This document shows, one piece after another, positions 1-64,000 of a DNA stretch of 64,000 bases. The stretch lies in IMG/VR virus record IMGVR_UViG_3300037400_001705, one strand, 5' to 3'. The position numbers were made by a program, and so were the translations under genes. The stretch is from an uncultured virus (IMG/VR IMGVR_UViG_3300037400_001705). Lineage: Duplodnaviria; Heunggongvirae; Uroviricota; Caudoviricetes. Every line of letters starts with the position of its first letter. Within the stretch, counting starts at the first letter, position 1. Under the pieces are notes generated by a model. That model worked only from the letters and a program-made list of their open reading frames with translations. It searched no databases and was not told the origin of the DNA.

Positions 1-2
1 AT

Positions 3-227
3 TTCAAGACAGGCCGTTATGGTCGTTTCTATGGCTCCGTTGATCCAATGGTGATAACCTGCGCTCTACGAGATTTTATCAAAGAGCGTAACATCTTCAT
101 TGACCAGTATGAGCGAGAGCAGAACAACCTACAGCGAGAATTGAACAAACAAGGTGCAATAACTCGCGAGCAATGGCTTGAGCAAAAGAAACAACTTAGT
201 TTGGAAAATAAAAATGAGCAAGAATGA
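3..227 (+). CDS. C-terminal part of a conserved Bacteroidales phage protein (partial)
   Basis: Frame 3 is open from the window start (FKTGRYGRFYGSVDPMVITCALRDFIKER...) to TGA at 225-227. Confidence 0.7.
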   Translation, partial: FKTGRYGRFYGSVDPMVITCALRDFIKERNIFIDQYEREQNNLQRELNKQGAITREQWLEQKKQLSLENKNEQE

Positions 228-513
228 TACTCTTTGTCAGCATGGGGATAAGATGATAAACATGAAGTATCTTCCTCAGTGGAATGATGACAACATGCCG
301 TCTCTTTCTGATAACAACCCTATGGAAGAGGATAAGCGTCTTTTGCCGGACGAACAGCCGTTAGACGCTAACCAAATCGACGATTTTGATAATTTCAAGG
401 CAGTTCAGGTCCTCGACAGATACGGCAATATTATTGGTGAGAGGTTAGAGCCTGCAAGAAGGAAACGTAAACCAAAGAAAAATAATAATGAGTATGAAAT
501 TCAAAGTTGGTGA
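214..513 (+). CDS. hypothetical protein
   Basis: ORF; ATG at 214 overlaps the previous gene end. Confidence 0.55.
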   Translation: MSKNDTLCQHGDKMINMKYLPQWNDDNMPSLSDNNPMEEDKRLLPDEQPLDANQIDDFDNFKAVQVLDRYGNIIGERLEPARRKRKPKKNNNEYEIQSW

Positions 514-715
514 CAAAATCAGAATCGCAAAGAGTTTCATGCGGATGGGCCGCAATCATCTTGGCTCCGTCGGCATAGTCATAGAGCATAGATGTTACGG
601 TGGCAGGTATGTTGGCAACGAGCCAACTCACTACGTCGTGAAGTTCGATTGTTACAAGGTGCCGCACATCTTTATGCGGTATGATTTGGAAGATAGCTGT
701 GATTTAATAGAATAA
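488..715 (+). CDS. small hypothetical phage protein
   Basis: ORF starting MKFKVGDKIRI, typical of small phage SH3-like proteins. Confidence 0.65.
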   Translation: MSMKFKVGDKIRIAKSFMRMGRNHLGSVGIVIEHRCYGGRYVGNEPTHYVVKFDCYKVPHIFMRYDLEDSCDLIE

Positions 716-723
716 AAATAGCT

Positions 724-948
724 ATGACGTACAAAGATTACCAGATAGGTAGTATCGTAAAATGGTACAACGTCAATTTGCTGGTTAAGGCGGTAAAGTT
801 TCCAATATGTGCAAAGTGTTATTTCTCGGCACATCAATGCCACAAGGAACACCGAAAGGAAATAAGCTGCATCAACCATGGTTTCGCGTGCACACCTACC
901 ACTCGTAAGGATAAAAAGCACGTAGTATTCGTCAGAGTTAATTCATAA
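724..948 (+). CDS. Cys-rich hypothetical protein
   Basis: ORF with CxxC motif, packed in operon. Confidence 0.65.
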   Translation: MTYKDYQIGSIVKWYNVNLLVKAVKFPICAKCYFSAHQCHKEHRKEISCINHGFACTPTTRKDKKHVVFVRVNS

Positions 949-990
949 CATTAAATTAGTAAAATATTAAACGAACTTAAAAGATAACTT

Positions 991-1920
991 ATGGACTACG
1001 AAAAAGCATATAAATACGCTCTTGGAAAAGCAAAAGAGTGGTGCAACTTGCCAGATGCTTCTGATTTGGATAAGAAGCTGCTTGGACATATGTTTCCCGA
1101 ACTCAAAGAGAGCAATAATGAGGAGATAAGGAAATGGTGTATTATGCATTTTAGGGAATGCCTTAGAGTTTCAAAAGATAATCCAGAATACCAAGAATAT
1201 CTTATCAATAATGTAATGCCTTGGCTTAAAAAGCAAGGCGAACAGAAGCCTGATAAGGTTGAACCGAAATTTAAGAATGGGCAGTGGATTGTTTGGCAAG
1301 ATAAATACTATAAAGTCAACTATAACGGTTGTGGGTATGAATTGGTTGACCAAAATGGTTTGAGTACATCATTAGAATATGGAACTATTGATGAACATGC
1401 TCATCTATGGTCAATCCAAGACGCAAAGCCTGGTGATATGCTTGCGGCTCACGAATGCTATGTGATATTCAAAGAAATTGATGGGTTGAATATTAAATGT
1501 TATTGCACATATCATTATATGGGTTCTAATCCAAGGTTTTATACAGATACCTTACAAAATAAGAATGCTTTTTATCCAGCAACCAAAGAACAGCGTGATA
1601 CTCTAATGAAGGCAATGGTTAATACCGGATATACCTTTGACTTTGACAAGAAAGAGTTGAAAAAGATTGAGTATAAGCCCACTTGGAATGAAGAGGATGA
1701 AGAAAAATTTAGAGATGTAATCAGACTCATTGAACAAGGTGCTCCTGTTCAGTCAATGAGAGACCACTACACAAATTGGCTCAAATCCCTCAGACCTCAG
1801 AAGCAGTGGAAGCCAAGTGAAGAACAAATAATCGCATTACGATGGGTTTTGAATAATGTACCTTATTGCAAGCATAAAGAAGAAATAAGCGGATTACTTG
1901 ACCAAATAAAAGAACTATAG
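991..1920 (+). CDS. hypothetical phage protein, 309 aa
   Basis: Long ORF with modular motifs (EPKFKNGQW, LWSIQDAKPGD, WKPSEEQ). Confidence 0.85.
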   Translation: MDYEKAYKYALGKAKEWCNLPDASDLDKKLLGHMFPELKESNNEEIRKWCIMHFRECLRVSKDNPEYQEYLINNVMPWLKKQGEQKPDKVEPKFKNGQWIVWQDKYYKVNYNGCGYELVDQNGLSTSLEYGTIDEHAHLWSIQDAKPGDMLAAHECYVIFKEIDGLNIKCYCTYHYMGSNPRFYTDTLQNKNAFYPATKEQRDTLMKAMVNTGYTFDFDKKELKKIEYKPTWNEEDEEKFRDVIRLIEQGAPVQSMRDHYTNWLKSLRPQKQWKPSEEQIIALRWVLNNVPYCKHKEEISGLLDQIKEL

Positions 1921-1967
1921 GTTATGGATAAAACAGACAAAGAAAAATAGTTTATTAATTTAAAATC

Positions 1968-2705
1968 ATGGCAACAAAAATTGAGTGGACTCAAAAGGTG
2001 TGGAATCCGGTAACGGGCTGCACCAAGGTAAGCGAGGCTTGCCAAAACTGTTACGCGGAAGTGATGGCACGACGGCTACAGAAAATGCCTGGCAGTGCTG
2101 ACAAGTATCGCAACGGCTTCAATCCGACAATTCATGTCAGCAGTCTGAGTGAGCCGTTTGGGTGGAAGAAACCTACTATGGTTTTCGTGTGTTCTATGGG
2201 CGACCTGTTCCATAATGAAGTGCCGTTTGATTTCATCGACAAAGTGATTGAGACTATCCGTGAATGTCCTCAACACACATTTCAGATTCTTACCAAACGT
2301 CCTGAGCGCATGGCAGAGTATTTCTGTGACCTGCGTGGCGTTCCTCAGAACGTCTGGCTTGGTACGACCTGTGAGAGCGATAAGCATTTTGACCGCATCG
2401 ACCACCTGCGTAAAATCAAAGGTGCAAAGGTGCGTTTCCTGAGCTGTGAGCCGCTGTTAGGTGACTTGTGGGGTATCAACCTGCGTGGTATTGATTGGGT
2501 TATAACAGGTGGAGAAAGTGGATCGTGCGCCCGTCGTACACCTACAGAATGGTTCCGCACCCTTCGCGACGTGTGCCAGCGTAACTTTGTGCCTTTCTTC
2601 TTTAAGCAGTGGGGCGCATGGAGCGAGGGCGGCATTAAACAGAGTAAGTATAAGAATGGCTCTCTGCTCGATGGCAGAGAGTGGAAAGAATATCCAAACG
2701 TATAA
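1968..2705 (+). CDS. phage Gp37/Gp68 (DUF5131) family, radical-SAM-like protein
   Basis: TKIEWT..WNPVTGCTKVSEACQNCYA, FVCSMGDLFH, LTKRP, SCEPLLG, WVITGGESG, FFKQWG. Confidence 0.9.
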   Translation: MATKIEWTQKVWNPVTGCTKVSEACQNCYAEVMARRLQKMPGSADKYRNGFNPTIHVSSLSEPFGWKKPTMVFVCSMGDLFHNEVPFDFIDKVIETIRECPQHTFQILTKRPERMAEYFCDLRGVPQNVWLGTTCESDKHFDRIDHLRKIKGAKVRFLSCEPLLGDLWGINLRGIDWVITGGESGSCARRTPTEWFRTLRDVCQRNFVPFFFKQWGAWSEGGIKQSKYKNGSLLDGREWKEYPNV

Positions 2706-2707
2706 TC

Positions 2708-3250
2708 ATGTTAGATAACGAAAAACTACAAAAATTAGCAAAGGAAATCTATGAGATTGCCGTTGCTCATGGCTGGCACGAAGATGTCAAGCCTAACGGG
2801 CTGTGGATGGCCCTAATTGTTTCTGAGGTAGCGGAAGCTATCGAGGCAGACCGAAAGAATAAACACGCAGATGTTTCTCTCTTCCTCAACCATCATTTAG
2901 AGAGTGATACAATATTCAAATTTTGTTATGAGAGCTACATCAAAGGCTCTGTCGAAGAAGAGCTGGCAGACATTGTTATCCGTTTGCTTGACTACCTCTA
3001 TATGCGTTGGGGTGACAAGTACGATTGGTGGTATCTATCATCCAATTTTGGCATTCCTGATGACTTCCCTGTAGCCGCATGGAAGCTTGTAAAGAAATAT
3101 CTTAACGATGGCGCTATGGCTGTTCGTGACAGCATCCAGTACGTCATCGAGTGGGCTGACAAATTGAACATCAACCTTGAAGAGCATATTGAATGGAAGA
3201 TGCGTTATAACTCTCTCCGTTCATATAAACATGGTGGCAAAAAGTATTAA
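2708..3250 (+). CDS. MazG-like nucleotide pyrophosphohydrolase
   Basis: LIVSEVAEAIEADRK, EEELADIVIRLLD, KMRYNSLRSYKHGGK. Confidence 0.8.
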   Translation: MLDNEKLQKLAKEIYEIAVAHGWHEDVKPNGLWMALIVSEVAEAIEADRKNKHADVSLFLNHHLESDTIFKFCYESYIKGSVEEELADIVIRLLDYLYMRWGDKYDWWYLSSNFGIPDDFPVAAWKLVKKYLNDGAMAVRDSIQYVIEWADKLNINLEEHIEWKMRYNSLRSYKHGGKKY

Positions 3251-3253
3251 ATC

Positions 3254-3648
3254 ATGGATATAAAAGAACTAATGGTTGGCGACATCGTGGAATACCTCGA
3301 TGTCGCGACCAACCTATTCCCGTAGTGGTCGTAAAGATTGACGGCCCAAGTAGTATCGTGTGTTTGAAGCAGAAGAATGGCCATAAGTTCAATACGACCA
3401 TAGATTTTCTGAGACCTCTCAATGTAACCAAGGAAATACTTGAGCATAACGGAGCAGACACTTTCGACTCTTTTGCTCGTATCGAACTCGGTAAATATTA
3501 TGTAATATACGACTATGATGGCTTTGTGACGATTCGCGACGAAGCTAATAATATTAGGAAGATAAGTTACCTGGAATGTGATTACGTCCACGAACTCCAA
3601 CACGCTTTCTCCATTTGCAAAATCAATGAACAAATAACTCTCCCGTAG
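3254..3648 (+). pseudogene. hypothetical protein split by a frameshift (or a sequencing error)
   Basis: MDIKELMVGDIVEYL stops at 3325; the adjacent frame reads CRDQPIPVVVVKID...YVHELQHAF from about 3300. Confidence 0.6.
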
Positions 3649-3654
3649 TATAAC

Positions 3655-4137
3655 ATGAAAGAAAACCAATTTTCCATCGAGCCAGACTTAGGCTCGATCC
3701 CAGCAAAAGGTACGACATGCTGGTATATTCGCGCAAACATGGTAGCGCATAAGTTCGTCATCCAAGAAACGGAATGGGTAGGTGGAGTATCTGACCTGCT
3801 CCGTATGGCCAAAGGCAACATGTTCTTCTCTTTGGAAGAAGCCAATGAGGTAGAAACACAGCTCAACGAGCGTCTTGAAAAGTTCAAGGCAATCACGCAG
3901 ACTGCAGAGTTTAAGCAGAAACTCGCTGATGATGAAGCCAAGAAAAAGGCTGAATCAGAAGAGCGCAAGCGTAAGCGCGAGGAAGCTCTGGCCGCAAAGA
4001 GGGCAGAAAAGGAGGCCGCTTTGGTAGACAACTCACCGTCCGGCAAGCAAAAGAAGTATGCGCTCTCCACAAAGGAACGTGCCCTCAAGTACGAATCTCG
4101 TAAAAAGAAATCTCCGCACCCTGATATTGTCATGTAA
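3655..4137 (+). CDS. hypothetical protein with charged coiled-coil C-terminus
   Basis: ORF of 160 aa. Confidence 0.8.
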   Translation: MKENQFSIEPDLGSIPAKGTTCWYIRANMVAHKFVIQETEWVGGVSDLLRMAKGNMFFSLEEANEVETQLNERLEKFKAITQTAEFKQKLADDEAKKKAESEERKRKREEALAAKRAEKEAALVDNSPSGKQKKYALSTKERALKYESRKKKSPHPDIVM

Positions 4138-4143
4138 TACTTT

Positions 4144-4192
4144 ACAGGCCCAGTAGCTCCGATTGTGAGTTGCTGGGCCTGTTTTTTTGTTT
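4144..4192. terminator. intrinsic terminator between convergent operons
   Basis: ACAGGCCCAGTAGCTC-loop-GAGTTGCTGGGCCTGT followed by a T tract. Confidence 0.85.
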
Positions 4193-4675
4193 TTACAAAC
4201 CGAAATACGACCTTATGTTGAACTTCTTATCTTCGTCTTTCAGCTTGTCAACGGCAAGCTTGTGAACGAAGTCAAACAGTTTGTCGTTGGGGATATAGTC
4301 AGAAATGGTCCTGCCACTGTCAGACATAATCATATTCATCGTTGCCCACATGGCGCAACGATTATAGCTTGGTGCCTCTTCCAACTCATAGCCGTGCTGT
4401 TCCATGGTAGACTTCCATTGGTCATGGGACCATGGCGCTTTAGGCTTCATGCCTTCTATGATTTTCGCTGCTTCTTTGGGGGTGAGATAATTTCCCCATC
4501 TGACACTCTCCAGCTGACAGATAAATTCTTCGGCAGCTTCGGGCTTTACTTCAATCAGCCAGTCGATGATAGAAGTCATCACACGTCCGAATACCTGCAT
4601 ATTCTTCACGTCATTACTCGTAGCCATTAGCTCATAGAGCTGCGTGTATTTTGCTTTCAATTCCTTTGCATTCAT
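4193..4675 (-). CDS. hypothetical protein
   Basis: ORF of 160 aa. Confidence 0.85.
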   Translation of the reverse strand: MNAKELKAKYTQLYELMATSNDVKNMQVFGRVMTSIIDWLIEVKPEAAEEFICQLESVRWGNYLTPKEAAKIIEGMKPKAPWSHDQWKSTMEQHGYELEEAPSYNRCAMWATMNMIMSDSGRTISDYIPNDKLFDFVHKLAVDKLKDEDKKFNIRSYFGL

Positions 4676-4680
4676 AGTTC

Positions 4681-5217
4681 TTATGATACAATCTTCTTCA
4701 TCATGTCGATAATCTCATCCAGCTTGTCGCCTTGTTGTTTCTGTGCCTCTTCAATCTTAGCAAACCGCTCTTCGGTCTGTTGGCGCTCTTGGAAGTTGGT
4801 GTCAAGCTGGGCTATCAGAGCCTTGCAATCGGTGATACGCTTCTTCTGCTTGGGCACCTCGCGCTCTGCTTCTTTCAGGTAGTTCTCGCTGCTCTTCAGG
4901 GTAGCGTGCAGCTCGCGCACAATGGCCTCCTTATCGGTGCTTACCAGTGTCAGCGCACCGGGATTCTTCGTCGGAAACATACTGGCCGTCACGTCCACCA
5001 CGTCGGTATAGTTCTGGCCGTCCAGCGAATAGGTCACGTCCACCACGTTCTGCACCGCTGGCATCTGCATGGGCACCTGCCCGGCCTCATACTTCGGCAT
5101 GTTCACCCTTGGCTGGCTCACGCTCACAATAGCCCCTTCGGTGTATTTCAATTCGTCGCCCTTAACAAGCGCATACACCACCGCCCCAGCCGTCATGTCT
5201 TTAAAAAGTATATTCAT
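4681..5217 (-). CDS. hypothetical protein
   Basis: ORF of 178 aa, coiled-coil C-terminus. Confidence 0.85.
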   Translation of the reverse strand: MNILFKDMTAGAVVYALVKGDELKYTEGAIVSVSQPRVNMPKYEAGQVPMQMPAVQNVVDVTYSLDGQNYTDVVDVTASMFPTKNPGALTLVSTDKEAIVRELHATLKSSENYLKEAEREVPKQKKRITDCKALIAQLDTNFQERQQTEERFAKIEEAQKQQGDKLDEIIDMMKKIVS

Positions 5218-5346
5218 ATCTCTATCCTCCGTTTTTGTTGTTTTTTCTGTTTCTTATCTTCTTCTGTTGCCCGTGATGCCATCACGGCGTGCGCCCCCTA
5301 AAAAGGGGCCAACGGCCCCAACAGCCGCCGCCCCTCGGAGGATAAT

Positions 5347-6141
5347 TTAGCCGTTGTTCTGAGAAGCAGCCTTAGCACCGCCACTATAAGTGTTGATGAA
5401 CTGCTGCATCTCCCACTCCAGACGCTTGAACTGGCCTTCAAGCACGTTGAAACGAGCCTGATCACCCTGCTGAGTGCGCAAAAGGTCAAGCTCGGTCTGC
5501 AGGCGTGTCTTCTCGGCCACCACGTCCTGATAGCGCGAGTTCTCCCAAGCCTGACGGAACGATGCAATCTCGGCACGGGTCAGACCGTTCTCCAGACGCT
5601 GTGAGTCCTTCAGGTCGTTGGTCTGGTTGATGGTCTCAATGCGGCCCTGATAGCCCTGTTCCAGAATCTGCGTCTTCAATCCGCAGCAGCAGTCCTTCAA
5701 CTGCTGTACCAGGTTCAGGTTGCCCAGGTTGATGGCGTTGGTCACACCGGCAAAGCCCATACCGTTCTGTGCGCCAATCTGGAAGATAGCATCCTTCACG
5801 TTACCAATAGCCGTCTGGAGGGAGTCGAAGTTCACGCCGAGGTTCTGAGCAAGCTGGCTGATGGCAAAGCCGTTGCCCTGGATGGCCTCGCGGGCCCACT
5901 GGTTGTTGTTGTTGTCGTTGATCTGAGCCTGCAAGCTATTAAGCTTGTTCTGGGTCTCCATGTCGAGAACTCCGTTAGCGGCCACACCAGCACCACGGCC
6001 ACCACCGAAACCGCCGTTGCCCAGCCAAGCCATCATGACAAGGTACATCCACGGGTTGTTCATCATCATCGCCATAGTGTCGGCGGGGCTGCTGCCGTTG
6101 CCGTTGCCGACCATAGGCAGAATGTTAATCTTTTCGTCCAT
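5347..6141 (-). CDS. Gly/Asn-rich coiled-coil hypothetical protein
   Basis: ORF of 264 aa with NGGFGG and QLKDCCC motifs. Confidence 0.85.
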   Translation of the reverse strand: MDEKINILPMVGNGNGSSPADTMAMMMNNPWMYLVMMAWLGNGGFGGGRGAGVAANGVLDMETQNKLNSLQAQINDNNNNQWAREAIQGNGFAISQLAQNLGVNFDSLQTAIGNVKDAIFQIGAQNGMGFAGVTNAINLGNLNLVQQLKDCCCGLKTQILEQGYQGRIETINQTNDLKDSQRLENGLTRAEIASFRQAWENSRYQDVVAEKTRLQTELDLLRTQQGDQARFNVLEGQFKRLEWEMQQFINTYSGGAKAASQNNG

Positions 6142-6233
6142 AATAATGCAAAATTAATGGGTTTTGTTACTTTGTTTTCTTTTCTCGTACACCGAGGAAC
6201 CGCCTCGGTCTTTGTCATTGGCCTTTGACGCCA

Positions 6234-6241
6234 CAAAGTTA
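6234..6241 (-). promoter_or_regulatory. Bacteroidota -7 promoter box
   Basis: TAACTTTG on the minus strand, about 90 bp upstream of ATG 6141. Confidence 0.55.
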
Positions 6242-6303
6242 CAAAAAGCCGCCGTGCCCGTCCGCATTAGCGGCGGGTTTCAGCCCTCACTCCCCGAGTC
6301 CTT

Positions 6304-6531
6304 TTAACACTCTCCGTCCAGTCTCTTGATTGCTCTCTCCACTGTCGCCCGTCCTATATGGTATTCGTCTGCCAACACCCTTACGGCCTCCCTATACTTT
6401 ATTCCGTTTCTCCGCATAGCCTTAAACCTCTCATACATGCCTACATACTTATAATCGTCCATCATGACCTCATGTTTTGAGAGCATTTTTAACGGTTCGG
6501 ATAACATTTTCAGCAACTCAATCTTTTTCAT
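6304..6531 (-). CDS. small HTH-like regulator
   Basis: EAVRVLADEYHIGRATVERAIKRL. Confidence 0.65.
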   Translation of the reverse strand: MKKIELLKMLSEPLKMLSKHEVMMDDYKYVGMYERFKAMRRNGIKYREAVRVLADEYHIGRATVERAIKRLDGEC

Positions 6532-6574
6532 GGTATACAAATTGTTTTTTCTATGCCGACACACTGTGCCGGCA

Positions 6575-7126
6575 TTAAAATAATCTATAGGAAATACCTA
6601 CCCCCACAAAAAAGTCACCCTGCTTACTTCTTATTCCATATCCGGCGCCCGCAACAATTCCCACCGAAATCCGTTTCTGTTGCGTATGTTGTCGTGTCAC
6701 GACAACGCTTTCATTAACGGTCTTTCTCTTCACGAAGATACTGTCAAGCTGTGCCTCATACCCGCTCACATACGCCCTGTAATCTTCCGTCTCATATTTC
6801 TTCTGCGTAATGGGCACCGTCACGGCTGCACTATCATTCACGGCACTATCCCCGTACACTCCGCTTTCACCATTCGTCCCGCTTTCATCGTGCATTTCGC
6901 TGACATTCTTGCCAGCGTTTACGGACGGTAATATCTTTGATATATATCTCACCACCGCACTATCCTTTGCCACTGGCTCATAGTACGGGATGGTATCTAC
7001 CACCTCCGTCCTCACAGTGTCAATATGCACGTTTTCTTGGGCGGAACGAGCCTCGTACCAGCCAATCAGCCCAGAAACAATCATCAGGGCTACAATCACT
7101 ACAAAAGTAATAAATGGTCTCTTCAT
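6575..7126 (-). CDS. membrane-anchored lysis-module protein (spanin-like candidate)
   Basis: N-terminal TM helix, C-terminal beta strands ending SYRLF, directly after the putative endolysin. Confidence 0.6.
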   Translation of the reverse strand: MKRPFITFVVIVALMIVSGLIGWYEARSAQENVHIDTVRTEVVDTIPYYEPVAKDSAVVRYISKILPSVNAGKNVSEMHDESGTNGESGVYGDSAVNDSAAVTVPITQKKYETEDYRAYVSGYEAQLDSIFVKRKTVNESVVVTRQHTQQKRISVGIVAGAGYGIRSKQGDFFVGVGISYRLF

Positions 7127-7581
7127 CTTTCTATTGTTAAATATACTTTCTCGCCCTTTTTCAAGGCATCACTGATTCTGCTAATAAGCAAGCCGGTCCA
7201 GTATGTGGATTTGCTAATCCATCCCACTTTGTCATTAATACCAAACAGGATGCAGCCCTCGGTGTCTTTGTTACTGTTGCCAGGATGCAGTCTGACACCC
7301 GTAAAGCCTTTCACTCCGCATACGTGCGGCATGTTCTTCCTGAACTTCGGGCTGTACGTCATTTCTATCAAGTATCTTCCCGCAGGAATAGCCGTCTGCC
7401 CTTTGACCTTAACAGCCAAAACTTCGTCTACGCTCATATCCGACGTAAGTCCCCTATCGGTATCTTCAAGGGCATTGCACCAATTTCTACCGTCGCCAAA
7501 ACGCTGGTCGTCAACGAACACGCGGCTGATGGTGTAGTCGCGCTTCTTCCATGCTCTGTCTATACGTATCTCCATAGTCAT
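7123..7581 (-). CDS. DUF5675-family protein, putative endolysin
   Basis: CNALED, TAIPAGRY, YSPKF, GVRLHPGN..DTEGCILFG; lies next to holin. Confidence 0.8.
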   Translation of the reverse strand: MTMEIRIDRAWKKRDYTISRVFVDDQRFGDGRNWCNALEDTDRGLTSDMSVDEVLAVKVKGQTAIPAGRYLIEMTYSPKFRKNMPHVCGVKGFTGVRLHPGNSNKDTEGCILFGINDKVGWISKSTYWTGLLISRISDALKKGEKVYLTIER

Positions 7582-8045
7582 TCGCCGTTTTTATGGTTCT
7601 CTTGATATTTCTTCACAAACGGGATTTTCTCCACAAACTGCACCGTCAGCACGTAAAGCAGAATATCCACGAACTTCCATGTTGCAGTACCCTCTTTCAG
7701 CATTTTTCTCCAATTCTTAAGAATATTAGTTCCGAATACCCATACCGCAATGAAACAAGCATACTTCACGCACATAGCCGCCTCGGCATCCTGATGCAGA
7801 AAGTGGCCCACGGCAAACATACTTGCAAAGCAGAAGAACAGACCGCCGCAGAACACAAAGAACATACACGCCTTTTTCCACGACCAACCTTCACCGCTCG
7901 CTACTGCCGAGGCAATACCGAACACCAGATTCACCGTCAGCAGGATCATCATCGCAACCATGAAGTCCTCTATTGGAGAAAACAAACTTGCCAACAACCC
8001 AAACACCGTAAGGGCCAACGTCTTTAATTCCATTAAATTTCCCAT
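7578..8045 (-). CDS. holin
   Basis: Several hydrophobic TM segments; upstream of the putative endolysin. Confidence 0.7.
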   Translation of the reverse strand: MGNLMELKTLALTVFGLLASLFSPIEDFMVAMMILLTVNLVFGIASAVASGEGWSWKKACMFFVFCGGLFFCFASMFAVGHFLHQDAEAAMCVKYACFIAVWVFGTNILKNWRKMLKEGTATWKFVDILLYVLTVQFVEKIPFVKKYQENHKNGE

Positions 8046-8140
8046 ATCACATTTCGTTTTTATTGTTTTTCCTTTATTGTTCCGCCTGTTGCCGTACCAC
8101 AGCAACCTTCTTTGTTGATTGCTCCGCAATTTAATTGCGG

Positions 8141-8407
8141 TCATAACCCTTCCTCTTCCACCGCCTCTGCATCCTCTGGCTCCTGTTGTTTCAACTCCGC
8201 TATCTCCTGCTCGATGGCATTGATGCGGTCACGCCACTGCTGCCGCTGCTGGTGTAGCGAGCTGGCATCGTATGGCAGTCCATCGCCAGCGGCCTGCGCC
8301 TCGGCACACTTGATGATTTTGTAGTCACCACCGGCAAGTCGGGCTTCCAGATTCATCTTCTCGGTGTAGAGCAGATTCATCTTCTCATTAATTTCTGAAT
8401 TTGTCAT
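8141..8407 (-). CDS. small tail-fibre-associated hypothetical protein
   Basis: DYKIIKCAEAQ..LPYD..LHQQRQQWRDRIN. Confidence 0.7.
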   Translation of the reverse strand: MTNSEINEKMNLLYTEKMNLEARLAGGDYKIIKCAEAQAAGDGLPYDASSLHQQRQQWRDRINAIEQEIAELKQQEPEDAEAVEEEGL

Positions 8408-9614
8408 TTGTTTTAATTTTTAAGTTATACTTATGGTTCATTCTTGATTTCCAGTTATATTGGGGCTTGCATACGACACACTGACTCTGCTCATCCCATT
8501 CCATGTAGCGTCCCCATTCGGTCATTATTATTTCTCGTAGCAGACAGAGCCGCTTATGGCTTGTGCGGCCTTTCAGCAGTCCCGTGTAGCTGTTTACCGG
8601 CGATAGCAGGCGGTCAAGCCACCGTTCTTTGTCGGACATTCTATTTAATTCCTCTATCCGTCCAATGGCGCGGCGCCACGTCTTGTCGTTCAGGATAATA
8701 CGGAATGGGTGGATATGGCTTCCCAGGAACTCTACGCCGTGCCCGTATGGCTGGTCGTAGAATTTCTTTTCGTTGAGCTTTACGCCTTTTGTGGCAAACC
8801 GCTGCCGAAGTGTCGGAATCAGTGATAGTGCATATTGGTGAAGCCGTTCGGGTACTATCATAACGATGTCATCCACAAAACATACCACATGCAGACCGCA
8901 TTCTTCCGTTAGCCAGCGTATGTCATCGTTGATGTACAACCCCATTGCTGTTTGCCATATCAGCCTACCGATAGCCGCGCCCACTCCTTCGGGCTTGCGG
9001 AGTATCGACTTTTCAGGGTCTATGTGTTCTTTCCAGAAGTAGGCAGGCGTGCGCTTCTCGCAGTGGGCTGCAGGATTGCAGTGTATGGCTACCATTGTGA
9101 GCCACTTTAGGTACGCCTTGCGCTCCTCGTCGACATCCATCGCGTCTATCACGCTGTCTACACATTGTTCGGCGTGATTCCATAGAGCATTAGGAAAGTA
9201 GCCCTTCAGGTCTATCTTGATGATACGGCATGGTTGGGTATAGCCCTGCGACACCTCGTGGATATGTTCTATCAGTTGGTTGATGGCCGACTGTGATCCG
9301 TACCCTACGCGGTTGTTATAGGTATAGGGTGACAGCACCTTGTCGGCCAATGGTATCACCTCTTCGCAAATCTCGTGGTCTATGATACGTCCGCGTAGTT
9401 CGGTGGCCATAATCTCCCGCCACCTTGGGATAGAAGTAAGGAAGGTGTAGTTGTGGTGGATTCGCAGCGTGCGCTCCTCGCGTTCGCGGTGGTCGCGGAC
9501 AAGGTTCGACACCCACGACATTTCATACGTCATGGCATCGCGTCCGTAACGCTTATTCCTTCGGGTGTCAAAGTAGACATCGACAAGGTGCGCAAATCGC
9601 TGTTTCTCCTTCAT
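8388..9614 (-). CDS. DGR reverse transcriptase
   Basis: RIIDH, IKIDLKGYF, FVDD catalytic motif, GVEFLG; start set at MKEKQRF because the longer ORF begins inside TR. Confidence 0.93.
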   Translation of the reverse strand: MKEKQRFAHLVDVYFDTRRNKRYGRDAMTYEMSWVSNLVRDHREREERTLRIHHNYTFLTSIPRWREIMATELRGRIIDHEICEEVIPLADKVLSPYTYNNRVGYGSQSAINQLIEHIHEVSQGYTQPCRIIKIDLKGYFPNALWNHAEQCVDSVIDAMDVDEERKAYLKWLTMVAIHCNPAAHCEKRTPAYFWKEHIDPEKSILRKPEGVGAAIGRLIWQTAMGLYINDDIRWLTEECGLHVVCFVDDIVMIVPERLHQYALSLIPTLRQRFATKGVKLNEKKFYDQPYGHGVEFLGSHIHPFRIILNDKTWRRAIGRIEELNRMSDKERWLDRLLSPVNSYTGLLKGRTSHKRLCLLREIIMTEWGRYMEWDEQSQCVVCKPQYNWKSRMNHKYNLKIKTNDKFRN

Positions 9615-9647
9615 AGTCGTAGCGTTTTTCTGATTTCTGTGTAAATT

Positions 9648-9765
9648 CGTGACCGCCTGAGACCGATTCTTGTTGTTCACGTTGTTGTTGTTGAGGTTGC
9701 CGTTGGTGCCGTTGAAATTCCAACTGTTGTTGGTGTTGTACCTCTGAGCAAACCACCGGTTGACG
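9648..9765 (-). repeat. DGR template repeat (TR)
   Basis: 118-bp ungapped match to 10419-10536; AAC-rich; all 17 mismatches fall at TR adenines. Confidence 0.96.
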
Positions 9766-9840
9766 GTATTAGAGCAAGTCTGTTGCTGGTATAAATGATA
9801 CCCTGCTCCCTTTTACTCATAGCCTCTGACACTGCCGCTC

Positions 9841-10251
9841 TCATACGCTATTGGTATTCGTGCGTTGGCTGTGCTCCTGACGCTGAGCCGACTGCGAGTT
9901 TTTCCACTTCATTACACCTTCCTCTATTCTCGCCATTCGCATTGCAATAGGAAGTTTGAACTCGTCACGCATCACCCCTTGTAGACAACAAATTTCGAGT
10001 GCCGCCTGCAAGTGTCCGTACCAGCCTATCATCTGTCTTATGTGTTCCTGTCGGACTTCTGGACAGAAATAGGCTATATGGTACTCGCGGATGATGGCGT
10101 ATGCAGCACGGCGCATCTCGGCACCAGCACCGTCCATGCGTTCTATCTTGGGCATGTGCTGGATGGCAGGGTGCAGGTGTCTCAAAAGCTCCTTCACTTC
10201 TGCGGGTATGCTGATGAATGCGTCGCGGTTCGCCTTATTGCCTCGTGCCAT
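9841..10251 (-). CDS. avd: DGR accessory variability determinant (Avd-like)
   Basis: 136-aa helical protein between target gene and TR; MPKIER..G...RR and C-terminal KWK pattern. Confidence 0.8.
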   Translation of the reverse strand: MARGNKANRDAFISIPAEVKELLRHLHPAIQHMPKIERMDGAGAEMRRAAYAIIREYHIAYFCPEVRQEHIRQMIGWYGHLQAALEICCLQGVMRDEFKLPIAMRMARIEEGVMKWKNSQSAQRQEHSQRTNTNSV

Positions 10252-10366
10252 GTTCTGTTGGTGTTTGGTTTTCTTTCATTTTGTCACAACATGCCTCATA
10301 AGCATCTTCAAGGTATTGGCCGTAATCTTCGTATTGTTTTGACATAAGAGATTCATTTGGGTAAAA

Positions 10367-10390
10367 GGCGGTGTGACGGAGCACACCGCC
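10367..10390 (-). promoter_or_regulatory. GC-rich hairpin downstream of VR (DGR homing hairpin and/or terminator)
   Basis: GGCGGTGTG-ACGGAG-CACACCGCC, perfect 9-bp stem 10 nt after the target stop. Confidence 0.8.
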
Positions 10391-10400
10391 AATATTAATA

Positions 10401-11735
10401 TTAATCTAAGTCGACAAGCGTGACCGCCTGAGACCGAAACTTGTAGTGCACGTAGTTGTAGCCGAGGTAGCCGCTGGTGCCGCTGAAAAACCAACTGCCG
10501 TTGGCGTTGTACCTCTGAGCAAACCACCGGGTGACGCTGTTGGTAACTACCTTGCCGCCCATCTTGCGTAACGTTTGGTTATACTTGCGCTTCATGTCGG
10601 TAGAGGAAAGGCCGCTTGTCCAGTCGCCGTCAGCCATAAGCGTAAGACCCTCGCTGACGTCCAGCAGGTGCCACGTACCTTGCCGCAGGCCGTCGGCATC
10701 ATAGCCTACGTTCCACGCGGCGTTGAGGGCCTGGAATATAGCTTTCGTGCCACCATTGCGAAGTGGTGCCAGCAGCTTGCCATACTTCTCGGTCATAGTC
10801 TGAGCATTGGGCAAGGCGAAAACATTCCTTCTCGGTTGCCAGTCGGCCAGCAACTTGAAGTCGCGCAAATAGCTGGTGTAGGTGCCGCCCGCCTGCTTGT
10901 AGGCTATTACGTCGGCATTGGTAGAGTTTGTAAAAGCGTTGAGGGTCATAATGGCAGCGGTCAGCCCCAGCGTCACGTCATCCGTACCGCTGGCTCCATA
11001 ATATATCTCTCCGCGTGTCAGGTTTAGAATGCCGCCGCTACCGCCATCCTTGCGCACGCCGTTGGTACTGTTAGAGGTAGAGTCGCGATAGGTTACGTTG
11101 GCCACCGTCATTCCTGTACCGCTGACGTTACGTTGGTTGTAGTGGTTATCGGTATCGCACTGCACGATGATGCATGCCGCCTGACTTTCGTCGGTGGTGA
11201 TGTTGTAGTCGCTGTCTGCCAGATACGCCCACCATGCTTGTGCGCTACCTACCTCAGTTGCCTTGGCCTGTATCTGCTGATTAATGGCGGCTGCATTGGT
11301 AGCGTTGATGTCGGTAGATTCCAATGAGAGTTCCACAACTGTATTGTTGCCATAAGTATTTGCCGACGTCATGCGCAGGCTGATGGTTGGCGTAGTACTG
11401 CTCAGAGCTGTGATGGCAAACTGCCACAGACCGACGTACTGCTGATCACTGCCAGCATTGTTTACTACTCTCACCTTGCGGCCCGTGCGCTCTATGACGG
11501 CTCCTACTGGAGTCCACGACGCTGGCAGCAGCTCGGTGTTCAGCTCGTTACCACCCTTTAGGAATACCTTGTTTCCGTCTGCATCAAGGTACAGCGCGTC
11601 GCCGTCCTCCGGCTCTCGCGTCACCACATTGATGCCGTCATACTTACACTCTACGCCTGCCAGCGATACCATACTCTCGGTGGTAGGCTTCTGAGCAGCG
11701 TTATATTCTGCTACGGTCGAAAATTTCTTAATCAT
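10401..11735 (-). CDS. DGR target protein, probable receptor-binding protein
   Basis: VR encodes the C-terminal ~40 aa (RWFAQRYNANGSWFFSGTSGYLGYNYVHYKFRSQAV); follows tail-fibre genes. Confidence 0.9.
   Translation of the reverse strand: MIKKFSTVAEYNAAQKPTTESMVSLAGVECKYDGINVVTREPEDGDALYLDADGNKVFLKGGNELNTELLPASWTPVGAVIERTGRKVRVVNNAGSDQQYVGLWQFAITALSSTTPTISLRMTSANTYGNNTVVELSLESTDINATNAAAINQQIQAKATEVGSAQAWWAYLADSDYNITTDESQAACIIVQCDTDNHYNQRNVSGTGMTVANVTYRDSTSNSTNGVRKDGGSGGILNLTRGEIYYGASGTDDVTLGLTAAIMTLNAFTNSTNADVIAYKQAGGTYTSYLRDFKLLADWQPRRNVFALPNAQTMTEKYGKLLAPLRNGGTKAIFQALNAAWNVGYDADGLRQGTWHLLDVSEGLTLMADGDWTSGLSSTDMKRKYNQTLRKMGGKVVTNSVTRWFAQRYNANGSWFFSGTSGYLGYNYVHYKFRSQAVTLVDLD
10419..10536 (-). 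repeat. DGR variable repeat (VR)
   Basis: Differs from TR only at adenine positions. Confidence 0.96.
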
Positions 11736-11775
11736 GATTCTTAATCTTTAATGTTTCATCTTTAATCTTTCATCT

Positions 11776-14700
11776 CTATACCAGTACCCAGTCGCTTACG
11801 CTTCCAGTGGTGTCCTTCGATATATAGAGATTGCCGTTGGTCGTGTCGAGTCGTGCCAATCCAACTGCCTTGGGGTAGTCGGTTGGCGCACCGTCGATGA
11901 CGTCAAACACCTTCTCACCGTTCTTTTTGTACTCGGCTGCGTTAAGAATGCCCATGTTGTCAGCCACCTGTCGGCGCAATCCGTCAAAGTCGCGCTTCAG
12001 TTCCAGGAATAGTTGGGAAATGACCGTCATCTGTACCTGAAGCTCGTATTGTGCAATAGCCGCTAGCGTGTCAGCATAGTTGCGGGTGTACTCCGTCGTG
12101 ACGATGGCGCTTCCCGTAGCCTCTGTCCACATCTCCAGACCCCAATCTTCCAGCACGTAGACGCTGTTACCAGCGCCGTAGATATTCATGACACTGCTGC
12201 TGGTGCCGCTGGCTAATTCGTAATTGACCGTCATCGCTGCACCGTCTTCGTTGCTATCCTGATAGCTGACCGTCGTACCGTCAACCATGAGTGCCACGCC
12301 AGACAAGGCGCGAACAAGACCGCCCGACTTCATGCCAGTGATGGTCTTGGCATGGGTATAGGTGGTGCCGCCCTCGGTGGTCTCGCTCGTGGTAGTCCAG
12401 TCGGTGGCAGCAATAGAAATCTGACCAACGCGCTGAGCCTTGGTTGCTGTCGTACCACTCACAACAATGCTGTCATACACGCTGGTGTCAATGTAGCGCA
12501 ACGGCATGAGTGACGAGAGGTTAATGGTAGAGCCTGCATCTGCCGCACTGTTGTAGGCCACAAACTCATCGTAGCGCTTCGACCATGCAATGTGGGCGCA
12601 CACTTCACCTATTGTCAGCGAACCCAAGTCGATGACCATGTAGCCAACGCCAGGCGTGGTGTAGAAGCGATAGCCGTTGCTGCCTACGTAGTCGGCTGCA
12701 CTGCCATAAGAATTGGCGGTGGGCACGCCGTCGGCCAATGCCTTGAAATAGACGGTTGGTGTCAGCTTCGTGTTGTCGCTCTTGGTAAACAGCACGCCGT
12801 TGTTTTCCTTTGCCGTTCCGTAGTTGCCAAATGTCAGCTTGGGAACAAGGAAGTAGTACTTCGTGGTAGAGCCAATCTGCACGGCATTGTGCAACAGGTT
12901 GAAGCCCGTAGTCTTCAGGGCTGCAGCCGTGAAATCGCCACCGTTGGGATAGATAGAAACTATCTTGCCACCGTTCTCGGTGTTCACGCTGACATCTCCT
13001 GCCGTGGTGCGCACAATGTCAGTCCAAGTATCGTCAACGGGCAAACCCTCGCGGTTGGCCCACGATGTGATATTGTCGGCCAACGGTGCAGGTGTGGTTT
13101 GCAGATGCTTGATGTTTTCGGTATTCTCTTCGGTCTGAGCTATCAGACCATACACGGCATCGGGCACGTTCAGCGCATAGCGGATGACGTACATCACGTT
13201 TCCATGGGCGTTGGTGATGACGTTGATACCCCAGTCTGAAAGTCCGGTGATATTGGTAATTAGGCCGATAGGTGTGTACGTCGGTGCTGCCAGCTGATAC
13301 CATACGCCATAACCACTGGCAACCGTGCTCTGCTGGTCCATGAACGACACATTGTTACCCTCAACGGTCAGACTGATACGTGCCGTACCACCGTTCAGCA
13401 AGATTTGAGCGATACCGTTGTAGCTGATGTCGTTAATCGTTGCCTCGTGCTTGTAGTTGCCGGTGGATACGTTGTTAATCTTCTCGGCAGTGTTCGTCCA
13501 TGTGAGGTCGGTAGCAAAGCCAACGTTAGTCACCTTGACGTCACCTGTCGGCAGGTATGTCCAGTAGTCAAATACGATGTCGTTCTTCTTCCAGACGGCA
13601 CGCAGCGTACCCAGCAGCGAAAGGTTAATGTTAGTGCCGTCATCCTCTTCATCTGTGGGCGACACGTACTTGTCATAGTCGGTAGACCAGCCGAGGTGTG
13701 CGCAGGTGTTGGCCCAATCAATGCCGCTAACAATTAGATAGCCTGGCTCCGTTGTGCCTATATAGAAACTATAGCCGTTGGACTCGTATGGGGTCAGCTG
13801 TACGCCATCCGTAATGCTGGTCGGTGCGCCGTCGCTGTACGACTTCCAGTAGACCGTCGGAGTGATGCACTCACCTTCGCTGTTAATGAAGAGCACGCCG
13901 TTGTTCTCCAAGGCTGCACCGTAGGCTCCCCATACTAATGCAGGAACAGGGAAATAGTAGCCCGCGCCCACTGCCACGGCAGAACCGTTGTTGCTCTGGA
14001 GTCGCAGCAGGTTGAAGCCCGACATGATGAGCGCATCAGCCGAAAAGTCGGCACCCGTACAGGCAATGTAGGGAAGAATAGCATCCTTCGATGCGTCGAT
14101 ACTCAGCGTACCGCCGGTGGTGTCCACCAATGAAGCGTGGTTTTCAGCCACAGCCTGCACCGAACGTTCCTCCCAGCTCGTCAGGTTGTCAGCCAGCTTG
14201 GGAATTACTGTACCGTTCTCCAAGTTGACTTGCAGGGCACTGGCAGCTTCAGCGGCATCGTTGGCAGCGGCAGTAGCTTCCGAACTTGACTGGTGGTCTT
14301 CGTTGGCCCGTGTATGGTCATTACCAGCTTGCGTATGGTCAGCGCCAGCTTGCGCATGGTCAGCGGCAGCGTTCTGGTGGTCTGTACCGTACTGCGTGTG
14401 GTCGTTCTGGGCCGTGGTGTGGTCGGCGTCAGCGGTTGTATGGTCAGCCGACGCAGTTTGGTGGTCAGAACCAGCCTGCACATGGTCGTTTTCAGCCCGT
14501 GTGTGGTCTGACGATGCCGTACCATGGTCAGTCAAGGCCTGCGTGTGGTCGCTTTCAGCACGGGCGTGGTCGCTCTCGATGGTGGGTTTGTAGTTATTGA
14601 ACCAGTCAGCCCAAGCGGTAGTAGCAGCCTGGTCGAGGTCGCAGAGGAACGTAAACGGCTCTGCTGACGATGCAGCATTCTCGTTGCGCACATACAGCTT

Positions 14701-15552
14701 GGCGTTGTCGGTGCTCGTGGTGTCCGTGGTGGCAATCATCACAAACTTACCATCAGCCACGTTCTCCGCGTCGGCATTCATAGCAGCAACGGAAGCGTAG
14801 GTCTTGTAGATGTAGAAACCGATGTCAACGCTGGTCTGCACACCGTTCTTGTCGGTAACGGTTACTACCGTACCGTTGACGGTGGCATTCACGTTGCTGG
14901 CCTTGGTTGTAGCCTCGGTACTGGCCCGATGGTCATTACCTGCCTGCGTGTGGTCGGCGCTGTACTGTTGGTGGCGCTGGGTCTCGGAAGCGGCTCGGTT
15001 ATTCTCGGCAATAGAACGTTGTGCCTCAGACTGTTCCCTCAATGTCTCAGCCTGCACACGTCCCTGCTCTGCCTGCTCACGCTCCAGCTCCTTGCCATGG
15101 TCGGTGGTGTACTGGGTGTGGTCATCCACGGCCTGCTGATGGTCTGTGTTAGCCCGTGTGTGGTCGTTGCTTGCCTGTGTGTGGTCATCCACGGCCTGCT
15201 GGTGGTCGTTGCCATACTGCGTGTGGTCGTTGTTGTACTGCTGATGGTCGGCAGCGGACTGACGTTCGCGTGCCTCTTCTGCTGCCACGCGCAAGCGTTC
15301 TGCCTCGTCAACGGCATCGTTCAGGGCATCAATGCGGTCGCTCTCGCTCTTGATGCTGCTGAGGTCGATAATCTTAAACCACCACGTCTCGTCGGTCAGC
15401 GGATGACCCACGTTGCCGCTTTTCAGTGAGCGGTAAACACTAAGCCCCGTGGGGTCTTGTACCACAGCGGCATAACTGTAGGGAGTGTCGGCGTTGTATT
15501 CACCTTTCCATGCCTCGCCTACTTGATACTGAATTTTCATTGTCTCTTCCAT
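11776..15552 (-). CDS. tail fibre-like protein with Asp-His heptad repeats and a duplicated domain
   Basis: 1258 aa; repeats such as NNDHTQYGNDHQQAVDDHTQ; LADNxTSW...ENNGVLF...CAH.xWS occurs twice. Confidence 0.8.
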   Translation of the reverse strand: MEETMKIQYQVGEAWKGEYNADTPYSYAAVVQDPTGLSVYRSLKSGNVGHPLTDETWWFKIIDLSSIKSESDRIDALNDAVDEAERLRVAAEEARERQSAADHQQYNNDHTQYGNDHQQAVDDHTQASNDHTRANTDHQQAVDDHTQYTTDHGKELEREQAEQGRVQAETLREQSEAQRSIAENNRAASETQRHQQYSADHTQAGNDHRASTEATTKASNVNATVNGTVVTVTDKNGVQTSVDIGFYIYKTYASVAAMNADAENVADGKFVMIATTDTTSTDNAKLYVRNENAASSAEPFTFLCDLDQAATTAWADWFNNYKPTIESDHARAESDHTQALTDHGTASSDHTRAENDHVQAGSDHQTASADHTTADADHTTAQNDHTQYGTDHQNAAADHAQAGADHTQAGNDHTRANEDHQSSSEATAAANDAAEAASALQVNLENGTVIPKLADNLTSWEERSVQAVAENHASLVDTTGGTLSIDASKDAILPYIACTGADFSADALIMSGFNLLRLQSNNGSAVAVGAGYYFPVPALVWGAYGAALENNGVLFINSEGECITPTVYWKSYSDGAPTSITDGVQLTPYESNGYSFYIGTTEPGYLIVSGIDWANTCAHLGWSTDYDKYVSPTDEEDDGTNINLSLLGTLRAVWKKNDIVFDYWTYLPTGDVKVTNVGFATDLTWTNTAEKINNVSTGNYKHEATINDISYNGIAQILLNGGTARISLTVEGNNVSFMDQQSTVASGYGVWYQLAAPTYTPIGLITNITGLSDWGINVITNAHGNVMYVIRYALNVPDAVYGLIAQTEENTENIKHLQTTPAPLADNITSWANREGLPVDDTWTDIVRTTAGDVSVNTENGGKIVSIYPNGGDFTAAALKTTGFNLLHNAVQIGSTTKYYFLVPKLTFGNYGTAKENNGVLFTKSDNTKLTPTVYFKALADGVPTANSYGSAADYVGSNGYRFYTTPGVGYMVIDLGSLTIGEVCAHIAWSKRYDEFVAYNSAADAGSTINLSSLMPLRYIDTSVYDSIVVSGTTATKAQRVGQISIAATDWTTTSETTEGGTTYTHAKTITGMKSGGLVRALSGVALMVDGTTVSYQDSNEDGAAMTVNYELASGTSSSVMNIYGAGNSVYVLEDWGLEMWTEATGSAIVTTEYTRNYADTLAAIAQYELQVQMTVISQLFLELKRDFDGLRRQVADNMGILNAAEYKKNGEKVFDVIDGAPTDYPKAVGLARLDTTNGNLYISKDTTGSVSDWVLV

Positions 15553-15564
15553 ATCCTTATAATA

Positions 15565-16266
15565 CTATAATGTTATCGTCATTACGCCATTCTCTTCGTC
15601 CACACTGATGCGTTCCACTTCCTGTTTCAGTCCAGAGACAGTCAACACGCCGTCCTCAGCATTAAAGTTCATCTTGGGAAACAGCATTCCACCACTCGTG
15701 CCGGTATCGCCTTTATCTCCCTTGTCGCCTTTCTCGCCTTTCTCTCCTTGGATTCCCTGAGGGCCTTGCTCACCTTGGTCGCCCTTATCGCCTTTGTCGC
15801 CTTTCAGGGCTGCAAGCTGCTCGGGTGTAAAGTCTGCATAGGTAAAGGCATCACCTTTATCTCCCTTGGCAAAGAAGAAGAGTGCCGCACGGGCTTCCAC
15901 GTCTTTCTCCTTAAACTCATCCCACTCCTGCAATACAGGGTCGTTACTCGTCGTGACCACTACTTGGCAGTCCCACTGAGAGCGATACTGCGATTGGTCG
16001 GGATTGACCACGACGACCTCTACACCATAGCAACCAGTAGGCAGCGTACCTGTGTCGGTTATCCTCAGCAGATTGCCGTCAACAGTTGGCGTATAGCTGT
16101 ACTTCTTGATTCTCCCAACAAGATTCACTGTTACCAGCGCGTTAGCGTCGGGGTAATACGGAACGGCCTCTATCTGCTCCTGCTCCGTCATCACCTCCTG
16201 CTCCAAAGGTATGAGCAACGTCTGTGTGTTGCCATATACCCAATAGACTTTTTTGTTATCTTCCAT
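15565..16266 (-). CDS. collagen-repeat baseplate/fibre protein
   Basis: [22 protein letters not shown]. Confidence 0.8.
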
Positions 16267-16285
16267 AGCTTTCCTTTACATTTAT

Positions 16286-16606
16286 TTATTCAAGGATGTA
16301 TTTCGCCCACGAAAACGGAACGCGGGAGTCCAGATAGCAGACATCTTTCTGATTGCTGTATGCCTCGCGCTCAAAACCGACATTCTTATGGGCTGTATGA
16401 ATGTTGCGGTAGTATGCCCACTTGATAAGCCATTCCGCACCGTACCAATAGTAGTAGACAGGCAGGACAAGAAACACCCACCATCCGCAACCACTCACCG
16501 CCATGATGACGGACACTATCCCGCCCACAAGCATCATTTCAAACTTCTGCATTCTGTGAATCTTCTTGTGGCGCTCGTCGATGTTGTTGTAATATACTTC
16601 TTTCAT
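16286..16606 (-). CDS. small membrane hypothetical protein
   Basis: Start MKEVYY; HKK..H..Q and FEREAY motifs; TM segment. Confidence 0.65.
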   Translation of the reverse strand: MKEVYYNNIDERHKKIHRMQKFEMMLVGGIVSVIMAVSGCGWWVFLVLPVYYYWYGAEWLIKWAYYRNIHTAHKNVGFEREAYSNQKDVCYLDSRVPFSWAKYILE

Positions 16607-16628
16607 AGTCGTAAATATTTTTATCGTG

Positions 16629-19600
16629 TTATTGCATACGGTTGGCGTACCACGTTGAACCGTCGAAGAACAGGAATACCGTGTACCTGCGAGGAATGGT
16701 GAAAGAGGACACAGCATCGTTGTCCCATGTGCTAATCTTGAAGGTATTGCTGTTGGAATTGATGGTAATGTCGCTCGTCCTTGCATTACGGATAATGTGT
16801 ATCTCGCCTGCGTCAGGACTTGACGGCAGGTAGACGGTAGCGCAGTTGTCAAATGCGACAAAATGACTCTGGCTTTTATTGAGTGTCTTACTGGAGCCGC
16901 CATAGCTTGTCGGTGTTATCTTGTAGCTTTTAGCCGATACACTTCCCCAATATCCGTCTAATACGACTCTATTCTCCCCGTTGTCATTATTGGTAAGAAG
17001 TACATATCCATATACGATATTGTTGCTGGACTGATAGCGTGCGCCGAAGGTGGCGGCGTCTGTCCATTGGTTGTTGGCATTCTTATAGCGTGCCGCGATA
17101 CCTCGCCATGTGCCGTAGCTCGGATAGGACTGCCCTATCTCCAGATGCTCTTGTGCGGTGTATATTGCATCGGTCATCGTGGTACCGCTGGCCAGTGTGC
17201 CGCTGAAGTGGCCGTCCACGGCGTGCAGGGTGCCGTAGGTGGGGTCAATCCATATCTTGTCGTTGACCGTGCCGGTGCTGTTGGTGAACGTCACTCGGTC
17301 GGCCTGTAGGTTGATGGTCTTGGTGGGTCCGCTGATGTTGATACCAGTCTCGCCAAGGTCGTCGCGGATGCGCTGGTCTATCTCTTCGGCGGTCTGCACG
17401 GCTTCCGACTCAGAGGTATATTTCTCGTAGGGACAGTAGTCCGTCGGCGCGTTGCCTTTTTCTAACTGCGGCTTGTAGAGGTAACAATCGCTGGCATATA
17501 GGTTGAGCACAAACCATCTGATAACGCCGTCGTTTGGCGTCGTGAATACAAAGCGATACCTGTTCGTACCTGTAATCTTCTGCCACGAGAGTGTACTATA
17601 TACTGTTGCACGACCGTCGTACACAATGTCGCTATTGTGTGTATAGCTGTACTTGGCAGGCATTAGGGCATATACACTATCGCCGTTCGGATTGTTATCA
17701 AAGTAGGCCGAGAAGCAGTAGGTAGTGTTCGGCATCAATCTGACAACGGGCGAGTAGAGGTCGGGCTGGTTTTGGCCGCCCTCGTCTTCTACCTTATAAC
17801 TACTACGTGTGATGACGATAGATGTAGTGTCGCCGCCATACGACTCCCATCCGTCGGCAAAGTTCGGGAAGAAGTTGTTGGAGTCGTTTTGTTTACTCAA
17901 CTTGGCCGAATTAGTGGACGACGAGCGGATATATTCTGCCAGCGTCTTTGACTCCACGACGTTGCCGTTCTCGTCATAGACATAGTACGTCTTGTTGGCT
18001 ATGCTGGTTTCTACGTCGCCCTCGATGGTGGTCTTGAATGAGCCCAGCATGTTAATAGCAATGGTGACGCTAATGGTGACGGTGACGGTGCTGTCGCCCT
18101 CGCTGAGTGTGGCCGAACAGGTGACGACGCCCTTGGTGGCCGAAAACTCCGACGACGTGTAGCTGTTGATGACCAAAATGTTGCGGTCGGTGGAATGACG
18201 ACTGACGGACAGACCGACAAACGACTGGATGCTATCCGCGTTGATAGTCACGGTACCGGCATTGCTGCCGTGCTTGGCCGAGATGGAAATATTCATCGGC
18301 AGTCCAAAGTCGGTGGTGTTGTTGTACGTCGTGCCGCTGGAAGGAGACAACGCCTGATTGAGGATAATTGGGCTGGGATTGACGGTGATAGTCCAACCGT
18401 CAGCGCCGTCCTGTCCGTCTTGGCCATCCTGCCCGTCCTGCCCGTCATCGCCTTGTGGACCGCGCAATCCGTCCTTGACGACGGGGATGGTCTCGCGGTC
18501 GAGCAGGGTACCCGACAAGTTGAACATGGCAATATATAGGTTTGATGCGGTGTTTGCAACAGTGATATTGCCAGACGTCCACGATGTGCCAGCTGAAGAA
18601 GAAGCAGGCATGGCCGACGTACTATAACGTACTGTCACGCCAGCAGCCATTGCCGTAGAGTATTCCGTGGTCGTGCTACCGATGGTCTTGGTGATTTCCA
18701 AACCAACACCTCTATTGGCAGGTGTAAGTGAATCATCAGAATTTCGCGAGAACGGAATGCTCGACATCGAAGGCTTCAGCTGATAGATGATGGCGGGTTC
18801 GCCGTTGGCACCAGGGCGCACACCATTGACCGTGAAGGTCAGGTCGCGGGTGATGGTATTGTCGGTGCTGGCGGTTAGGGTAATGCCGTACTCGTCCTTG
18901 CCGTTGATGACGGCCTGTGTGTCGGAGGCGCCGTCGTAGGTCACGGTCAGCACCTTGGTCGCGCTGTTCCACGTCACGGTGACACCGCTGGTCTTGGTGC
19001 CGAGCGTGACGGTAGTGCCGTTGCGCTTGACGGCTGGCGTGGCAAGGGCCAGCTCCGTCGTGCCGTGCCACAGCGAGAGCACCGTGCTCACGTTCTGGTC
19101 GCTGCCGCTAATCTGTACGGGTTTGCCGTCCACGTCGCAGACAACGGAGTCCATTTCGTTGTCGAGGTCGGCAAAGTATGGCGACGTGCCGTTGGGACCC
19201 TGGTCGCCGCTGATGCGCGCCGGTGTGCTCCACGAGACGCTCTTCAGCGAATACGTGCCGTCGGCAGCGGTCAGGACGACGTTCTGCGACATCCATATAT
19301 CGTAGCCGTCGGTGCGGTTGGGTGCCGACTTGCTCCAGCCGTTGAGGTTCTTGCCTGCCATGTAGTTTGCGGCGGTCACTTGCGGGGCATAGACGGTGGT
19401 GCCGTGTGCCTCCTGCTTAAACAGCATGGCGGGCGTCTCGCCCGGGTTGCCCGGGTCGCCTTTCTCACCCTTGACTTCCTTCCACCATGCAGCGGTAGTG
19501 CCTGGGGCCTCGGTGGTGTATTTTGAACCGTTCATGGTGCCAACGGTTTCGCCAGTAGCATTGCTGGGGATGACACAAAGCCAGCGGCTGTCGTCGTAGT

Positions 19601-22600
19601 CCCACTCGTAACCCCAGAAGCTCTTGTTAGCGCTTGACCAATCGCCCATGTAGATAGTCGGGTCTTGATGTGTACCCTCTGCAGTAGTCCACTGAAAACG
19701 TCTGGCACTCATGCGCACAGCATCTTTTCCAAAATGGTGCACCTCAAAGGTGCTCAATACTGCATAATCGTTGATGCCGTCAAAGATGTCGATGGTGGCA
19801 TTACTCACATCATTGCTCTCGCCTGTGGCCTTTATCTGCACAGCACCGCGACGGGTAGCCGTGGTCAGCGAACCGAGACAGATGGCCTTGTCTTCCTCTT
19901 GCGGTACAGCGTTAGGATTGGTAGCTCCATTGTAGCCCTCGTAACCGGCAAACATCTTATAGCTGCCGCCTTCCATGATATAGTCGCTGGTGCCGTCCCA
20001 CAGCATGACAGCCGAAATGTTGCTCACGTCCGTAAAGTGCCACACAGAACCGTCATAGTTGGCGGGAATGTCTGATGCACTTCCGATAATGGTTCCATCA
20101 TCCAGACACAAGCCTGTGCGCGTCACCAGTCGCCACCAGCGGCGATTGGCGAAATTGTTATACACGCCCGACTCCTGGATGCCAAACACTTCACAGAAAG
20201 CCATGTCGCCAACCTGCCAGTAGTTCATGGTACTGGTAGTACCATCGTCAGCTTTCCATAACAGGCGGTAGCCAAATACGTCCTCAGAAGCTCCGTTTGG
20301 TGCCCAAGAGTGGGAATACTCCGACTGTCCCGTGCTGCCGTGTAGTTCCATGATGCGCTGTACGGTGCTGGCAGCTGGTGTCAGCAGATACACGCCGCCA
20401 ATGTAGCTGACCTCACGAATCTCCAGCGTATTAGCAAGCATACGCCCAAGCACGTAGAGGTCATCCACCTGCAACTGACCGCGCCCATCACCATACCACA
20501 GTTTGAAGCCATTGCCTGCCAGTCCGTCCATCGGAGTAAATGGGTCACTCTTAATGCCGTTGGAGATAAGGCCCTTGAGGAATGTGATGATACCTTCTGC
20601 AGAGTCATTGCTTTTCTTCGATAGAAAGTTGTTGCTACCGTAATTTTCAACAAGACTTTGTATCTGCTTGCTGGTGTAACCGCCACCACCTGAGCTGTTG
20701 TTGTCAGATACGGTCTTGTCTATCATGCGCTGAATGGCGCTGACCTGCTTCTCGTCTCTCAGGGTGACTTCGTAGGTAGGCACACCGTTATTACCACCCT
20801 CTCTGATGGTCAGCACGTCAATGATGATGCCTTCGTCGATACCAAGGTCTGTGTCGGCAAACAGGAAAATATCTCCAGCGTGTAACGTGTCATGCAAACT
20901 TACTGTCCCGTATGTGGCCATATCATAGCCACCCTTGACAGCATCGTCCTGTCTGGCCATCCATATCTCGTCTATTCTCGGCTGATAGGTGAAGCGGGTG
21001 CTGTCGTTCTTCTGTAATGCTTCAATAGCGGCATACAGCAGTCTCTCACTGGCCGATGCCACATATTCATCTGGCAACGAAATGCCCGTCAGCACATAGT
21101 GGTCACCGCTATGAATTTGGAAGTCGCTATATGGAAACCAAAGGTTAAGGGATTCGTCTTTCACGCGCTCTACCTTGCACACCCATTGGTTGTTGTTGTT
21201 CTTGATGGGCCTGCCTGCCATCTTGAAACTGCGAGAACCACACATACCATCTTTCATGTCGATGGTAGCACCATCTTCGTAGTATTCCGAAAGATTGAAG
21301 CCGAGGTTGGGTAGGGTAATGGTAAAATTGGGAACATCACCCTCACCAAACACACCATTGTCGGTTATCTGTTCAGCCGAAACAACCACGTCAACAGCAT
21401 TGCCAAGATACGTCATGCCCTCTAAGGTGGGGTGGATATTCTCGGTGTCGTCGCTGCCGTCAAAATAGATGTTGCCGGGACGGATGCCGTACTCGTCTGC
21501 TTTCAAGCTCTGAATCCATGGACGGTGGCTGTCTTTCGAGAAATAACCCGTAAAACCGTTGATGGTAGCCTGTCCTGTCGTATCGTTACAGTTCGTGCCG
21601 CCATGAGCCTTTACCCAAGCATATAATGACTGATTGGGAAATCCGGGCAGCATCAGCCGCGACACGGCCATATTGTTAGGCAGGTTGGCGGTGGCGTAGT
21701 ATTTGTTGGCAGCGGGGAAAGCGCTTTTCTCCACGCCACCGACAAAATAAACGGTATCGCCCTGACTGATAGCTTCAGAGAAGGCATTCATAGCCTGCTC
21801 GTCGGTCTCGTCGCGGTCATCGTCTGGATTCGGACCAGTGTATTCGCAATAGACGTAGCAGCGGTTTGAACTCCCTGACTTGCTGACAAATCCCTTTACG
21901 GTGATGCCGTTGGCGGTTATCCTGACAATGTAGTTGTATACATCGTCATAACCGGGGTAGGACTGTGAACGCTCGGTGAAATACTTTTGGTTGTAGTCAA
22001 GGTCAAGCCAGAACGAGGCGTAATGTATTCCAGAGGTGGCATAGTTATTATCAATGGTCTCTACATGGGCAAACACCTGCATATTTAACTCGGCATAGTA
22101 TCTGCTTGGCAGGTTTTCCTCGCTGCCGTATGCTTTCAGACGGGTGATTACCTGCTGGTCCTCTTCGCTGATGCGCTCTATCTCATAAAGGCCGTTGCCC
22201 TTGCCATAGCGGAATGTCTTGGCGGTAAAAGTACCGTCGGTTCCTACAATGACAACATCGCCACGCATGATGAAGTTCAGCCCAAACTCGGAATTGACTT
22301 TTGTAATAGCCTCCCAGCAGGTGATATTATCCACCGTTAGGGCTACACTCGTTTTTCCGTAAGAGGCCGTACGCTCTGCGCCTGTTGGGTCAACATATTG
22401 CTTGTAGGCATTAATGAACGCCTGCTGTCTACCGACCAACAAACCGCGTTGGGCATTTCTCACGGTATTCAAACCAATGAGAATAAACCTGCCTGGGTAC
22501 AGTTCTTCCAAACAGGCCTGCACTCTATCCAAGAGGTCATCAACGCTCTCGCAGTAGAATGGGAATGTAGGCAGTCCCGTATAGTGCAGTTGGTTGTCGT

Positions 22601-22910
22601 TGAGCACAATATCCGTGAAGTCACAGCCAACAATCTTACTTTGTGGCTCCGACACAAACTTGATATTGTCGTAAACAAAGCCCTCGCCGTATGCGCCACT
22701 GCGGGCTTTCTTCAACACTCGTGGGTCGTAGTTGATGCAGTAACGTTCACAGCGGTAGTCGATATAGTCACCAATCTGAAAACTAACTGGCTCAGCACTC
22801 TTAACCGTAACGGTCAGGTAGCACTCAGCCATCCATTCGTCGTGCAGCTCAAGTTCTTTCACTTGCGCCCGCTCAACTCCATTGATGCTATATATCTTCC
22901 ACTCACTCAT
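16629..22910 (-). CDS. very large tail tip/hub protein
   Basis: About 2090 aa downstream of tape measure; FRYGKGNGLYEI, ITRLKAYGS.ENLP, collagen-like linkers. Confidence 0.85.
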   Translation of the reverse strand: MSEWKIYSINGVERAQVKELELHDEWMAECYLTVTVKSAEPVSFQIGDYIDYRCERYCINYDPRVLKKARSGAYGEGFVYDNIKFVSEPQSKIVGCDFTDIVLNDNQLHYTGLPTFPFYCESVDDLLDRVQACLEELYPGRFILIGLNTVRNAQRGLLVGRQQAFINAYKQYVDPTGAERTASYGKTSVALTVDNITCWEAITKVNSEFGLNFIMRGDVVIVGTDGTFTAKTFRYGKGNGLYEIERISEEDQQVITRLKAYGSEENLPSRYYAELNMQVFAHVETIDNNYATSGIHYASFWLDLDYNQKYFTERSQSYPGYDDVYNYIVRITANGITVKGFVSKSGSSNRCYVYCEYTGPNPDDDRDETDEQAMNAFSEAISQGDTVYFVGGVEKSAFPAANKYYATANLPNNMAVSRLMLPGFPNQSLYAWVKAHGGTNCNDTTGQATINGFTGYFSKDSHRPWIQSLKADEYGIRPGNIYFDGSDDTENIHPTLEGMTYLGNAVDVVVSAEQITDNGVFGEGDVPNFTITLPNLGFNLSEYYEDGATIDMKDGMCGSRSFKMAGRPIKNNNNQWVCKVERVKDESLNLWFPYSDFQIHSGDHYVLTGISLPDEYVASASERLLYAAIEALQKNDSTRFTYQPRIDEIWMARQDDAVKGGYDMATYGTVSLHDTLHAGDIFLFADTDLGIDEGIIIDVLTIREGGNNGVPTYEVTLRDEKQVSAIQRMIDKTVSDNNSSGGGGYTSKQIQSLVENYGSNNFLSKKSNDSAEGIITFLKGLISNGIKSDPFTPMDGLAGNGFKLWYGDGRGQLQVDDLYVLGRMLANTLEIREVSYIGGVYLLTPAASTVQRIMELHGSTGQSEYSHSWAPNGASEDVFGYRLLWKADDGTTSTMNYWQVGDMAFCEVFGIQESGVYNNFANRRWWRLVTRTGLCLDDGTIIGSASDIPANYDGSVWHFTDVSNISAVMLWDGTSDYIMEGGSYKMFAGYEGYNGATNPNAVPQEEDKAICLGSLTTATRRGAVQIKATGESNDVSNATIDIFDGINDYAVLSTFEVHHFGKDAVRMSARRFQWTTAEGTHQDPTIYMGDWSSANKSFWGYEWDYDDSRWLCVIPSNATGETVGTMNGSKYTTEAPGTTAAWWKEVKGEKGDPGNPGETPAMLFKQEAHGTTVYAPQVTAANYMAGKNLNGWSKSAPNRTDGYDIWMSQNVVLTAADGTYSLKSVSWSTPARISGDQGPNGTSPYFADLDNEMDSVVCDVDGKPVQISGSDQNVSTVLSLWHGTTELALATPAVKRNGTTVTLGTKTSGVTVTWNSATKVLTVTYDGASDTQAVINGKDEYGITLTASTDNTITRDLTFTVNGVRPGANGEPAIIYQLKPSMSSIPFSRNSDDSLTPANRGVGLEITKTIGSTTTEYSTAMAAGVTVRYSTSAMPASSSAGTSWTSGNITVANTASNLYIAMFNLSGTLLDRETIPVVKDGLRGPQGDDGQDGQDGQDGQDGADGWTITVNPSPIILNQALSPSSGTTYNNTTDFGLPMNISISAKHGSNAGTVTINADSIQSFVGLSVSRHSTDRNILVINSYTSSEFSATKGVVTCSATLSEGDSTVTVTISVTIAINMLGSFKTTIEGDVETSIANKTYYVYDENGNVVESKTLAEYIRSSSTNSAKLSKQNDSNNFFPNFADGWESYGGDTTSIVITRSSYKVEDEGGQNQPDLYSPVVRLMPNTTYCFSAYFDNNPNGDSVYALMPAKYSYTHNSDIVYDGRATVYSTLSWQKITGTNRYRFVFTTPNDGVIRWFVLNLYASDCYLYKPQLEKGNAPTDYCPYEKYTSESEAVQTAEEIDQRIRDDLGETGINISGPTKTINLQADRVTFTNSTGTVNDKIWIDPTYGTLHAVDGHFSGTLASGTTMTDAIYTAQEHLEIGQSYPSYGTWRGIAARYKNANNQWTDAATFGARYQSSNNIVYGYVLLTNNDNGENRVVLDGYWGSVSAKSYKITPTSYGGSSKTLNKSQSHFVAFDNCATVYLPSSPDAGEIHIIRNARTSDITINSNSNTFKISTWDNDAVSSFTIPRRYTVFLFFDGSTWYANRMQ

Positions 22911-22954
22911 ATCTACATCTTTACGTGCTCTATGTTGTTGCGTGTGTTGTCGTA

Positions 22955-23461
22955 TCACGACAACGTAATGTCAGTCACAGGGTCATTGACCTTGAATGTC
23001 ACTTCAAATATTAGAAACTCGCCATTCTCGTCAGACTTCCACTTGGCGCTGTCTGAGACGGACTCCAAACGGACGTTCTGCCTACCAATACGGGTATAAG
23101 AGGAATAGAGCTTAAAAAGCCCGGACTTCAAATGATTTAGGAATGTGCCAACGTTTGCGCGGACATCGGTTATAGTGCTCGTGCCATATTTAGTGGCATT
23201 GCTGCTATCCAACTTCTTACAGCCAAATTCTACCTTTATACTGTAAGCTTCAAGTTTCAAACCGTCCGCTGGGATATACTCGTCATCGCCGTCCTCGTCG
23301 GGCCACGAACGCTTGGCTGGTTCCTTGACTTTCTCAAATAATTTGAACGGAATATCCTTGCAGAATATTCCCCATGTGGCTACGCTTTCACAAACTGGAT
23401 ATGAATCGCCATTCCCGTCCGTACCCATGCGCTGTAAGAAAAAGTTTTGCCATGCAGCCAT
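22955..23461 (-). CDS. distal-tail-like protein
   Basis: Position; KEPAKRSWPDEDG, FKVNDP. Confidence 0.7.
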   Translation of the reverse strand: MAAWQNFFLQRMGTDGNGDSYPVCESVATWGIFCKDIPFKLFEKVKEPAKRSWPDEDGDDEYIPADGLKLEAYSIKVEFGCKKLDSSNATKYGTSTITDVRANVGTFLNHLKSGLFKLYSSYTRIGRQNVRLESVSDSAKWKSDENGEFLIFEVTFKVNDPVTDITLS

Positions 23462-23504
23462 AAACCTATCGCGTTTTTGTTATCCCAAACAGTTAATTTA
23501 CTCC

Positions 23505-23540
23505 GCAAAGATACGAATAATTTCCGTATAATTATACATA
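23505..23540 (-). promoter_or_regulatory. promoter with palindromic operator
   Basis: TATCTTTGC on the minus strand plus GTATAATTATAC palindrome shared with 37261-37276. Confidence 0.65.
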
Positions 23541-23561
23541 TATATCGAATATTTATGCAAT

Positions 23562-24071
23562 TTAACACATTTGTTGTCGCTTATCCCTAATGGTCACATT
23601 GCCCTCATGGTAGATAGCACCACCATGCCAGTATACAAAGGCTTTGGAATTTTTGTCCACCTTCACATGCAAAATGCTGTTATCGTAGACCTCTATAAAC
23701 ACCTTCGCACCACGTATAACTTCTACCGTCACTTCCGAAAAATGCTTCACGTAGATATTGCCCGTGTGCATACTGTCATACCGAATACAACCAATGGCAT
23801 TACCAAGGGAAACGGCAGTCATCAGATTGCTGGCATCAATGCAACAGTCAAGGAATATGTTGTTTTCGGCAAGCAAATCCTTGGGGAAATGCTCCCGTAT
23901 AAAATCCAACTTCGGATAGTCGTGCTTCATGCAGAAATCTATTCCTTGTAAATATTTTTCCACTAATTGCTGCAACGTTTCCTTTTTACCCCAACTATCG
24001 TAAAAGCGGTCGCAAATCCCTAATGCTCTCGCATCTTCTTTGAGTGTTTTGTTAAGTTTTTTTGTACTCAT
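23562..24071 (-). CDS. hypothetical protein
   Basis: ORF of 169 aa. Confidence 0.8.
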   Translation of the reverse strand: MSTKKLNKTLKEDARALGICDRFYDSWGKKETLQQLVEKYLQGIDFCMKHDYPKLDFIREHFPKDLLAENNIFLDCCIDASNLMTAVSLGNAIGCIRYDSMHTGNIYVKHFSEVTVEVIRGAKVFIEVYDNSILHVKVDKNSKAFVYWHGGAIYHEGNVTIRDKRQQMC

Positions 24072-24072
24072 A

Positions 24073-27000
24073 TTATCTTACTTTTATACTCTGGCCGTCT
24101 GGTGCAAGATTGTGTAACAGCTTGTAAATGTCGGCTGCTGCATCAGCGTTAATCTTGGTGTTTCTGGCAATCTGCTCCAACTGCACAAGCTGTGCACGGG
24201 CTATCACAGGCATTTCGGTTTGCGTCTGGGCGATAACAAGCAACTGCATGAGTGTTGCCCTGTTTGCGCTGGTGTCGGCACGGATGGCATTGATGTACGA
24301 GGCTATCAGGTCCGCTGTGCTCTCGGTGATGTTCTTGATGCTGGCACTGGCATTGCTCGTGCCGTCATCCTTGAAGGTCTCGCCGTGTTGGTTGGCGAGC
24401 CGTTCCATGCCGTCGAGGAAAGAGGTTGTGATGGCGGCGGCTTTGTCGGCATCGCTATACATTTCCGCAAGGATGGCAAGGCCTCTTTCATCCATCTTGC
24501 CGTCGTTGCTCTCGAAATAGGATATGAATTTCTCCATATTCTTCTCCAGCAACGGCTCAAGATATTTCTGAGCGATAACCTTGGCACCTACCTCACGCAG
24601 TATCTCTGTAACCTTCTTCTTGTAGGCTTCGGCAGCATCCTCGCCATTTTCCCATGCACTGACAAGAGCATCGGCCAAACCTGACGCCCAACTCTTATAG
24701 TCAATGCCGTACAGGTCCTTGGCCATTTCCTCAGCAAAATAGCGTATCTCACTTTCAAGTTCCTTGATTTGCTGTTCCATGTCGCGAATCTTGTCAGCGT
24801 CGCCGTCTTTCTTGTCTCTCTCTGACTCTATCTGATGGCGTAGTTCGTCCTGCTGCACCATCAAGGATGCTTTCTGAGCGTCGTAGTAGCTTCTGCTCTG
24901 GTTGGCTTCCTTAATTTGGCTGTATGTTCTATCCTCGATGTAGCCCCTGCGGTGGGTAAGCAGGTCATACATCTTTTTCACCATGTCTTCGTCGGCCTTG
25001 GTATAGTAGACGCTGCCTAACGTGTGCGTGAGGATGGTTTCAAGATTCTTGGTCAGATTCTTCATTTCTTCCTGTCTTCGCTTGGAGGCTTGTATCTCTT
25101 CCTCTAACGCATTGTCGTGGGCAGCAAAGAGGGCACTGAGACCAGAAGAAACGACACTCAGACCTGCACCAATGGCAGCACCCAAAGGACCAGAGGCGCC
25201 AAGGGCGGTAAATAGCTGTGCACCACTGGCTGCTCCAGCAAAACCGCTTTGGGCTACACTAAGAGCCTGGCCGACACCAGACATGCCAAGGGTGTCAAAG
25301 AGCTTGATGACGGGATCAAGAACGTTCGCCAAGGCATTGAACTTGTCTGCCAGTCCATTAACCCCCTTTGAGAAGTCTGAATTAGCGGCCTTTTGGGCAT
25401 CGCGAATCTGCTTCTTGGTTACTTTCGAATTGGGGTCGATACCAAGCACCTTTGCAAGCTCCGTTCCTGCAATATCTCCGTCAGCATGGGTTCTTTCGGC
25501 ACGACTGAGCACCCTCATATTGTGCAGGGCGTTGCCCATGACTGAGAACGGATTGCGGTTAGCCAGCTCTTCGCGCATCTTGGCAAGGGCACTTTGCAGG
25601 GCTTTCACGTCCTCTACGCTAAGACCTGCGGTGTGTCCGAACTTATCCGTGGCGGTCATTAGGTCCGTCAGCGTCTCAGTAGTCACCCTATCAAGGTCAT
25701 CGAAAATCTTGACCCAATTCGAGTTGTTCTTGAATTGCTCAAACTGCAAATGGGCTACCTTTTCGTTATGCTCCTGTGTGACTCCTGCTTCTGCCTGCTG
25801 GCGTAGGGTGGGGTCGTTGATTTGCTTGATAAGTTCCAGCTGACGCTCGTAGCGGCGGTTTTCATCCTCTATCTGCTGGGCGATGGTGCGGTTCTTGCTG
25901 ACGGCATCTTCCATCAACTGCAACGTCTCTTGCTTGATTTTCTTCTCGTTGGCAGCATAAGCCTCGTACAACTCAGAGAACATCTTGCTGTTCTCGCCGA
26001 ACGTCTTAGCGAAGGCGTTCTTATCCATGGCGAAAACGTCCTCTGCTTTCAGGGTGCCTTGTGGATTGGCTGCAAGGGCTTCGCGCATCTGACGAATCAG
26101 TTCATCCTTATAGGTCAAGCTCTGCACACCGCCACCAAAGGCAATAGTCATGGCCCCTTGCTGATTACCTGTCAGCTGGTATATCTTCTTATAGGTGTCG
26201 TACTGCTCCGAAAGCATACTCAACTGCGTTTTCAGCTCGCTATTGAGCTTATTGATGGCATCTGTATCACTCTTCCGCTGCTGCGATACCTTGTCGGCAT
26301 CCACGGAACTAATAAACTTCTTCCGCGCCTCAGTATTGGCATTGAATCCCTTTGTCAGCTTATCAAGGCTCTGGCGATAATTGGTGACATCACCAAGATT
26401 CCAGCCAAAGACTTCTGCAAATCCGTTGGCTTTCAGATAGTCGGTTGCACCAGAGCCATACAGCTTACGGGCATTCTCCAACTCCGAATAGAACTTCTTA
26501 TAGAGGTCAACACGATTCTTCAATGCCTCAAGGACTGTATCTTTCTTATTGCCGCCTCCAGAAGTACTTTTCTTGTTTATATTCAATCCAAGGTCTTTGC
26601 CGGCCTGCACTATTTTGGCATCCTCTGCCTTATCGTTGTTATAGTCCTGTAAAACCTTGCCGATATAGCTACGCCATTCGGGCGCAAGTGGAGTAAGACC
26701 GTTTTCAATATCTTGTGGAAGGCTACTCAGGTCGAAGCCAAACTTGATAAGAATCTTACCGTTGCGCTCAATAGATTCCTGCATTTCCTTGTGCTTGTTT
26801 TGAAGGTCTTTCTCGACTTTCTCTAAGGAACTCTGAGCGTCAACGGTTATCCTTATCTTGTTTTTCTCAAAATAATTCGCCAAATCCTGCTGCCAAGGTG
26901 CGAGCGCATCCTGCTCTATGACAGGCAGAGCTTTGACCTTAACAATCATTGGCTCACTAAGCAGCTGGCTATATAACTTGTCACGGAAACGCTCTTTGGT

Positions 27001-30000
27001 CTCACCATCCAGCTCATAACTATTCAGTACGTCGTTGACGGAATCGCGGAACTTCATCAGCCCCTCATTATCCCATTCTGCTATGGTAGCCGGATTGAGG
27101 CCCTGAGCTTTCAGGGTTTCGTTAAGAGCAATTTCAATATGGTCGGCATACTCCTGCATCTGAGTGTCAACCTCTGCCTCTTTGTTCTTAAGGGCATCAA
27201 GGGCATTGCTGTATTTCTTGATGGACTCATAGACCTCATCATCAAAGTCAGTCTGTCTGCGAGCATTGAGGAAATTCTTGAAATTACCACGACCTATATC
27301 TGTTAGCTTGTCATACAACGATTGCCAGTCAAGCGAAGCCATCTTTTCCTCATTCCACGCTCCTATTTCTTTGTAGAACAGTTCGAGTTGCACCTTCATG
27401 GCTGCACTCAGTCTGTCAACACTCTTTTTGGCAACATTCTTTGCTACGTTGGCTTTGCTCCAATCAGCAAGGTCTTCTGCCATATTATCGTTGAAGAGCT
27501 GAGTAAACCAGTTTCCTTCACCGCTCTGGTTGGCAGCTGCAATGTATGCCTGAACGTTGTCACGCATGATAAGATACTCGTTAGAGACACGCTCCAGCTC
27601 GCCAAAGAGGATGCGATATTTCTCTGTCAGACTATCAGCACCCTGAATCTGCTTGTCAATCTCTTCGCTATAATTGCCGCTATTCTTGAGGGCGTTTGTC
27701 ATGCGCTCAACGGCACTTGCCATTTCGTCTGCATTCTTCGGGCGCTCTTTATTAAGCGAATTGTAGATATTGTTGACACGGCCTAATTGTTCAAGCATGG
27801 AGCCTGTTGCGCTTCCAGCAAGTTCACTTGCGCGTTTGGCTTGCTCTGAGGCACGCTCGTAAAGGGAGTAAATGCCACCGATGGTTGCAAAAGCAACACC
27901 CCACCAGCCGCCAACAAGACTAAGAGCACCATTGCCCATCTTTGACGCCATGCTCTTTTCTTGCTGCAATAGCATGGTGTTACCATTCATAATCTGCTTG
28001 CGTTGCTCAACAGTATAACCCTGTAATTGCAGCAAACGTCTAAAATGGGTCTTCGTGAGTTTGCCTTCCTGCATCAGCTGGTAAGCTTTTTGTGTACTTA
28101 TTTCTTTCTCAAGAGCAAGGATATAATATTCCTCACTCTTTAATTCACTCTTTGTCCTAACAAGACGCTTTTCTTCTTTTGTAAGCTCGCGGCCCAATAA
28201 CACACGCTCTCTCTCTAATCGGTTGGCCTCCTTAAACTTGGCAAGCTGCATATTCTTGATGGCTGTATTACCGCTGGCCTTGTCTATGCTTGAGCCAACG
28301 CCAGAAATAGCATACTTACCAAGTTTAGCAATGGCAACGCCACTGAGCATCGGTGTGAGAGTGTCGGCCATGGAAACGATGCTAACAATTAGCTCAAGAA
28401 TGTATTTAAGGCCGCTACCCATCACACCCTCACCGTCAGCAATACGGCCCAACATAATCTGCCAGGAATCTTGTAGCTTCTGATACTTACCGTACAGGGT
28501 ATCGGCAAGCTTTGACTGCATATCAAAGAACTGACCGCCCTCGTTGGTCATATCCCAAAGAACTTCCTGCACCATCTTGAACGGAACGGCACGCTTGGAG
28601 ATAAGTTCAAAGACCTCACCAGTAGTTACCATTCTGCCATTCAGGTCAGAGAATTTCTCCGAAAGCTTTTGCACCATGGGAATACCAGCCTCAGTAAACT
28701 GACGCAATTCTTGACCTCTCAGAACGGCTGCACTACGCACCTGACCGTATGCTAATATCAGGCGTTGCATGTCAACACCAAGTCCTGTAGAAATGTCGGC
28801 AAGTCGCTTGGTTGTATCAAAAAGCTCCTTGTAGGGTATCTGATAGGCTGACAGCTGTTTGGTGTAGGCCGTCAACTCCATAAAGGTTTTTGGTGACTCG
28901 ATTGCCAAATCCTGCAACTGCATATACAGGGTATTTGCCTGCTCTATGTCACCAAGAATGTTCTGCAAGGCTACGTGCTGGAACTCAAACTGACCGCCAA
29001 TGGTAATAACGCTTTTCAAGATACGCTCCAAGCCATAAAGTCCAGCGTAGGTCCCAATCTGATTTCGTATCTGTATGGAAATCCTGTTAGCTTTGTTTCC
29101 TGCCTCAGCAATGCGGTTGTAAGAAGAAATAAGACCTTCGTTAACGTGGGCCAGCATGCCAACGGCTTCTGCTGCCTTCTTGGCGGCATTGGTACGTTGA
29201 TTCATGGCAGCGGCATCGTCAAGTTCTCGCTGCTTGCCTGCTGCATGGGTTTCGTTATATCTGCGCTGAATGGCATTCAACTCTTCCGTAACCTTTTCTT
29301 TGGTCCATGTGGGCGTGGTGATACGTCCAGCTGCCAGCAAACCATTCTCATAGCTGACTTGGTGCATCAAGTTCTGAATTTCCTGAATCTTACGACCAAG
29401 GGCTGCGTATTCAACTGCCTGTTTTCGGATTCCTGCAATCTTCTGCTGACTGATAGCGTCGGCACTAAGCTTGTTCAATGCAGACTGTATCTGCTTGTTG
29501 GTTTCCAGCCGGCTGTTATAGTCGTTGGTGGCACTTGTCAGTCCACTCATTTCAGTCTTGACACGTCTCAGGAACTCTTCGTAGTCGGCACCAGAGGCAC
29601 TTGCAGGCATACCGCTACCATTGCGTTCGGCACGTTTGACGGCTGACATTCGCGCGGATATGCTGTTGATGATGCTGACAGAGCCGGACGTGTCAGTGCC
29701 AGGAGCCGCACCAACAATGGCATCAGACAGTTGCTTGCGATAACGCTGCAATTCATAATACTTGGCTTTTAGTTCGTCGATACGTCTTGATTCGTTGGCG
29801 GCATTCTTGGCTTCGGCAGCTTCCTTGGCCTCGATGTTGTCAACATAGCGAAGGGTATCTTTGAGCATCAGTTCGATGTTTAGGCGCGTCTTTTCAAACT
29901 GAGCCTCACCCCTTGAGGTGGCCCTGTCGGGATTTTTGAGGATGGCAGCAAACTCCTTGCGCACATTCTCAAGTTCCTTGCTCATTTCTTTAAGGCCTTT

Positions 30001-30240
30001 CTTCTCGTCTGCTGTAAGAGTTTTGGCACCTCTTAGTTCTGATATACGCTTCTGGGTAACATATATCTTGTCATAGACGTTGGAAATATCCAAGATGTTC
30101 TTATAGACATTCTTCATCTCTACTGCGTCATCAGTAAGCATACCTGCCAGCTTCTCAGAGTTGCGCATCAGCTTTTCAAGAACACCTGAAATCTCGTCTC
30201 TTACGCCAAGTTCAAACCAAAGTTTATCTGCTGCTGCCAT
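24073..30240 (-). CDS. tape measure protein
   Basis: 2055 aa, helical; LAIESP.TF.EL, RLILAYGQV, GQELRQFTEAGIP. Confidence 0.92.
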   Translation of the reverse strand: MAAADKLWFELGVRDEISGVLEKLMRNSEKLAGMLTDDAVEMKNVYKNILDISNVYDKIYVTQKRISELRGAKTLTADEKKGLKEMSKELENVRKEFAAILKNPDRATSRGEAQFEKTRLNIELMLKDTLRYVDNIEAKEAAEAKNAANESRRIDELKAKYYELQRYRKQLSDAIVGAAPGTDTSGSVSIINSISARMSAVKRAERNGSGMPASASGADYEEFLRRVKTEMSGLTSATNDYNSRLETNKQIQSALNKLSADAISQQKIAGIRKQAVEYAALGRKIQEIQNLMHQVSYENGLLAAGRITTPTWTKEKVTEELNAIQRRYNETHAAGKQRELDDAAAMNQRTNAAKKAAEAVGMLAHVNEGLISSYNRIAEAGNKANRISIQIRNQIGTYAGLYGLERILKSVITIGGQFEFQHVALQNILGDIEQANTLYMQLQDLAIESPKTFMELTAYTKQLSAYQIPYKELFDTTKRLADISTGLGVDMQRLILAYGQVRSAAVLRGQELRQFTEAGIPMVQKLSEKFSDLNGRMVTTGEVFELISKRAVPFKMVQEVLWDMTNEGGQFFDMQSKLADTLYGKYQKLQDSWQIMLGRIADGEGVMGSGLKYILELIVSIVSMADTLTPMLSGVAIAKLGKYAISGVGSSIDKASGNTAIKNMQLAKFKEANRLERERVLLGRELTKEEKRLVRTKSELKSEEYYILALEKEISTQKAYQLMQEGKLTKTHFRRLLQLQGYTVEQRKQIMNGNTMLLQQEKSMASKMGNGALSLVGGWWGVAFATIGGIYSLYERASEQAKRASELAGSATGSMLEQLGRVNNIYNSLNKERPKNADEMASAVERMTNALKNSGNYSEEIDKQIQGADSLTEKYRILFGELERVSNEYLIMRDNVQAYIAAANQSGEGNWFTQLFNDNMAEDLADWSKANVAKNVAKKSVDRLSAAMKVQLELFYKEIGAWNEEKMASLDWQSLYDKLTDIGRGNFKNFLNARRQTDFDDEVYESIKKYSNALDALKNKEAEVDTQMQEYADHIEIALNETLKAQGLNPATIAEWDNEGLMKFRDSVNDVLNSYELDGETKERFRDKLYSQLLSEPMIVKVKALPVIEQDALAPWQQDLANYFEKNKIRITVDAQSSLEKVEKDLQNKHKEMQESIERNGKILIKFGFDLSSLPQDIENGLTPLAPEWRSYIGKVLQDYNNDKAEDAKIVQAGKDLGLNINKKSTSGGGNKKDTVLEALKNRVDLYKKFYSELENARKLYGSGATDYLKANGFAEVFGWNLGDVTNYRQSLDKLTKGFNANTEARKKFISSVDADKVSQQRKSDTDAINKLNSELKTQLSMLSEQYDTYKKIYQLTGNQQGAMTIAFGGGVQSLTYKDELIRQMREALAANPQGTLKAEDVFAMDKNAFAKTFGENSKMFSELYEAYAANEKKIKQETLQLMEDAVSKNRTIAQQIEDENRRYERQLELIKQINDPTLRQQAEAGVTQEHNEKVAHLQFEQFKNNSNWVKIFDDLDRVTTETLTDLMTATDKFGHTAGLSVEDVKALQSALAKMREELANRNPFSVMGNALHNMRVLSRAERTHADGDIAGTELAKVLGIDPNSKVTKKQIRDAQKAANSDFSKGVNGLADKFNALANVLDPVIKLFDTLGMSGVGQALSVAQSGFAGAASGAQLFTALGASGPLGAAIGAGLSVVSSGLSALFAAHDNALEEEIQASKRRQEEMKNLTKNLETILTHTLGSVYYTKADEDMVKKMYDLLTHRRGYIEDRTYSQIKEANQSRSYYDAQKASLMVQQDELRHQIESERDKKDGDADKIRDMEQQIKELESEIRYFAEEMAKDLYGIDYKSWASGLADALVSAWENGEDAAEAYKKKVTEILREVGAKVIAQKYLEPLLEKNMEKFISYFESNDGKMDERGLAILAEMYSDADKAAAITTSFLDGMERLANQHGETFKDDGTSNASASIKNITESTADLIASYINAIRADTSANRATLMQLLVIAQTQTEMPVIARAQLVQLEQIARNTKINADAAADIYKLLHNLAPDGQSIKVR

Positions 30241-30303
30241 AATAATTCTTAATTTTTATTTGTTTATATCAGCCTATTCGATTATTTTCCCTACATTTGC
30301 AAC

Positions 30304-30780
30304 ATGAAAAGAATAAATATACTAATCGTTATCATTGCCGCTGCCTTGTTTACAGCTTGCTCTAAACCGAATTTGGAAGACAGGGCCAGAGAGCGTGCAA
30401 AGGCTAATCTTGAAATCAGATTGAAAGATTCTGAGGTGTCGTCGTATGAACTGCGGAATGAGAAGGTAGACTTCTCTGGTGATTCAATCTGCATCCTACA
30501 GTTCGAGGTAAATGCTCGTAGTGTATATGGGGAGACTTGTGTCATTCCTATGGAATATATCATTGGCTGGACTACCGTCAATCCGTCTTTATACGAAGCA
30601 TTATATCCCATTGACAGGAACAAGAAACCGCTACCCATAAAAGTGATAGCAAGGAATTTAACCAAAAAGGCTCTTCCTGATGACAAAAAAGAATGCGAAA
30701 GAATACTCCGCATATACGCTTCTTCACAAATGGTCATAAGTGGCCGCAAAGTCAAAGACATTGCGGTTTTCGAACCATAA
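30304..30780 (+). CDS. lipoprotein moron, antisense to the tail operon
   Basis: Signal peptide with lipobox LFTAC; own TACATTTG box at 30292-30299. Confidence 0.8.
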   Translation: MKRINILIVIIAAALFTACSKPNLEDRARERAKANLEIRLKDSEVSSYELRNEKVDFSGDSICILQFEVNARSVYGETCVIPMEYIIGWTTVNPSLYEALYPIDRNKKPLPIKVIARNLTKKALPDDKKECERILRIYASSQMVISGRKVKDIAVFEP

Positions 30781-30851
30781 AAACAAAACTTTTTTGTCAT
30801 AGTCGTTATCCTGTTTATGTTGTGTGTGTTGCTGTGTCATAGCAACCATGA

Positions 30852-31103
30852 TTACTCTACTTTCCCATTCAAAAAGTCATTCAGGGAGAATGTCTTTCCT
30901 GCATAACTCTTGCCGTTGCGGTCTTTCTTCCATGCCTCTACCAAATCCTTCATTTCGTCCTCTTCCTGCTTGGTGGCTATCATCGACTTCTTGCCCGTCT
31001 TGTCTTTATTGGAACCATATTCTACGGTGGGCTGGTCCATAATCATCAAGTCTATCTGAGCCGATGTATAACCGAAACGCCATCCGTATTCCATAATACC
31101 CAT
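30852..31103 (-). CDS. tail assembly chaperone, frameshift extension (gpT-like)
   Basis: Frame is open upstream to the A10 run in the preceding gene. Confidence 0.65.
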   Translation of the reverse strand: MGIMEYGWRFGYTSAQIDLMIMDQPTVEYGSNKDKTGKKSMIATKQEEDEMKDLVEAWKKDRNGKSYAGKTFSLNDFLNGKVE

Positions 31104-31135
31104 AAATGGAGTAAACAGGAATGGGAATTTTTCTG

Positions 31136-31606
31136 CTACGGAGTGGTTGCCGCCCCATGATGTGCGACTTGGCCACGCTCGTGTCGTGCTGTCGTCATCA
31201 TCGTGTCCATTGCCTCTACCATCAATACGGTACTCAGACCTAATGCGTCTGACCGCTCCTTGATTTTTTTTTTACTCGTCAAGATGACTTCCATCTGAAA
31301 CGCAGTACAACGTTCACGCTTCACATACCAGAGCCAACGCCAGTAAATCCAATAACCCAGCCAACTCAGTACCCACGTCAGAAAACCACTCTTGCGGTCC
31401 AGCTTGACAAGAGAGAACCATTTTACCAGACGCTTCTCAGCATTTTTCTCTTTCAGCATCAGGTGGGCTATACGGGCCTCTGTATCTTTGTGGAGCCACC
31501 CAATAGTGATTACACGACCGTTGACCTTAACAGTCTCACGCTCGTTTCTTGTTAAGTCGCTCAATAGCTCCTGTACGTCTATCTCTGGCTGTTTTACTTC
31601 TTCCAT
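31136..31606 (-). CDS. tail assembly chaperone (gpG-like)
   Basis: Lies between tail tube and tape measure genes; contains slippery A10 run. Confidence 0.7.
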   Translation of the reverse strand: MEEVKQPEIDVQELLSDLTRNERETVKVNGRVITIGWLHKDTEARIAHLMLKEKNAEKRLVKWFSLVKLDRKSGFLTWVLSWLGYWIYWRWLWYVKRERCTAFQMEVILTSKKKIKERSDALGLSTVLMVEAMDTMMTTARHERGQVAHHGAATTP

Positions 31607-31728
31607 TCTTTTCTTTCTTCTTCTTTTGTCCGCTATACCATAGCGGAGTTAAACAAAAAGAGTGGCAAAGCGGAATGCCCGCCCGCCACTCGGTTCTCTA
31701 CTGTTCCTGCTACTCGGGCAGGTCCAGT

Positions 31729-32298
31729 TTAAGAGGTCTTCTTCTTCAAGAAGATAACGTCTGGGTTCGTGCCGTCGCTCTCGATGGAACCGTTGAAGTC
31801 AACAGCCATAACGCCCTTCGCGTCTGAGTCAAGAACCAGACTGGCAAACAGGACGGTGTTGTTGAGGACCATGATGCGGTCTTTCTGGCTGTTGACAATC
31901 ATCCAGGTGCCCTGCACCTTCTTGTTCTTCAGCACAAGGGCAAGGCCCTCGTAGTCCACGCTGTCGACTGTACCCTCGATTTCGCTGACGGCATCAGAGC
32001 CAAAGGCAAGCGTCAGAATGTCCTCGGAGATAGAGGGAACGCGGAAGCCCAGGTCGATGTCGCCCGGATCGGACTCGGTAACCCACGCACCGGCAAGGCC
32101 GATGATGTTGTACTCTTCCGTGTCGGCCTCGCCCTGCTCGAAATTCAGGGAGTCAACCTTACAGGGAACGTCCAGTTCGGGGGCGGCAGTGAAAGTCTTC
32201 GTACCACCCTGACCTTCAGTAATGGTTAGTGCTGCACTCTGGTAAAGCAGTGAGCTGGGGCCACTGAACTTGTCTGCTAACTGAGATTTTGTCTTCAT
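31729..32298 (-). CDS. major tail tube protein
   Basis: 189 aa, acidic, beta-rich; synteny. Confidence 0.75.
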   Translation of the reverse strand: MKTKSQLADKFSGPSSLLYQSAALTITEGQGGTKTFTAAPELDVPCKVDSLNFEQGEADTEEYNIIGLAGAWVTESDPGDIDLGFRVPSISEDILTLAFGSDAVSEIEGTVDSVDYEGLALVLKNKKVQGTWMIVNSQKDRIMVLNNTVLFASLVLDSDAKGVMAVDFNGSIESDGTNPDVIFLKKKTS

Positions 32299-32362
32299 AG
32301 TTATATGCTTTAAAATGTTAATAAAAATCTTCTTCTATTGGTTGTGATGTCATCGCAACACT

Positions 32363-32782
32363 CTACACCATCGTTGTCATCTTTGCCTGTATGCGTGTGT
32401 AGTGGTAGCCGTGTCCGTCGCTTGATGCAGGAATGACCGTACGGGGAAAGTCTATCTTGAACTGGTTGGGTACGACGATTGGAAACTTTTCCATCAATGC
32501 CTTTCTCAGTCGTTTCATTGCAGGCTGGTTGAACTCTTTCGGGTTGCTTCGGGTTTTCCTGTCAGCAACATATATCTCAAAGACAACGGTCATGTCAAAC
32601 CACCAGTCATCAGCCTCACCAAGAGTCTTATTGACGGTAGAGTATGGCAGGGAAACGACGATAAACTCTGTCAGTGTCTCGTCGGAGGCATTGGGACGCT
32701 CCTGTAGGAACGTCTTTTCGCACACCGTCTGCGATTCCTTATCCATTGTCTCAAGTATATCCTCTGGAGTAATCATAGTCAT
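32363..32782 (-). CDS. tail terminator-like protein
   Basis: Synteny and size. Confidence 0.6.
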   Translation of the reverse strand: MTMITPEDILETMDKESQTVCEKTFLQERPNASDETLTEFIVVSLPYSTVNKTLGEADDWWFDMTVVFEIYVADRKTRSNPKEFNQPAMKRLRKALMEKFPIVVPNQFKIDFPRTVIPASSDGHGYHYTRIQAKMTTMV

Positions 32783-33339
32783 GCAAACCTAAACGCTCTG
32801 ATGTCACCACCACGACTTTCAATGTCATCGGCAATCTGCAAGAGAACCTTATTGCCGCCTACCATCTTGGCATAATCGACAACAGTAACCACTCTGTACG
32901 CTAAAGAGTTCTTGTCTTTTGGAACTCTTGGAGCATTCCTTCTGAGCCACCTCACCACTTCTGCATCAGCTAAGATGTGACGCATGCCTTCGGTAGCCTT
33001 GAAGGTGTATTCCTGGGTGCTGCCATCATAACGCTGACGGCCCTTGAGGAACTTGTCACCTTCTGCAAGCGTCAACTGAATGGGTGATTCCCCTTCTATG
33101 TCGCTGCTGGTGGCACAGGCAATGAACTCGCCGTTTCTGTAAATGGCAATGCCAAAGGAGTTGATATAGTTGCCAGTCATGTCAGACTTTTTCAGCTCGC
33201 CCATCTTCTCACGGGCAAAAGCATGTATCTCGGACATGACAAACGGCAATGATTTCACCATCTCACGCTGAGCCTTGTTATAGGCATTCTTGCGAATGTT
33301 CTCGAAGACATGCTTGATATTGCTTCTACGTACCGCCAT
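32779..33339 (-). CDS. neck/tail completion protein
   Basis: DMTGNYINSF motif; synteny. Confidence 0.6.
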   Translation of the reverse strand: MAVRRSNIKHVFENIRKNAYNKAQREMVKSLPFVMSEIHAFAREKMGELKKSDMTGNYINSFGIAIYRNGEFIACATSSDIEGESPIQLTLAEGDKFLKGRQRYDGSTQEYTFKATEGMRHILADAEVVRWLRRNAPRVPKDKNSLAYRVVTVVDYAKMVGGNKVLLQIADDIESRGGDIRAFRFA

Positions 33340-33341
33340 AA

Positions 33342-33734
33342 TTACTGCTCCATGTTGGCATTTCGGTTCATTTCCCCATAGACAACGCTCCTGTTGTTGT
33401 CGGGCTCGAAATCCTTGACTTCCCATTCCTCGGTGATATTACCTTTTACTGCTATCAGAATATCACCCGACATTGGTATCAGGCCTGCCGTAGTTCCCGA
33501 AGCGTAAGCTCCGGGCTTACCCCACTCGTCAAAGCGAACTGGAATACTGGCCTTGCGCTTGTTGCTGTCAACTTTAGCGTCCCCCGTTGTCGTGGTGTCT
33601 GTATAGCTGCGGCCTATACCCTCATAGACGATTTGCTCTGCAAGCTCTCCCTCGGAGTACCTGTCTGGCACTTCTCGCCTCACTATCTTGATAGTGTGAG
33701 GGTATCGCGGATTACTGACCTCATTCTTCCTCAT
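33342..33734 (-). CDS. head closure-like protein
   Basis: NPRYPHTIKI; synteny. Confidence 0.6.
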   Translation of the reverse strand: MRKNEVSNPRYPHTIKIVRREVPDRYSEGELAEQIVYEGIGRSYTDTTTTGDAKVDSNKRKASIPVRFDEWGKPGAYASGTTAGLIPMSGDILIAVKGNITEEWEVKDFEPDNNRSVVYGEMNRNANMEQ

Positions 33735-33769
33735 ACGTTCTTGCTCTTCTTCATTTGTCCGTGATGCCA

Positions 33770-34213
33770 TCACGGCATTGCAATATGCGGAAGTGGGATG
33801 CCTGCCTCATTGTAGTCACAGGGCTGAATCCCAAAGCTGCTTACTGTCACCTCTACAGAGTCATCGTAGTCAAACTCTTCGCCATACTTGTCATAGATGG
33901 TCTTGGCGTAAGCCAGCATACGGTCTTTGTCTTCATCCGTCAACTGATAGCCGCCCTCGGAATGACTCCATCCGTTGTCAGAGTCGGAAGTGGAGTTGAC
34001 CTTGCTCGGACTCATGCAAATCCAAACATACAGGTCAGCCTTGAGCAGGTCACGGTCACGCTGATCCACAGAGCCGTAACGTGTCGTCGGCTCTATATTA
34101 CGCTCTGCGCAAATAGCCGTAACAGCTCCGTCGGGAACGGCAAAGTTTACACAATCGGAGAGGTATTCCCCGACTGTGTAAATATTTGCACATTGTTTAC
34201 AGCTACAACGCAT
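33770..34213 (-). CDS. head-tail adaptor-like protein
   Basis: Directly after the capsid gene; DLLKADLY. Confidence 0.6.
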   Translation of the reverse strand: MRCSCKQCANIYTVGEYLSDCVNFAVPDGAVTAICAERNIEPTTRYGSVDQRDRDLLKADLYVWICMSPSKVNSTSDSDNGWSHSEGGYQLTDEDKDRMLAYAKTIYDKYGEEFDYDDSVEVTVSSFGIQPCDYNEAGIPLPHIAMP

Positions 34214-34229
34214 ACAGGCTCACGATGAA

Positions 34230-35438
34230 TTAATCCATGATGTTCAGATAGTAGAACCAGCGGGTCTGTGTGGGCACACACAGGGTCTGGCTCTCGGACT
34301 TCGTCTTGATGGTCATGTGCTCACCGTCGCGAATCTCGCGAATCAGAGTGCGGCCACCGTCGAACAATGCGCTGCGGGTGTTGCCAGAGTCGATGAAGAT
34401 GGGCTTACCGCTCTGCACGCTACCAATGTCACCGTTGGGAACATACACCAGCACACCTTCCTTGAAGGCCTGGATATTCTTGTAGGCAGCTTTCTTGGTC
34501 TTCGGGTTGATGAACTCGACGCTGCCAACAGCATCAATAACCTCGATGCGACCAATGCGACTCTGGATATAGGCCCAGATGGTGTCTTCCTCGATGGTGT
34601 TAGCCCATGCAACGCGGGTGTCATCACTGGTGATGTCGGGACGTGTGGCAAGAGCATACATCTGACGGAAGTACGGCATGGCCAGCAGGTCATCCTTTGT
34701 GCGCTTGGAGCACTCCCAGTGTCCGGCGGGGGCAAAGTCGTTCTCTTCGGCATTGCGGATAATCTTCTTAGCAACGTCGATGGGCTTGGTGCTGCCACTC
34801 GTTACGCCAGCATCCTGACTGACGGTGCCATCCTTCGACTTCGTGAACCAGACGCTCGTGGTCTTGTTCTTTGCAGGAACACCAAAGTCAATCTCAACGG
34901 GCAGACCGTAGGGGTTGTTCTCGGCGTTGATGATGAGCTTACCTTCGTTACCAACAATCTGGTGGCGCTGGAACATCACCGTGTTGAAGTTACCACCGAT
35001 AAGGTCATCCGTGGCGGTGAAGAACAGGGACATAACGGCATCAACAATCTCGTTGTTCATGCCACCAAGGGCATCCGTGAGAGCCATCTTCTCCTTGATC
35101 TTCTTGCGGTCGAGGTATACTTCATGCTTGAAGATGGGAATCTCACCACTCTTCAGCATCATACCGTCAACGCTCTTCGAAGGACCGTCAGAGTCGTAGT
35201 CTACGTAGGCGGCCATCGTGTAAGGACGGATGGTGGCCTCAATCTGCTCGTAGGTCGGGTGCAGCTTGATGTCGGAGTCAAGAGGGAAGCCCATCTGAGA
35301 ATAAGTCTTCTCGGCGTTCCACTTCTCGGCAAACATGTCGTTGAGATACATGTCAAGGCTGACCTGACCGTTCACAATGTAGCCCATCGAGGCAAGGCCC
35401 TGGGCTATGAAATCGTAAAATTGTGCGTCTCTAATCAT
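34230..35438 (-). CDS. major capsid protein
   Basis: About 400 aa; MAAYVDYDS, IDFGVP; follows scaffold and decoration genes. Confidence 0.85.
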   Translation of the reverse strand: MIRDAQFYDFIAQGLASMGYIVNGQVSLDMYLNDMFAEKWNAEKTYSQMGFPLDSDIKLHPTYEQIEATIRPYTMAAYVDYDSDGPSKSVDGMMLKSGEIPIFKHEVYLDRKKIKEKMALTDALGGMNNEIVDAVMSLFFTATDDLIGGNFNTVMFQRHQIVGNEGKLIINAENNPYGLPVEIDFGVPAKNKTTSVWFTKSKDGTVSQDAGVTSGSTKPIDVAKKIIRNAEENDFAPAGHWECSKRTKDDLLAMPYFRQMYALATRPDITSDDTRVAWANTIEEDTIWAYIQSRIGRIEVIDAVGSVEFINPKTKKAAYKNIQAFKEGVLVYVPNGDIGSVQSGKPIFIDSGNTRSALFDGGRTLIREIRDGEHMTIKTKSESQTLCVPTQTRWFYYLNIMD

Positions 35439-35455
35439 AATCTGCTCCTTTCTTG

Positions 35456-36118
35456 TTAGGCGGTTACAGTTACTACACACTCAGCAGTACGTACATGACC
35501 GCCAATGGTGGAACTGGCAGTAATGACGGCGGTTCCTGCTGCAACACCCGTAACGGTGCCGTTGGAAACGGTGGCCACACTGGTGTCGCTCGATTCCCAA
35601 GTGACGGTCTCGCCAGCGGGGTCGGTGGTAGCAGTCAGCGTTGTTGTAGCCAATGCGGCAACGGTAGCCGTGGTCTTGTTCAATGAGATGCTGCCAAGCA
35701 GTGCCTTGTAGGCATCCTTGCGCAGACGTTCAAAAGTGATGTTCGGGAACAGACGGCTCTCCACACGGGCGGGAACGTCTACGGCATCACCCCACAGCTT
35801 GCCTTCGATGACGATGGCAACACTGGCAAAGTAGGTCCCCTCCACTACCTTTACGTCGTGGCGGGTAAGACCATTCACAGAGTCAAGCTTGGTGTTGTTG
35901 TCGGTGCTATGGATAATCTCGGCAAAGTCACTCTCGTTGTCGAAGTGAACCATCGTACCAGCAGGAATCACCGTACCAGCCTCAATGCCGGTAAGGTCAA
36001 GCTTACGACCAAAGTGAATCATCTTCTTGACATCAATCCAACACTCAACGTTACCGCCAAGCATTTCGGTGGAACGCTTACTGATGGTGTTGTCAGTTCC
36101 TCTGTTGTAAATGTCCAT
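35456..36118 (-). CDS. head decoration protein with C-terminal Ig-like (Big_2) domain
   Basis: IPAGT motif; VTWESSDTSVATVSNGTVTGVAAGTAVITA. Confidence 0.85.
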   Translation of the reverse strand: MDIYNRGTDNTISKRSTEMLGGNVECWIDVKKMIHFGRKLDLTGIEAGTVIPAGTMVHFDNESDFAEIIHSTDNNTKLDSVNGLTRHDVKVVEGTYFASVAIVIEGKLWGDAVDVPARVESRLFPNITFERLRKDAYKALLGSISLNKTTATVAALATTTLTATTDPAGETVTWESSDTSVATVSNGTVTGVAAGTAVITASSTIGGHVRTAECVVTVTA

Positions 36119-36215
36119 GATGAATCTTTTTAATAATAAATAATGTTACCTGAAAACAATCTCACAGGGATTTGCCCCTGTGCCCTGTGCATCAGCGCAG
36201 GGTCTGCCCTAAAAG

Positions 36216-36923
36216 CTATTTCTTCTCTTCGGGCTTAGGGAGCTTGCCGCGAGCACGCATCTTAGCCTTAAACTCTTCGCGCTTCGCGATAGCTTCCTTG
36301 TCGGGTCCGTCGGTACGATGCTCCTGACCCTTACGGGGACGCTCGAACTTGATGCCTGCATCCTTCAACTCTTGGTAATAGGCTTCCTCTGCGTCCTTTG
36401 CCAGCTTGGCAATGTCATGAGTCTGGCCATCTTCGAGTTTCGGGAGCTGAATCTTGGCAATGGTAGCGTTGACGAAATACGAGTTAGGGGTGATTTTCCC
36501 TTCCTTGAACGTCTCAGCAAGCTTGTTGCGGACCTGGGCGATAACAGCATCATTTGCCGCCTTTTCGTCCTTTTCTTTGAGAGACTTCTTAAGACCGTCA
36601 ATCTCATCCTTCAAGGCTTTGAGTTTCGGGTCATCCTCATCCTCTTCCTGATGCTCATTGGGCTTCGGCTTTGGAGAAGTCTGCGTCGGATGCTTTTTCT
36701 TCCAGTCGTTAATCTGGTTGCCTGCTTCCTTTGCAACATTACCGTTCATGCGGAGCAAACGCTGGGCAATCCTCTTGCAGAATGCTTCATCGGCTTGGCT
36801 GTCTTCGGTGATTCCTGCGATAGCGTCATCCAACTCTGCGTTAATAGTCTCTTCACTGAGCACTGTGATGCGTGATTCGCCATACTGTGCTTCTACTAAT
36901 GGTCTGAGTGATTCTCTATCCAT
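36216..36923 (-). CDS. capsid scaffolding-like protein
   Basis: Charged helical ORF upstream of capsid genes. Confidence 0.65.
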   Translation of the reverse strand: MDRESLRPLVEAQYGESRITVLSEETINAELDDAIAGITEDSQADEAFCKRIAQRLLRMNGNVAKEAGNQINDWKKKHPTQTSPKPKPNEHQEEDEDDPKLKALKDEIDGLKKSLKEKDEKAANDAVIAQVRNKLAETFKEGKITPNSYFVNATIAKIQLPKLEDGQTHDIAKLAKDAEEAYYQELKDAGIKFERPRKGQEHRTDGPDKEAIAKREEFKAKMRARGKLPKPEEKK

Positions 36924-37007
36924 GATTTTTAAAGTTTGTATATTGATGATTTCAACATTTCCTCTTCTTCTATTGCCTGCAATGTCATTGCAGAAACTTC
37001 CATCTTG

Positions 37008-37080
37008 TAGCGGGAAACGGGTTCGAACCGCCGACCTCCAGGCTATGACCCCGGCGAGCTACCAACTGCTCCATCCCGCG
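37008..37080 (-). tRNA. tRNA-Met(CAT), initiator-like
   Basis: CGCGGGATGGAGCAGTTGGTAGCTCG-CCGGG-GTCATAG-CCTGG-AGGTC-GGCGGTTCGAACCCGTT-TCCCGCTA; unpaired 1:72. Confidence 0.85.
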
Positions 37081-37201
37081 GTGTAAAAACCCCAACGCTT
37101 TGGGGTTGTAAAACGTTACTATAACCTTAACCACAAATTTTTAAGTTATGAAAAAGATTAGACCCTCACGGGCACAATTTGAATAAATATGCTAATTTTT
37201 T

Positions 37202-37276
37202 GCAAAAATATGAATAAATTTCGTATAAAACAAATATTTTTGCGTATTTTTGCAGAAAATTATGTATAATTATACG
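37202..37276. promoter_or_regulatory. divergent promoters for structural and packaging operons, with palindrome
   Basis: TATTTTTGC on minus (37202-37210) and plus (37245-37253); GTATAATTATAC palindrome. Confidence 0.65.
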
Positions 37277-37287
37277 ATTTAGGGTGG

Positions 37288-38958
37288 ATGGAAAAGTTTT
37301 CAGGACTCTATATGCCCGATGGTGAGCCTATCCTGACACAGGAGTACATCAATACCCTCCAGCAGCAGGCGATTGCTAAAAAATTAAAGAACGCAATCGT
37401 ACCGCAAGCTGGAGGGCAGGAAAATATGCTCTCTACCAACGTAGACATTCTTATCTGTGGCGGCTCTCGCGGTGGAAGTAAAAGTTTTTCGGGATTGATG
37501 GAAGCACAAAAAGACATTCTGAATCCTGATTTTCATGCGGCTGTATTTAGAAACAACAAAAAGGCCATGGAAAAACTGATACGTGATTCACGTAAACTTT
37601 TTTCACAATTTGGCACGTACAACAAGTCGCAGTCTGATATGACTTGGAACTTCAATGCAGGCGGCACCCTCGGATTCTACTACCATGATGACAGCTACGA
37701 GGACTTTAAAGAACGTTTCCAAGGCCAGGAATATGCCTACATCTTCATAGACGAGATAACACACATCGAATACAACAAGTTCAAATACCTCACGACGTGT
37801 AACCGTAATGCCTACGGCATTCGCAACCGCTTTTGGGGTACTTGTAACCCCGACCCTCGCTCATGGGTACGTCAGTTTATCGACTGGTGGATTGACAAAG
37901 ACGGATATATCGACCCGGAACGTGACGGAAAGGTGCGCTACTGCTTCATGAAGGGTGACCGCATCAATCAGATTGTCTGGGGTGACACGCGAGAAGAGGT
38001 GTACCTAAAATGCAAGGAAGAGATTGATGAGGTCTGGAATCCTAAGTTTGACGAATATGGCATGACAAAGGAACAGATGGTAATGTCGGTGGCTTTCGTC
38101 CGTGCTGACCTCTCGCAGAATCCTATGCTTCTGCTCTCTGACCCTACCTATCTCGCACGTCTGGCACAGCAGGACAAAGGACAGGTATTGCGCGACCTTA
38201 AAGCCAACTGGAACGCTTCCGAGGCTGGCGATGACATGATTTCCTACGACGAACTGGAATCAGTATTCTCCAATGCCTACCAGTACGGCGATGGCGTCAG
38301 ACGGTGTACGGCTGATATTGCACTCGAAGGTGGTGACAACCTTGTCATGTACCTATGGATTGGCTACCACGTCGCTGACTTCTGCTGTGTCAACGTCAAT
38401 TCCAAGACGGCTGTCTCTGTCATCAAGCACAAACTGAAGGAGTGGGGGGTACTCGAAGAGAATTTCTGCTACGACTTGCAGGGTGTCGGACAACTCGTAA
38501 AAGGTTTCTTTCCCGAGGCTATACCATTCAACAACCAGGCAGCTCCAATCGCAGACGAGGATGACGACTATGATGATGGCGTGAAGTATCTCTATAAGGA
38601 CCTCAAATCACAATGCGCATACCTCACATACCGCAAACTCAAGGAACTGAATATCTCTTTCGATGCAAGCCTGCTCGATAGAAAGGTGTCGGGTAACGGC
38701 TACGAGGACATCATGCTTCGTGACGTGTTGCAGAAAGAACGTATGTCGCTGCGTCGCGATCCTGACACCAAGGATAAAGGCTTTTGCCTCATGCCAAAGA
38801 AAAAATCAAAACTGATTGTCGGACACTCGCCTGACTGGTGGGAATCTCTATACTTCAGAGCATACTTTGATATTGCGGAAGCTGGCGGCGCCAATATTGA
38901 TGGCTCGTGGATGCTGGGCGCAGATATGGAAATGAATTTTGATATGGAATTTAATTAA
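37288..38958 (+). CDS. terL: terminase large subunit
   Basis: GGSRGGSKS Walker A, IFIDE Walker B, TCNP coupling motif, C-terminal HSPD. Confidence 0.93.
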   Translation: MEKFSGLYMPDGEPILTQEYINTLQQQAIAKKLKNAIVPQAGGQENMLSTNVDILICGGSRGGSKSFSGLMEAQKDILNPDFHAAVFRNNKKAMEKLIRDSRKLFSQFGTYNKSQSDMTWNFNAGGTLGFYYHDDSYEDFKERFQGQEYAYIFIDEITHIEYNKFKYLTTCNRNAYGIRNRFWGTCNPDPRSWVRQFIDWWIDKDGYIDPERDGKVRYCFMKGDRINQIVWGDTREEVYLKCKEEIDEVWNPKFDEYGMTKEQMVMSVAFVRADLSQNPMLLLSDPTYLARLAQQDKGQVLRDLKANWNASEAGDDMISYDELESVFSNAYQYGDGVRRCTADIALEGGDNLVMYLWIGYHVADFCCVNVNSKTAVSVIKHKLKEWGVLEENFCYDLQGVGQLVKGFFPEAIPFNNQAAPIADEDDDYDDGVKYLYKDLKSQCAYLTYRKLKELNISFDASLLDRKVSGNGYEDIMLRDVLQKERMSLRRDPDTKDKGFCLMPKKKSKLIVGHSPDWWESLYFRAYFDIAEAGGANIDGSWMLGADMEMNFDMEFN

Positions 38959-38971
38959 ACAGGATAACAAT

Positions 38972-40621
38972 ATGGTAAAGAGTTTTGACTTTAAGGAAGT
39001 TCTCGTTCGCAAGCCTATCTACAAAGTATTACCAAGCGAAAAGAACGTTATGTTTGAGACATATCAAGGCAGCGATATGTCGGAGCCTGATGACCCTCTC
39101 AAGCTGCAGGTCTACACGCAGTCGAAGATGCTACGTGAATACTACCCGTCGGCTCACAACATCAACAATCCTGTCCTCTATCCTGACGTATGGAAGGAAA
39201 TGCCAGTTCCGGGCAAGCCGAATCAGAAGCGTTACTTCCGTCAGCCCATCACACGCACAGCCTTGGCTTTCCAGCGGGTGATAAAGATTAAGAGGAATAC
39301 GCATGTCTGTGGTAACGACATACAGTTTGAGTTGGCGTCAAAGAGCCGTGACGAGGCAAAGACACTACAGGACACACTATCACTGTTGGACTTCAAAGAG
39401 GGCTGGCTGACAATGGGTATGGAGGAACGCTTCTACGAGGCCGTGGACTCCATCAACACCGTTGCGGATGCTGCCGTGGTGGCATATTTCGACGAAGACG
39501 GTGAGCCTCAGACGCGCACGTTCTCATTCATCAATGGCGATAAACTATATCCACATTACGACCCCATCACGGGACGCATGATTCTCTTTGCACGTAAGTA
39601 CTACGACCTCGACGAGGACGGAAAACATACCACGGAATGGGTAGAGGTGTGGGATGATGAATACATGTATCGCTTCAAGCGGGACGTGAAGAGTGTGTCG
39701 GCAAAGATACTTGACGTCTTTGGGTTGAACGGCTTCAAACAGGTGGGCGAACCTCAGAAGCATGGCTTTCCGTTCATTCCCGTTGCCTATCATGTCAATC
39801 CCGAGGGTCCGGCATGGGCTTTCTCTCAGGACACTATCGAGAAATACGAAGAGGCTATGTCTTACTTCTTCGAGAACAACAAGGCATACGCTTTTCCCAT
39901 CTTCTATGCCAAGGGCAAGGGCGTGAAGCTCAGTGGAAACATGAATGGTGCCGTCAAGGCAGTGGCTATCTCTGACCCCAAGGGTGAAGCTGGTTTTCTC
40001 AAACAAGAGGATGTATCAAACTCGTACAACACTCTTCTTATCAAACTATATGACCTTATCTATGAACAGTCGTTTGCCGTCAAACCGCCTGAATTGAAGT
40101 CTGGCGACCTGCCAGGAGTAGCCGTGAAGCTACTCTTCTCGCCTGCCATCGAGCAGGCCATTGGTGACGCGGAGCACTTGCAGCCATTCGTGGAACAGCT
40201 GGTGCGCATCATCAAGTATGCTTGGGGATATAAGCTCAACCATCCGGCTACACTCATGAATCTGCCTATCAAGTCGTGGATTGAGCCGTACATTCACCAG
40301 AATTTGGGCGAACTGATGCAGAATTTACAAATAGGCGTTCAGCAGGGTTTTATTTCAAAACAAACCGCTGCCGAAAGAGCGTCTATGTATACAAAGAACG
40401 ACGAGATAGACAGAATTATGAAGGAGTATAAGCAAAAACAAGAAATGGATTTGCTTTACGAAGTCCGCAAGCGTCAAGAAGAAGTTGCCCTTGAAATAAA
40501 GAAACAAAAAGAAATTGGAAAGGCAAATGTAAGAACGGGAAACGGCCAAAGACTGACAGACGAAAACGGCAATAGATTAACTGGCGAGAATAATTGGGAT
40601 GATTGGAATAAAACGCATTAA
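38972..40621 (+). CDS. portal protein
   Basis: About 550 aa after terL; HGFPFIPV, LPGVAVKLLF, GFISKQTA. Confidence 0.85.
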   Translation: MVKSFDFKEVLVRKPIYKVLPSEKNVMFETYQGSDMSEPDDPLKLQVYTQSKMLREYYPSAHNINNPVLYPDVWKEMPVPGKPNQKRYFRQPITRTALAFQRVIKIKRNTHVCGNDIQFELASKSRDEAKTLQDTLSLLDFKEGWLTMGMEERFYEAVDSINTVADAAVVAYFDEDGEPQTRTFSFINGDKLYPHYDPITGRMILFARKYYDLDEDGKHTTEWVEVWDDEYMYRFKRDVKSVSAKILDVFGLNGFKQVGEPQKHGFPFIPVAYHVNPEGPAWAFSQDTIEKYEEAMSYFFENNKAYAFPIFYAKGKGVKLSGNMNGAVKAVAISDPKGEAGFLKQEDVSNSYNTLLIKLYDLIYEQSFAVKPPELKSGDLPGVAVKLLFSPAIEQAIGDAEHLQPFVEQLVRIIKYAWGYKLNHPATLMNLPIKSWIEPYIHQNLGELMQNLQIGVQQGFISKQTAAERASMYTKNDEIDRIMKEYKQKQEMDLLYEVRKRQEEVALEIKKQKEIGKANVRTGNGQRLTDENGNRLTGENNWDDWNKTH

Positions 40622-40635
40622 AAATCATTAAAATA

Positions 40636-40667
40636 TTTGTGAGATAAGAAAGTATTACCTATCTTTG
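40636..40667 (+). promoter_or_regulatory. consensus Bacteroidota promoter
   Basis: TTTG-N20-TATCTTTG. Confidence 0.8.
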
Positions 40668-40691
40668 CAAAGTCTTAAATATTTATTTTAT

Positions 40692-41693
40692 ATGGAAGAA
40701 ATTTGGAAAGATATTAAAGGTTATGAAGGACTCTATCAGGTATCAACGCTTGGTAGAGTTAGGTCTGTCTCACGTGAGGTTATAGACAGTATTGGCAGGC
40801 ACTCTATTAAAGAGGGCAGAATACTTTCTCTAAGAAATTCCACTCAGACTGGTTATCCTACGACTAATTTAACAAAGGACGGGAAATGTGCATCGTTCAA
40901 CGTTCATCGACTTGTTGCAGAAGCATTTATTCCTAACCCGAATAATCTTCCTTGTGTAAACCACAAAGACGAATCAAGGAACAATAATATTGTTAGCAAT
41001 CTTGAATGGTGCTCGTATAGATATAACAATACTTACGGAACCGCTGTGAAAAGAAGAAATGAAAGTCTTGTCAGATTTTACGAAAAACACAATGAACTTC
41101 TTTCTCCAGTCGTTCAATATTCAAAATCTGGTGAAATTATATGTGAGTATAGGAGTATTCGAGAGGCTGAGAAGATTATTGGACTTGAAAAGTCATCTGG
41201 TATTTCTGCCTGCTGTCACGGAAAACTCAAAATCGCTTATGGCTTTGTGTGGAGATTTAAAGGCGAGCCGTTTTCCATCGAAGAATACAAGCCAAAGCGT
41301 CATCAGAAATTCGTCATCAAGCGTGATGCTAACGGTGAAGAGATTGCGAGATATACAAGCATGTCTGCTGCCGCAACCGCAAACGGATTTGACAGAAAGT
41401 TACTCAGAAAGACAAATTCTATCAATGGCTACACATACGATGTAGAGAAGAAAGAGAATGAATATATCCCAAAAGGACACAAAGGCCCACGCCCAGACCT
41501 TATAGACAAAGGAACGAAGAAAGTGTATCAGTACACAAAAGACGGAAAGTTTGTAGCAGAATATAATAGTATCAAAGAAGCTGCAATAGCCATGGGCGGC
41601 ATAAAGCGTTCATCGGATATTATAAATTGCGCGAAAGGCAATCTTCGCTCTGCATTTGGATTTGATTGGAGATATAATAAAAAGAAAAAATAA
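40692..41693 (+). CDS. NUMOD4-HNH homing endonuclease with NUMOD1-like repeats
   Basis: EIWKDIKGYEGLYQVS.LGRVRS; VHRLVAEAF..VNHKDE...NLEW; repeated VxQYxKxG..YxSIxEA. Confidence 0.9.
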   Translation: MEEIWKDIKGYEGLYQVSTLGRVRSVSREVIDSIGRHSIKEGRILSLRNSTQTGYPTTNLTKDGKCASFNVHRLVAEAFIPNPNNLPCVNHKDESRNNNIVSNLEWCSYRYNNTYGTAVKRRNESLVRFYEKHNELLSPVVQYSKSGEIICEYRSIREAEKIIGLEKSSGISACCHGKLKIAYGFVWRFKGEPFSIEEYKPKRHQKFVIKRDANGEEIARYTSMSAAATANGFDRKLLRKTNSINGYTYDVEKKENEYIPKGHKGPRPDLIDKGTKKVYQYTKDGKFVAEYNSIKEAAIAMGGIKRSSDIINCAKGNLRSAFGFDWRYNKKKK

Positions 41694-41695
41694 CT

Positions 41696-42256
41696 ATGGA
41701 CGTAACAGTATCATCAAAGACAAGTAAGCTGGCTCGTTCGCTGGGCCTCACTCCCGAACAGATGGCTTTCGCTGACCTCGCAACACAGGGCTGGCCAGAG
41801 GAGGACGCTTACGCAGTTTCAATCCGCACGGGCATGCAAACATGGAACCGTACCGCTATCAAGGCAGAGGTGGCTAAGATTCTCGCCATGGATGCAGTAC
41901 AGAAGCGTATCGCTGCCAACAAAGAAGTCCTACGTGAGTCGCAGGTGAAGAAAATCCAAAAGGACATGAAGGAGAATGCCGACGAACTCCTGGAACTGGC
42001 TACCAACAAGGAAAAGAAACTCATAGAACTGCAGACTATCCTCAAAAGCCTCAAACCAGGCTCTACTGAGTATAACAAAATCAACGACCAAATCATTAAC
42101 ATCTCTCGCATGAAGCAGAACGAGGTAAAGACGGATGACAAGACCATCCACTACTATCTCCCTGTCTCATATCCTACTGGTTGTCACGACTGCCTGTATT
42201 CTCGTTGCAACGAGTGCCAGTATAAGCGCGAGTGTCTTACCAAAGAATCAGATTAG
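41696..42256 (+). CDS. possible terminase small subunit
   Basis: N-terminal HTH-like LTPEQMAFADL...EDAY; in the packaging operon. Confidence 0.5.
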   Translation: MDVTVSSKTSKLARSLGLTPEQMAFADLATQGWPEEDAYAVSIRTGMQTWNRTAIKAEVAKILAMDAVQKRIAANKEVLRESQVKKIQKDMKENADELLELATNKEKKLIELQTILKSLKPGSTEYNKINDQIINISRMKQNEVKTDDKTIHYYLPVSYPTGCHDCLYSRCNECQYKRECLTKESD

Positions 42257-42342
42257 CTTCGACAACTTCTAACAACCCAACTTTATTTTGTGTCATACGT
42301 AAAAGAGGGGGCCACTTGCGATAAGCAGCTCCCTCTCTCTTG

Positions 42343-42603
42343 TTATGTATGTTGCTGTTGCACAGCAACCGCTCGTTCGTCGAAATGTTCACACGCCCTA
42401 TCACTCAGCAGCACACAGTAGACACCATCCTTATACCACGGACACCGCCCCATCGTTGGCTTCTTGTCCTTGACCGTCAACGTATGCTGCAACGTCACCT
42501 CAGTACAATGAACGCACTCGCCACACTTTCGCCCTATCCATTTCTTGGCCTTCTCTGGCTTAGGTAGTGGATTTGGTTTCCTGTAAACAGCCATATTCTG
42601 CAA
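42343..42603 (-). CDS. Cys-rich hypothetical protein
   Basis: CGECVHC...C...C motifs. Confidence 0.6.
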   Translation of the reverse strand: MQNMAVYRKPNPLPKPEKAKKWIGRKCGECVHCTEVTLQHTLTVKDKKPTMGRCPWYKDGVYCVLLSDRACEHFDERAVAVQQQHT

Positions 42604-43018
42604 TCAGTAGTGCATCAGCATTCTTCAACGTCACCTTCGTCTTGGGGAATAATTGTTGGGCCTTACCCTTCAACCTGTTCTTGTGGGCGGTGTAGGCTTC
42701 GTCTTTCTTCGACTTGACGCCGAGGACCGTCTGCCATTTAGACGGCAGTACGTCGATGCAGCGTATCTTATGACAAGTGACGGCCATCTGGACGTAGCCA
42801 TAAAACTGGCCAAACGTAAACGTACTGGCCACTCCCTGTTTGGGCATGGAGTGGACTATCTCGATGTAAGCACAGCCAGCATCTTTGTGACGCTCCACAA
42901 AATCGCTGATGTCAGCAAGGGTGTCTGGCATGGCAACAACCTCTATCACTTCATGGGTGTCGGAGTCTATAACTGCCAGACCACCACCTTTTCCCGGGTC
43001 TATTCCTAATATCTTCAT
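42560..43018 (-). CDS. RuvC-like Holliday junction resolvase
   Basis: ILGIDPG, YIE, STFTFG, ADALLIA. Confidence 0.85.
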   Translation of the reverse strand: MKILGIDPGKGGGLAVIDSDTHEVIEVVAMPDTLADISDFVERHKDAGCAYIEIVHSMPKQGVASTFTFGQFYGYVQMAVTCHKIRCIDVLPSKWQTVLGVKSKKDEAYTAHKNRLKGKAQQLFPKTKVTLKNADALLIAEYGCLQETKSTT

Positions 43019-43221
43019 ACCAGCTTCTTCCTCAAATCCTTGATATGTTCGGTAATCGTAGTCAGCCTGTCCGTCACAAGGCTGTCATTACACACAGGGA
43101 TGAAGTTGGGCATCTCCACCTTCGGATTCTCAATGGCACAGCAGAGGTTACCCAAATAGTCCGTAACTCTGGTATAGTCCTCTACAATCTCTATGATGTC
43201 TTTACTCGCCTCCATGCTCAT
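43015..43221 (-). CDS. hypothetical protein
   Basis: ORF with overlapping start and stop codons. Confidence 0.6.
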   Translation of the reverse strand: MSMEASKDIIEIVEDYTRVTDYLGNLCCAIENPKVEMPNFIPVCNDSLVTDRLTTITEHIKDLRKKLV

Positions 43222-43807
43222 CCTCTTCTGCTTTTTCTTCTTCTGTTGCTTGCGATGTCATCGCAACCTCCTTAGCCATATCCATGAGCACGGCCTTCTG
43301 CTCTTCCTCTTCCTTGACTTCTTCCAGTATCTTGTCATCCTCAGCTTTCTCTTCGGCTGTCTCGACAGCACCAGCAATAGACTTCTGACGCTCAACGAGG
43401 CCTTTCAGGGCGTTGGCCTTATCCTCGTAGTATTTCTGGTCCCCGGCAGTACACACGTCGGCCATCCACATACCAAAGACGTGCAGAATGTCGGCGATGC
43501 TGTTCTGGTCTGGAATCTCACCACCTTCTTGCACTTCCAAAGCGGCGGGAATACAGTAGTCAAGCCAGCGGAATACCTGTGTATTGAAGGCAAACGTCAG
43601 CGAGAAAACGCCGCTAATGGCCTCTACCTTAATGTATGGTATGCCCGTGCGTGCGAATTTCCTTACTTCATCCGGCAATTCCTTGGCCGCACGCAAGCCT
43701 TTGAGCTGGCTCTTACTGAGTGCTCTCGTGAACTTCAGAACTTTCCAGTTCCCAATCTTAATCTCCTTGCCAAATGGCAAAGTAGGTCTTTCTTTCTTCT
43801 CTTCCAT
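43202..43807 (-). CDS. hypothetical protein
   Basis: ORF of 201 aa, acidic C-terminus. Confidence 0.8.
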   Translation of the reverse strand: MEEKKERPTLPFGKEIKIGNWKVLKFTRALSKSQLKGLRAAKELPDEVRKFARTGIPYIKVEAISGVFSLTFAFNTQVFRWLDYCIPAALEVQEGGEIPDQNSIADILHVFGMWMADVCTAGDQKYYEDKANALKGLVERQKSIAGAVETAEEKAEDDKILEEVKEEEEQKAVLMDMAKEVAMTSQATEEEKAEEDEHGGE

Positions 43808-43824
43808 GATTATTTACTTTTTCG

Positions 43825-44067
43825 TCATTTTATTTGCATTTCTTTCATTATTTCGTCATAATCTGTAATGACACTTTTCAGAGGATTCTTATACTTTCCT
43901 TCATAGTTGACGCATCTATATATGACACCAGAGATATTGCCGTTTGGCCCCTTTATGGTACCCTTATCGGCCTTATGCTTCTCACGCTCACACAGCAGCC
44001 GCATCTTTTGTGTACAAGTAGCACAGTTGGCCTTGTCTTGTGGGAAATCGTCAATGGTCAAATACAT
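43825..44067 (-). CDS. hypothetical protein
   Basis: ORF coupled to the helicase stop (TGATG). Confidence 0.6.
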   Translation of the reverse strand: MYLTIDDFPQDKANCATCTQKMRLLCEREKHKADKGTIKGPNGNISGVIYRCVNYEGKYKNPLKSVITDYDEIMKEMQIK

Positions 44068-45590
44068 CAGTCATCCTCTTTAATGAACGTTCCTTTTTCT
44101 TCCACGTAGTCCACCTGCAAATTGGCATCACGAATGACAAACTTCTCTTTTATACGCTCGGCATTGCAGCCATAGACAATATAACTGTTGCCATCCTGCG
44201 TGCGTTTCTTGCCAAAACCGAGCTTACTCATGGTATGCCCGAACTTCTGGCCAGAAACAGGCTCTACGTCATTGTCCAAACAGAACTGTGTGAGGCTTTC
44301 AATCATTTCCGATGAAGGAATAAGGGTGTACTCTTCATGTACCGCATGGGCCTCTTTGCGCATCTGATAGCTGTTGACCCACGCCAATACGGGATTCATC
44401 TGCAACTGCGCCAACAATATCTGCCTGCGATTGCCCTCACTCGACGGAAAAACGAACTTCCTGCGCTTCAACTCCCTACTGCCCCTCAATATCCAGTTAA
44501 AGATACCGGGGTACTCGGCCACAAGTTCCCTCGACAAAGCGGGATTCTGCTTGTCTCTCGGAATGGTAATCTCAAAGCTGATAAACTGTAAGCGTCGAAT
44601 GAAACCAAGGCTCTGGTCATCACTATACGGCAACTCGTTAAGGTTGAATATCAAGAACGGAATATTGTAGTTCTCCCTTACGTCCTCGCCTAACTTCCTG
44701 TCCGTGACGCTCTCGCCAGATACGATGCGCTTAAAAACGCCCGTGCGCTTTCTGCCAAAGGTACGCTGGTCGCTATCCGATGACCAGTTGAAGATGGCTT
44801 CACGCAACAAGCGTCTGGCTCTCATACCCTCATCACCTGTGGCAGTCAGATCATCGTAGTCGAGTCCGCTGATACGCTCCTTGCCAAAGATACCGACGGC
44901 AGTATCATAGATGGTACTCTTGCCGTTGGCTCCTGCACCCAACAATATCAGGCACAACTCTATCTTCGCCGCATTTTTTCCCTCGTAGGGATTGTAGACC
45001 GTGCCGCGCTCCATCAATCCAAGACCCAAGAACATCTGCAATATCAGGCGGCTGTTCTTGTCGGGCAACACCTCATGCAGGAAGTTATTCCACTTGTTAC
45101 ACTTGGCGTTCTCTTTATACTCGTAAGGATGGTAGTACGTCACATGATACTCAGGACTGAAAGGAAACAGCCTGTACTCCCTCAAATCCAACACGCCATT
45201 CCTGAAAGCTATCAAGTCTGGACGCGGCACAAGAACGTTATAATAGCGGATGATGTCAACGAAGTATTTTTTGCAGATAGTCTTATCACCAATCATCGGC
45301 ACTATCCTCAGATGCTCCAAGAGAAGGTCGTAGGCGGTCACTATCAGCTCTTCGCGGATGGTGACATATATCTTGCCGTCAAAGAGGTAGAAACTGCCAT
45401 CGTAGTACTTGATAGCGGCTTCTTTGGCCATCTTTCTTATCTTCTCGATGAAGTCCAGTTTCTTATCTTGGTACTCTTCGGAAGTCCTGTAACCCCAGCG
45501 ACCCTTGAACTTCTCAAAGTTATAGTCACCACCGGAGCACAGTTGCAAGAGACTGGCAAAAATCTGATTGATAACTGTACTGTCTGTCAT
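44067..45590 (-). CDS. P4/D5-family primase-associated SF3 helicase
   Basis: IAFRNGVLDL (D5_N), GAGANGKST Walker A, FKRIVSGE, GFIRR. Confidence 0.9.
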   Translation of the reverse strand: MTDSTVINQIFASLLQLCSGGDYNFEKFKGRWGYRTSEEYQDKKLDFIEKIRKMAKEAAIKYYDGSFYLFDGKIYVTIREELIVTAYDLLLEHLRIVPMIGDKTICKKYFVDIIRYYNVLVPRPDLIAFRNGVLDLREYRLFPFSPEYHVTYYHPYEYKENAKCNKWNNFLHEVLPDKNSRLILQMFLGLGLMERGTVYNPYEGKNAAKIELCLILLGAGANGKSTIYDTAVGIFGKERISGLDYDDLTATGDEGMRARRLLREAIFNWSSDSDQRTFGRKRTGVFKRIVSGESVTDRKLGEDVRENYNIPFLIFNLNELPYSDDQSLGFIRRLQFISFEITIPRDKQNPALSRELVAEYPGIFNWILRGSRELKRRKFVFPSSEGNRRQILLAQLQMNPVLAWVNSYQMRKEAHAVHEEYTLIPSSEMIESLTQFCLDNDVEPVSGQKFGHTMSKLGFGKKRTQDGNSYIVYGCNAERIKEKFVIRDANLQVDYVEEKGTFIKEDD

Positions 45591-45597
45591 CGGGATA

Positions 45598-46212
45598 TTA
45601 TTTCAGATTTAACAGTCGGGCAAAGAAACCACGGTTAAGAAGATAGTCGATATACTCCTTGCTCTCTTTGTCTGACTGCAACAATTCGGCAGCATTGGCA
45701 CGCAAGTCTTTCGCAATACCCTTCTGCAAAGTAAGCTCAGCATCTATGAGTTTGTTCGACTGCTCAAGGGTGGTATTCTTATCACTCAGCCTTCTATTGG
45801 CCTCTTCCAGACGGGCGACTTTGTCTTCCAATAGACGCAGTTGGCTCACCGTCGGACGGGTACGCTTTTTCACCACCTTGAAGGGCATCGGCTCACCAGC
45901 ATACGCATGGGCCATGTAGGCCTTTGCGTCTTCAATGCTGAAACCTTCACCAGACGTGAAAGTAAGCGTCTTGGCATCGTACTTGACACCCTTGGACTCC
46001 AGTAACTGGAAGAAACGCTTCCTCACTCGCGACGTGGCATGACGCGCAAGGTGCATATCGACGCTGACAGTGCCACCAGCACCGTCATAAGGAGCCAGAG
46101 CCTTGTAATGACCGTCGCTATCAGTACAACACTCGCCAGTAAACACAAGGATATTTCCCAGGCCACTGACAATTACATCACCACGCTTGAAAATCCTGTC
46201 TTTGCTAATCAT
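45598..46212 (-). CDS. hypothetical coiled-coil protein
   Basis: ORF ending RGFFARLLN. Confidence 0.75.
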   Translation of the reverse strand: MISKDRIFKRGDVIVSGLGNILVFTGECCTDSDGHYKALAPYDGAGGTVSVDMHLARHATSRVRKRFFQLLESKGVKYDAKTLTFTSGEGFSIEDAKAYMAHAYAGEPMPFKVVKKRTRPTVSQLRLLEDKVARLEEANRRLSDKNTTLEQSNKLIDAELTLQKGIAKDLRANAAELLQSDKESKEYIDYLLNRGFFARLLNLK

Positions 46213-46420
46213 AACATAAGCAGAAACAGAACAAAAGATAGCTACACAAGAATGAACGTTCGGCAAATAACCTCAAAATCTCACAAAAACGCCTGCACAT
46301 CGGCATTCTCAACGATTACCATACACAACACTATGTACGATAAACACGATTTGAAGGATAAAGCCAGGACCTAAGCCCCTCTCGCTATTATACCTATCTT
46401 AAAGATAACTAAACCCGACG

Positions 46421-46428
46421 CAAAGATA
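46421..46428 (-). promoter_or_regulatory. -7 promoter box of the leftward replication operon
   Basis: TATCTTTG on the minus strand. Confidence 0.6.
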
Positions 46429-47288
46429 CACAAAATCTTTCATATCATACATTTTTATCCACAAAACCCCATAAATATTAGGATTTTTTAATGAACGATA
46501 ATATCTGATGGCTTATTTTATACTCATTTTTATGAACGAAATCGTGACATCATCAAAAATGTCAAAATTTCGGTATCGTTCATGCTTCAAACTCACCAAA
46601 TTTACACCACAAAACAGCAGCTAACGCCTGAATTGTTAAAACGACCTGAAAAATTGGGAAAAAAATATTTTTGAGGTGACTGGGGCGCAAATTTCGTGCC
46701 AGATGGGGGGGGTAGGGGGTGTTAAAGAGTATTTAACACTCCACCTTAATTTTAGTTAATATTTACACTCAACGCCCTATTTTACAGTTATTTAACACCA
46801 TTTCCGATATTATACCATATAACATAGGATATTTAATTAACATTTATTAACTTAATATATTTGGTTTAACAAATTTTTGCAGTTCGCGCCACCTTGTCAT
46901 CTCCCTGACAATCTGTCAGTTACATATTTTTGTCAATATATTTTCCATGTAAAGAAAAGCGAAATTTTGTGTTCGCTTCCAATTCTAAATAATACCTTAA
47001 TTTTTGTTAATTCATAAATATGCACTATAATGTACTGACTTTGAGCACTTTACGCGCTTTGCATATTCATCCTATTTAGACAAAACGCGCCACGACGCAA
47101 ATATTTTCTTATGAAAGATATTGACAAAACAGCCTTAAAATAGCCTTAATTTAGACTGTGTTTATAGCAATAATTTTGCACTCGCAACTACTTGATATAC
47201 AATACTTTGCAAATCTACTTTGTGTTTATAATATAGTTATTTAGACAAAATAGTAAAAATGTTTACAAAATATCTCGTTTTTATTTCG

Positions 47289-47296
47289 TACCTTTG
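47289..47296 (+). promoter_or_regulatory. -7 promoter box of the rightward accessory operon
   Basis: TACCTTTG, about 80 bp before ATG 47380. Confidence 0.65.
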
Positions 47297-47379
47297 CAGT
47301 ACATAAGAGATATAGTATTAACCAAAGGAGCGCAGCGTCTGGGCTCGCCTGCAATCAGGAACAAGGGACGCACGAAGTT

Positions 47380-48000
47380 ATGGCAAAGTTTACAGACAAT
47401 CAGAGAGAGAGCGCGAAGGTAGCAGCTATGACAGCTTACCAGAACACACTGATTGAATCCTACCTTTTCGGCGCAACCGACGAGGAGCGCGAGAACATGA
47501 AGAAGGCCTTCAACGATGACACGAAGGCGGGTGCGTTCCTGCTTATTCGTGGAACTGACTCAAAGGTCAACGAGAACGGAGAGCTGACAACCACCGACAA
47601 AGATGGTAACGTTGAAGTGTGGAAAGGTGCGTATGTGTTCACGTCTCTAACTTGGAAAGTAGACAAAGAGACTGGAAAGGTGACGGAAACGCGGAACTAC
47701 TTCCGTGCTCCTATTGAAGTTAATACGTGGGTACGTTGCGAGCGTGTCGTTAACTCGTGGATTGACTATGCCGAGCGCAAGTATCAAGACGTTTTGGACA
47801 CCATTACAAAACGTCGCGAGAAGGTTGAGAAGGATTGCAAAACGTTGATGGCCGCAGCCGTTGCCCTTCTTGAGTTTACCGACACTATTCCCGAGAAGTT
47901 CGTTGAGAAGTATCGCGAGACATACCGTGAAGGCGTCCGCTACGGTTACGCATTCGACGATGAGATTGTTTCCGCCTTCACGGAAAGCGACGGCAAGTAA
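47380..48000 (+). CDS. hypothetical protein, first gene of the accessory operon
   Basis: ORF of 206 aa. Confidence 0.85.
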   Translation: MAKFTDNQRESAKVAAMTAYQNTLIESYLFGATDEERENMKKAFNDDTKAGAFLLIRGTDSKVNENGELTTTDKDGNVEVWKGAYVFTSLTWKVDKETGKVTETRNYFRAPIEVNTWVRCERVVNSWIDYAERKYQDVLDTITKRREKVEKDCKTLMAAAVALLEFTDTIPEKFVEKYRETYREGVRYGYAFDDEIVSAFTESDGK

Positions 48001-48025
48001 TCGACACCGCACAACCAAACAAGAC

Positions 48026-48058
48026 GGGACGGGGAGAAATCCCCGCCCTATCTTTTTT
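48026..48058 (+). terminator. intrinsic terminator
   Basis: GGGACGGGGA-GAAA-TCCCCGCCC-TATCTTTTTT. Confidence 0.7.
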
Positions 48059-48065
48059 GATACCA

Positions 48066-48131
48066 TTTCAAAAATCCCCTGACGAGTCTTTGAGAATTAA
48101 GACGAAACACCTGGCGTGTCGGGATCTGAAA
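48066..48131 (+). ncRNA. hammerhead ribozyme (type I)
   Basis: Stem I ATCCC/GGGAT, core CTGACGA, stem II GTCTT/AAGAC, GAA, stem III ACAC/GTGT, GUC cleavage triplet ending at 48120. Confidence 0.9.
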
Positions 48132-48193
48132 AATCTCCAGTGTATTGTCCGACTGAACGAACGGACTGAACGAATAAAACGAACGAACGATTT

Positions 48194-48583
48194 ATGAGAA
48201 CGAACGAACAACTGGCCCGAACGAACGAGCCGAACAACCGAACGACTAACGATGCTGCCAGACAGCTTCGCAGACGTCAGGCAAAGAGAAATGAGAATGT
48301 ACGGAGAGCGATTTTAGACGCTATCGAGAGTACGATTCCGTATGCTCCGCGCCTGATTGAGTTCCCGAACGAGATTGTAGTACGAACGAAGTACGAGAAC
48401 CACGCTATTTTCCGCGCCAAGTATCTGCGAACGAGTACGCATTTCCCCGGCATTGTTCCAGAGCTGGTGAACGATAGCGGTGGCTACATGCTGATAACGT
48501 GGTTGACGTTTGGCTCTCTGCTGAGATTGCTCAAGGAAGTACGACAGGGCAATGAGATTAAGAATTTCGATTTCTTCATGTAA
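48194..48583 (+). CDS. hypothetical protein between the two ribozymes
   Basis: ORF of 129 aa; N-terminus encoded by AACG repeats. Confidence 0.65.
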   Translation: MRTNEQLARTNEPNNRTTNDAARQLRRRQAKRNENVRRAILDAIESTIPYAPRLIEFPNEIVVRTKYENHAIFRAKYLRTSTHFPGIVPELVNDSGGYMLITWLTFGSLLRLLKEVRQGNEIKNFDFFM

Positions 48584-48594
48584 ACGATACGATT

Positions 48595-48726
48595 ATGAAG
48601 TACGTACAGAAATTCAGGGTTGCCTATTGGTACATTGTATTGGACGGCAAAGAGATTAGGTCAAACAAGTACGAAGGGACAGGTTATCGCCCAAAGATTG
48701 AAAGCGACCTGATTAGAATAGATTAA
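48595..48726 (+). CDS. 43-aa hypothetical peptide
   Basis: MKYVQKFRVAYWYIVLDGKEIRSNKYEGTGYRPKIESDLIRID; stop abuts the twister. Confidence 0.45.
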   Translation: MKYVQKFRVAYWYIVLDGKEIRSNKYEGTGYRPKIESDLIRID

Positions 48727-48798
48727 CACAGAGCGACGGCAGTACGATTGTGCTGCCGGTAATGTGGCCATCCTTCGGGATGCTGGTTGCAAGCCCAG
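48727..48798 (+). ncRNA. twister ribozyme (P5-type permutation)
   Basis: CACA-GA-GCGA-[P1 hairpin]-G-T^AA-TGTG-GC-[P3 CATCC TTCG GGATG]-CTGG-TTGC-AA-GC-CCAG. Confidence 0.88.
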
Positions 48799-48799
48799 A

Positions 48800-49450
48800 C
48801 GAACAACATTCAAGCGGTTAGAGCGTATGCGGAGCCTGCGAAGTACGCAAGTACGATGAACAGAGAGAGCTGCAGCCGTTACGTAGACGAAACCGAGGTG
48901 AACGAGTTTCACGTAGGGGAGTAGTTGAGCCGACCTGGAAAGATGGTGCAAGGGCTACGTTTTAGGACGTCCCCAAGATGGCTTTGAACAATTTATATTA
49001 CATGATTGATTCTCGCAGTTGATTGCGAGTACGATATAGAGTTGGCTACCTATCTCGAGTACGACTGTAGAAATGCAGTACGATTTATCAGAGGATAATT
49101 CGTGGTGGTTCCCGTCGAAAGGTACGATAACACATTTAATCACTTTAGGATGAATCGGGCCGTGTACTTGTGGAGTACGATGACCCCACCGCTACAGACG
49201 AATTAGATGTTTGTCTGGACGGATGGTGGAATCTTGCGCCAAAGTACGATGAACGGCTGCAATGAAAGATATTACGAGGTGCGAGACCTCAGCATAAAGA
49301 ACGGCCTGACAGATGACCAAATCTGTCACATTCCCTCGGTTGGGGCAACGACGGCCTACATTGTTAGGAAAGTCCCAGGTGAACGAAAGACGATAAAGAA
49401 CGAAGAGGGAGAGACTACGGGAGAGAGTGGAATTACATCTACTCTCTCTT
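48800..49450 (+). ncRNA. candidate large structured ncRNA 1
   Basis: No convincing ORF; many hairpins and long-range complementarities. Confidence 0.6.
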
Positions 49451-49475
49451 ACTATTAACCAAATATTGTACGATT

Positions 49476-49706
49476 ATGAAAAGAAAGCATTTCAGAATGA
49501 TTGCAGGCATCATCCTGCATCCCGTGAGAATCCTCGTTGCACATTATTACCGCAACACGTATCAGAACGTCATCCGTCGCAACATTGCCGAACGTTGGCA
49601 TTGGAAGAACTACGACAGGATGCACCACATGAGCGAGGTTACAGGTACGGCCTACACGAAGAGCGACCTTTACGGCAAGCTCATGGAAGAAACCTGCATC
49701 TATTAG
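49476..49706 (+). CDS. hypothetical protein
   Basis: ORF bounded by repeat elements. Confidence 0.75.
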   Translation: MKRKHFRMIAGIILHPVRILVAHYYRNTYQNVIRRNIAERWHWKNYDRMHHMSEVTGTAYTKSDLYGKLMEETCIY

Positions 49707-49756
49707 CCTCTCGCAGCCTTGAACGGCTGCACCACTAACCGAAAAAAGCAACAATT

Positions 49757-49954
49757 ATGAAGAAATTCCTACAAATCTCAAAGAATGTTTTGAGTATGAG
49801 TGTTATTGTACTCATCAGTTTGGCAATCTGCTCCATTGTGGCATTGGCCATCCTCTACGTGTTCGGTATCAATAATACGACGCTTCGGGCTGGTGCCTGC
49901 ATCGTATTCTTTGGCACTATCATCGTGGCCCTTATGTTGGGCGCGTTCGATTAA
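49757..49954 (+). CDS. small two-TM membrane protein
   Basis: Two hydrophobic helices. Confidence 0.7.
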   Translation: MKKFLQISKNVLSMSVIVLISLAICSIVALAILYVFGINNTTLRAGACIVFFGTIIVALMLGAFD

Positions 49955-50024
49955 CGGTCTTACGGATTTTTGTGGCGAAAATGCTGCAAAAATCGCTCAT
50001 GTTTCACCAAATAGAATGAACGAT

Positions 50025-50303
50025 ATGGATAAGTTAAAGAAATTGCAGATGTTAGCCCGTGTTCTCAGAGAGCACCGCGGCTACAAAGGTAACAAAGAGT
50101 CAGACCATTCCAACAGGTTTGACTTCAAGTTTGACAAGAAGGGCGACATTTGTGGGCCGTACATAGACATCTATAATGCCGAGAAGGGTGCAAATCTCTT
50201 CCTGTGGCCTGATTTTATCGAGCTGTGTCACGGCTTGGGTCTGTCTCATTACATTACCTATGACCAATTTGACCTCAAAGAGGTGGTGCTACACATCTAC
50301 TAA
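50025..50303 (+). CDS. hypothetical protein
   Basis: MDKLKKLQML...; bounded by elements. Confidence 0.7.
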   Translation: MDKLKKLQMLARVLREHRGYKGNKESDHSNRFDFKFDKKGDICGPYIDIYNAEKGANLFLWPDFIELCHGLGLSHYITYDQFDLKEVVLHIY

Positions 50304-50358
50304 GTCTCTCGGCTCCTGATGGAGCCACATATTTTTCACCAATTTAAAAAACGAACGT

Positions 50359-50613
50359 ATGAAGAACAAAGTTTTAAGAACAACGGCAATTTTCCGTTGC
50401 ATCGTGACGCTCAAGAACGGAGCGCATCGCATTGTAAGGACAACGATTGACAATGTAGCCAAGTTGAATGCTGCACTTTTGCAGTACCGCGACTTTGGTC
50501 TGCTTAACAATCGCTATTCAGATTTCATGAAAGAGCTGGGCCTGGCTGCCTACGATGTTCTGTCCTGCAAGGTCATCAACGAACGGACAGGACAAGAATT
50601 GATGACGATTTAG
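50359..50613 (+). CDS. hypothetical protein
   Basis: ORF bounded by elements. Confidence 0.75.
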   Translation: MKNKVLRTTAIFRCIVTLKNGAHRIVRTTIDNVAKLNAALLQYRDFGLLNNRYSDFMKELGLAAYDVLSCKVINERTGQELMTI

Positions 50614-50670
50614 CCTTTATAGGGTGGGGACGTTTTGCCGCCATCCTACCACAAACCAATAACTTTCACG

Positions 50671-50838
50671 ATGGTAATAAATAAAGTAATCCGCGATAAG
50701 AGCGGTTTTTGGTATGTTGGCAGACTTTTGACCGCAGATCCAGACGGCGTGCCCGTCTTTCAGCGCCTGTCAGAACTCTATTGCCACAAGGGATGGGCAT
50801 TGAATTTCGCCCGTCGTATGTGTATCAAGCTATCGTAG
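50671..50838 (+). CDS. hypothetical protein
   Basis: MVINKVIRDKSGFWYV... Confidence 0.65.
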   Translation: MVINKVIRDKSGFWYVGRLLTADPDGVPVFQRLSELYCHKGWALNFARRMCIKLS

Positions 50839-50911
50839 CCTTTTCGGCATGGGTGGGTTTTATTTCGTTCGTTCGCCTGCCTGTGCTGCTATTAACCAAA
50901 TCTTTATTGTT

Positions 50912-51337
50912 ATGTTAAAATCAGAATTTTATGACAGAACGCACGTATCTCTCTCGGATGAAGAGTATGGTGCAGTAGAGAACATCTACAATCGTGTCCA
51001 GATGGACAAAGACGAGTTTTGCAGACTGTGGCTTGACAATCGCGACAACAAAATCATCAACGAGCTTGTGTCGTATGCCATGGGTGTCGAGAAAGCGAAT
51101 GCCGCATTAGACAAAGTAAGCAAAGAGCTGGAAGAGAAGTTGGCTGGAGAGTTAGCAGAGAGACAGAAGCACCTGCTGGACTTTGGCCGCAAGGTTGTTT
51201 CCTATCTTGACGACGAATCACGGCTCTACGACTTTTGTGTAGAAGAGTTCGGTCAGAACTTTGTCATCAAGGTCAAGCTGGAGTGTAACATCGACCTTGA
51301 CACCAACGAACGCGAGTATCTTGCAAAGATGCTGTAG
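50912..51337 (+). CDS. hypothetical protein
   Basis: MLKSEFYDRT...MDKDEFC. Confidence 0.8.
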   Translation: MLKSEFYDRTHVSLSDEEYGAVENIYNRVQMDKDEFCRLWLDNRDNKIINELVSYAMGVEKANAALDKVSKELEEKLAGELAERQKHLLDFGRKVVSYLDDESRLYDFCVEEFGQNFVIKVKLECNIDLDTNEREYLAKML

Positions 51338-51393
51338 TCTATTGAACTGGTAACAATTTGTCACCAGTTCACTATTCACCAACAATTTACAAT

Positions 51394-51609
51394 ATGAACA
51401 AAAAGAATTTATTCAAAAAACAGGCTAATGTTGCTGAATGTACCATCGTTTGGAAAGACTCTGGCGAGAAAGAAAATGTAATCATCAGCCTTGACGGCAG
51501 CGACAACGACGGCATTTTCTTTGTCTGCAATTCAGAGGAAGAGTTTGCTCAACTGACAGAAGATTCCAGCGGCGAAGATTTTGACATTGTTACATTCAAG
51601 ATTTTGTAA
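51394..51609 (+). CDS. hypothetical protein
   Basis: MNKKNLF...DDGIFF-like acidic domain. Confidence 0.7.
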   Translation: MNKKNLFKKQANVAECTIVWKDSGEKENVIISLDGSDNDGIFFVCNSEEEFAQLTEDSSGEDFDIVTFKIL

Positions 51610-51671
51610 GTCTCTCTATCATTTTCGTGACCTCACGAAAATGGTACATTATTCACCAAATATTATTACTT

Positions 51672-52046
51672 ATGAAGATTTTGATTGAGACACGCTCTCC
51701 AGAGAACAACAACCTCCTGCATCCTGTATATAAGCAGGTGATAGGAGAGAGAGAAATTCCGTGTGCTGACGTAAAGAAGATTGGCAACTGTTGGTATGCT
51801 ATCAATTATGGTGGCCACATCGTTACAGGCGTGGAACCTGAGCGTATCAAGGAAGTACGCACGAATAGCGGTCTACTTTTCAATGTACATTTCGACCACA
51901 CGGGTTATCTCCAAGGAAAGAAATTCTGTTGTGAGGCGTACAGAAATCCGAACAACGGCTACGGATCGTGTTATTGCACCCTTGACGGTATCATGGACTA
52001 CATTCACCAAGAGGAACGATTTGAAGCACGTCTCTCGCAGTCTTAG
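51672..52046 (+). CDS. hypothetical protein
   Basis: MKILIETR...; stop lies inside the hairpin of an element. Confidence 0.75.
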   Translation: MKILIETRSPENNNLLHPVYKQVIGEREIPCADVKKIGNCWYAINYGGHIVTGVEPERIKEVRTNSGLLFNVHFDHTGYLQGKKFCCEAYRNPNNGYGSCYCTLDGIMDYIHQEERFEARLSQS

Positions 52047-52076
52047 GACTGCACTATTCACCAAACATCAAAGAAT

Positions 52077-52313
52077 ATGGAGAAACTTTTGAGAAAACAG
52101 CTCCATCTTGTCGGCTCAGCTGGCACGTTGGAAAACCTTTGTGAGTACGCTAAGAAAAGACTTTACTGGTCGCAGTTCGAAACCTCTGAGAGTACACGCT
52201 ACGAATCCCGTATTGGTAAGGTGTACGATGTGAGTAGTTCTAACGGCCTTGTTTCTGATATGGTCATCATTCAGGGTAAAGTACGTTGTTCACTCTTTCG
52301 GATAGAGAAGTAA
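52077..52313 (+). CDS. hypothetical protein
   Basis: ORF. Confidence 0.7.
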   Translation: MEKLLRKQLHLVGSAGTLENLCEYAKKRLYWSQFETSESTRYESRIGKVYDVSSSNGLVSDMVIIQGKVRCSLFRIEK

Positions 52314-52316
52314 GCT

Positions 52317-52553
52317 ATGATGACGGCTTTCAGAAGCTCTCTTATATGGAGAGATACCGTTTCCTATGCGGTTAGCATCTTCTCTTTCATTATCCGTGGA
52401 GAGGGAGAAATGAGCGGACGAAAGTTTGCTGAACATATCCGTAATTATTGCGGATGCTCTGACGAAAAACAAAAGGTCATTCTTTCCGAGATTGAAAAGC
52501 ACATCGTGAGGATTGAGGCCACCTACAGAGGAACAAAGTATTACTGCGTATGA
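52317..52553 (+). CDS. hypothetical protein
   Basis: ORF. Confidence 0.6.
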   Translation: MMTAFRSSLIWRDTVSYAVSIFSFIIRGEGEMSGRKFAEHIRNYCGCSDEKQKVILSEIEKHIVRIEATYRGTKYYCV

Positions 52554-52708
52554 ATAACGGTAAAGTCAAGTGGCTCACGTTCACGGACAATCCCCAATGG
52601 GGTCGTTACTTCATTGGCGAGAGTGATTCTAAGGCAGAAGCCCACACCAAAGGAAAGGCGGCAAACAAAGGCCGCTACGTTGTTGAACGAAGAGTAAAGT
52701 TCAAGTAG
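52550..52708 (+). CDS. 52-aa hypothetical protein
   Basis: MNNGKVKWLTFTDNPQWGRYF...; ATGA coupling; stop is the TAG of an element. Confidence 0.6.
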   Translation: MNNGKVKWLTFTDNPQWGRYFIGESDSKAEAHTKGKAANKGRYVVERRVKFK

Positions 52709-52762
52709 TCTTTTGCGGCTCTTGCATGAGCCGCACAAACAACCCTTTAAAACTGAAAGAAT

Positions 52763-53650
52763 ATGGAAAGAAGAGAAAAAGTAAATGCAATCAGAAGTCT
52801 GGCTGTAAGTAGCGGACGGATGATTAGTATGGACCCCGAAAGCTGGGGCGAGCATCGCCTGAACGCTTTGGAATCTGAGCTGCAGGAGTTTCTTGCAAAA
52901 ATTCCCGAAGAGGTACGTGACGAGTACGAAGATAAGTACATCGGCAAATACAAAGAATGGCTCTATGCTATGAGCCGTTGTGTCTCTCAGATGGTGACGG
53001 GTGCAGGCGGTTGGACGTCTTCCATGCTTCGACGCAAGCAGAAGAACGACCAGTACGAGCGTAATGCCCGTGAACGTCTTGATAAGTGGGCCGAAAAGGT
53101 CATCAAGCGCTGCAATCGTCAAGAACGTCTGACCGGCTGGGCTGAGGTTGAACGCTTGCAGGAAAAACTCGACAGCCTTAAAGAATCCCAGGAGATGATG
53201 AAGGCTGCAAACAAGATTATCCGCAACAATAATCTTGCAGAGGTTGAAAAGGTTGACGAGTTGGTTTCCCTTGGCTTTAACGAACAAACTGCATTGAAGC
53301 TCATGGAGCCAGATTTCTGCGGACGAATCGGCTTTGCCTCTTACGCTTTGAGCAACAACCTTGCCACCATCAAGGACACGGAAGCCAAAATCAAGCGTCA
53401 TGCTGCAATGGCAGAGCGTGCGAGAGGTGGTGACGAGGTTCACGATTACCCTTGGGGAAAGCTGGTTGTTGCTTTCGGCGACGAACGCTACCGCTTCATC
53501 TTCGACGGAAAGCCAGCCCCGAACGTCATCAGCCTCATGAAGTCGAACGCTTTCAAGTGGAGCCCTTCAAACTCAGCGTGGCAGCGTCAGATTACCGCCA
53601 ACGCAAAGTATGCCGTGAAGCGTATGATTGAAGAGCTCAACAACATGTAG
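52763..53650 (+). CDS. DUF3560-like / polyvalent-protein-associated domain protein
   Basis: GFASYALSNN.ATIK; RFIFDGKP...LMKSNAFKWSPSNSAWQRQIT.NA. Confidence 0.7.
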   Translation: MERREKVNAIRSLAVSSGRMISMDPESWGEHRLNALESELQEFLAKIPEEVRDEYEDKYIGKYKEWLYAMSRCVSQMVTGAGGWTSSMLRRKQKNDQYERNARERLDKWAEKVIKRCNRQERLTGWAEVERLQEKLDSLKESQEMMKAANKIIRNNNLAEVEKVDELVSLGFNEQTALKLMEPDFCGRIGFASYALSNNLATIKDTEAKIKRHAAMAERARGGDEVHDYPWGKLVVAFGDERYRFIFDGKPAPNVISLMKSNAFKWSPSNSAWQRQITANAKYAVKRMIEELNNM

Positions 53651-53702
53651 CCTTTAGCCCGCCTTGCATGGTGGGTACCACAAACCAACAAATATTTGAA
53701 TT

Positions 53703-54017
53703 ATGAGAGTAACATTAGCACGGAATTGTGGCAACAATATTGTTGAACACATTATCTTTGACGACCCTTACAGGGCACAAAATTTCTACGGGACATATTG
53801 CGGCAAGGTAGCTGGCGTCGTGAAGTGCGAAAGCATCTACACTATCGGTGCAGGCGAACACAAAGAAGAAAACTGCTTCAACTGCCCGCTGCATCACTGC
53901 TGCCTATGCGAGAACCGCAAGTTCACAGACGAGAACGGCACGAAGTTCTACGTATCTGTGTGGGACACCACAAAGAAAAGCAACGAACAGAATGCTATCA
54001 AGAAACTCGAATTTTAA
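53703..54017 (+). CDS. Cys-rich hypothetical protein
   Basis: ORF. Confidence 0.7.
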   Translation: MRVTLARNCGNNIVEHIIFDDPYRAQNFYGTYCGKVAGVVKCESIYTIGAGEHKEENCFNCPLHHCCLCENRKFTDENGTKFYVSVWDTTKKSNEQNAIKKLEF

Positions 54018-54085
54018 GAGTAGTCTTTCACTATTTCGTTGACTCCGACGAAATAGTACTATTAACCAATAAAGCAAAAAAAACT

Positions 54086-54259
54086 ATGGAAGAAAAGACA
54101 ATTAAAGTAGAGGGCGAAATAACCCTCAACCTGCACGGAGGAAGCCTATGCACGGCCCTGCTGCGCATCAATGGCGAACAAAAGTATTTTACCTCCCAGC
54201 TGGGTAGCTCTGATCTCATGCAGAAAATCGGTAAACATATCCAAACTCATAGCGTATGA
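54086..54259 (+). CDS. hypothetical protein
   Basis: MEEKTIKVEGE... Confidence 0.6.
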   Translation: MEEKTIKVEGEITLNLHGGSLCTALLRINGEQKYFTSQLGSSDLMQKIGKHIQTHSV

Positions 54260-54543
54260 AGATTGAATTATTTACAGGAGCGAAGACAATCCAAGTAGAT
54301 TGTTTTGCCTGCGAAGAAAAGACGAGGTATCGCATTGCGGCTTATTATGGTGGTGTGTATATCAAAACGCTCTACACCTGCAACAGTGAGATAGAACGTC
54401 ACGAAATGATTTGCAACTACATGAGCCAAACGCACAATGCAGGATGCAAAAACTCTTCTCTTTACGTACGTATTGGCAGTGGCCTTTGCTTCTTCTATTG
54501 CGATGGCCTGATGATTATGGAAGAAGAAATCTATGACGTCTAA
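54256..54543 (+). CDS. hypothetical protein
   Basis: ATGA coupling. Confidence 0.65.
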   Translation: MKIELFTGAKTIQVDCFACEEKTRYRIAAYYGGVYIKTLYTCNSEIERHEMICNYMSQTHNAGCKNSSLYVRIGSGLCFFYCDGLMIMEEEIYDV

Positions 54544-54554
54544 AACATGCTGAT

Positions 54555-54884
54555 ATGAATATAAGTTATTATCTCTATCTCTCAACGGCAAACTGTCAGG
54601 AATCTCACTCTCTTAGAATCTGCTCGGATGCAAATTTGACAGTCATTCGTGATGCCATTTCAAACATTATACGTGCCATGTTTGAAAGACGGCCGCATTG
54701 GTATTCCGAGGAATACGTCAACTGTCAAGCTGACGAAATGACCATGCTGTTTGCTGACCTTCTGAAAGATGGCTCGCCCATCACTAAACGCAAATATCCA
54801 TTCTATCATCTTGGCTTTATCATCACAAATTATCCAATGTGGCCAGACAACAACGGTGGGTATCTGAGCGACTTTCATGTATAA
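54555..54884 (+). CDS. hypothetical protein
   Basis: ORF. Confidence 0.7.
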   Translation: MNISYYLYLSTANCQESHSLRICSDANLTVIRDAISNIIRAMFERRPHWYSEEYVNCQADEMTMLFADLLKDGSPITKRKYPFYHLGFIITNYPMWPDNNGGYLSDFHV

Positions 54885-54946
54885 GTCTCACACCATTTCG
54901 CTGACACCAACGAAATGGTACACTTTAACCCTAAAAACAAAAGAGT

Positions 54947-55129
54947 ATGACAAAAACAATCTTTATGAAAGTCCGCGTCGATTACGATGATGACGGACGT
55001 TACGGCTCATACGAGGCCGACAGCATGGTTGCCGACATGGTTGTAGAGCGTGCGCAGGCACACAACCACACCGTAGAGAACGGCATACGCATTGAGAAAA
55101 TCACTAATCATGGGATAGATAGTTATTAA
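54947..55129 (+). CDS. hypothetical protein
   Basis: ORF. Confidence 0.65.
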   Translation: MTKTIFMKVRVDYDDDGRYGSYEADSMVADMVVERAQAHNHTVENGIRIEKITNHGIDSY

Positions 55130-55148
55130 CCCTTAAACTTATGGGAAT

Positions 55149-55484
55149 ATGGAAAACAATGCAGTAAACAAGGACGCTCAGCGCATCCATGAAATTACGG
55201 GCCGACCAATGGCCGAGTGTGAAGAGCAGGCAAAGCAGATTGCCGAGTGTGTACGTGAAATGTGTGACCGTGTGGTGGAGTTCTACTATCTTAAGAAAGA
55301 CGGCACTACACGGCAGGCTTTCGGTACGCTTCAGCAGGAAGTTGTGATTGCTCATGTGACAGCTGACTCCATGAGAGAGCCAAAGCCTGACCTCGTAACG
55401 TATTTCGATACTGAGGCGCAGGCATGGCGTTCTTTCAAGAAAGTCAACTTCAAGAACTACGTTAAGCAGGAGCCACAAGCATGA
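55149..55484 (+). CDS. WYL-like SH3 beta-barrel protein (DUF2693-like)
   Basis: VEFYYLKKDGTTRQAFGTL...TYFDTEAQAWRSFK. Confidence 0.8.
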   Translation: MENNAVNKDAQRIHEITGRPMAECEEQAKQIAECVREMCDRVVEFYYLKKDGTTRQAFGTLQQEVVIAHVTADSMREPKPDLVTYFDTEAQAWRSFKKVNFKNYVKQEPQA

Positions 55485-55618
55485 CGGATTTAGCCAAAAT
55501 CCTGTGGTGGATTTTTATCGCTTCTCTCACGCTTGGCGTCTGGACACTACCAATCGTAGTGGTTCTCGTCATCATCCAAATGTATCTCAAAAAGAAGCAC
55601 CCGAATTGGTGCAAGTAA
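55481..55618 (+). CDS. small membrane peptide
   Basis: MTDLAKILWWIFIASLTLGVWTLPIVVVLVIIQMYLKKKHPNWCK. Confidence 0.6.
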   Translation: MTDLAKILWWIFIASLTLGVWTLPIVVVLVIIQMYLKKKHPNWCK

Positions 55619-55681
55619 AGTCTTAAGCCGTGCAAAGGACACGGCACTATTTATTGTCTAACCGTTTAAATAGTAAGAATT

Positions 55682-56590
55682 ATGAAGAAAGAAAAGAATG
55701 CCTACACCGTAGAGAATGCGAAAGTTCCAGTAGTACGCTACGACTATTACAAGCGTGAAACAAAAGGCTATCTGCATATCGACGGCGGGCTGGTCTACGT
55801 CACCGTCACGGCTATCTGCATCAACTTCAAGAAGCAGCAGATCACGACGGTTCTCACGGACAAGAACGGCAAGGAGTACAAGCAGGAGGGCACATACAAC
55901 CTCTATGATTCTCCTTCGAAGTTCGAGAATAACAGCCCCATGGAGCCGACAAAGAACTTCACGTACAATCTCATTAAGAACGCTGACTGGGGCAGGCTTG
56001 CCGAGTGTGCAGTATCCAACATCGACGAAGAGGATGGCAAGAAATCTTGCTACATCAACGTCTGGACGTTCGAGAACGGAGCAGCCCAACAGGTTCCAGC
56101 CGTCATCAACGAAATTTCCTGCGACGCTTACGAGAAGTGGCACCTAACGGATGGCTCGCTGCCCGCCAAGTTTTGGGAGAGCCGAGAAGATGCCTTTGCC
56201 TGCAACGAGTACCAGGTTACCGACAGCGACGGCGAGGTGTTTGTGGAGCAGGGCTACCAGATGCGCCTTCTCCCAACTCCTGCCCAGTGGGTCATCATCA
56301 AGCAGATGAGAGCACTCTTCGAGAAAGCCAAGGAAGCAGGACTTTACTTCGTTTGGGACAGAGCGTATTGCGGCAATCTCAAGGCTGTAAACTATCAGAA
56401 CGTCTACACCTTCGATTACGACGCTGAGAATTTCGAGGGTGGAGACCTCATCCCTGTCAATAAGGCTGCGCTTGCTGACACTGGCATCGACTTCTATGAC
56501 TATTGTGGCGACGAGAGTGACAGGTATGCGTTTGCCCTCAATCCCATGGCACGTCAGAAAAAGGAATGGCTTAAGAACCATGCCAAGTAA
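55682..56590 (+). CDS. hypothetical protein
   Basis: ORF of 302 aa. Confidence 0.85.
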   Translation: MKKEKNAYTVENAKVPVVRYDYYKRETKGYLHIDGGLVYVTVTAICINFKKQQITTVLTDKNGKEYKQEGTYNLYDSPSKFENNSPMEPTKNFTYNLIKNADWGRLAECAVSNIDEEDGKKSCYINVWTFENGAAQQVPAVINEISCDAYEKWHLTDGSLPAKFWESREDAFACNEYQVTDSDGEVFVEQGYQMRLLPTPAQWVIIKQMRALFEKAKEAGLYFVWDRAYCGNLKAVNYQNVYTFDYDAENFEGGDLIPVNKAALADTGIDFYDYCGDESDRYAFALNPMARQKKEWLKNHAK

Positions 56591-56647
56591 GTCTCTAAGG
56601 TGGCCTTGCATGGCCACCACAATTATTAACCAATAAATTGTAAGAGT

Positions 56648-57061
56648 ATGAATATTTCAATTAAACCAAATGATTACGTTCGGCCAACGGAGGTGCGTGA
56701 CGAAGTTGTGAAAAAAGTCTGCAATCATATTGTTTCGTATTTAGACAGACTTGAAGTTGACATGGAGATTAGTTTGCAAGGTGCGCATCCTGCTTTATTC
56801 TTTGGAGAAAAGGATGAGGACATGACACACTACAAGAATATGGCAAAAACTGTGCTCTCCACAGAAGAAAATTATATGAACGTGTACTATTACACACGGG
56901 TAAGAGGTTGCGAAATGCGCAAGGTTTTCAAACTGCTGCAAGAAGCTGGCTACTACATCTACTCTCTTAACGAAATGGGGTGGAGTTACGCTATTTCCAA
57001 GTACCCATACCGCAATATGTACAAAGCTGAGCGTGTAGAGTTTAAGTCATTTATTGATTAG
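56648..57061 (+). CDS. hypothetical protein
   Basis: ORF of 137 aa. Confidence 0.8.
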   Translation: MNISIKPNDYVRPTEVRDEVVKKVCNHIVSYLDRLEVDMEISLQGAHPALFFGEKDEDMTHYKNMAKTVLSTEENYMNVYYYTRVRGCEMRKVFKLLQEAGYYIYSLNEMGWSYAISKYPYRNMYKAERVEFKSFID

Positions 57062-57099
57062 TCTTTCTCCCTGCTTGCAAGCAGGGAACAACAAACCAA

Positions 57100-57580
57100 G
57101 TTTTGTTCGCTACGAGCAATCTCACGGCTCGCAGTTGCCATCAGTGAGTGACAGATGGAAAGACCTCCGTCCAGCTCTCCACTATCCGCCGGACGTAAAA
57201 TAAAGGTAGTGCGGTTCTGTGACACAACAAAGTACACGATGTGCGGCAGACGGCTCAGGAAAAGAGGCATAAAACCCGTCGAAACCACTTAGGGACGTAA
57301 AGGCAGTGGGGGTATGCAACCACCAAGAGAGTAACATCGGCTGACGAAGGAAAAGCAGGGTGCTCCTGAGACCATAGAGATGGATAGCGTTAGACCACAA
57401 CTGCGCGAACAACAACTAAAGGCTACCGACGCAGGTATAGTCGTAAAAGAATCCCGCAACCACCGAGCGTAAAAGGCCGACAGACCATAACTGCGGAAAT
57501 CAAAGGCTACCGTTGGACGATAACGCAAAGCGTAAGCCATGGAAAAACTCTTCACGAAATTTCGTGTTGGAATTGGCAAA
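57100..57580 (+). ncRNA. candidate large structured ncRNA 2
   Basis: No plus-strand ORF; hairpins, long-range pairings and internal repeats; bounded by two elements. Confidence 0.55.
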
Positions 57581-57636
57581 AGTCTCATGGGGAATGTGGA
57601 CGCACATTCCCTACTACTAACCAACTACACAAGATT

Positions 57637-58155
57637 ATGGCAAAGCTAAATGTCTACTCATTTGCCGACTATAACGCTGTCCGCTATCTTGCCCATCAAG
57701 TGAAGGATGGAAACGACAGCAGTATCAGTCGCGCAGCTCGTTACATGGCGCATCTTGTGTCGTGTATCGCTGACGAGCGGTGCGTTATCGTTCCTGTGCC
57801 TGGTCGTATAGGTGTCGCTCTCTACACAAAGGTTCTTGCCGAACGTATCTCTGAGCTGACGGGTGTGCGTGTCATGGACTGCTTAAAATGCAAGCCACAC
57901 ATGACGCAGTATCTCCGCAAGTACCGCTATGGTCTTGACAGCATGCGACCGATGGACTTTTCAGTTACCGAAAATGTTCCCTCAAACGTTATCCCCATTC
58001 TCATTGATAACGTCCTCGACACGGGAACAACCGTCATGTCCGCTATGCAGGCTCTTGACCGCTCTCTCTACGCTGTTGTGCTGGGCAACACACACAACTT
58101 CCTGCATTTCAATTATCCTATCAACCTCTACGAACAATCTCTCACATGGCAATGA
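57637..58155 (+). CDS. ComF-like phosphoribosyltransferase-fold protein
   Basis: VIVPVP; ILIDNVLDTGTT PRPP-binding loop. Confidence 0.8.
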   Translation: MAKLNVYSFADYNAVRYLAHQVKDGNDSSISRAARYMAHLVSCIADERCVIVPVPGRIGVALYTKVLAERISELTGVRVMDCLKCKPHMTQYLRKYRYGLDSMRPMDFSVTENVPSNVIPILIDNVLDTGTTVMSAMQALDRSLYAVVLGNTHNFLHFNYPINLYEQSLTWQ

Positions 58156-58364
58156 GCGTCAAGTACGAAGCCGTCTGCGAATCGGGCAATACGGATGCTG
58201 ACACCATCCGAACGTTCCCTGACCGCGAATGCGCTGACCTCTTTTGTCAGATTTGGCGTGCCTCGCATCCTGGCACCCATGCTTGGGTACGAGAGACACA
58301 ACACCGCCACATGGAACACAAAACTCTTGGCAGTTCCGTAATGACGGTCGAACTCTACGATTAG
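58146..58364 (+). CDS. hypothetical protein
   Basis: ORF. Confidence 0.65.
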   Translation: MAMSVKYEAVCESGNTDADTIRTFPDRECADLFCQIWRASHPGTHAWVRETQHRHMEHKTLGSSVMTVELYD

Positions 58365-58424
58365 CCTCAGTGTGCAGCGTGATTTTGTCACGCTGTTCCC
58401 AATAACCCCTAAATATATCAGAAT

Positions 58425-58745
58425 ATGACAAAAGCAGACAAATTGTACTTGGAATTGAAGCAGGGACACCCTAACCACCTGATTCTTATCAGACGTAATG
58501 ACTTCTATGAATGCAGGGAAGATGATGCAAAGATTGTGTCAAATGTTCTTGGTATCACATTGTCAAGACACACTACTGGGCTAAAGCATTTCTTCTGCTG
58601 TTTTCCGTTTCATGCGCTCGACACCTATCTGCCTAAGCTTGTCCGTGCAGGCTATAAGGTTGCCATCTGCGACCAGCTGGACGAACCAAAGAAACCCGTC
58701 AAGCGCGGTATTACAGAACTCGTCTCTTCAAACCCACTGAAATAG
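58425..58745 (+). CDS. stand-alone MutS domain I protein
   Basis: YLELKQ.HP..LILIR..DFYE...DA...LGITL; FP.HALDTYLPKLVRAGYKVAICDQ. Confidence 0.88.
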   Translation: MTKADKLYLELKQGHPNHLILIRRNDFYECREDDAKIVSNVLGITLSRHTTGLKHFFCCFPFHALDTYLPKLVRAGYKVAICDQLDEPKKPVKRGITELVSSNPLK

Positions 58746-58779
58746 GTGGGTTCACTATTAACCAAACAACATCATCATT

Positions 58780-59475
58780 ATGAAAAGAAAACTATCACTA
58801 CCCGTAAACTGTTGGGCAGCGGAAGATATTCCGTCCAACAAACTGATTGAAGCCAATTCCGACCATCTGAGTAATTCAGAATTACTCTCTATCATCATTG
58901 GTAATGGCTCCAACACAGAGAATAGTGTAGAACTGGCACGCCGCATCCTGTCAACGTGTGACAACAAACTGTCCAAACTGGCAAAGATGACGCCTAACGA
59001 CCTCTCTTGCTTTCATGGCGTCGGCAAACAGAAAGCGGCTAAGATTATGGCAGCTCTCGAACTCGGCCGTCGCCGTCAGGAAGAGCAGGCCATTGAAAAG
59101 CCAGACTTGGGTACGGCTGTACGCATCTATAACATGATGCACCCTATCATGGCAGACTTGGAGAAAGAAGAGTTTTGGGTGCTTCTCGCAAATCAGAACT
59201 TCAAACTGATAAAGAAATTCCGACTGTCGCAGGGTGGCATCTCTGAGGTGGCCGTGGATATTCGTATCGTCATAAAGGAAGCTGTTCTCAACAACGCTAC
59301 CATCTTGGTGGTCTGCCACAATCATCCGTCTGGTTCTCTACGCCCGAGCAAGTTTGACGACGACCTGACCTTTAGCTTACAGAAAGCCTGTCAACTCATG
59401 CGCATCAAGTTTATGGACCACGTTATCGTGACCGACGGAGCGTATTATTCCTATCACGAACAGGGCAAACTCTGA
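58780..59475 (+). CDS. radC: RadC/JAB-domain protein
   Basis: LSNSELLSIII, HhH GVG..KA, EEFWV, HNHPSG...PS..D, DHVIV. Confidence 0.92.
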   Translation: MKRKLSLPVNCWAAEDIPSNKLIEANSDHLSNSELLSIIIGNGSNTENSVELARRILSTCDNKLSKLAKMTPNDLSCFHGVGKQKAAKIMAALELGRRRQEEQAIEKPDLGTAVRIYNMMHPIMADLEKEEFWVLLANQNFKLIKKFRLSQGGISEVAVDIRIVIKEAVLNNATILVVCHNHPSGSLRPSKFDDDLTFSLQKACQLMRIKFMDHVIVTDGAYYSYHEQGKL

Positions 59476-59535
59476 TTTAGTCTCTCGTGCCCAATGGGTA
59501 ACCATTGGGTAGCCACTAACCAAACTTTTAAGAAT

Positions 59536-60864
59536 ATGGAAACAAAAGAATTATTAACTTACTGCTGGAAACACAAGCTTTTCGGCAAAGGTCTCAAGAC
59601 ATCAAACGGAAAGAATTTGCAGATTATTGATGTGGGATTGTTTGACCGACACCACGGCTCTCGTTTCTTCAACGCAAAACTTGGAATCGACAGCACGCTA
59701 TGGGTTGGCTACGTCTTAGTCTTTGAGAAGTCAAGCGATTTCTACCAGTCCGACATCAAGGATTCAAGCAATGTAATCCTTGTTGTGTGCAGCTCAGAGG
59801 ACCAACCTTGCTTTGCGGCTGACGGAACGGAGATACCGCGATTGGTTGTGAGTGTTCCCGACAGCGTTACCCGCAATTATGATGCTCTGATGGGTGCCGA
59901 TGGCGATACGCTTTGCCACCGCCACATCATGCAGTACACAACTCCGCTTTCGAGACACGCTTGGATTGCTGCCATGCAGACAGAGTTTCTTGAGAACGAA
60001 ACCGAGTATATCAGTAGGTTCTATAAAGAGAGTGGTGATTTGGAAAAGACTTTCTTCATAGCTCTGCTGAGGGCTTTCGGATTCGCCACAAACAAGACGA
60101 CAATGGATCTGCTGGCACGAAACATCTGCATGAACGCCTTGGAGAACTGCCGCGACAACCTCTTTCAGATTGAAGCCATTATTCTTGGTCAGGCTGGACT
60201 TCTCACCCTGGAGCCAGACGCTCAGAGAGCAATACCCGAAAAGTATCTCAAACACGCTCAAATGGAAGGCTATTTCGCAAAACTCAGAAACGAATGGCTC
60301 TATCTGAAAAACAAGTTCAACATGCCGTTGGAAATATCAAGGCTATGCTGGCAACCTTACGGCGGTGGCGGTCTGACTTATCCGAATGTCTATCTGTCAA
60401 TGCTGGCTAATTGGTGGTATTGTAGAAAAATGGATTCAAAGACGGCCTTAAACATCAAGACTGCGAAAGAGGCTATGAACCTCTTCAACACTCATTGCAC
60501 GCCTTATTGGGAAACTCACTACGTCTTTGGCTCCGAGACATCAAAGTGTATGAAATGTCTATCCAACGACAGAAAGGCTTGGCTTGTTGCGGCTTGTCTG
60601 ACCCCGTTCCTCTTCTTCTACGGTAGGCATACCAGCAACGAAGAACTTTGTGACCGCGCTTTCGAGATAATGGAACAGCTTGGCCACTTCTCTACGTCCG
60701 ATACAAACTATTTCAAGAAGTTCGGCTTTGAGCCGACGGACGCTGGAGAGGTTGTTGGAATGACCCACCTGAAAGCCAAGTACTGCAATCCGCAATGCAA
60801 GGCCGGCGCTCCACGCCTCTGTCTTCTCTGCCGTTTTGGACGCGAGTTCATCACAAAACATTAG
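59536..60864 (+). CDS. DUF2851-like protein
   Basis: ELLTYCWKHKLF, FFNAK, FGF..NK, EAIILGQAGLL, YWETHYVFG, C-terminal C..CRFG. Confidence 0.8.
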   Translation: METKELLTYCWKHKLFGKGLKTSNGKNLQIIDVGLFDRHHGSRFFNAKLGIDSTLWVGYVLVFEKSSDFYQSDIKDSSNVILVVCSSEDQPCFAADGTEIPRLVVSVPDSVTRNYDALMGADGDTLCHRHIMQYTTPLSRHAWIAAMQTEFLENETEYISRFYKESGDLEKTFFIALLRAFGFATNKTTMDLLARNICMNALENCRDNLFQIEAIILGQAGLLTLEPDAQRAIPEKYLKHAQMEGYFAKLRNEWLYLKNKFNMPLEISRLCWQPYGGGGLTYPNVYLSMLANWWYCRKMDSKTALNIKTAKEAMNLFNTHCTPYWETHYVFGSETSKCMKCLSNDRKAWLVAACLTPFLFFYGRHTSNEELCDRAFEIMEQLGHFSTSDTNYFKKFGFEPTDAGEVVGMTHLKAKYCNPQCKAGAPRLCLLCRFGREFITKH

Positions 60865-60942
60865 TCTCTTTGTTCTGCACGTTTTTTTCGTGCAGTTCAC
60901 CAATTATCAAAAACCATGTTATAAAATCAGAAAAATAGACCG

Positions 60943-61188
60943 CTGTGTGAATCACTGTGTGAGATTTACATAAAACTTACTGATTATCAGTGTGTTTGTT
61001 GTGTGAATTGCTGTGTGAGTTGGTAAGTATATTTTACAATACCGCCTAATTTACATCAAATTATTTCATAAAAAACCGCCCAAAATCGCGGGTTTTGCGG
61101 GTTTTTGAGGGGTCACACACCAACTCACACACTTAACGTATTGATAATCATTATATTATCTCAAAACCTCACACACCTTCTCACACAG
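60943..61188. repeat. two inverted clusters of TGTGTGA repeats
   Basis: TGTGTGA x4 (60944-61018) facing TCACACA x4 (61113-61187). Confidence 0.8.
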
Positions 61189-61358
61189 TCCCCTATTATA
61201 AATAAGGTACGCAGGCGCAGCCGCTCGCCCATGCGCGATTTTAATAGTTATATATATAATATATTAAAGAAAAATTTTAAAAAGAAAGAAACACGTCTCT
61301 GCTGTTAAAAATCCAAAAGACAGCCTAAATATAAACCGTAAATAATTATCTTTGCAAC

Positions 61359-62378
61359 ATGAAAGAACTGAGAGGTCTCACCTATGAGCAAAACAAGAAA
61401 TTCCGCTTCGCTATCGACAGCGGATATTTCGACGATTGGGAACAGGACCCGCGAAAATGGAAACATACTTTCGCAGGTGCATTCCTATGGAAATACCCAC
61501 ATAGGGTAAAAATCCTCAATATCCTCAAAGATATTGTAGGAAACGTCCCAACGTGGGACGACCTGAACGACGAGGTATTGCGCGACCTCGTAGACGAACT
61601 GACAGGACAGAATCTTGCCACCTCTTCCATACGAACGATGTGTGCCGAACTAAAAGCACTACTGAACAGCAACAAGCGCAAACTGCCGTTCAACGAGTTT
61701 GGTGATATTCTCTCCGTCAAGGGTACGGCTACACAATCCGTTTACCTTACGAGCCGCGAAATGGAAATGTTCATGGCTTATAAGCCAACGACGGACACGG
61801 AGCATTTCGTACACCGAAACTTTTGCGTCAGCATGATGACAGGCGCACGACTGATAGACACGCTGAAGCTGACTATCTCTAACTGCGACATTGAAACAAA
61901 CATGCTCTCGTATGTTCCACAGAAAACGCCCGGGCTGGTGGTCTATGTCCCCGTGGACGAACGCCACAACCTACGCTTCTATCTTGCCGACGTTTGCAAG
62001 GACGAACGATGTCTCGACACATACAACGAGGTCCTGCGTCGCATCTGCAAGGTGATAGGCATTGATACGGTGTGCACCGTGGTCAAGGCTGGCAAGAGCC
62101 GAACGGCACCAAAGTACGAACTTGTCAGCTCACACACAGCCAGACGCACGTTCGCAACGAATCTCTATCTCGCTGGTGTGTCGCTCGAAGACATTGCTAT
62201 GATGATGGGCCACGGCAAGAACATCGACACCACAAAGCGCTACATCTGTGCCGAACGCACACTGAATCCCAGTGTTATGTCTTATTTCCAGAAGCCAGAC
62301 AAACCCGCCACACCTCAGGCAGCGTCCTACACGGATGAAGAACTCGACGCCTACGAGGATGCTCTTCTCGACGAATAG
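61359..62378 (+). CDS. tyrosine recombinase (second, no arm-binding domain)
   Basis: TGAR, QKT, HTARR, MGH, TKRY catalytic residues. Confidence 0.9.
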   Translation: MKELRGLTYEQNKKFRFAIDSGYFDDWEQDPRKWKHTFAGAFLWKYPHRVKILNILKDIVGNVPTWDDLNDEVLRDLVDELTGQNLATSSIRTMCAELKALLNSNKRKLPFNEFGDILSVKGTATQSVYLTSREMEMFMAYKPTTDTEHFVHRNFCVSMMTGARLIDTLKLTISNCDIETNMLSYVPQKTPGLVVYVPVDERHNLRFYLADVCKDERCLDTYNEVLRRICKVIGIDTVCTVVKAGKSRTAPKYELVSSHTARRTFATNLYLAGVSLEDIAMMMGHGKNIDTTKRYICAERTLNPSVMSYFQKPDKPATPQAASYTDEELDAYEDALLDE

Positions 62379-62439
62379 TTTCCTGCACTTCTTTCCTATT
62401 TGCGGTGTAGGAAACCATTTATTTTCCTATTCCCCGTCT

Positions 62440-63711
62440 TTAAGGTTCAGTATGGTGCTGTATCACAGCACCCAGAACCACATATTCAACCACTCTTCTC
62501 ACAGCGTTGTCTATCTTGCGCTGGTCATGGGCGATATAACGTGCCGTAACGCGCTTACTCCAAGAATGCCCGAGACACTGGCCAATAGTCTGCTCACTGA
62601 TGTCAAGGTCGTTGGCGGCTATTGAACCGAACGAGTAGCGTGCTGAATAGAGCGTGATGCCAGGGCAGAGTGGGGCATACTCCATCTTTCGGAGTTTGCC
62701 TACTTTGTCCTTTACCTTCCAGCTTGACCCAACCTTCTGCAACGCTTCGTTGGCTTGCTTGGAGAACGAGTGATAGTCACTCCTGCAGTCCATAAAACTT
62801 GTCAGCCACCCTTCCCTTGACGGATAGCGGTCAATAATCTCCTGCGCCTCTGGCAGTACTGGCAAGGTGATGACGCGAATCTTTGTCACACCTTCCTTGT
62901 TCGTTTTTTTTCTGACGAAAGACAGGTGCCCATCCTTGATGCAGTCCGCTTTGAGTGACAACAAATCTACAGGGTTGATGCCAGCAAGGTAGAACGACAA
63001 AAAGAAGAAGTCCACGTAAGGCCGTTGCCACGGTTCGCATGGATAATCTCTTAGCCGTCTCAGGTCCTCAGCGGAAAGATTGTTGGGAACTGTCTCTTCC
63101 TCTCTGATGTGATAATCCAGGAAAGGATAGTTTGTGGTCATTCCCTTGCGTCTGGCCCAGTTGAATACGGCTCTGATATTCCTCAGTTCCTTGGCCACGC
63201 CATTTATCTTCATACCCTGCTTGATGCAATAATCATAGAACGAGTCCATCCATTCCCTATTAATGGCATCAAGGCCGCAGTTCCCTGCGGTTTTCCACAG
63301 GGCGTTAAACGCTTCCACCTTCCGCGCCGTTATCCTATACAAAATAGCCGTTTGTTCCCTTTTTGTGGCGGCGAACGATTGGATAGCATCTGGCAGGGCG
63401 AACGGCTTGGTTTTCTTCTGAACGCCGAAAACGTCGTTTAAAATCCTCTCTTTGAGTTCTTGATTGCTCAGCCCTGCAATATCCCTCTCAATACATAAAG
63501 AGGTCACAGCGGCAAAATATTTGCCTAATAGGATAGTCTTACGCTTCCAGTCTCTGTCAGACTTTGGAAACGACATGTCAACCAGCTTGTCACATGTAGT
63601 AATGCCGGTATTCACAAAAAACCTGCCCTGCTTCGTACTGACTATGAAGTACACAGGAAACGAGCCGTCTTTGTTGGCTCTCGTTGTGTTTACATAGGGA
63701 TAAATCTTCAT
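62440..63711 (-). CDS. int: phage integrase (tyrosine recombinase with arm-binding and SAM-like domains)
   Basis: KDGSFPVY N-terminus, LRNIRAVFN, RKKT, YSARYS, LGHS, TARY; adjacent to att site. Confidence 0.9.
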   Translation of the reverse strand: MKIYPYVNTTRANKDGSFPVYFIVSTKQGRFFVNTGITTCDKLVDMSFPKSDRDWKRKTILLGKYFAAVTSLCIERDIAGLSNQELKERILNDVFGVQKKTKPFALPDAIQSFAATKREQTAILYRITARKVEAFNALWKTAGNCGLDAINREWMDSFYDYCIKQGMKINGVAKELRNIRAVFNWARRKGMTTNYPFLDYHIREEETVPNNLSAEDLRRLRDYPCEPWQRPYVDFFFLSFYLAGINPVDLLSLKADCIKDGHLSFVRKKTNKEGVTKIRVITLPVLPEAQEIIDRYPSREGWLTSFMDCRSDYHSFSKQANEALQKVGSSWKVKDKVGKLRKMEYAPLCPGITLYSARYSFGSIAANDLDISEQTIGQCLGHSWSKRVTARYIAHDQRKIDNAVRRVVEYVVLGAVIQHHTEP

Positions 63712-63728
63712 TTTGTTTCGAGTTTTAA

Positions 63729-64000
63729 TTTGCTACACTAACATGATGATGCTACACTATTTGCTGCACCAATAAAACCCTCAAAAGCCTGCAAAAGCCG
63801 CGATTTCTCTTAACCGCTTGTAGATTTACCTCAACTTAGATTCCTATCACAGTAACGTTAAATCGCTGATTATCAGCTTTGAGCGGAATACGGGACTCGA
63901 ACCCGCGACCCTCGGCTTGGGAAAAGATGGGCGTGACTTGCAGGGCCTTTATTTAAAGGGCTTCTGAAGAATGGCGCAGACTGCTACACTATTTGCTACA
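63729..64000. other. attP-like site: core equals 3' half of tRNA-Gly(CCC), flanked by TGCTACACT repeats
   Basis: 63881-63923 reverse complement TTCCCAAGCCGAGGGTCGCGGGTTCGAGTCCCGTATTCCGCTC; no tRNA 5' half; repeats at 63731, 63750, 63982. Confidence 0.85.

Follow-up and report, generated by a model that had tools for sequence, protein, structure and literature searches.

What are two self-cleaving ribozymes, a hammerhead and a twister, doing on one strand around a small gene cassette in a cattle-gut phage? The locus lies in a 64,000-nucleotide stretch of uncultured viral DNA (IMG/VR record IMGVR_UViG_3300037400_001705; hereafter the window), and a sequence-only reading of it had proposed that the two ribozymes release a 640-nt RNA, that this RNA could circularise, and that the twister also defines the 5′ end of a large non-coding RNA (ncRNA) downstream. 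As sequence motifs, both ribozymes are where that reading placed them, on the plus strand (Rfam, a descriptor of our own and covariation), and so are the two open reading frames (ORFs) that they enclose and the predicted cut sites: after C48120 by hammerhead numbering, and after U48760 by the consensus of the Rfam alignment. The locus is a further instance of ribozyme-flanked phage genes, a layout described in 2011 (PMC3088659). We think it probable, if by no means certain, that both ribozymes are processing signals within one plus-strand phage transcript. The features are collected in Table 1.

Table 1. Features of the ribozyme-flanked locus, in window coordinates.
Feature	Position	Strand	Basis
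Terminator-like GC hairpin (48026-48048) and six-U run (48053-48058)	48026..48058	+	terminator scan, sequence
Type I hammerhead ribozyme	48066..48131	+	Rfam RF00163 match below gathering, own descriptor, homologue alignment
Hammerhead parts: core CUGACGAG; stem II; GAAA; stem III; C17	48079-48086; 48086-48103; 48104-48107; 48107-48119; 48120		
Hammerhead stem I; outer helix	48074-78 with 48121-25; 48066-70 with 48127-31	+	
Predicted hammerhead cleavage site, after C17	48120..48121	+	sequence and standard hammerhead numbering
GAACGA repeat tract, 9 copies, in leader and first codons of cassette ORF	48150..48250	+	
Cassette ORF, 129 aa	48194..48583	+	codon-position differences, homologous protein clusters
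43-aa ORF (stop TAA 48724-48726 directly adjoins twister)	48595..48726	+	
Twister ribozyme, type P5	48727..48798	+	Rfam RF02684 above gathering
Twister parts: P2′; P1 hairpin; UAA; P2; P3; P4 with loop	48727-30; 48737-59; 48760-62; 48763-66; 48770-81; 48783-98		
Predicted twister cleavage site, between U and A	48760..48761	+	consensus UAA position in Rfam alignment
Variable spacer with AGUACG motifs	48799..48995	+	~200 nt in window versus ~326 nt in L124-type relatives (alignment)
Conserved structured ncRNA core, six (A/G)GUACGA motifs	48996..49455	+	identity, covariation, RNA-library contigs
Hairpin ending ncRNA core	49419-49450	+	

A blastn search with the region matched Suoliviridae genomes, and a crAss-like label was considered for the phage. 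We dropped it because those matches cover the hammerhead alone and because, in its large terminase, the phage shares 51% identity with the Bacteroides LoVEphage, BI-TP1 and PV4-TP1 (phages of ~71 kb). Searches of viral contigs with the 129-aa ORF of the cassette, and with the 206-aa protein encoded upstream of it, found no relatives; those compared here, 5–7 in all, were recovered solely via exact DNA words of the ncRNA.

The hammerhead scores 21.6 bits against the Rfam model Hammerhead_1 (RF00163), where the gathering threshold is 34. A search of 4.5 kb gave it E = 0.1, and a search of all 64 kb does not report it among the matches at E ≤ 1. The score is low because a long stem II loop and an insert in stem III cost bits. 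All core positions are intact: C3UGACGA9 (CUGACGA) at 48079-48085, G12AA at 48104-48106, the A15.1-U16.1 pair at 48107/48119, and cytosine as the H17 nucleotide. Three helices surround this core: stem II has 5 bp and stem III has 4, and the open-ended stem I has 5 bp and is continued by the outer helix of another 5 bp. Our own descriptor of type I hammerheads finds this site and no other on either strand of the window, and any match at all in just 1 of 200 locally shuffled windows. Aligned with four phage homologues, stem III varies in both length and sequence yet stays paired, and stem I carries a compensatory change in one of them (MT836189). In the wider family, stems I and III are both paired in 81 of 90 cores, through 47 distinct stem III sequences and 50 distinct stem I sequences, and helix covariation among the homologues is strong. 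The invariance of stem II is uninformative, since the search pattern fixed that stem. The same 30-nt core with its stem II pattern is common to at least 119 viral contigs from very different phages, a spread that suggests horizontal transfer.

The twister matches the full Twister-P5 model (RF02684, positions 1–58) at 46.1 bits against a gathering threshold of 37.6, with E = 2.1e-6 over the whole window. It is kept in all five relatives that cover its slot. Among these six sequences P1 comes in three versions, P3 in two and P4 in two, every one of them paired, while CACAGAGC, UAAUGUGGCC and GUUGCAAGCC of the core are identical throughout; the helices covary, that is, and the core nucleotides are conserved. 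For the two putative pseudoknots that would link the P4 loop to the junctions, candidate pairings (GCG with UGC, GC with GC) were drawn by eye, in columns that are invariant across the six sequences. A search of the relatives’ genomes with the Twister-P5 model did not pick up their downstream twisters, and cmscan gives these a weak twister-P1 reading (22.7–27.3 bits); we assign them to type P5, cut at the corresponding position, because our own parsing pairs all of the P5-type helices. In the window, and in relatives L124 and L129, a TAA stop codon directly adjoins CACAGAGC of the twister, despite the differing ORFs that precede it.

The upstream slot is not filled alike in all of these phages. 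In the window, the terminator-like hairpin that closes the 206-aa gene (47380-48000) is followed by the hammerhead at a distance of only 7 nt from the U run, too little for a promoter to fit between them. The hairpin is homologous in the relatives, at 79–81%. Right after it, in all four relatives that cover the slot (L124/L125, L126, L128 and L131), comes not a hammerhead but a twister-P1-like motif, scoring 43.7–53.4 bits (E = 4e-7 to 1.8e-10) in each case below the gathering threshold of 67.2. The one slot is thus filled by two ribozyme classes in related phages, and it is therefore the cut itself that appears to be under selection. In the complete relative, G001, the three ribozyme models tried match its two twisters and nothing else; these ribozymes therefore do not serve as a general, gene-by-gene punctuation.

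One or both motifs might nevertheless be inactive, left over from a mobile ribozyme module and without function here. The hammerhead’s place below the Rfam cut-off and the sharing of its core among unlike phages would suit such an origin, as would the cultured relative BI-TP1, in which none of the models twister-P1, Twister-P5 and Hammerhead_1 finds a match at E ≤ 1 and neither the ncRNA nor the motif array has a counterpart (just 4 copies of AGTACGA in 71.6 kb). Relics, however, would not be expected to look like this: the core positions are all intact, both slots are kept with compensatory changes, the other ribozyme class substitutes where decay might have been seen, and the pairing of stems I and III in the 81 cores is maintained over many stem sequences. 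We regard loss of function as distinctly unlikely.

Between the ribozymes lie genes, and these vary. In its first six codons the 129-aa ORF matches the beginning of ORF1 in the relatives, and from about residue 23 on it matches their ORF2. Over 106 codons it differs from L125 at 10, 14 and 31 first, second and third positions, respectively, and by this pattern of substitution it is a real gene. The protein belongs with 24 homologous protein clusters (56–77% identity), none of which has a Pfam family or a name, and it matches no Pfam or PHROG family itself. Its AlphaFold model (pLDDT 79.7) has no Foldseek match in the PDB at E ≤ 0.001, and the best hit of a wide VIA-align search, at Z = 4.8, is not meaningful; neither search gave a convincing fold match. 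The 43-aa ORF is absent from all relatives, which, like DNA run X2, skip 48580-48723. Cassettes are of three kinds: an ORF2 fusion plus the 43-aa ORF in the window, ORF1 plus ORF2 in the L124 type, and ORF1 plus an unrelated ORF in L129. Two ribozymes on one strand thus flank a gene block that differs between genomes, as in the arrays of 2011, and the RNA predicted to be released is, on its sequence, an mRNA cassette whose genes vary among relatives rather than a conserved RNA entity.

What the twister precedes is conserved. The core of the downstream ncRNA is 92.5–93.6% identical in six relatives, versus 75–83% for the cassette ORF, and 98% identical in the partial relative L129 over the 161 nt covered. 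Its predicted fold has 125 pairs, 8 of them with compensatory changes, and an 83-aa ORF within it is broken by single-base indels among the relatives. No Rfam family matches it. The RNA-library data are assembled contigs (runs X22, X23 and X24, from three studies), which cannot reveal RNA ends; contigs from all three studies lie on 49004-49418, and one from X24 lies on the spacer, at 48868-48906. The ncRNA is therefore apparently expressed. A promoter just before its core is ruled out for one relative, in which an RNA contig extends 107 nt further upstream. The large downstream ncRNA of the sequence-only reading thus exists as a conserved, structured and apparently expressed RNA, and the twister could well set its 5′ end.

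Processing would proceed as follows. Transcription would pass through the hairpin that closes the 206-aa gene. The hammerhead, cutting after C48120, would leave the upstream mRNA—the first product—with a hairpin-protected 3′ end; the twister, which begins one base past the stop codon of the cassette, would cut after U48760. Between the two cuts a 640-nt cassette mRNA would be set free, comprising a GAACGA-repeat leader, the 129-aa gene and the 43-aa ORF, with a 5′-OH and a 2′,3′-cyclic phosphate. The third product would be a structured ncRNA of ~0.7 kb, with a 5′-OH end made by the twister and a 3′ end at the hairpin that closes its core. Cleavage would uncouple the stability and translation of the three RNAs, and for this the cut would matter, not the class of ribozyme that makes it. 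Because the two motifs lie at gene boundaries, and because both slots are kept across relatives, by stem compensation or by the other class, release of 48121-48760 is the outcome to be expected, and the comparison supports that part of the sequence-only interpretation. We infer that the three regions are co-transcribed, that both ribozymes actually cleave, and that cleavage alters the fate of the RNAs.

Some observations count against processing. The hairpin and U run resemble an intrinsic terminator which, if efficient, would let little transcript reach the ribozymes; the hammerhead and the relatives’ twister-P1 motifs all fall below the Rfam cut-offs; and the RNA data are contigs only, none of them over 48121-48760. 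Comparable arrangements exist elsewhere. Three crAss-like genomes have ribozyme motifs in pairs, most of them below the gathering threshold, spaced 0.4–1.3 kb apart on one strand, and at locus L041 three hammerheads each stand at the end of a small ORF in a row of such ORFs. We considered whether the multi-hammerhead loci L041 and L084 might be tandem repeats; no tandem repeats were found, and the hammerheads lie between different small ORFs. In prophages, multiple hammerheads lie around a single gene or a short block of genes, and the genes vary in identity; in three such arrays all of the ribozymes cut in vitro, and the role proposed for them is the processing of long phage transcripts (PMC3088659). 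Bacterial ribozymes cluster near one another and near phage genes (PMC6765202).

Plain processing leaves one thing unexplained: the strand-specific arrays of AGUACGA and GAACGA that run through the cassette, the apex of the twister P1 hairpin and the ncRNA. The repeats are real, as had been claimed. The window contains 21 copies of AGTACGA where 5.6 would be expected, and none of 100 shuffles reaches 21; 12 of these copies fall at 48329-49249, all on the plus strand. Across 48121-49300 there are those 12 copies against 0.08 expected, and 14 of GAACGA against 0.38, with none of either on the minus strand. The five relatives examined have 11–14 copies of (A/G)GTACG(A/C) and 9–19 of GAACGA on the plus strand (15 and 16 in the window) and none on the minus strand. 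The motifs persist in stretches that do not align, and all five relatives that cover the GAACGA tract have it too. Within the cassette ORF the motif occurs in all three reading frames, and AGUACGAUU is kept at the apex of P1 in six of six twisters, though the stem beneath it changes completely. We also considered, and rejected, ACGA as a general translation signal: it lies 14 nt or less from the start in 5 of 6 genes at 47.3–50.4 kb, but among the other 54 genes listed it does so in only 2.

Perhaps, then, AGUACGA and GAACGA are sites for some factor that reads them on the ncRNA and at the P1 apex as well as on the cassette mRNA. The ribozymes might then make a defined, multi-site sponge or scaffold RNA, or the cutting might itself be controlled, by the factor or by a ribosome halting one base short of the twister. 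The strong enrichment on one strand, its retention in relatives even where sequences do not align, the indifference of the motif to reading frame, the constancy of AGUACGAUU over changed stems, and the TAA stop that adjoins the twister in three different contexts are all in keeping with such a module. They are offset by several facts. Neither a protein nor an RNA reader of the motifs was found; the product of the 129-aa ORF is without a known fold and is missing from the L129 cassette, which retains the motifs; in the predicted fold of the ncRNA the motifs appear in no single structural context; and the arrays could act on DNA instead, as binding sites near the primase-helicase genes, for example. 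On balance we judge regulation of this kind unlikely.

Hammerhead and twister cleavage leaves a 5′-OH and a 2′,3′-cyclic phosphate, the substrate of RtcB-type ligases, and engineered RNAs flanked by twisters are reportedly circularised by RtcB in cells (the Tornado system). A host ligase of this type might likewise join the 5′-OH of G48121 to U48760 with its cyclic phosphate, and the resulting 640-nt circle would be exonuclease-resistant and possibly translated. Both ribozyme classes at this locus yield ends that RtcB can join, and a Bacteroidota host could supply the enzyme, since RtcB occurs in 10 of 14 control genomes, Bacteroides thetaiotaomicron included. Against this, the complete relative has none (0 of 1), and family scans of 57 ORFs of the window (PHROGs on all 57, Pfam on 28) name no RNA ligase. 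The first and last 40 nt of the excised RNA form 6.7 expected base pairs, a value within the range of shifted controls (0–8.2; at least 6.4 in 2 of 12), and in four relatives the figure is merely 0.9–2.5; there is thus no conserved helix to bring the ends together. The ribozymes are of two classes, the upstream one swapped between relatives, and no ribozyme would be rebuilt on the circle, unlike those of viroids and retrozymes. A conserved end-joining helix, a same-class ribozyme pair and repeat units, any of which would mark a ribozyme-derived circular RNA of the viroid, retrozyme or Tornado type, are all missing. The contigs of the three RNA runs, which touch 48121-48760 by just two 18-letter chance matches, list no 48760/48121 joint, a result that, with contigs and such coverage, bears on neither cleavage nor circles. 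The idea of circular products from ribozyme-flanked phage genes had already been raised in 2011, when Perreault et al. (PMC3088659) sought circular and spliced products and detected none. Our literature searches found nothing specific on circles made by phage ribozymes, nor on small ribozymes in crAss-like phages. This part of the sequence-only reading is not supported, and we rate circularisation very unlikely.

It is improbable that the ribozyme pair is either the cutting part of a larger, hitherto undescribed phage RNA module, in which a putative reader at AGUACGA/GAACGA sets both twister cutting and cassette translation, or the source of a 640-nt RNA that RtcB from the host turns into a circular mRNA open to translation. 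If either were true, it would be the first defined regulatory job for phage self-cleaving ribozymes. With transcript processing as the preferred explanation, the known picture of ribozyme-flanked phage genes is unchanged, and no evidence for natural circular mRNAs is added to it.

Several known systems bear comparison. CsrB and RsmZ are multi-site sponge RNAs; like them, the ncRNA is structured and has a short motif repeated many times on one strand, and it differs in that copies of AGUACGA/GAACGA extend here into coding sequence and a ribozyme stem-loop as well. The primary papers on the associations of twisters with hammerheads, other ribozymes and RAGATH motifs are Roth 2014 and Weinberg 2015. 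Other loci with the same hammerhead variant have RAGATH-14, -6 and -7, hatchet and pistol nearby (20 of the 80 loci fetched were scanned); in the 64-kb window, by contrast, an Rfam search matched neither RAGATH motifs nor hatchet nor pistol. Its hammerhead and twister, no more than 0.7 kb apart in a phage, are otherwise like the bacterial and phage associations of PMC6765202, a source in which the role of most such ribozymes is still open. The predicted 5′-OH and 2′,3′-cyclic phosphate ends are like those of viroids, retrozymes (PMC7761336) and Tornado RNAs, and the predicted cassette RNA is similar in size to retrozyme circles, which span 600–1000 nt (PMC5680766). Unlike all three, the locus has no repeat units, same-class pair or conserved end helix, and its cargo is protein-coding and variable.

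The closest match is with the arrays of 2011 (PMC3088659), in which, too, two ribozymes on one strand enclose a short block of non-constant genes, with transcript processing proposed. Those arrays differ from this one in three ways. Here, the ribozymes are of two classes, with the upstream slot held by a hammerhead in one phage and by twister-P1-like motifs in its relatives; this is the sole ribozyme pair that the complete relative shows with the three models tried; and the downstream cut heads a conserved, structured ncRNA. The locus is a clean comparative case, one slot and two ribozyme classes in related phages, and the apparently expressed RNA that the twister cut is predicted to head provides a concrete RNA product to follow.

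The hammerhead and the downstream twister, between whose predicted cuts lies a 640-nt cassette, are most likely processing signals of one + strand transcript. This reading draws on their placement at gene boundaries, on the exchange of one ribozyme class for another in the same slot, on compensatory changes, and on spacing too tight for a promoter. Cutting by both ribozymes would leave three products: the upstream mRNA, whose new 3' end would lie close to a hairpin; the 640-nt mRNA of the cassette; and a structured non-coding RNA (ncRNA) with a twister-made 5'-OH end. We infer the cleavage, the co-transcription and the effect on RNA fate.

Features of the ribozyme locus and its surroundings, with the identity of relatives to the window
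Feature	Position	Strand	Identity
Reverse transcriptase gene	8388-9680	-	
Upstream gene (206 aa)	47380-48000		
Hairpin 3' of upstream gene			79-81%
Hammerhead (predicted cut after C48120)	48066-48131	+	
Cassette	48121-48760		
Motif arrays	48150-49250	+	
Cassette ORF	48194-48583		75-83%
Downstream twister, type P5	48727-48798	+	80-86%
ncRNA core	48996-49455	+	
ncRNA core and 3' flank	48996-49480		92.5-93.6%; 98% over 161 nt covered by partial L129
76-aa ORF	49476-49736	+	
Gene starts preceded by TAACC/AACC (examples)	49476, 49757, 52077, 52763, 53703, 55149, 55682, 56648, 57637, 58425, 58780	+	
Two integrase-like genes, convergent	61359-63711		

Both self-cleaving motifs lie where the sequence-only reading had placed them. 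The twister is a full-length match to Rfam Twister-P5 (46.1 bits vs a gathering score of 37.6), and the consensus UAA puts its predicted cut between U48760 and A48761. The hammerhead falls below the cut-off of the Rfam type I model (21.6 bits vs a gathering score of 34); all of its defining core positions are intact—CUGACGA (48079-85), GAA (48104-06), the A15.1-U16.1 pair, and C17 at 48120—and its stems are complete, with 5 bp in stem II, 4 bp in stem III and 5 plus 5 bp in stem I. A type I descriptor search of both strands of the 64 kb returned this site alone, and only 1 of 200 local shuffles of the window produced a match.

Hammerheads with identical stem II and loop occur in unannotated DNA of the phage genomes cr272_1, cr273_1, cr131_1 and MT836189, where stem III goes from 4 to 9 bp, still paired, and stem I carries a compensatory change. 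An exact pattern of the 30-nt core plus stem II and loop recurs in a minimum of 119 viral contigs, crAss-like genomes among them, whose lengths range from 6 to 282 kb; stem II is fixed by the search pattern itself, so its invariance is not a result. Stems I and III are paired, with U16.1-H17, in 81 of 90 cores (80 loci with fetched flanks), with 47 different stem III sequences and 50 different stem I sequences. Near this variant lie RAGATH-14 (4), RAGATH-6, RAGATH-7, hatchet (2), pistol and tRNA genes (20 of 80 loci scanned). Some loci (L041 423-1241, also L016, L055, L084 and L039/L040) carry two or three copies on one strand, spaced by 390-925 nt; the L041 copies each follow a separate small ORF at its end and do not form a tandem repeat.

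The window encodes a large terminase, portal, major head protein, tail-fibre-like proteins, a primase-helicase and two integrase-like genes. Its terminase shares 51% identity with those of Bacteroides LoVEphage, BI-TP1 and Phocaeicola phage PV4-TP1, phages of ~71 kb each. One sequencing run labelled bovine gut metagenome contains nearly all of the window's DNA and may be where it comes from. A crAss-like identity was dropped, since blastn matches of the region to three Suoliviridae genomes span the hammerhead alone. The two integrase-like genes, which are convergent, suggest a temperate lifestyle, as in the related induced phage BI-TP1. The reverse transcriptase gene (RVT_1, phrog_1423), within the tail-fibre region, may be part of a diversity-generating retroelement. 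Eleven + strand genes (49450-58780) share 'TAACC' or 'AACC' ~20 nt 5' of the ATG and 'AAT(T)' immediately 5' of it, which could be a phage promoter or start signal.

Protein-based searches for relatives of the locus found none; exact DNA words of the conserved ncRNA recovered the viral contig L124 (the same record as L125; 75.6 kb, direct terminal repeats, rated complete) and six further metagenome loci. The close relatives, only 5-7 in number, are syntenic with the window. The motif array, the ncRNA and the ribozymes are all missing from the cultured relative BI-TP1. All 4 relatives whose sequence includes the hammerhead slot (L124/L125, L126, L128, L131) have a twister-P1-like motif there instead, ~14 nt 3' of the same hairpin and U run as in the window; these motifs score 43.7-53.4 bits (E 4e-7 to 1.8e-10), all under the gathering score of 67.2. 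One orthologous slot thus appears to be occupied by two ribozyme classes.

The downstream twister is retained by all 5 relatives whose sequence spans its site. Across six sequences its core strings are invariant, and its stems, in three P1, two P3 and two P4 versions, pair completely in all. In the window, L124 and L129 a TAA stop adjoins its first base, ending three different ORFs. Relatives also have a second P2'-like strand (CACAUAGCACGGG) 3' of P4, absent from the window twister (L124 2581-2670, and the corresponding place in L126, L128, L131 and L129). This strand permits a weak alternative type-P1 reading (22.7-27.3 bits) that leaves the cut site unchanged; two competing folds are therefore possible in the relatives.

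Between the ribozymes lie two ORFs and the AACG/AGTACG repeats, as had been noticed from the sequence. Cassettes of the L124 type hold ORF1 (105 aa) and ORF2 (119 aa); in the window the first six ORF1 codons are fused to ORF2 (129 aa), followed by a 43-aa ORF found in no relative, and L129 has ORF1 with an unrelated ORF. ORF2 is a real gene, judged by its codons: window and L125 differ at 10/14/31 codon positions 1/2/3 (106 codons). Its homologues form 24 protein clusters (56-77% identity), all of them unnamed and without a Pfam assignment. In its predicted structure (pLDDT 79.7) a long basic helix sits on a small beta-barrel, and there is no convincing structural match (Foldseek nothing at E<=0.001; VIA-align best Z 4.8). 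With ORF2 a real gene and the rest so variable, the RNA predicted to be released looks like a small, changeable mRNA cassette rather than a conserved RNA entity.

Could that RNA be closed into a circle by RtcB, as had been proposed? We consider this very improbable. The predicted ribozyme-made ends are of the kind RtcB joins, and the enzyme could come from a Bacteroidota host, as B. thetaiotaomicron has it; however, the complete relative encodes none, the ribozymes belong to different classes, and end-to-end pairing (6.7 expected bp) lies inside the shifted-control range of 0-8.2, with relatives at 0.9-2.5. The RNA-library contigs, none of which reaches into the cassette, showed no junction of the two ends. 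Perreault et al. sought circular or spliced products and detected none (PMC3088659).

From the twister to the hairpin at 49419-49450 no ORF is conserved in the relatives compared, and an 83-aa frame is disrupted there by single-base indels. The ncRNA core, which has a terminal hairpin, is conserved above the surrounding coding DNA (~93% identity); the RNAalifold prediction, from just seven close sequences, contains 125 pairs, of which 8 show compensatory changes, and no Rfam family matches. Three RNA libraries, each from a different study, have contigs on 49004-49379/49418, one extending 107 nt further upstream and another lying on 48868-48906; none covers the cassette. Because RNA libraries can contain DNA, and the contigs show no ends and hence do not prove the ncRNA 5' end, this is a weak sign of expression. 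The 76-aa ORF beyond is missing from most relatives, in which homology is interrupted over 49480-49736; in L130 a similar ORF occupies this place.

GAACGA and (A/G)GUACGA arrays span leader, coding sequence, twister P1 apex and ncRNA. AGTACGA occurs 21 times in the window (5.6 expected; 0 of 100 shuffles reach 21), twelve of these, all on the + strand, at 48329-49249, and GAACGA 14 times in 48121-49300 (0.38 expected), where the minus strand has neither. On the + strand, five relatives have 11-14 (A/G)GTACG(A/C) and 9-19 GAACGA copies (window 15 and 16), in non-aligning stretches too; their minus strand has 0. The motif falls in all three reading frames of ORF2 and caps twister P1 in all six sequences, above a stem that varies. 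A role as general start-codon signal was rejected, and no reader of the motif was found; action at the DNA level, near the primase-helicase genes, is conceivable.

That phage DNA carries clusters of hammerhead, twister and other ribozymes is textbook knowledge (review PMC6765202), and ribozyme-flanked phage genes have been known since 2011. In the prophages of Perreault et al., multiple hammerheads flank one gene or a short run of genes, not the same from case to case; every ribozyme in three of the arrays cleaves in vitro, and the proposed role is processing of long phage transcripts (PMC3088659). Here as there, ribozymes flank a short gene block and the bracketed genes differ between genomes. 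To this the locus adds, modestly, an orthologous slot that seems to hold two ribozyme classes, a twister that starts directly at a stop codon in three different settings, and a link to a motif-rich ncRNA.

What the first reader, a model, noticed from the sequence alone, without database searches (positions are those of the whole stretch)
48800..49450. Candidate ~600-nt ornate ncRNA with a ladder of mutually crossing long-range helices
Seen: TGCAGCCGTT (48871) with AACGGCTGCA (49252); AACCGAGG (48891) with CCTCGGTT (49334); GTAGG (48913) with CCTAC (49355); ACCTGG (48933) with CCAGGT (49375). The partners occur in the same order rather than nested, so they would be serial pseudoknots or intermolecular contacts. 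Local hairpins include CTCGCA/TGCGAG, GAGGT/ACCTC, TGACAGAT/ATCTGTCA and GAGAGAGTGGA/TCTACTCTCTC. The two shorter pairings could be chance. Inference: a large structured phage RNA comparable to GOLLD/ROOL or a new class.
Basis: partly seen in the sequence, partly recalled or inferred. Interest (0 to 1): 0.8.

Follow-up and report, generated by a model that had tools for sequence, protein, structure and literature searches.

The report
Ribozyme-headed structured phage RNA, motif-studded

Summary
A Twister-P5 ribozyme (48727-48798) sits directly 5' of the region. Downstream lie a variable 5' domain (to ~48990) and a conserved 3' domain (49000-49460). In 30 homologues, 66 hand-placed pairs in 10 helices are 96.5% paired, against 41-47% when partners are slid, and 33 pairs show compensatory changes. 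The four long-range "ladder" pairings are not: 23-60% paired in 21 homologues, and their arms lie in better-supported local helices. No Rfam family matches, and the 83-codon ORF is not conserved. Contigs from RNA libraries of 4 studies cover 49004-49425. The motif A-GUACGA-U occurs 7 times in the region and 14 times over 1.15 kb, all on the sense strand (273 against 0 in 34 sequences), mostly in linkers and loops. Best reading: a ribozyme-processed RNA that offers many binding sites for an unknown reader, as a sponge or scaffold. That function is inferred only. The family is confined to Prevotella-type ruminant-gut phages. This scan noted the same RNA type earlier on other DNA (e1-5854521).

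The parts
48074..48125 (+). Candidate type I hammerhead ribozyme (first ribozyme slot, context). Its conserved core letters match the model consensus; cleavage would follow GUC at about 48120 (position recalled from hammerhead architecture).
   Evidence: Rfam Hammerhead_1 scores 21.6 bits, below the gathering score of 34, E=0.13. In relatives the same slot holds a weak hammerhead (L006) or a twister-P1 (L001, L010, L035; E 3e-9 to 5e-8). A terminator-like hairpin at 48030-48045 precedes it.
48727..48798 (+). Twister-P5 self-cleaving ribozyme. The predicted cut lies between U48760 and A48761, so the downstream RNA would begin at A48761 with a 5'-OH.
   Evidence: Rfam RF02684 scores 46.1 bits against a gathering score of 37.6. 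The family is also found above gathering directly upstream of the RNA in 9 of 20 loci and in L006 and L035. A twister-like start was found by pattern in 26 of 34 distinct sequences. The cut site follows the 'NA' rule quoted in PMC11662667 (passages) plus my recall of the architecture. Cleavage was not tested.
48761..49462 (+). Proposed mature non-coding RNA of about 700 nt: the twister 3' remainder, variable domain A, conserved domain B and the terminal hairpin.
   Evidence: The 5' end is inferred from the twister. The 3' end is inferred from hairpin H8 and the gene start at 49476. MFE is -217.7 kcal/mol, z = -3.92 against 20 shuffles. RNA-library contigs of 4 runs from 4 studies cover 49004-49425.
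48815..48895 (+). Domain A, a conserved nested three-helix element: 48815-18/48892-95, 48823-25/48882-84 and 48828-32/48870-74.
   Evidence: RNAalifold on 14 sequences. The 13 pairs are 97.8% paired against 27-55% when slid, and 4 pairs change on both sides.
48843..48854 (+). GUAC-GCAA-GUAC: two motif copies that can pair with each other through the palindromic GUAC around a GNRA-type loop.
   Evidence: Read from the sequence. Relatives have CGUAC-UCA-GUACG at the same place (alignment). Inference only.
48990..49001 (+). Conserved box, AAAUCAUAUUCUU in relatives and AAUUUAUAUUAC in the window, at the border of domains A and B.
   Evidence: Nearly invariant in A2 and A3. RNA contigs of relatives run through it (loose ends), so it is transcribed. 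Its role is unknown.
49012..49098 (+). Four hairpins separated by GUACGA linkers: Ha 49012-49029, Hb 49036-49053 (loop UGGCUAC), Hc 49064-79, Hd 49085-98.
   Evidence: Each forms in 25 of 25 homologues, with 11, 8, 12 and 13 distinct stem sequences. Coordinates.
49104..49157 (+). H1 (49104-08/49112-16) and H2 (49125-32/49151-57). H2 carries the 16-nt loop CAUUUAAUCACUUUAG (49133-48), and its 5' strand is the CGAU of a GUACGAU copy.
   Evidence: H1 99.4% and H2 89.0% of cells paired; H2 has 5 pairs changed on both sides. The invariance of the loop is partly due to how the homologues were fetched.
49158..49258 (+). Helix GGCCG/CGGCU (49158-62/49254-58) closing an optional insert of about 90 nt that holds its own hairpin (49195-49203/49209-49217).
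   Evidence: closing helix 96.0% paired, insert hairpin 100% paired with 4 pairs changed on both sides. The insert is missing in 16 of 30 sequences.
49277..49328 (+). H3 (49277-80/49286-89) and H4 (49307-13/49322-28), flanked by invariant single strands (UGAAAGA..AUU, AUAAAGAA).
   Evidence: 100% and 92.4% paired. In many relatives the H4 loop holds GUACGAUUCAUAA.
49332..49410 (+). The only supported long-range helix, H5 (49332-37/49405-10). It encloses H6 (49340-46/49372-78) and an inner hairpin; the junctions CGGUUG, CAGGAGA and AACGAAG are conserved.
   Evidence: H5: 6 of 6 pairs change on both sides and 100% of cells are paired. H6: 99.5% paired, with 4 pairs changed on both sides.
49419..49462 (+). 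Terminal hairpin H8 (49419-29/49440-50) followed by ACUAUUAACCAA. It belongs to a hairpin-plus-box element that precedes most + strand genes from 49476 to about 59000.
   Evidence: H8: 96.7% paired, 7 pairs changed on both sides. The recurrence of the box before other genes is seen.
48330..49473 (+). Cluster of 14 exact GUACGA copies, 7 of them inside 48800-49450 (at 48851, 49029, 49059, 49078, 49122, 49175, 49244). The consensus is A-GUACGA-U. The cluster runs from the upstream 129-codon ORF, through the twister loop, to 3 nt before the ATG at 49476.
   Evidence: 46 copies in the window on both strands against 23.0 +/- 4.0 in shuffles, with 0 of 100 shuffles reaching 46. In 48121-49475, GTACGA is 14:0, GAACGA 16:0 and ACGA 40:1 sense to antisense. 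Over 34 sequences, 273 sense copies against 0 antisense.

Best explanation
The region is most of a gene for a structured non-coding RNA of about 700 nt, belonging to an uncatalogued family of temperate Prevotella-type phages of the ruminant gut. It is transcribed as part of the rightward early transcript. The Twister-P5 ribozyme (predicted cut at U48760/A48761) frees its 5' end from the upstream small-ORF message, and the terminal hairpin H8 marks its 3' end. The RNA has two parts. The 5' domain (to ~48990) is variable and mosaic, and only a three-helix element is kept. The 3' domain (49000-49460) is conserved: a string of hairpins plus one long-range helix that encloses a junction with invariant single-stranded bases. 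In the window's structure the copies of the sense-only motif A-GUACGA-U lie mostly in the linkers between hairpins, and in relatives also in hairpin loops. I infer that the RNA works as a multivalent platform, a decoy/sponge or scaffold, for a sequence-specific reader of that motif, most likely a protein. In more distant relatives that lack this RNA, the same motif occurs in clusters, often at hairpins. Shown here: conservation, covariation, no conserved coding, the ribozyme match, motif enrichment and strand polarity, and presence in RNA libraries. Inferred: the cleavage, both RNA ends, single-strandedness in vivo, and the whole sponge/scaffold function. I put 'processed structured ncRNA of a new family' at about 0.85 and the sponge/scaffold function on its own at about 0.3; the confidence given is for the statement as a whole.
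For: Structure: 66 pairs in 10 helices are 96.5% paired over 1780 cells, against 41.0-47.3% with partners slid. 33 pairs change on both sides, and 0 of 500 shuffles reach any of the five measures. RNAalifold on its own found 35 pairs, 18 of them compensatory. Domain A: 13 pairs, 97.8% paired. The four 5' hairpins form in 25 of 25 sequences with 8 to 13 distinct stems each. Not coding: the window's 83-codon ORF has an ATG at the aligned column in 13 of 30 sequences, and the aligned frame stops within 49 codons in 27 of the 29 other sequences. The phage's long genes are open under table 11. Ribozyme: Twister-P5 is above gathering in the window and in 11 relatives. Family: a covariance model of 49262-49420 gives one strong hit (117-183 bits) in each of 34 of 58 sources, including 3 Prevotella/Bacteroidaceae MAG contigs. 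Among primase relatives with about 7.6 kb or more of upstream flank, the RNA is present in all 6 with primase identity of 71% or more. Not a known family: no Rfam match in the region at E up to 10 and no blastn match in 50,697 phage records. RNA libraries: contigs of 156-482 nt from 4 of 4 metatranscriptome runs (4 studies) cover 49004-49425 at 88% likeness or more. Motif. In homologues the exact motif swaps with GAACGA, AAACGA, AGACGA or GAGCGA at the same slots, and copies turn over inside the upstream ORF between the window and L001. This suggests selection on number rather than on position. GTACGA clusters also occur in relatives without the RNA core: 8, 6 and 5 copies per 1.2 kb in L017, L021 and L018. 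In five such relatives, 24 of 45 copies lie beside a possible stem of 5 bp or more (a loose test with no control).
Against: No reader of the motif is known or was found. Bacteroides RbpB has no short motif in print that could be compared (passages). Some motif copies are partly base-paired: the CGAU of H2, and GUAC with GUAC at 48843-54. Four copies lie inside a real protein-coding ORF (48194-48583, also intact in L001), which a DNA-level signal would explain equally well. The RNA evidence consists of assembled contigs from RNA libraries. These cannot show ends, strand or level, and can contain DNA. The homologues were fetched with exact words from the RNA itself, so the invariance of those words and the apparent narrowness of the family are partly artefacts. 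The 30 aligned sequences are related, so the shuffle control overstates significance; the slid-partner control is the fairer one. The helices were hand-placed on the same alignment on which they were counted, which favours them over the slid versions. Twister cleavage was not tested, and L010, L076 and L089 have the RNA without a Twister-P5 in 1.5 kb of upstream flank.
Confidence: 0.55

Rival explanations
1. It is a long structured 5' leader acting in cis on the genes downstream, for example a processive antiterminator like HK022 put or lambda nut, or a riboswitch-like sensor, rather than a free-standing RNA.
For: It ends 14 nt before the next gene's ATG. It heads a long array of small + strand genes, most of them preceded by a hairpin plus an ACUAUUAACCAA box. 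The first gene of the operon ends in a terminator-like hairpin that transcription must pass. The H5/H6 junction has invariant single-stranded bases flanked by covarying stems, as riboswitch aptamers do. In 15 of 30 homologues a GUACGA lies within 10 nt of the downstream ATG.
Against: The downstream gene is not the same in all homologues. At least two unrelated gene starts follow the RNA, whereas cis-regulators usually travel with their gene. At 450-700 nt it is far larger than put or nut sites (sizes recalled). The ribozyme-defined 5' end and the optional ~90-nt insert fit a stand-alone RNA better. No ligand or antitermination factor is indicated.
Confidence: 0.2
2. The repeated octamer is a DNA-level signal, such as iterons of a replication origin or a cis replication region read by the P4-alpha-like primase-helicase, or a partition or packaging site. 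On this view the RNA structure is secondary.
For: The motif is a short direct repeat, all in one orientation and irregularly spaced. It runs across coding and non-coding sequence alike. It lies 3-4 kb from the primase/helicase gene (44067-45590) and about 1-2 kb from an AT-rich divergent region at the GC-skew minimum. Phage P4 uses octamer iterons in ori and crr (recalled).
Against: Compensatory changes in 33 of 66 pairs show selection on the RNA fold itself. In the window's supported structure the motif sits mostly in linkers between hairpins, and in relatives also in loops and next to start codons. No spacing in phase with the DNA helix is evident (differences computed, by inspection). Contigs from RNA libraries cover the region. 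The two levels are not mutually exclusive.
Confidence: 0.08
3. One reading: a ROOL/GOLLD-like ornate RNA whose four same-order long-range pairings form serial pseudoknots or contacts between molecules.
For: The four complementary word pairs exist in the window, three of them at nearly the same offset of 442-443 nt. GUAC is self-complementary and could support loop-loop contacts. ROOL and GOLLD are phage/prophage RNAs of similar size that form cages through kissing loops, and GOLLD also has a conserved 3' and a variable 5' region (PMC12286853, passages).
Against: The pairings are 54%, 60%, 46% and 23% paired in 21 homologues, against 96.5% for the supported helices. Changes on one arm are not compensated (L004, L009, L063). 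Both arms of R1 have conserved local partners, and the 3' arms of R2 to R4 overlap H5, H6 and the inner hairpin. A 10-mer appears by chance in 8.2% of shuffles. No Rfam ROOL or GOLLD match. The nearest tRNA is 12 kb away.
Confidence: 0.03
4. The conserved 3' core (H5/H6 junction plus GAGACUACGG) is an undescribed self-cleaving ribozyme or processing signal that cuts the RNA just before H8, making this a three-ribozyme locus.
For: The locus already holds two ribozyme slots, and the first is filled by either of two ribozyme classes in relatives. New ribozyme classes have been found in such neighbourhoods (recalled; PMC5737381 names twister sister, pistol and hatchet as found this way, passage). 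The junction bases are invariant.
Against: No sequence or structural likeness to any Rfam ribozyme model. There is no direct evidence for a cut. Where contigs stop is weak data, and no DNA run was laid as a control.
Confidence: 0.05
5. The region encodes small proteins: the 83-codon ORF 49207-49458, or the short ORFs that follow the GUACGAUG copies.
For: An 83-codon ORF exists in the window. Three GUACGAUG copies supply ATGs at 48856, 49180 and 49249.
Against: The ORF is not kept in the homologues. Indels in the alignment are not multiples of three. The ORF has no PHROG family hit. The variation follows helices, not codons.
Confidence: 0.02

Closest known systems
ROOL and GOLLD RNAs (large ornate phage/prophage RNAs; PMC5737381 passages; PMC12286853 passages)
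   Same: A large non-coding RNA (about 0.5-0.8 kb) with many covarying helices, carried by phages or prophages. The ruminant-gut origin matches ROOL. Like GOLLD it has a conserved 3' part and a less conserved 5' part. Its function is unknown.
   Different: No Rfam model match. It is not near tRNA genes. Its 5' end abuts a twister ribozyme. It is dominated by a string of simple hairpins with only one supported long-range helix and no supported pseudoknot. It carries a repeated sense-only octamer. The family is much narrower: 34 distinct sequences plus 3 MAG contigs found here.
CsrB/RsmZ-type sponge RNAs (recalled knowledge)
   Same: The design logic is the same: many copies of one short motif displayed in hairpin loops and inter-hairpin linkers of a non-coding RNA, with the same motif also found close to start codons of some mRNAs.
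   Different: The motif is A-GUACGA-U, not GGA. No CsrA-like reader is identified. The RNA is phage-encoded and ribozyme-processed. It also has a large invariant core that a pure sponge would not need.
Twister/hammerhead-associated orphan RNA motifs (the RAGATH motifs of Rfam; name recalled) and ribozyme-punctuated phage operons
   Same: A structured RNA of unknown function directly beside self-cleaving ribozymes in a phage early region.
   Different: No RAGATH or other Rfam model matches at E up to 10. This RNA is several times longer than those motifs (sizes recalled).
HK022 put and lambda nut leader RNAs (recalled knowledge)
   Same: A structured RNA near the head of a phage early operon that contains many hairpins between its genes.
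   Different: It is about ten times larger. It is cut free by a ribozyme. It is followed by different genes in different relatives. No evidence of action on RNA polymerase.
Octamer iterons of phage P4 ori/crr bound by the alpha primase-helicase (recalled knowledge)
   Same: A short repeated motif of about 8 bp in irregular clusters, near a P4-alpha-type primase-helicase gene (PHROG match).
   Different: All copies are on one strand. They sit in the single-stranded parts of an RNA whose helices covary. They are also found in hairpin loops and next to start codons.

Membership tests
Twister ribozyme, type P5 (Rfam RF02684) | Covariance-model score at or above the curated gathering score | tested here: met
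   46.1 bits against 37.6, full model 1-58, at 48727-48798. Also met in 9 of 20 loci and in L006 and L035.
Twister ribozyme, type P5 (Rfam RF02684) | Covarying stems around the conserved core (UAAUG..GC, GCAAGCCC) | tested here: met
   Core letters are invariant in 26 of 26 sequences, while both hairpin stems differ in sequence between them (alignment A2). Judged by inspection, not counted formally.
Twister ribozyme, type P5 (Rfam RF02684) | Site-specific self-cleavage 5' of the conserved A | not testable with these tools
   Site predicted at U48760/A48761 from the 'NA' rule (PMC11662667 passages). Contigs cannot show RNA ends.
Hammerhead ribozyme type I (Rfam RF00163) | Score at gathering threshold; conserved core CUGANGA..GAAA..UH | tested here: inconclusive
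   21.6 bits against 34 (E 0.13), but the core letters match the consensus (alignment). The same slot holds a twister-P1 in L001, L010 and L035.
ROOL / GOLLD RNAs | Match to the family covariance model | tested here: not met
   No match to any Rfam 15 family in 46000-52000 at E up to 10, other than twister, hammerhead and a chance MS2 hit.
ROOL / GOLLD RNAs | Frequent location near tRNA genes in phages or prophages | tested here: not met
   It is in a phage, but the only tRNA in the window is at 37007-37080, 12 kb away.
ROOL / GOLLD RNAs | RNA-only homo-oligomeric cage | not testable with these tools
No tool for RNA quaternary structure.
CsrB/RsmZ-type protein-sponge RNA | Many copies of one short motif in single-stranded loops and linkers of a non-coding RNA | tested here: met
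   7 exact copies in the region and 14 in 1.15 kb, 273:0 sense to antisense across 34 sequences. Positions are linkers and loops relative to the helices (by inspection).
CsrB/RsmZ-type protein-sponge RNA | GGA motif and a CsrA-family reader | tested here: not met
   The motif is A-GUACGA-U. No reader was identified. So it may work like such a sponge but is not a member of that family.
Protein-coding gene | Open frame conserved in homologues | tested here: not met
   an ATG at the aligned column in 13 of 30 sequences, and early stops in 27 of the 29 others.

The most novel reading that the evidence does not exclude
A phage uses self-cleaving ribozymes to cut out a stable ~0.7-kb RNA whose hairpin chain displays up to a dozen copies of one octamer. 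This RNA would titrate or assemble a sequence-specific RNA-binding factor, or link to itself through the palindromic GUAC cores, and so time early gene expression or blunt a host RNA-targeting defence. It would be the first sponge/scaffold-type regulatory RNA described for Bacteroidota phages, and it would give twister and hammerhead ribozymes in phages a concrete job.
Probability: 0.25. Interest if true: 0.8.

Novelty: new variant of a known kind. Interest (0 to 1): 0.66.

Why it matters
Large structured RNAs of phages (GOLLD, ROOL) are few, and their functions are unsolved. The biological role of the many twister and hammerhead ribozymes in phage genomes is also an open question. This locus ties the two together. 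A ribozyme-bounded cassette and a strongly covarying ~700-nt RNA appear in RNA libraries from four studies, and the RNA carries an unusually clean repeated motif of 8 nt with absolute strand polarity, which is a direct handle for pull-downs and mutagenesis. The first ribozyme slot is filled by a hammerhead in some relatives and a twister in others. That argues that the act of cutting, not the ribozyme class, is what selection keeps. The family occurs in Prevotella MAG contigs, and the phage carries an integrase, so a lysogenic isolate could make it experimentally tractable.

Tried and rejected
1. Alternative genetic codes. TAG=Q and table 4 open only patchy frames over the region, and the phage's 2,055- and 2,109-codon genes are open under table 11, so recoding is rejected.

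2. Relatives of the flanking small proteins (129 aa, 76 aa) in viral contigs: none found.

3. blastn of 48550-49500 against 50,697 phage records: no match. The nearest cultured phages (LoVEphage group) share only 51% TerL and 31% primase identity and were not examined for the RNA.

4. A bare 16-mer scan of viral contigs: 24 of 31 matches were chance, by flank check. One of the 4 genome matches (L093, an Elusimicrobia MAG) is also chance, with no covariance-model hit.

5. The conserved box as a pairing partner of AAAGAUAUUA, and the 16-nt H2 loop as a pseudoknot partner of AUUAA/UAAAG. Both sides are invariant or change without compensation (by eye), so neither is claimed.

6. The box as a promoter from which the RNA starts. 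Contigs of relatives run through it, so it is at least not the only start.

7. RNA runs. No contig was laid over 48134-48803 or beyond 49474, and contigs stop at 49379, 49414, 49418 and 49425. Absence of cover is not evidence. No DNA run was laid as a control, so I draw no conclusion on ends or relative abundance from this.

9. Full-text search for the octamer. The top paper (cabRNA preprint) holds a single incidental copy inside a phage gene sequence, which is not meaningful.

10. A test for co-occurrence of a reader protein with the RNA across whole contigs (for example the WYL_2 protein at 55149-55484) was considered and not run, because there are too few independent lineages.

11. The covariance model found no full copy in primase relatives of 65% identity or less. 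L014 has only a weak, truncated H3+H4 version (24.4 bits).
Full report
**Setting.** The window is a tailed phage. It has a large terminase, portal, tape measure and primase/helicase by PHROGs, and an integrase, RadC and a WYL_2 protein by Pfam. Its terminase is 50.9% identical to that of the Bacteroides LoVEphage group. No whole genome is held for it. Genes run leftward up to 46266. An AT-rich stretch (GC 0.30-0.35, 46200-47400) at the GC-skew minimum follows. Small genes then run rightward from 47380. The finding (48800-49450) lies in this rightward early region and contains no ORF longer than 83 codons.

A permissive Rfam scan of 46000-52000 adds a hammerhead type I candidate at 48074-48125. 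It is below threshold (21.6 against 34 bits), but its core letters match the consensus. Nothing else is credible, and nothing at all lies inside 48800-49450 at E up to 10. From the 'NA' cleavage rule for twisters (PMC11662667, passages) and my recall of the fold, the cut would fall between U48760 and A48761.

As evidence of structure they are weak. A long-range complement of 10 nt or more turns up in 8.2% of 500 dinucleotide shuffles of the region, and matches of 8 nt or more average 1.34 per shuffle. The four local hairpins, by contrast, are all confirmed (see below).

**Homologues.** The flanking small proteins have no relatives in viral contigs. I therefore fetched 29 loci through the primase. 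Six of them carry DNA alignable to 48724-49494 at 67-94% identity. An invariant 16-mer from these brought one further viral contig; 24 of its 31 matches were chance. A two-word pattern brought 32 metagenome loci and 4 genome contigs. After removal of 6 duplicates there are 34 distinct sequences including the window.

One caveat applies throughout. Because exact words of the RNA were used as bait, those words are invariant by construction, and diverged members were missed.

A covariance model of 49262-49420, which excludes the bait words, scores 117-183 bits once in each of 34 of 58 sources. These include three Prevotella/Bacteroidaceae MAG contigs, but not the fourth genome match, which is chance. 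Among primase relatives with enough upstream flank, the RNA is present in all six with 71% or more primase identity. At 65% or less it is absent, apart from a weak, truncated version in L014.

**Structure of the conserved 3' domain (49000-49460).**
- On a MAFFT alignment of 30 sequences (A1), RNAalifold predicts 35 pairs, 18 with compensatory changes.
- An unbiased scan for stacked, covarying column pairs recovers the same helices. It also finds a helix GGCCG/CGGCU that closes an optional ~90-nt insert, and a hairpin within that insert.
- For a hand-assembled structure of 66 pairs in 10 helices, 96.5% of 1780 cells are standard pairs, against 41.0-47.3% when partners are slid by 1-3 columns. 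33 pairs change on both sides, and no shuffle out of 500 reaches any measure.
- The best helix is the single long-range one, H5 (49332-37 with 49405-10). All six of its pairs covary (UCCCUC/GAGGGA, with CCCA/UGGG, CGGAA/UUCCG and CCCGA/UCGGG in relatives) and no cell is unpaired.
- Upstream of A1, four hairpins (Ha to Hd, 49012-49098) form in 25 of 25 sequences, with 8 to 13 different stem sequences each.

**The 5' domain (48799-48990).** This part is mosaic. Whole blocks differ between subgroups (A2). One nested three-helix element is kept (48815-48895): 13 pairs, 97.8% paired against 27-55% when slid.

I used the 21 non-window sequences present in both alignments.
- The four proposed long-range helices are paired in 54%, 60%, 46% and 23% of cells.
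- Changes on one arm are not compensated on the other. For example, L004 and L009 replace the R1 5' arm while keeping or changing the 3' arm independently.
- Both R1 arms have conserved local partners instead. The 5' arm lies in the domain-A element. The 3' arm forms CGGCU with GGCCG at 49158-62.
- The R2 5' arm supplies the ACCG of the outer domain-A helix.
- The 3' arms of R2 to R4 overlap H5, H6 and the inner hairpin.
- The ladder is therefore rejected, although the general idea of a large structured RNA stands.

**Not coding.** The 83-codon ORF (49207-49458) is not kept. An ATG stands at the aligned column in 13 of 30 sequences, and 27 of the 29 other sequences stop within 49 codons in the aligned frame. 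Recoding does not rescue a frame.

**Presence in RNA libraries.** Six RNA runs held a small share of the words. Laying four of them, from four studies of ruminant or other animal gut by their records, gave contigs of 156-482 nt covering 49004-49425 at 88% likeness or more. They come from close relatives, and their upstream ends continue into the relatives' own domain A and through the conserved box. Contigs show presence in an RNA library. They do not show ends, strand or level, and DNA carry-over is possible.

**The motif.**
- GTACGA occurs 46 times in the window against 23.0 +/- 4.0 expected (0 of 100 shuffles reach 46).
- In 48121-49475 the sense-to-antisense counts are 14:0 for GTACGA, 16:0 for GAACGA and 40:1 for ACGA. 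Outside this stretch the motif is at chance level.
- Across the 34 sequences there are 273 sense copies and none antisense in 37.8 kb. A precedes the motif in 95% of copies and U follows in 66%.
- Relative to the supported helices, the copies sit in the linkers Ha-Hb, Hb-Hc, Hc-Hd and H1-H2, in the insert, in the J6/5 strand, and in the loops of the twister stem, H4 and H8 in various relatives. Their edges often supply the closing pairs of neighbouring stems.
- At a given slot, relatives may have GAACGA, AAACGA, AGACGA or GAGCGA instead.
- Four copies lie in the real 129-codon ORF upstream of the twister, in different frames, and they turn over between the window and L001.
- More distant relatives that lack the RNA core still have clusters of 5-8 copies per 1.2 kb. 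There, 24 of 45 copies lie beside a possible stem of 5 bp or more, and only 4 lie within 30 nt of a long ORF's start.
- In 15 of 30 homologues a copy lies just before the ATG of the gene that follows the RNA.

**How it most likely works.**
- Shown: a conserved, covarying, non-coding element present in RNA libraries, immediately 3' of a twister ribozyme that is above threshold, with a sense-only repeated octamer.
- Inferred: the early transcript reads through the terminator-like hairpin at 48030-48045 and is cut by the first ribozyme and again by the twister. The RNA from A48761 to about 49460 persists as a 5'-OH species closed by H8. Its many exposed A-GUACGA-U sites bind a sequence-specific factor. 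The logic resembles the CsrB/RsmZ sponges, or alternatively an assembly scaffold.
- The large invariant junction (H5/H6, the 16-nt H2 loop) implies a further, unknown interaction.
- I give about 0.85 to 'processed structured ncRNA of a new family' and about 0.3 to the sponge/scaffold function.
- The rivals are a cis-acting leader, DNA-level iterons, a new ribozyme in the core, and small ORFs. Each is laid out with its tests in the Rival explanations section.

**Comparison and novelty.** The RNA resembles ROOL and GOLLD in size, phage carriage and habitat, and it shares GOLLD's conserved-3'/variable-5' layout. It fails their model match and their tRNA context. It resembles ribozyme-associated orphan motifs in its context but matches none of them.

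Six full-text searches (plus the octamer check) turned up no description of this RNA or motif. Subscription-only literature and supplements were not seen. I reached and tested the points above on this window's own data.

I file it as a new class within the known kind 'large structured phage RNAs of unknown function'. It is unusual for its ribozyme-defined start and its multivalent motif.

Noticed in passing
window 48030-48760: A ribozyme-bounded cassette. In order: a terminator-like hairpin, a hammerhead candidate (48074-48125), a tract rich in GAACGA (about 48140-48260), two small ORFs (48194-48583 and 48595-48726), then the twister. If both ribozymes cut, an RNA of about 640 nt with a 5'-OH and a 2',3'-cyclic phosphate would be released. 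Such ends are ligatable in principle, so a circular mRNA is conceivable. In relatives the first slot holds a twister-P1 instead of a hammerhead, and the ORFs between the ribozymes differ.
   Followed up: partly
window 49419-59000, + strand: Most rightward genes are preceded by a GC-rich hairpin, then a box like ACTATT(A/C)ACCAA, then 8-17 nt, then ATG. Examples lie before 49476, 49757, 51394, 51672, 52077, 56648, 57637 and 58780. H8 of the RNA is one of these hairpins. They could be terminator-promoter modules, processing sites or 5' stabilisers. In L014 and L017 the GUACGA motif is fused directly to this box.
   Followed up: partly
window 48074-48109: In all four metatranscriptome runs laid, the hammerhead core is matched (0-3 differences in about 32 nt) by contigs that otherwise do not resemble the window. 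One is a 1,114-nt contig at word depth 61.6 that carries the match at both of its ends. This could be a circular or tandem hammerhead-bearing RNA from another element.
   Followed up: no
L006 2400-2560 (- strand): One relative has a tandem duplication of the Hb-Hc-Hd-H1 hairpin module with its GUACGA linkers, giving 16 motif copies in 1.2 kb. The module can evidently be multiplied.
   Followed up: no
L014 5965-6045 (- strand): A relative with 60% primase identity has a weak, truncated match to the RNA model (24.4 bits). It keeps H3 and H4 and their flanking conserved strands but lacks the H5/H6 domain.
   Followed up: partly
window 55149-55484, 58425-58745, 58780-59475, 59494-60864, 61359-62378: Pfam finds several proteins in the rightward region: a WYL_2 (Sm-like SH3 barrel) protein, a stand-alone MutS domain I protein, RadC, DUF2851 and a phage integrase. 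The phage is therefore probably temperate. The WYL_2 protein would be one candidate nucleic-acid binder to test against the motif.
   Followed up: no
window 46200-47400: An AT-rich (GC 0.30-0.35) divergent intergenic region at the minimum of cumulative GC skew, dense in sigma-70-like matches on both strands. It is the likely control region and/or origin.
   Followed up: no
window 47380-48000: The first gene of the rightward operon (206 aa) has no PHROG match and only a sub-threshold Pfam TANGO2 match. The C-terminal ends of the genes at this position look alike in several relatives (seen in the sequence print).
   Followed up: no

Follow-up and report, generated by a model that had tools for sequence, protein, structure and literature searches.

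Does a non-coding phage RNA that heads a long run of small genes carry a complement of the sequence element that recurs at the junctions between those genes, and if so, does it dock there? This question is raised by a 64,000 nt stretch of DNA from an uncultured virus (IMG/VR IMGVR_UViG_3300037400_001705), here called the window; all positions below are counted from its first letter. The window is from a tailed temperate phage with genes for a terminase, portal, major head protein, reverse transcriptase, primases, two integrases and a giant tape-measure-like protein. The source habitat of the phage is the rumen. About 30 small + strand genes form one block from ~47.3 to 60.9 kb, and two tyrosine recombinase genes lie at 61.4-63.7 kb. 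Pfam and PHROGs searches of the operon proteins found no RNA-processing or RNA-binding protein save a WYL_2 Sm-like domain at 55149-55484, and neither megablast nor blastn found a close relative among GenBank phages. Below, a "unit" is the element at a gene junction, made up of a 5' box, a hairpin and a 3' box; the RNA at the head of the array of units is ncRNA 1, and its complement of the 5' box is the anti-box. The main features of the region are as follows:

47289..47296, + strand: TACCTTTG, a promoter motif of host type (TAnnTTTG) and the final member of the cluster that precedes the operon
47314..47323, + strand: first 3'-box-like leader copy (AGTATTAACC), with neither hairpin nor 5' box, ~57 nt before the first gene
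48025..48058, + strand: canonical terminator-like hairpin followed by a T run, 3' of a 206-aa gene (sequence read directly)
48074..48125, + strand: hammerhead type I-like ribozyme motif (Rfam RF00163; 21.6 bits, E 0.049, below the gathering score of 34)
48727..48798, + strand: type-P5 twister ribozyme (Rfam RF02684; 46.1 bits, gathering score 37.6)
48761..49450, + strand: ncRNA 1, a structured RNA of ~690 nt
49704..60895, + strand: array of 16 units detected by script search (17 boxes counting the one at 50836)
57088..57587, + strand: ncRNA 2, a second conserved gene-free stretch, bounded on both sides by complete units

A long + strand transcript probably starts at the promoter motif at 47289..47296. 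We take TAnnTTTG, from the Bacteroides literature, to be the host-type promoter consensus; on the + strand it has five copies at 46.6-47.3 kb, one inside a gene at 53753 and one before an integrase gene at 61347, and it is absent from all of the intergenic units. The leader copy that follows the promoter is kept in the related loci L001, L002 and L007 and not in L005, and the distant relative L003 has only a 3'-box-like leader before its genes.

Relatives of the locus were gathered without using the anti-box, by three routes: with a primase-like protein, with a 19- or 20-mer taken from the central part of the RNA (seed at 49134-49152, searched in viral, metagenome and genome collections) and with the unit pattern. 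About 20 loci homologous to ncRNA 1 were found, one of them (L031) in a Prevotella genome bin. The unit-pattern scan of IMG/VR gave 38 hits, two of which are real arrays, and both of these carry ncRNA 1. The 129-aa and 206-aa proteins that flank the ncRNA 1 region gave no loci when used as probes. In every array-bearing contig found, ncRNA 1 is at the head of the array, and all of these contigs belong to one phage lineage. The window and its relatives differ in gene content, with breakpoints that fall at units. A full-text literature search found no paper on this RNA or array, which does not prove that none exists.

By its model match, the type-P5 twister sets the predicted 5' end of ncRNA 1. 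Cleavage is predicted between U48760 and A48761; we assume that the U-A step of the twister family is the cleavage site, and its position at 48760/48761 was placed by the model alignment. Type-P5 twisters above the gathering score are also present in L002, L005, L007, L012 and L031, all relatives with sequence there have a twister at the head of the RNA, and P1 of the twister covaries. The hammerhead-like motif has, by eye, the CUGAnGA and GAAA cores and three stems, and it is predicted to cut after C48120, a site that we placed by assuming the hammerhead cleavage rule. L002 has a homologue of this motif, and in the same gap between two upstream genes L001, L005, L007, L011 and L031 have a twister-P1-like motif (48.8-53.6 bits, E 1e-7 to 1e-9, short of the gathering score of 67.2); L075 has a twister-P1-like motif (53.8 bits) immediately 5' of its RNA. 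Judged from these matches, the ribozyme class is swapped between relatives at one intergenic gap. Self-cleaving ribozymes have been linked to phages and suggested to process polycistronic transcripts (PMC6765202), and the twister above its gathering score and the hammerhead-like motif between cistrons resemble the ribozymes described there. The present locus is unlike them in two ways: a ribozyme delimits a large conserved non-coding RNA, and the ribozyme class varies between relatives at one gap.

The twister opens a gene-free gap of 749 nt (48727-49475) that holds ncRNA 1. The heptamer GUACGAU (GTACGAT in DNA) has seven copies in the body of the RNA and one more, the eighth, at 49468 ahead of the next ATG; the whole window has 16 copies where 5.4 are expected, and eight + strand copies are in the gap. 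An open reading frame at 49207-49458 was rejected as a coding sequence, as reading frames across the region are not kept in the relatives and the indels are non-multiples of three; in L001 this frame continues through the 3' box, and in L005 a reading frame stops before the linker (below). When positions 48000-50200 were scanned with the Rfam models (cmscan, E up to 10), the twister and the sub-threshold hammerhead were the only relevant matches. The features at the 3' end of ncRNA 1 on which the question turns are as follows:

49332..49337, + strand: helix X 5' strand, UCCCUC, which pairs with 49405-49410
49341-49346 with 49372-49377, + strand: helix Y of the consensus fold
49378..49383, + strand: GGTGAA, directly 3' of helix Y
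49405..49410, + strand: helix X 3' strand, GAGGGA, which holds G49409 and A49410
49411..49418, + strand: linker GAGACUAC, 8 nt, invariant and unpaired, complement of UAGUCUC
49419..49450, + strand: terminal hairpin of ncRNA 1, with a 13-bp stem in the window
49451..49460, + strand: 3' box ACTATTAACC of the first unit, directly 3' of the terminal hairpin

Is the 3' end of ncRNA 1 really folded in this way? The consensus fold of the 3' domain, built from 17 distinct sequences, has 26 pairs with 96.6% of cells paired, and 14 of the pairs show compensatory changes; none of 500 shuffles was as good, and slid controls gave ~50-60% pairing. All six pairs of helix X have compensatory changes among these 17 sequences (one pair is AU in 8, UA in 4, CG in 3 and GC in 2). 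In the terminal hairpin five of the nine consensus pairs have such changes, this hairpin is also present in the window's own fold, and L007 has an insertion in its loop. The minimum-energy fold of the window sequence agrees with the consensus helices. The linker thus lies between two helices, helix X and the terminal hairpin, that are both supported by covariation.

The first-pass annotation of this DNA had pointed out that GAGAGACTA at 49409-49417 is an exact reverse complement of the 5' box, and this holds: nowhere else in the 64 kb of the window does an exact reverse complement of TAGTCTCTC occur. The view that this entire 9-mer is the anti-box needs trimming at its 5' end. Its first two bases, G49409 and A49410, are helix X bases and read CG or CU in relatives; the conserved anti-box is therefore the linker, 49411-49418, since G49409 and A49410 belong to a helix that varies in sequence. 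In the relatives GAGACTACG is present in 21 of 21 (20 of 20 distinct aligned sequences plus L075). In the window's own minimum-energy fold only ACUAC of the linker is unpaired, and G49411 and G49413 lengthen helix X. The annotation was also right that the first hairpin-ACTATTAACC unit, which lies at 49419-49460, carries the anti-box where its own 5' box would stand, and this arrangement heads the array in every array-bearing relative. There is one intramolecular option for the same bases: the loop GUGGUU (49103-49108) of an invariant hairpin can pair with GACUAC to give 6 bp, two of them G.U, in 15 of 15 full-length relatives. Many other A-rich blocks of ncRNA 1 are also invariant and unpaired.

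The units themselves have a regular order: a stop-codon box, (U/A)AGUCU(C/U), is followed 7-9 nt later by a hairpin and then by (C)ACUAUU(A/C)ACCAA, with the ATG mostly 13-18 nt after CC, so that the leader of the unit (ACUAUUAACCAA) precedes the next start. All 16 credible units are on the + strand, from 49.7 to 60.9 kb, and the other script matches (two elsewhere on the + strand and six on the - strand) are chance short G.U-rich stems. Nine loci yield 87 distinct units; the search demanded a hairpin with AG[TC]CT close by and, following it, a box of A[ACT]CC type, which means that these positions could not vary. Among the 87, AG is preceded by T in 62 units and by A in 20, AGYCT is followed by C in 48 and by T in 33, and box and hairpin are 7-9 nt apart in 75. 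In 62 units the stop codon is the TAG within the box, and in another 11 there is a TAA or TGA that overlaps the box. The 3' box takes the forms TTCACC (29), TTAACC (21), ATAACC (11) and others, with AA next. Five boxes in the window read GCCT, as had been claimed (at 49704, 50611, 50836, 53648 and 58362), and the record of L007 has three C-type boxes. When the stems were re-derived from Watson-Crick pairs alone with any mismatch permitted, the internal mismatches of the hairpins were G.U in 21 cases and A.C in 3 (binomial 2.8e-4), and this excess indicates that the hairpins are selected in the sense RNA. The hairpins have no U run, and the flanks of the units, not the hairpins, are conserved. 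The parts of the unit are modular: a copy of the 3' box stands after the operon promoter with neither hairpin nor 5' box, and complete units stand on both sides of ncRNA 2. The unit therefore resembles a transcript-unit boundary, coding or not, and looks like a boundary of transcript units rather than a purely translational signal.

Several other roles for the boxes were considered and rejected. Pairing of the 5' box with a purine-rich stretch before the next ATG, which would couple translation of adjacent genes, was seen by eye in few window units (51335, 52706 and 55617) and is absent in most. This host group reportedly makes little use of Shine-Dalgarno pairing. Eight motifs were compared with the 16S rRNA of a relative of the Prevotella bin, a 16S that may not be the true host's. 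As a 16S-complementary enhancer, just the CACC variant of the 3' box (CUAUUCACCA) has a 10-nt complement (16S positions 140-149, equalled in 1 of 200 shuffles), to which we give low weight; in the same 16S there is no complement for the AACC variant, the 5' box, GUACGAU or the linker. Finally, a role as RNase P external guide is not indicated, as no NCCA tail follows the 7-bp duplex on either strand.

Is the complementarity between ncRNA 1 and the boxes greater than chance would give? In dinucleotide-preserving shuffles of a 660-nt RNA the 9-mer arises in 0.9% and the 7-mer core in 8.8%. We also took all 17 window boxes as 11-nt sequences and calculated the best duplex energy of each with ncRNA 1. 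The mean is -11.94 kcal/mol, while shuffles give -10.0 +/- 0.64 and none of 300 reaches the observed value; ten boxes are at -12 kcal/mol or lower, where the shuffle mean is 2.4 and 1 of 300 shuffles reaches ten. As controls, ten coding segments taken from the sense strand of this operon gave -9.3 to -10.8, and the two ncRNAs taken together gave -12.2. Nine of the 17 boxes have their best site in the whole RNA at the anti-box, with energies of -10.3 to -14.9 kcal/mol. The other eight, which include the five with C at box position 2, map elsewhere to weaker or unconserved matches. That position faces A49414, so C there is a mismatch in 5 of the 17 window boxes. The proposal that much of the box variation is C or T opposite G, and so compatible with wobble pairing, accordingly describes position 5 well (opposite G49411, C in 48 and T in 33 of 87 units) and fails at position 2 (C opposite A49414 in 11 of 87). 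The longest perfect complement to a box is 9 nt in the window, of which 7-8 nt are conserved. Judged as a trans-acting base-pairing RNA, ncRNA 1 has a conserved unpaired seed and complementarity beyond chance, with only 9 of the 17 boxes pairing best at the seed. The anatomy and structure of the locus, its conservation and this excess of complementarity are direct observations.

A second anti-box had also been proposed, GGTGAA at 49378-49383, as a complement of the 3' box. The sequence is at that position in the window, but it is not conserved: GGTGA is kept in 8 of 20 relatives, is GGAGA in 11 and is unalignable in one. The relatives with GGAGA retain the array with 3' boxes still AACC or CACC, exactly the lack of conservation that the annotation had named as evidence against an anti-box. 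GGTGAA or GGTTAA is expected in 36% of RNA shuffles, and GGTGAA is present twice in the RNA. We therefore reject GGTGAA as a second anti-box and attribute it to chance: it is unconserved, and the 3' box does not change with it.

Could ncRNA 2 serve the boxes that the linker fits poorly? This stretch is conserved in the record of L001 and in L031 with indels that exclude coding, and a search for further relatives found only the L001 contig. AAAGGCUAC, which is exactly complementary to the GUAGCCUUU variant of the box, stands in it twice, at 57418 and 57502, and the three boxes of GUAGCCUUU type map best to AAAGGCUAC in ncRNA 2. These matches hint weakly that ncRNA 2 may be a partner with G opposite the variable box position. 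Its array-wide complementarity taken alone is non-significant (46 of 300 shuffles match it). C-type boxes number 7 of 38 where ncRNA 2 is present and 5 of 58 where it is absent (Fisher 0.21), and CCUU-type boxes 4 of 38 and 1 of 58 (p = 0.078); these counts were made by hand with rows not matching AG[TC]CT dropped, and they come from clades that are non-independent. L007 has three C-type boxes yet no detectable ncRNA 2. As both the array-wide complementarity and the C-type box excess are non-significant, we rejected ncRNA 2 as a second guide.

Our tentative preference, held with a little less than even confidence, is that the linker is a base-pairing seed by which released ncRNA 1 docks on the gene junctions. 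Docking is favored because the linker is kept in 21 of 21 relatives that were fetched without the anti-box, because it lies unpaired between covarying helices, because 0 of 300 shuffles reach the array-wide pairing energy, because the anti-box is the best site for 9 of 17 boxes, because the spacing of box and hairpin is fixed and the hairpins are selected at the RNA level, and because every contig found to have the array also has ncRNA 1. Other facts weaken it. Box and anti-box are both invariant in all relatives, so covariation between them is unavailable as evidence. Eight of the 17 boxes map best elsewhere and five have C opposite A49414; the conserved complement is just 7-8 nt, and in the window G49411 and G49413 extend helix X. 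The box overlaps a stop codon, so terminating ribosomes would cover it. The loop GUGGUU offers an intramolecular partner, the second anti-box fails, and the hypothesis was framed only after the match had been noticed.

The chief competitor, which we regard as quite possibly correct, is that the match is a coincidence. The linker would then serve ncRNA 1 itself, as a tertiary contact or protein site, and the units would be autonomous boundaries, each consisting of a hairpin that acts as a 3' stabilizer or processing site, joined to a 5' leader or to a promoter specific to the phage. They would then be the Bacteroidota equivalent of the composite terminator/promoter cassettes known in T4-like phages. 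Such a view takes in the pairing of loop GUGGUU with GACUAC in 15 of 15 relatives, the richness of ncRNA 1 in other invariant unpaired A-rich blocks and the modularity of the units, in which a 3' box stands after the promoter and heads ncRNA 2 and a box plus hairpin ends ncRNA 2; it also accommodates the 3'-box-like leader standing alone before the genes of L003, the gene-content breakpoints that fall at units, and the 8.8% chance of finding the 7-mer by itself somewhere in the RNA. Against it, the array-wide complementarity is matched by 0 of 300 shuffles, the complement falls exactly on the one unpaired invariant linker at the position of a unit box, and pairing between loop and linker would be weak, with two of its pairs G.U and, here too, no covariation. 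It is improbable, by comparison with this, that the units are nut-like antitermination sites (a hairpin and a boxA-like strand) that reload a processivity complex after each cut, with the anti-box having no role. The order of hairpin and then conserved single strand does fit rRNA-operon sites, a 3'-box copy lies just after the operon promoter, the ribozymes would cut the transcript upstream, and the 3' box seems to resemble what we take to be the enterobacterial boxA consensus; but the likely boxA of a Prevotella relative, AAAGUUCUUUGA, which is repeated in its rRNA leader and spacer, is unlike the 3' box, and we rejected the 3' box as a host boxA. Eighteen copies in a single operon would moreover be unprecedented, and the 5' box and linker would be left unexplained.

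The remaining readings are less probable still. In one, which we consider very unlikely, a local riboswitch-like switch controls read-through into the array, with GAGAGACUA competing with the 5' arm GGGAGAGAG of the terminal hairpin for its CUCUCUC 3' arm. The purine tracts do look tandem-duplicated (GGGAGAGAcUAc and GGGAGAGAgUgg), and in the window either one could pair with CUCUCUC. However, in L005, L021 and L027 the two arms of the terminal hairpin have changed jointly (for example, GGGCGGGA with UCCCGUCU) while the linker is still GAGACUAC, so the alternative pairing is lost, and for the same reason the anti-box fails as a mere copy of the hairpin 5' arm; no U run follows the terminal hairpin. 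We give just as little credence to the idea that ncRNA 1 is catalytic, as a group I-like RNA or a trans-acting nuclease or ligase, with the linker as its internal guide for cutting or splicing at junctions. The RNA is large, it has many invariant unpaired blocks and a guide-like linker, and its neighborhood is rich in ribozymes, but no Rfam catalytic family save the 5' twister was found at E up to 10 and the 3' box is left without a conserved partner. A likeness of GACUA/UAGUC to the P7 pairing of group I introns, raised in the first-pass annotation, comes down to a 5-nt resemblance, as there is no group I match at E up to 10 over 48000-50200. The broader suggestion that ncRNA 1 acts on the junctions as a guide or catalyst keeps its first half, in that the core is unpaired and invariant and its complementarity is above that of shuffles, and loses its second, there being no catalytic signature but the twister. 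Least credible of all is a role in DNA, with box and anti-box as inverted copies of a protein-binding or recombination site. The tyrosine recombinase genes at 61.4-63.7 kb and the single inverted copy that heads an array of direct copies would suit it; the hairpins tolerate G.U and not A.C, every unit is on the transcribed strand, the common core is only 7 bp, and the linker is inside a covarying RNA structure, all of which speak against it.

How does docking by the linker compare with systems already described? In type II CRISPR systems the tracrRNA anti-repeat pairs over ~25 nt with the CRISPR repeats. The likeness is that a separate RNA beside an array holds the complement of an element repeated at every junction of a long transcript, and that docking, predicted here from sequence, would mark each junction. 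Unlike tracrRNA, the complement here is 7-9 nt, the repeats separate protein genes rather than spacers, and no Cas genes were seen; the long duplex of about two helical turns that tracrRNA forms with each repeat is lacking here, and the composite stacked helix described below is a proposal. Small RNAs that base-pair with multiple targets also have, as their most conserved part, a short unpaired stretch, complementary to many targets, just 5' of a terminal hairpin. They differ in that the present RNA is ~690 nt and ribozyme-released, with targets in its own operon, at stop codons and not at ribosome-binding sites. To our knowledge, this host group is without classical small-RNA chaperones, and we know of no chaperone in it.

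The units themselves are closest to the PeSL composite terminator/promoter cassettes of T4-like phages, conserved stem-loop motifs between small variable early genes at which genes are shuffled (PMC4122927, PMC2839356). Both features, a stem-loop between small variable genes and shuffling at the motif, are found here. The present units differ from PeSLs in that they have no host-type promoter motif (a phage-specific promoter is possible), in that their hairpins have no U run and their flanks rather than the hairpin are conserved, and in the complementary RNA, as PeSLs are not known to have an associated RNA that carries a complementary segment. Composite intergenic cassettes are thus already known from T4-like phages; the novelty here is that a ribozyme-released RNA has, at its 3' end, an unpaired and conserved stretch complementary to the junction box, together with RNA-level units in a Bacteroidota phage.

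If the linker does dock, the following sequence of events can be envisaged. The twister near the operon head would free a folded ncRNA 1 of ~690 nt, which ends in the same hairpin and leader as the units except that linker 49411-49418 replaces the box by its complement. Many cistrons have the UAGUCUY box at their 3' end; the linker would pair with it over 7-9 bp, and this duplex would be flanked by the unit hairpin, 0-2 nt away, and by the 13-bp terminal hairpin of ncRNA 1, 1 nt away. The helices could then stack into a composite long double-stranded element, and the composite helix may alter cutting or processing of the junction, its protection, or termination there. The role of ncRNA 1 would be a regulatory or guide role in which catalysis has no part. 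That pairing occurs at all we infer, and each later step is conditional on it. A further extension of the docking model, which we consider doubtful but worth stating, is RNA-guided punctuation: the linker would dock on the stop-codon box of each unit, AAAGGCUAC of ncRNA 2 might cover the C-variant boxes, and the stacked duplex would direct cutting or protection at every junction, a tracrRNA-like logic applied to mRNA.

What would this mean for these phages? Even if the pairing is a coincidence, the locus is a clean natural case of ribozyme-class exchange at one intergenic site, and it also exemplifies RNA-level cassette boundaries in Bacteroidota phages. If the linker docks, the phage would use a guide RNA of its own, made by a ribozyme and acting at stop-codon repeats, to organize how a 14-kb operon is expressed. 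If true, a concrete job would have been found for a twister of bacteria or phages as well as for a large structured RNA of a phage, and the functions of both are long-standing open questions.

One homologous intergenic gap upstream of ncRNA 1, the structured RNA of about 690 nt at 48761-49450 (+ strand), is a site where the class of ribozyme swaps between the window and its relatives, with these motifs at that position:

Ribozyme-like motifs of the homologous gap (L numbers are related loci)
Window 48074-48125: hammerhead-like motif, with a homologue in L002
L001 4227-4290: twister-P1-like motif
L005 8027-8092: twister-P1-like motif
L007 8058-8121: twister-P1-like motif
L011 1719-1784: twister-P1-like motif
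L031 (in a Prevotella genome bin) 7831-7896: twister-P1-like motif

In every case the ribozyme-like motif of the gap is preceded by a canonical terminator-like hairpin and a T run.

Eight copies of the motif GUACGAU are present on the + strand between 48742 and 49474, most of them immediately 3' of small hairpins. A copy that abuts the ATG of the first gene past ncRNA 1 (GTACGATTATG) is retained in most relatives, and ACGAU(U) is also found upstream of the starts of both genes that precede ncRNA 1. The loop of the terminal hairpin of ncRNA 1 carries an insertion of more than 100 nt in L007 (on the locus's minus strand, from 6755 downstream); the insertion contains a small ORF, and both hairpin arms are retained.

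Within the array of repeated units, each a hairpin flanked by a 5' and a 3' box, lies a second conserved RNA candidate, ncRNA 2 (57088-57587), which is without genes and has complete units at both its ends. It has long invariant blocks and repeated CGUAAA(A)G, and an internal duplication within it is specific to the window. It also contains a CUGAYGA...GAAA-like stretch, for which there was no Rfam match. In its CACC variant (CUAUUCACCA), the 3' box of the units has a perfect 10-nt complement at 537-546 of L036, which corresponds to 16S rRNA positions 140-149; such a complement arose in 1 of 200 shuffles, and this 16S rRNA, from a relative of the Prevotella bin, may not be that of the phage's host. 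The AACC variant has no such 10-nt complement in the L036 16S rRNA.

Away from the array, a reverse transcriptase gene (PHROG 1423; 8388-9614, - strand) lies among the tail-region genes and may be part of a diversity-generating retroelement. A distant relative that has a primase-like gene and lacks the array and ncRNA 1 (L003) matches the c4-2 antisense RNA at 3297-3374, with 48.5 bits, above the gathering score of 41.

The last array cassettes (58425-60864) carry genes for a protein with MutS domain I, a RadC-like JAB protein and a DUF2851 protein. The last array gene probably has its true start downstream of the unit at 59478-59530 rather than at the ATG within that unit's hairpin. Past the last unit is a 494-nt stretch without genes (60865-61358), which adjoins two tyrosine recombinase genes and contains direct CTGTGTGA(R) repeats plus inverted copies (TCACACAC); integrase arm sites or an origin may lie in this stretch.
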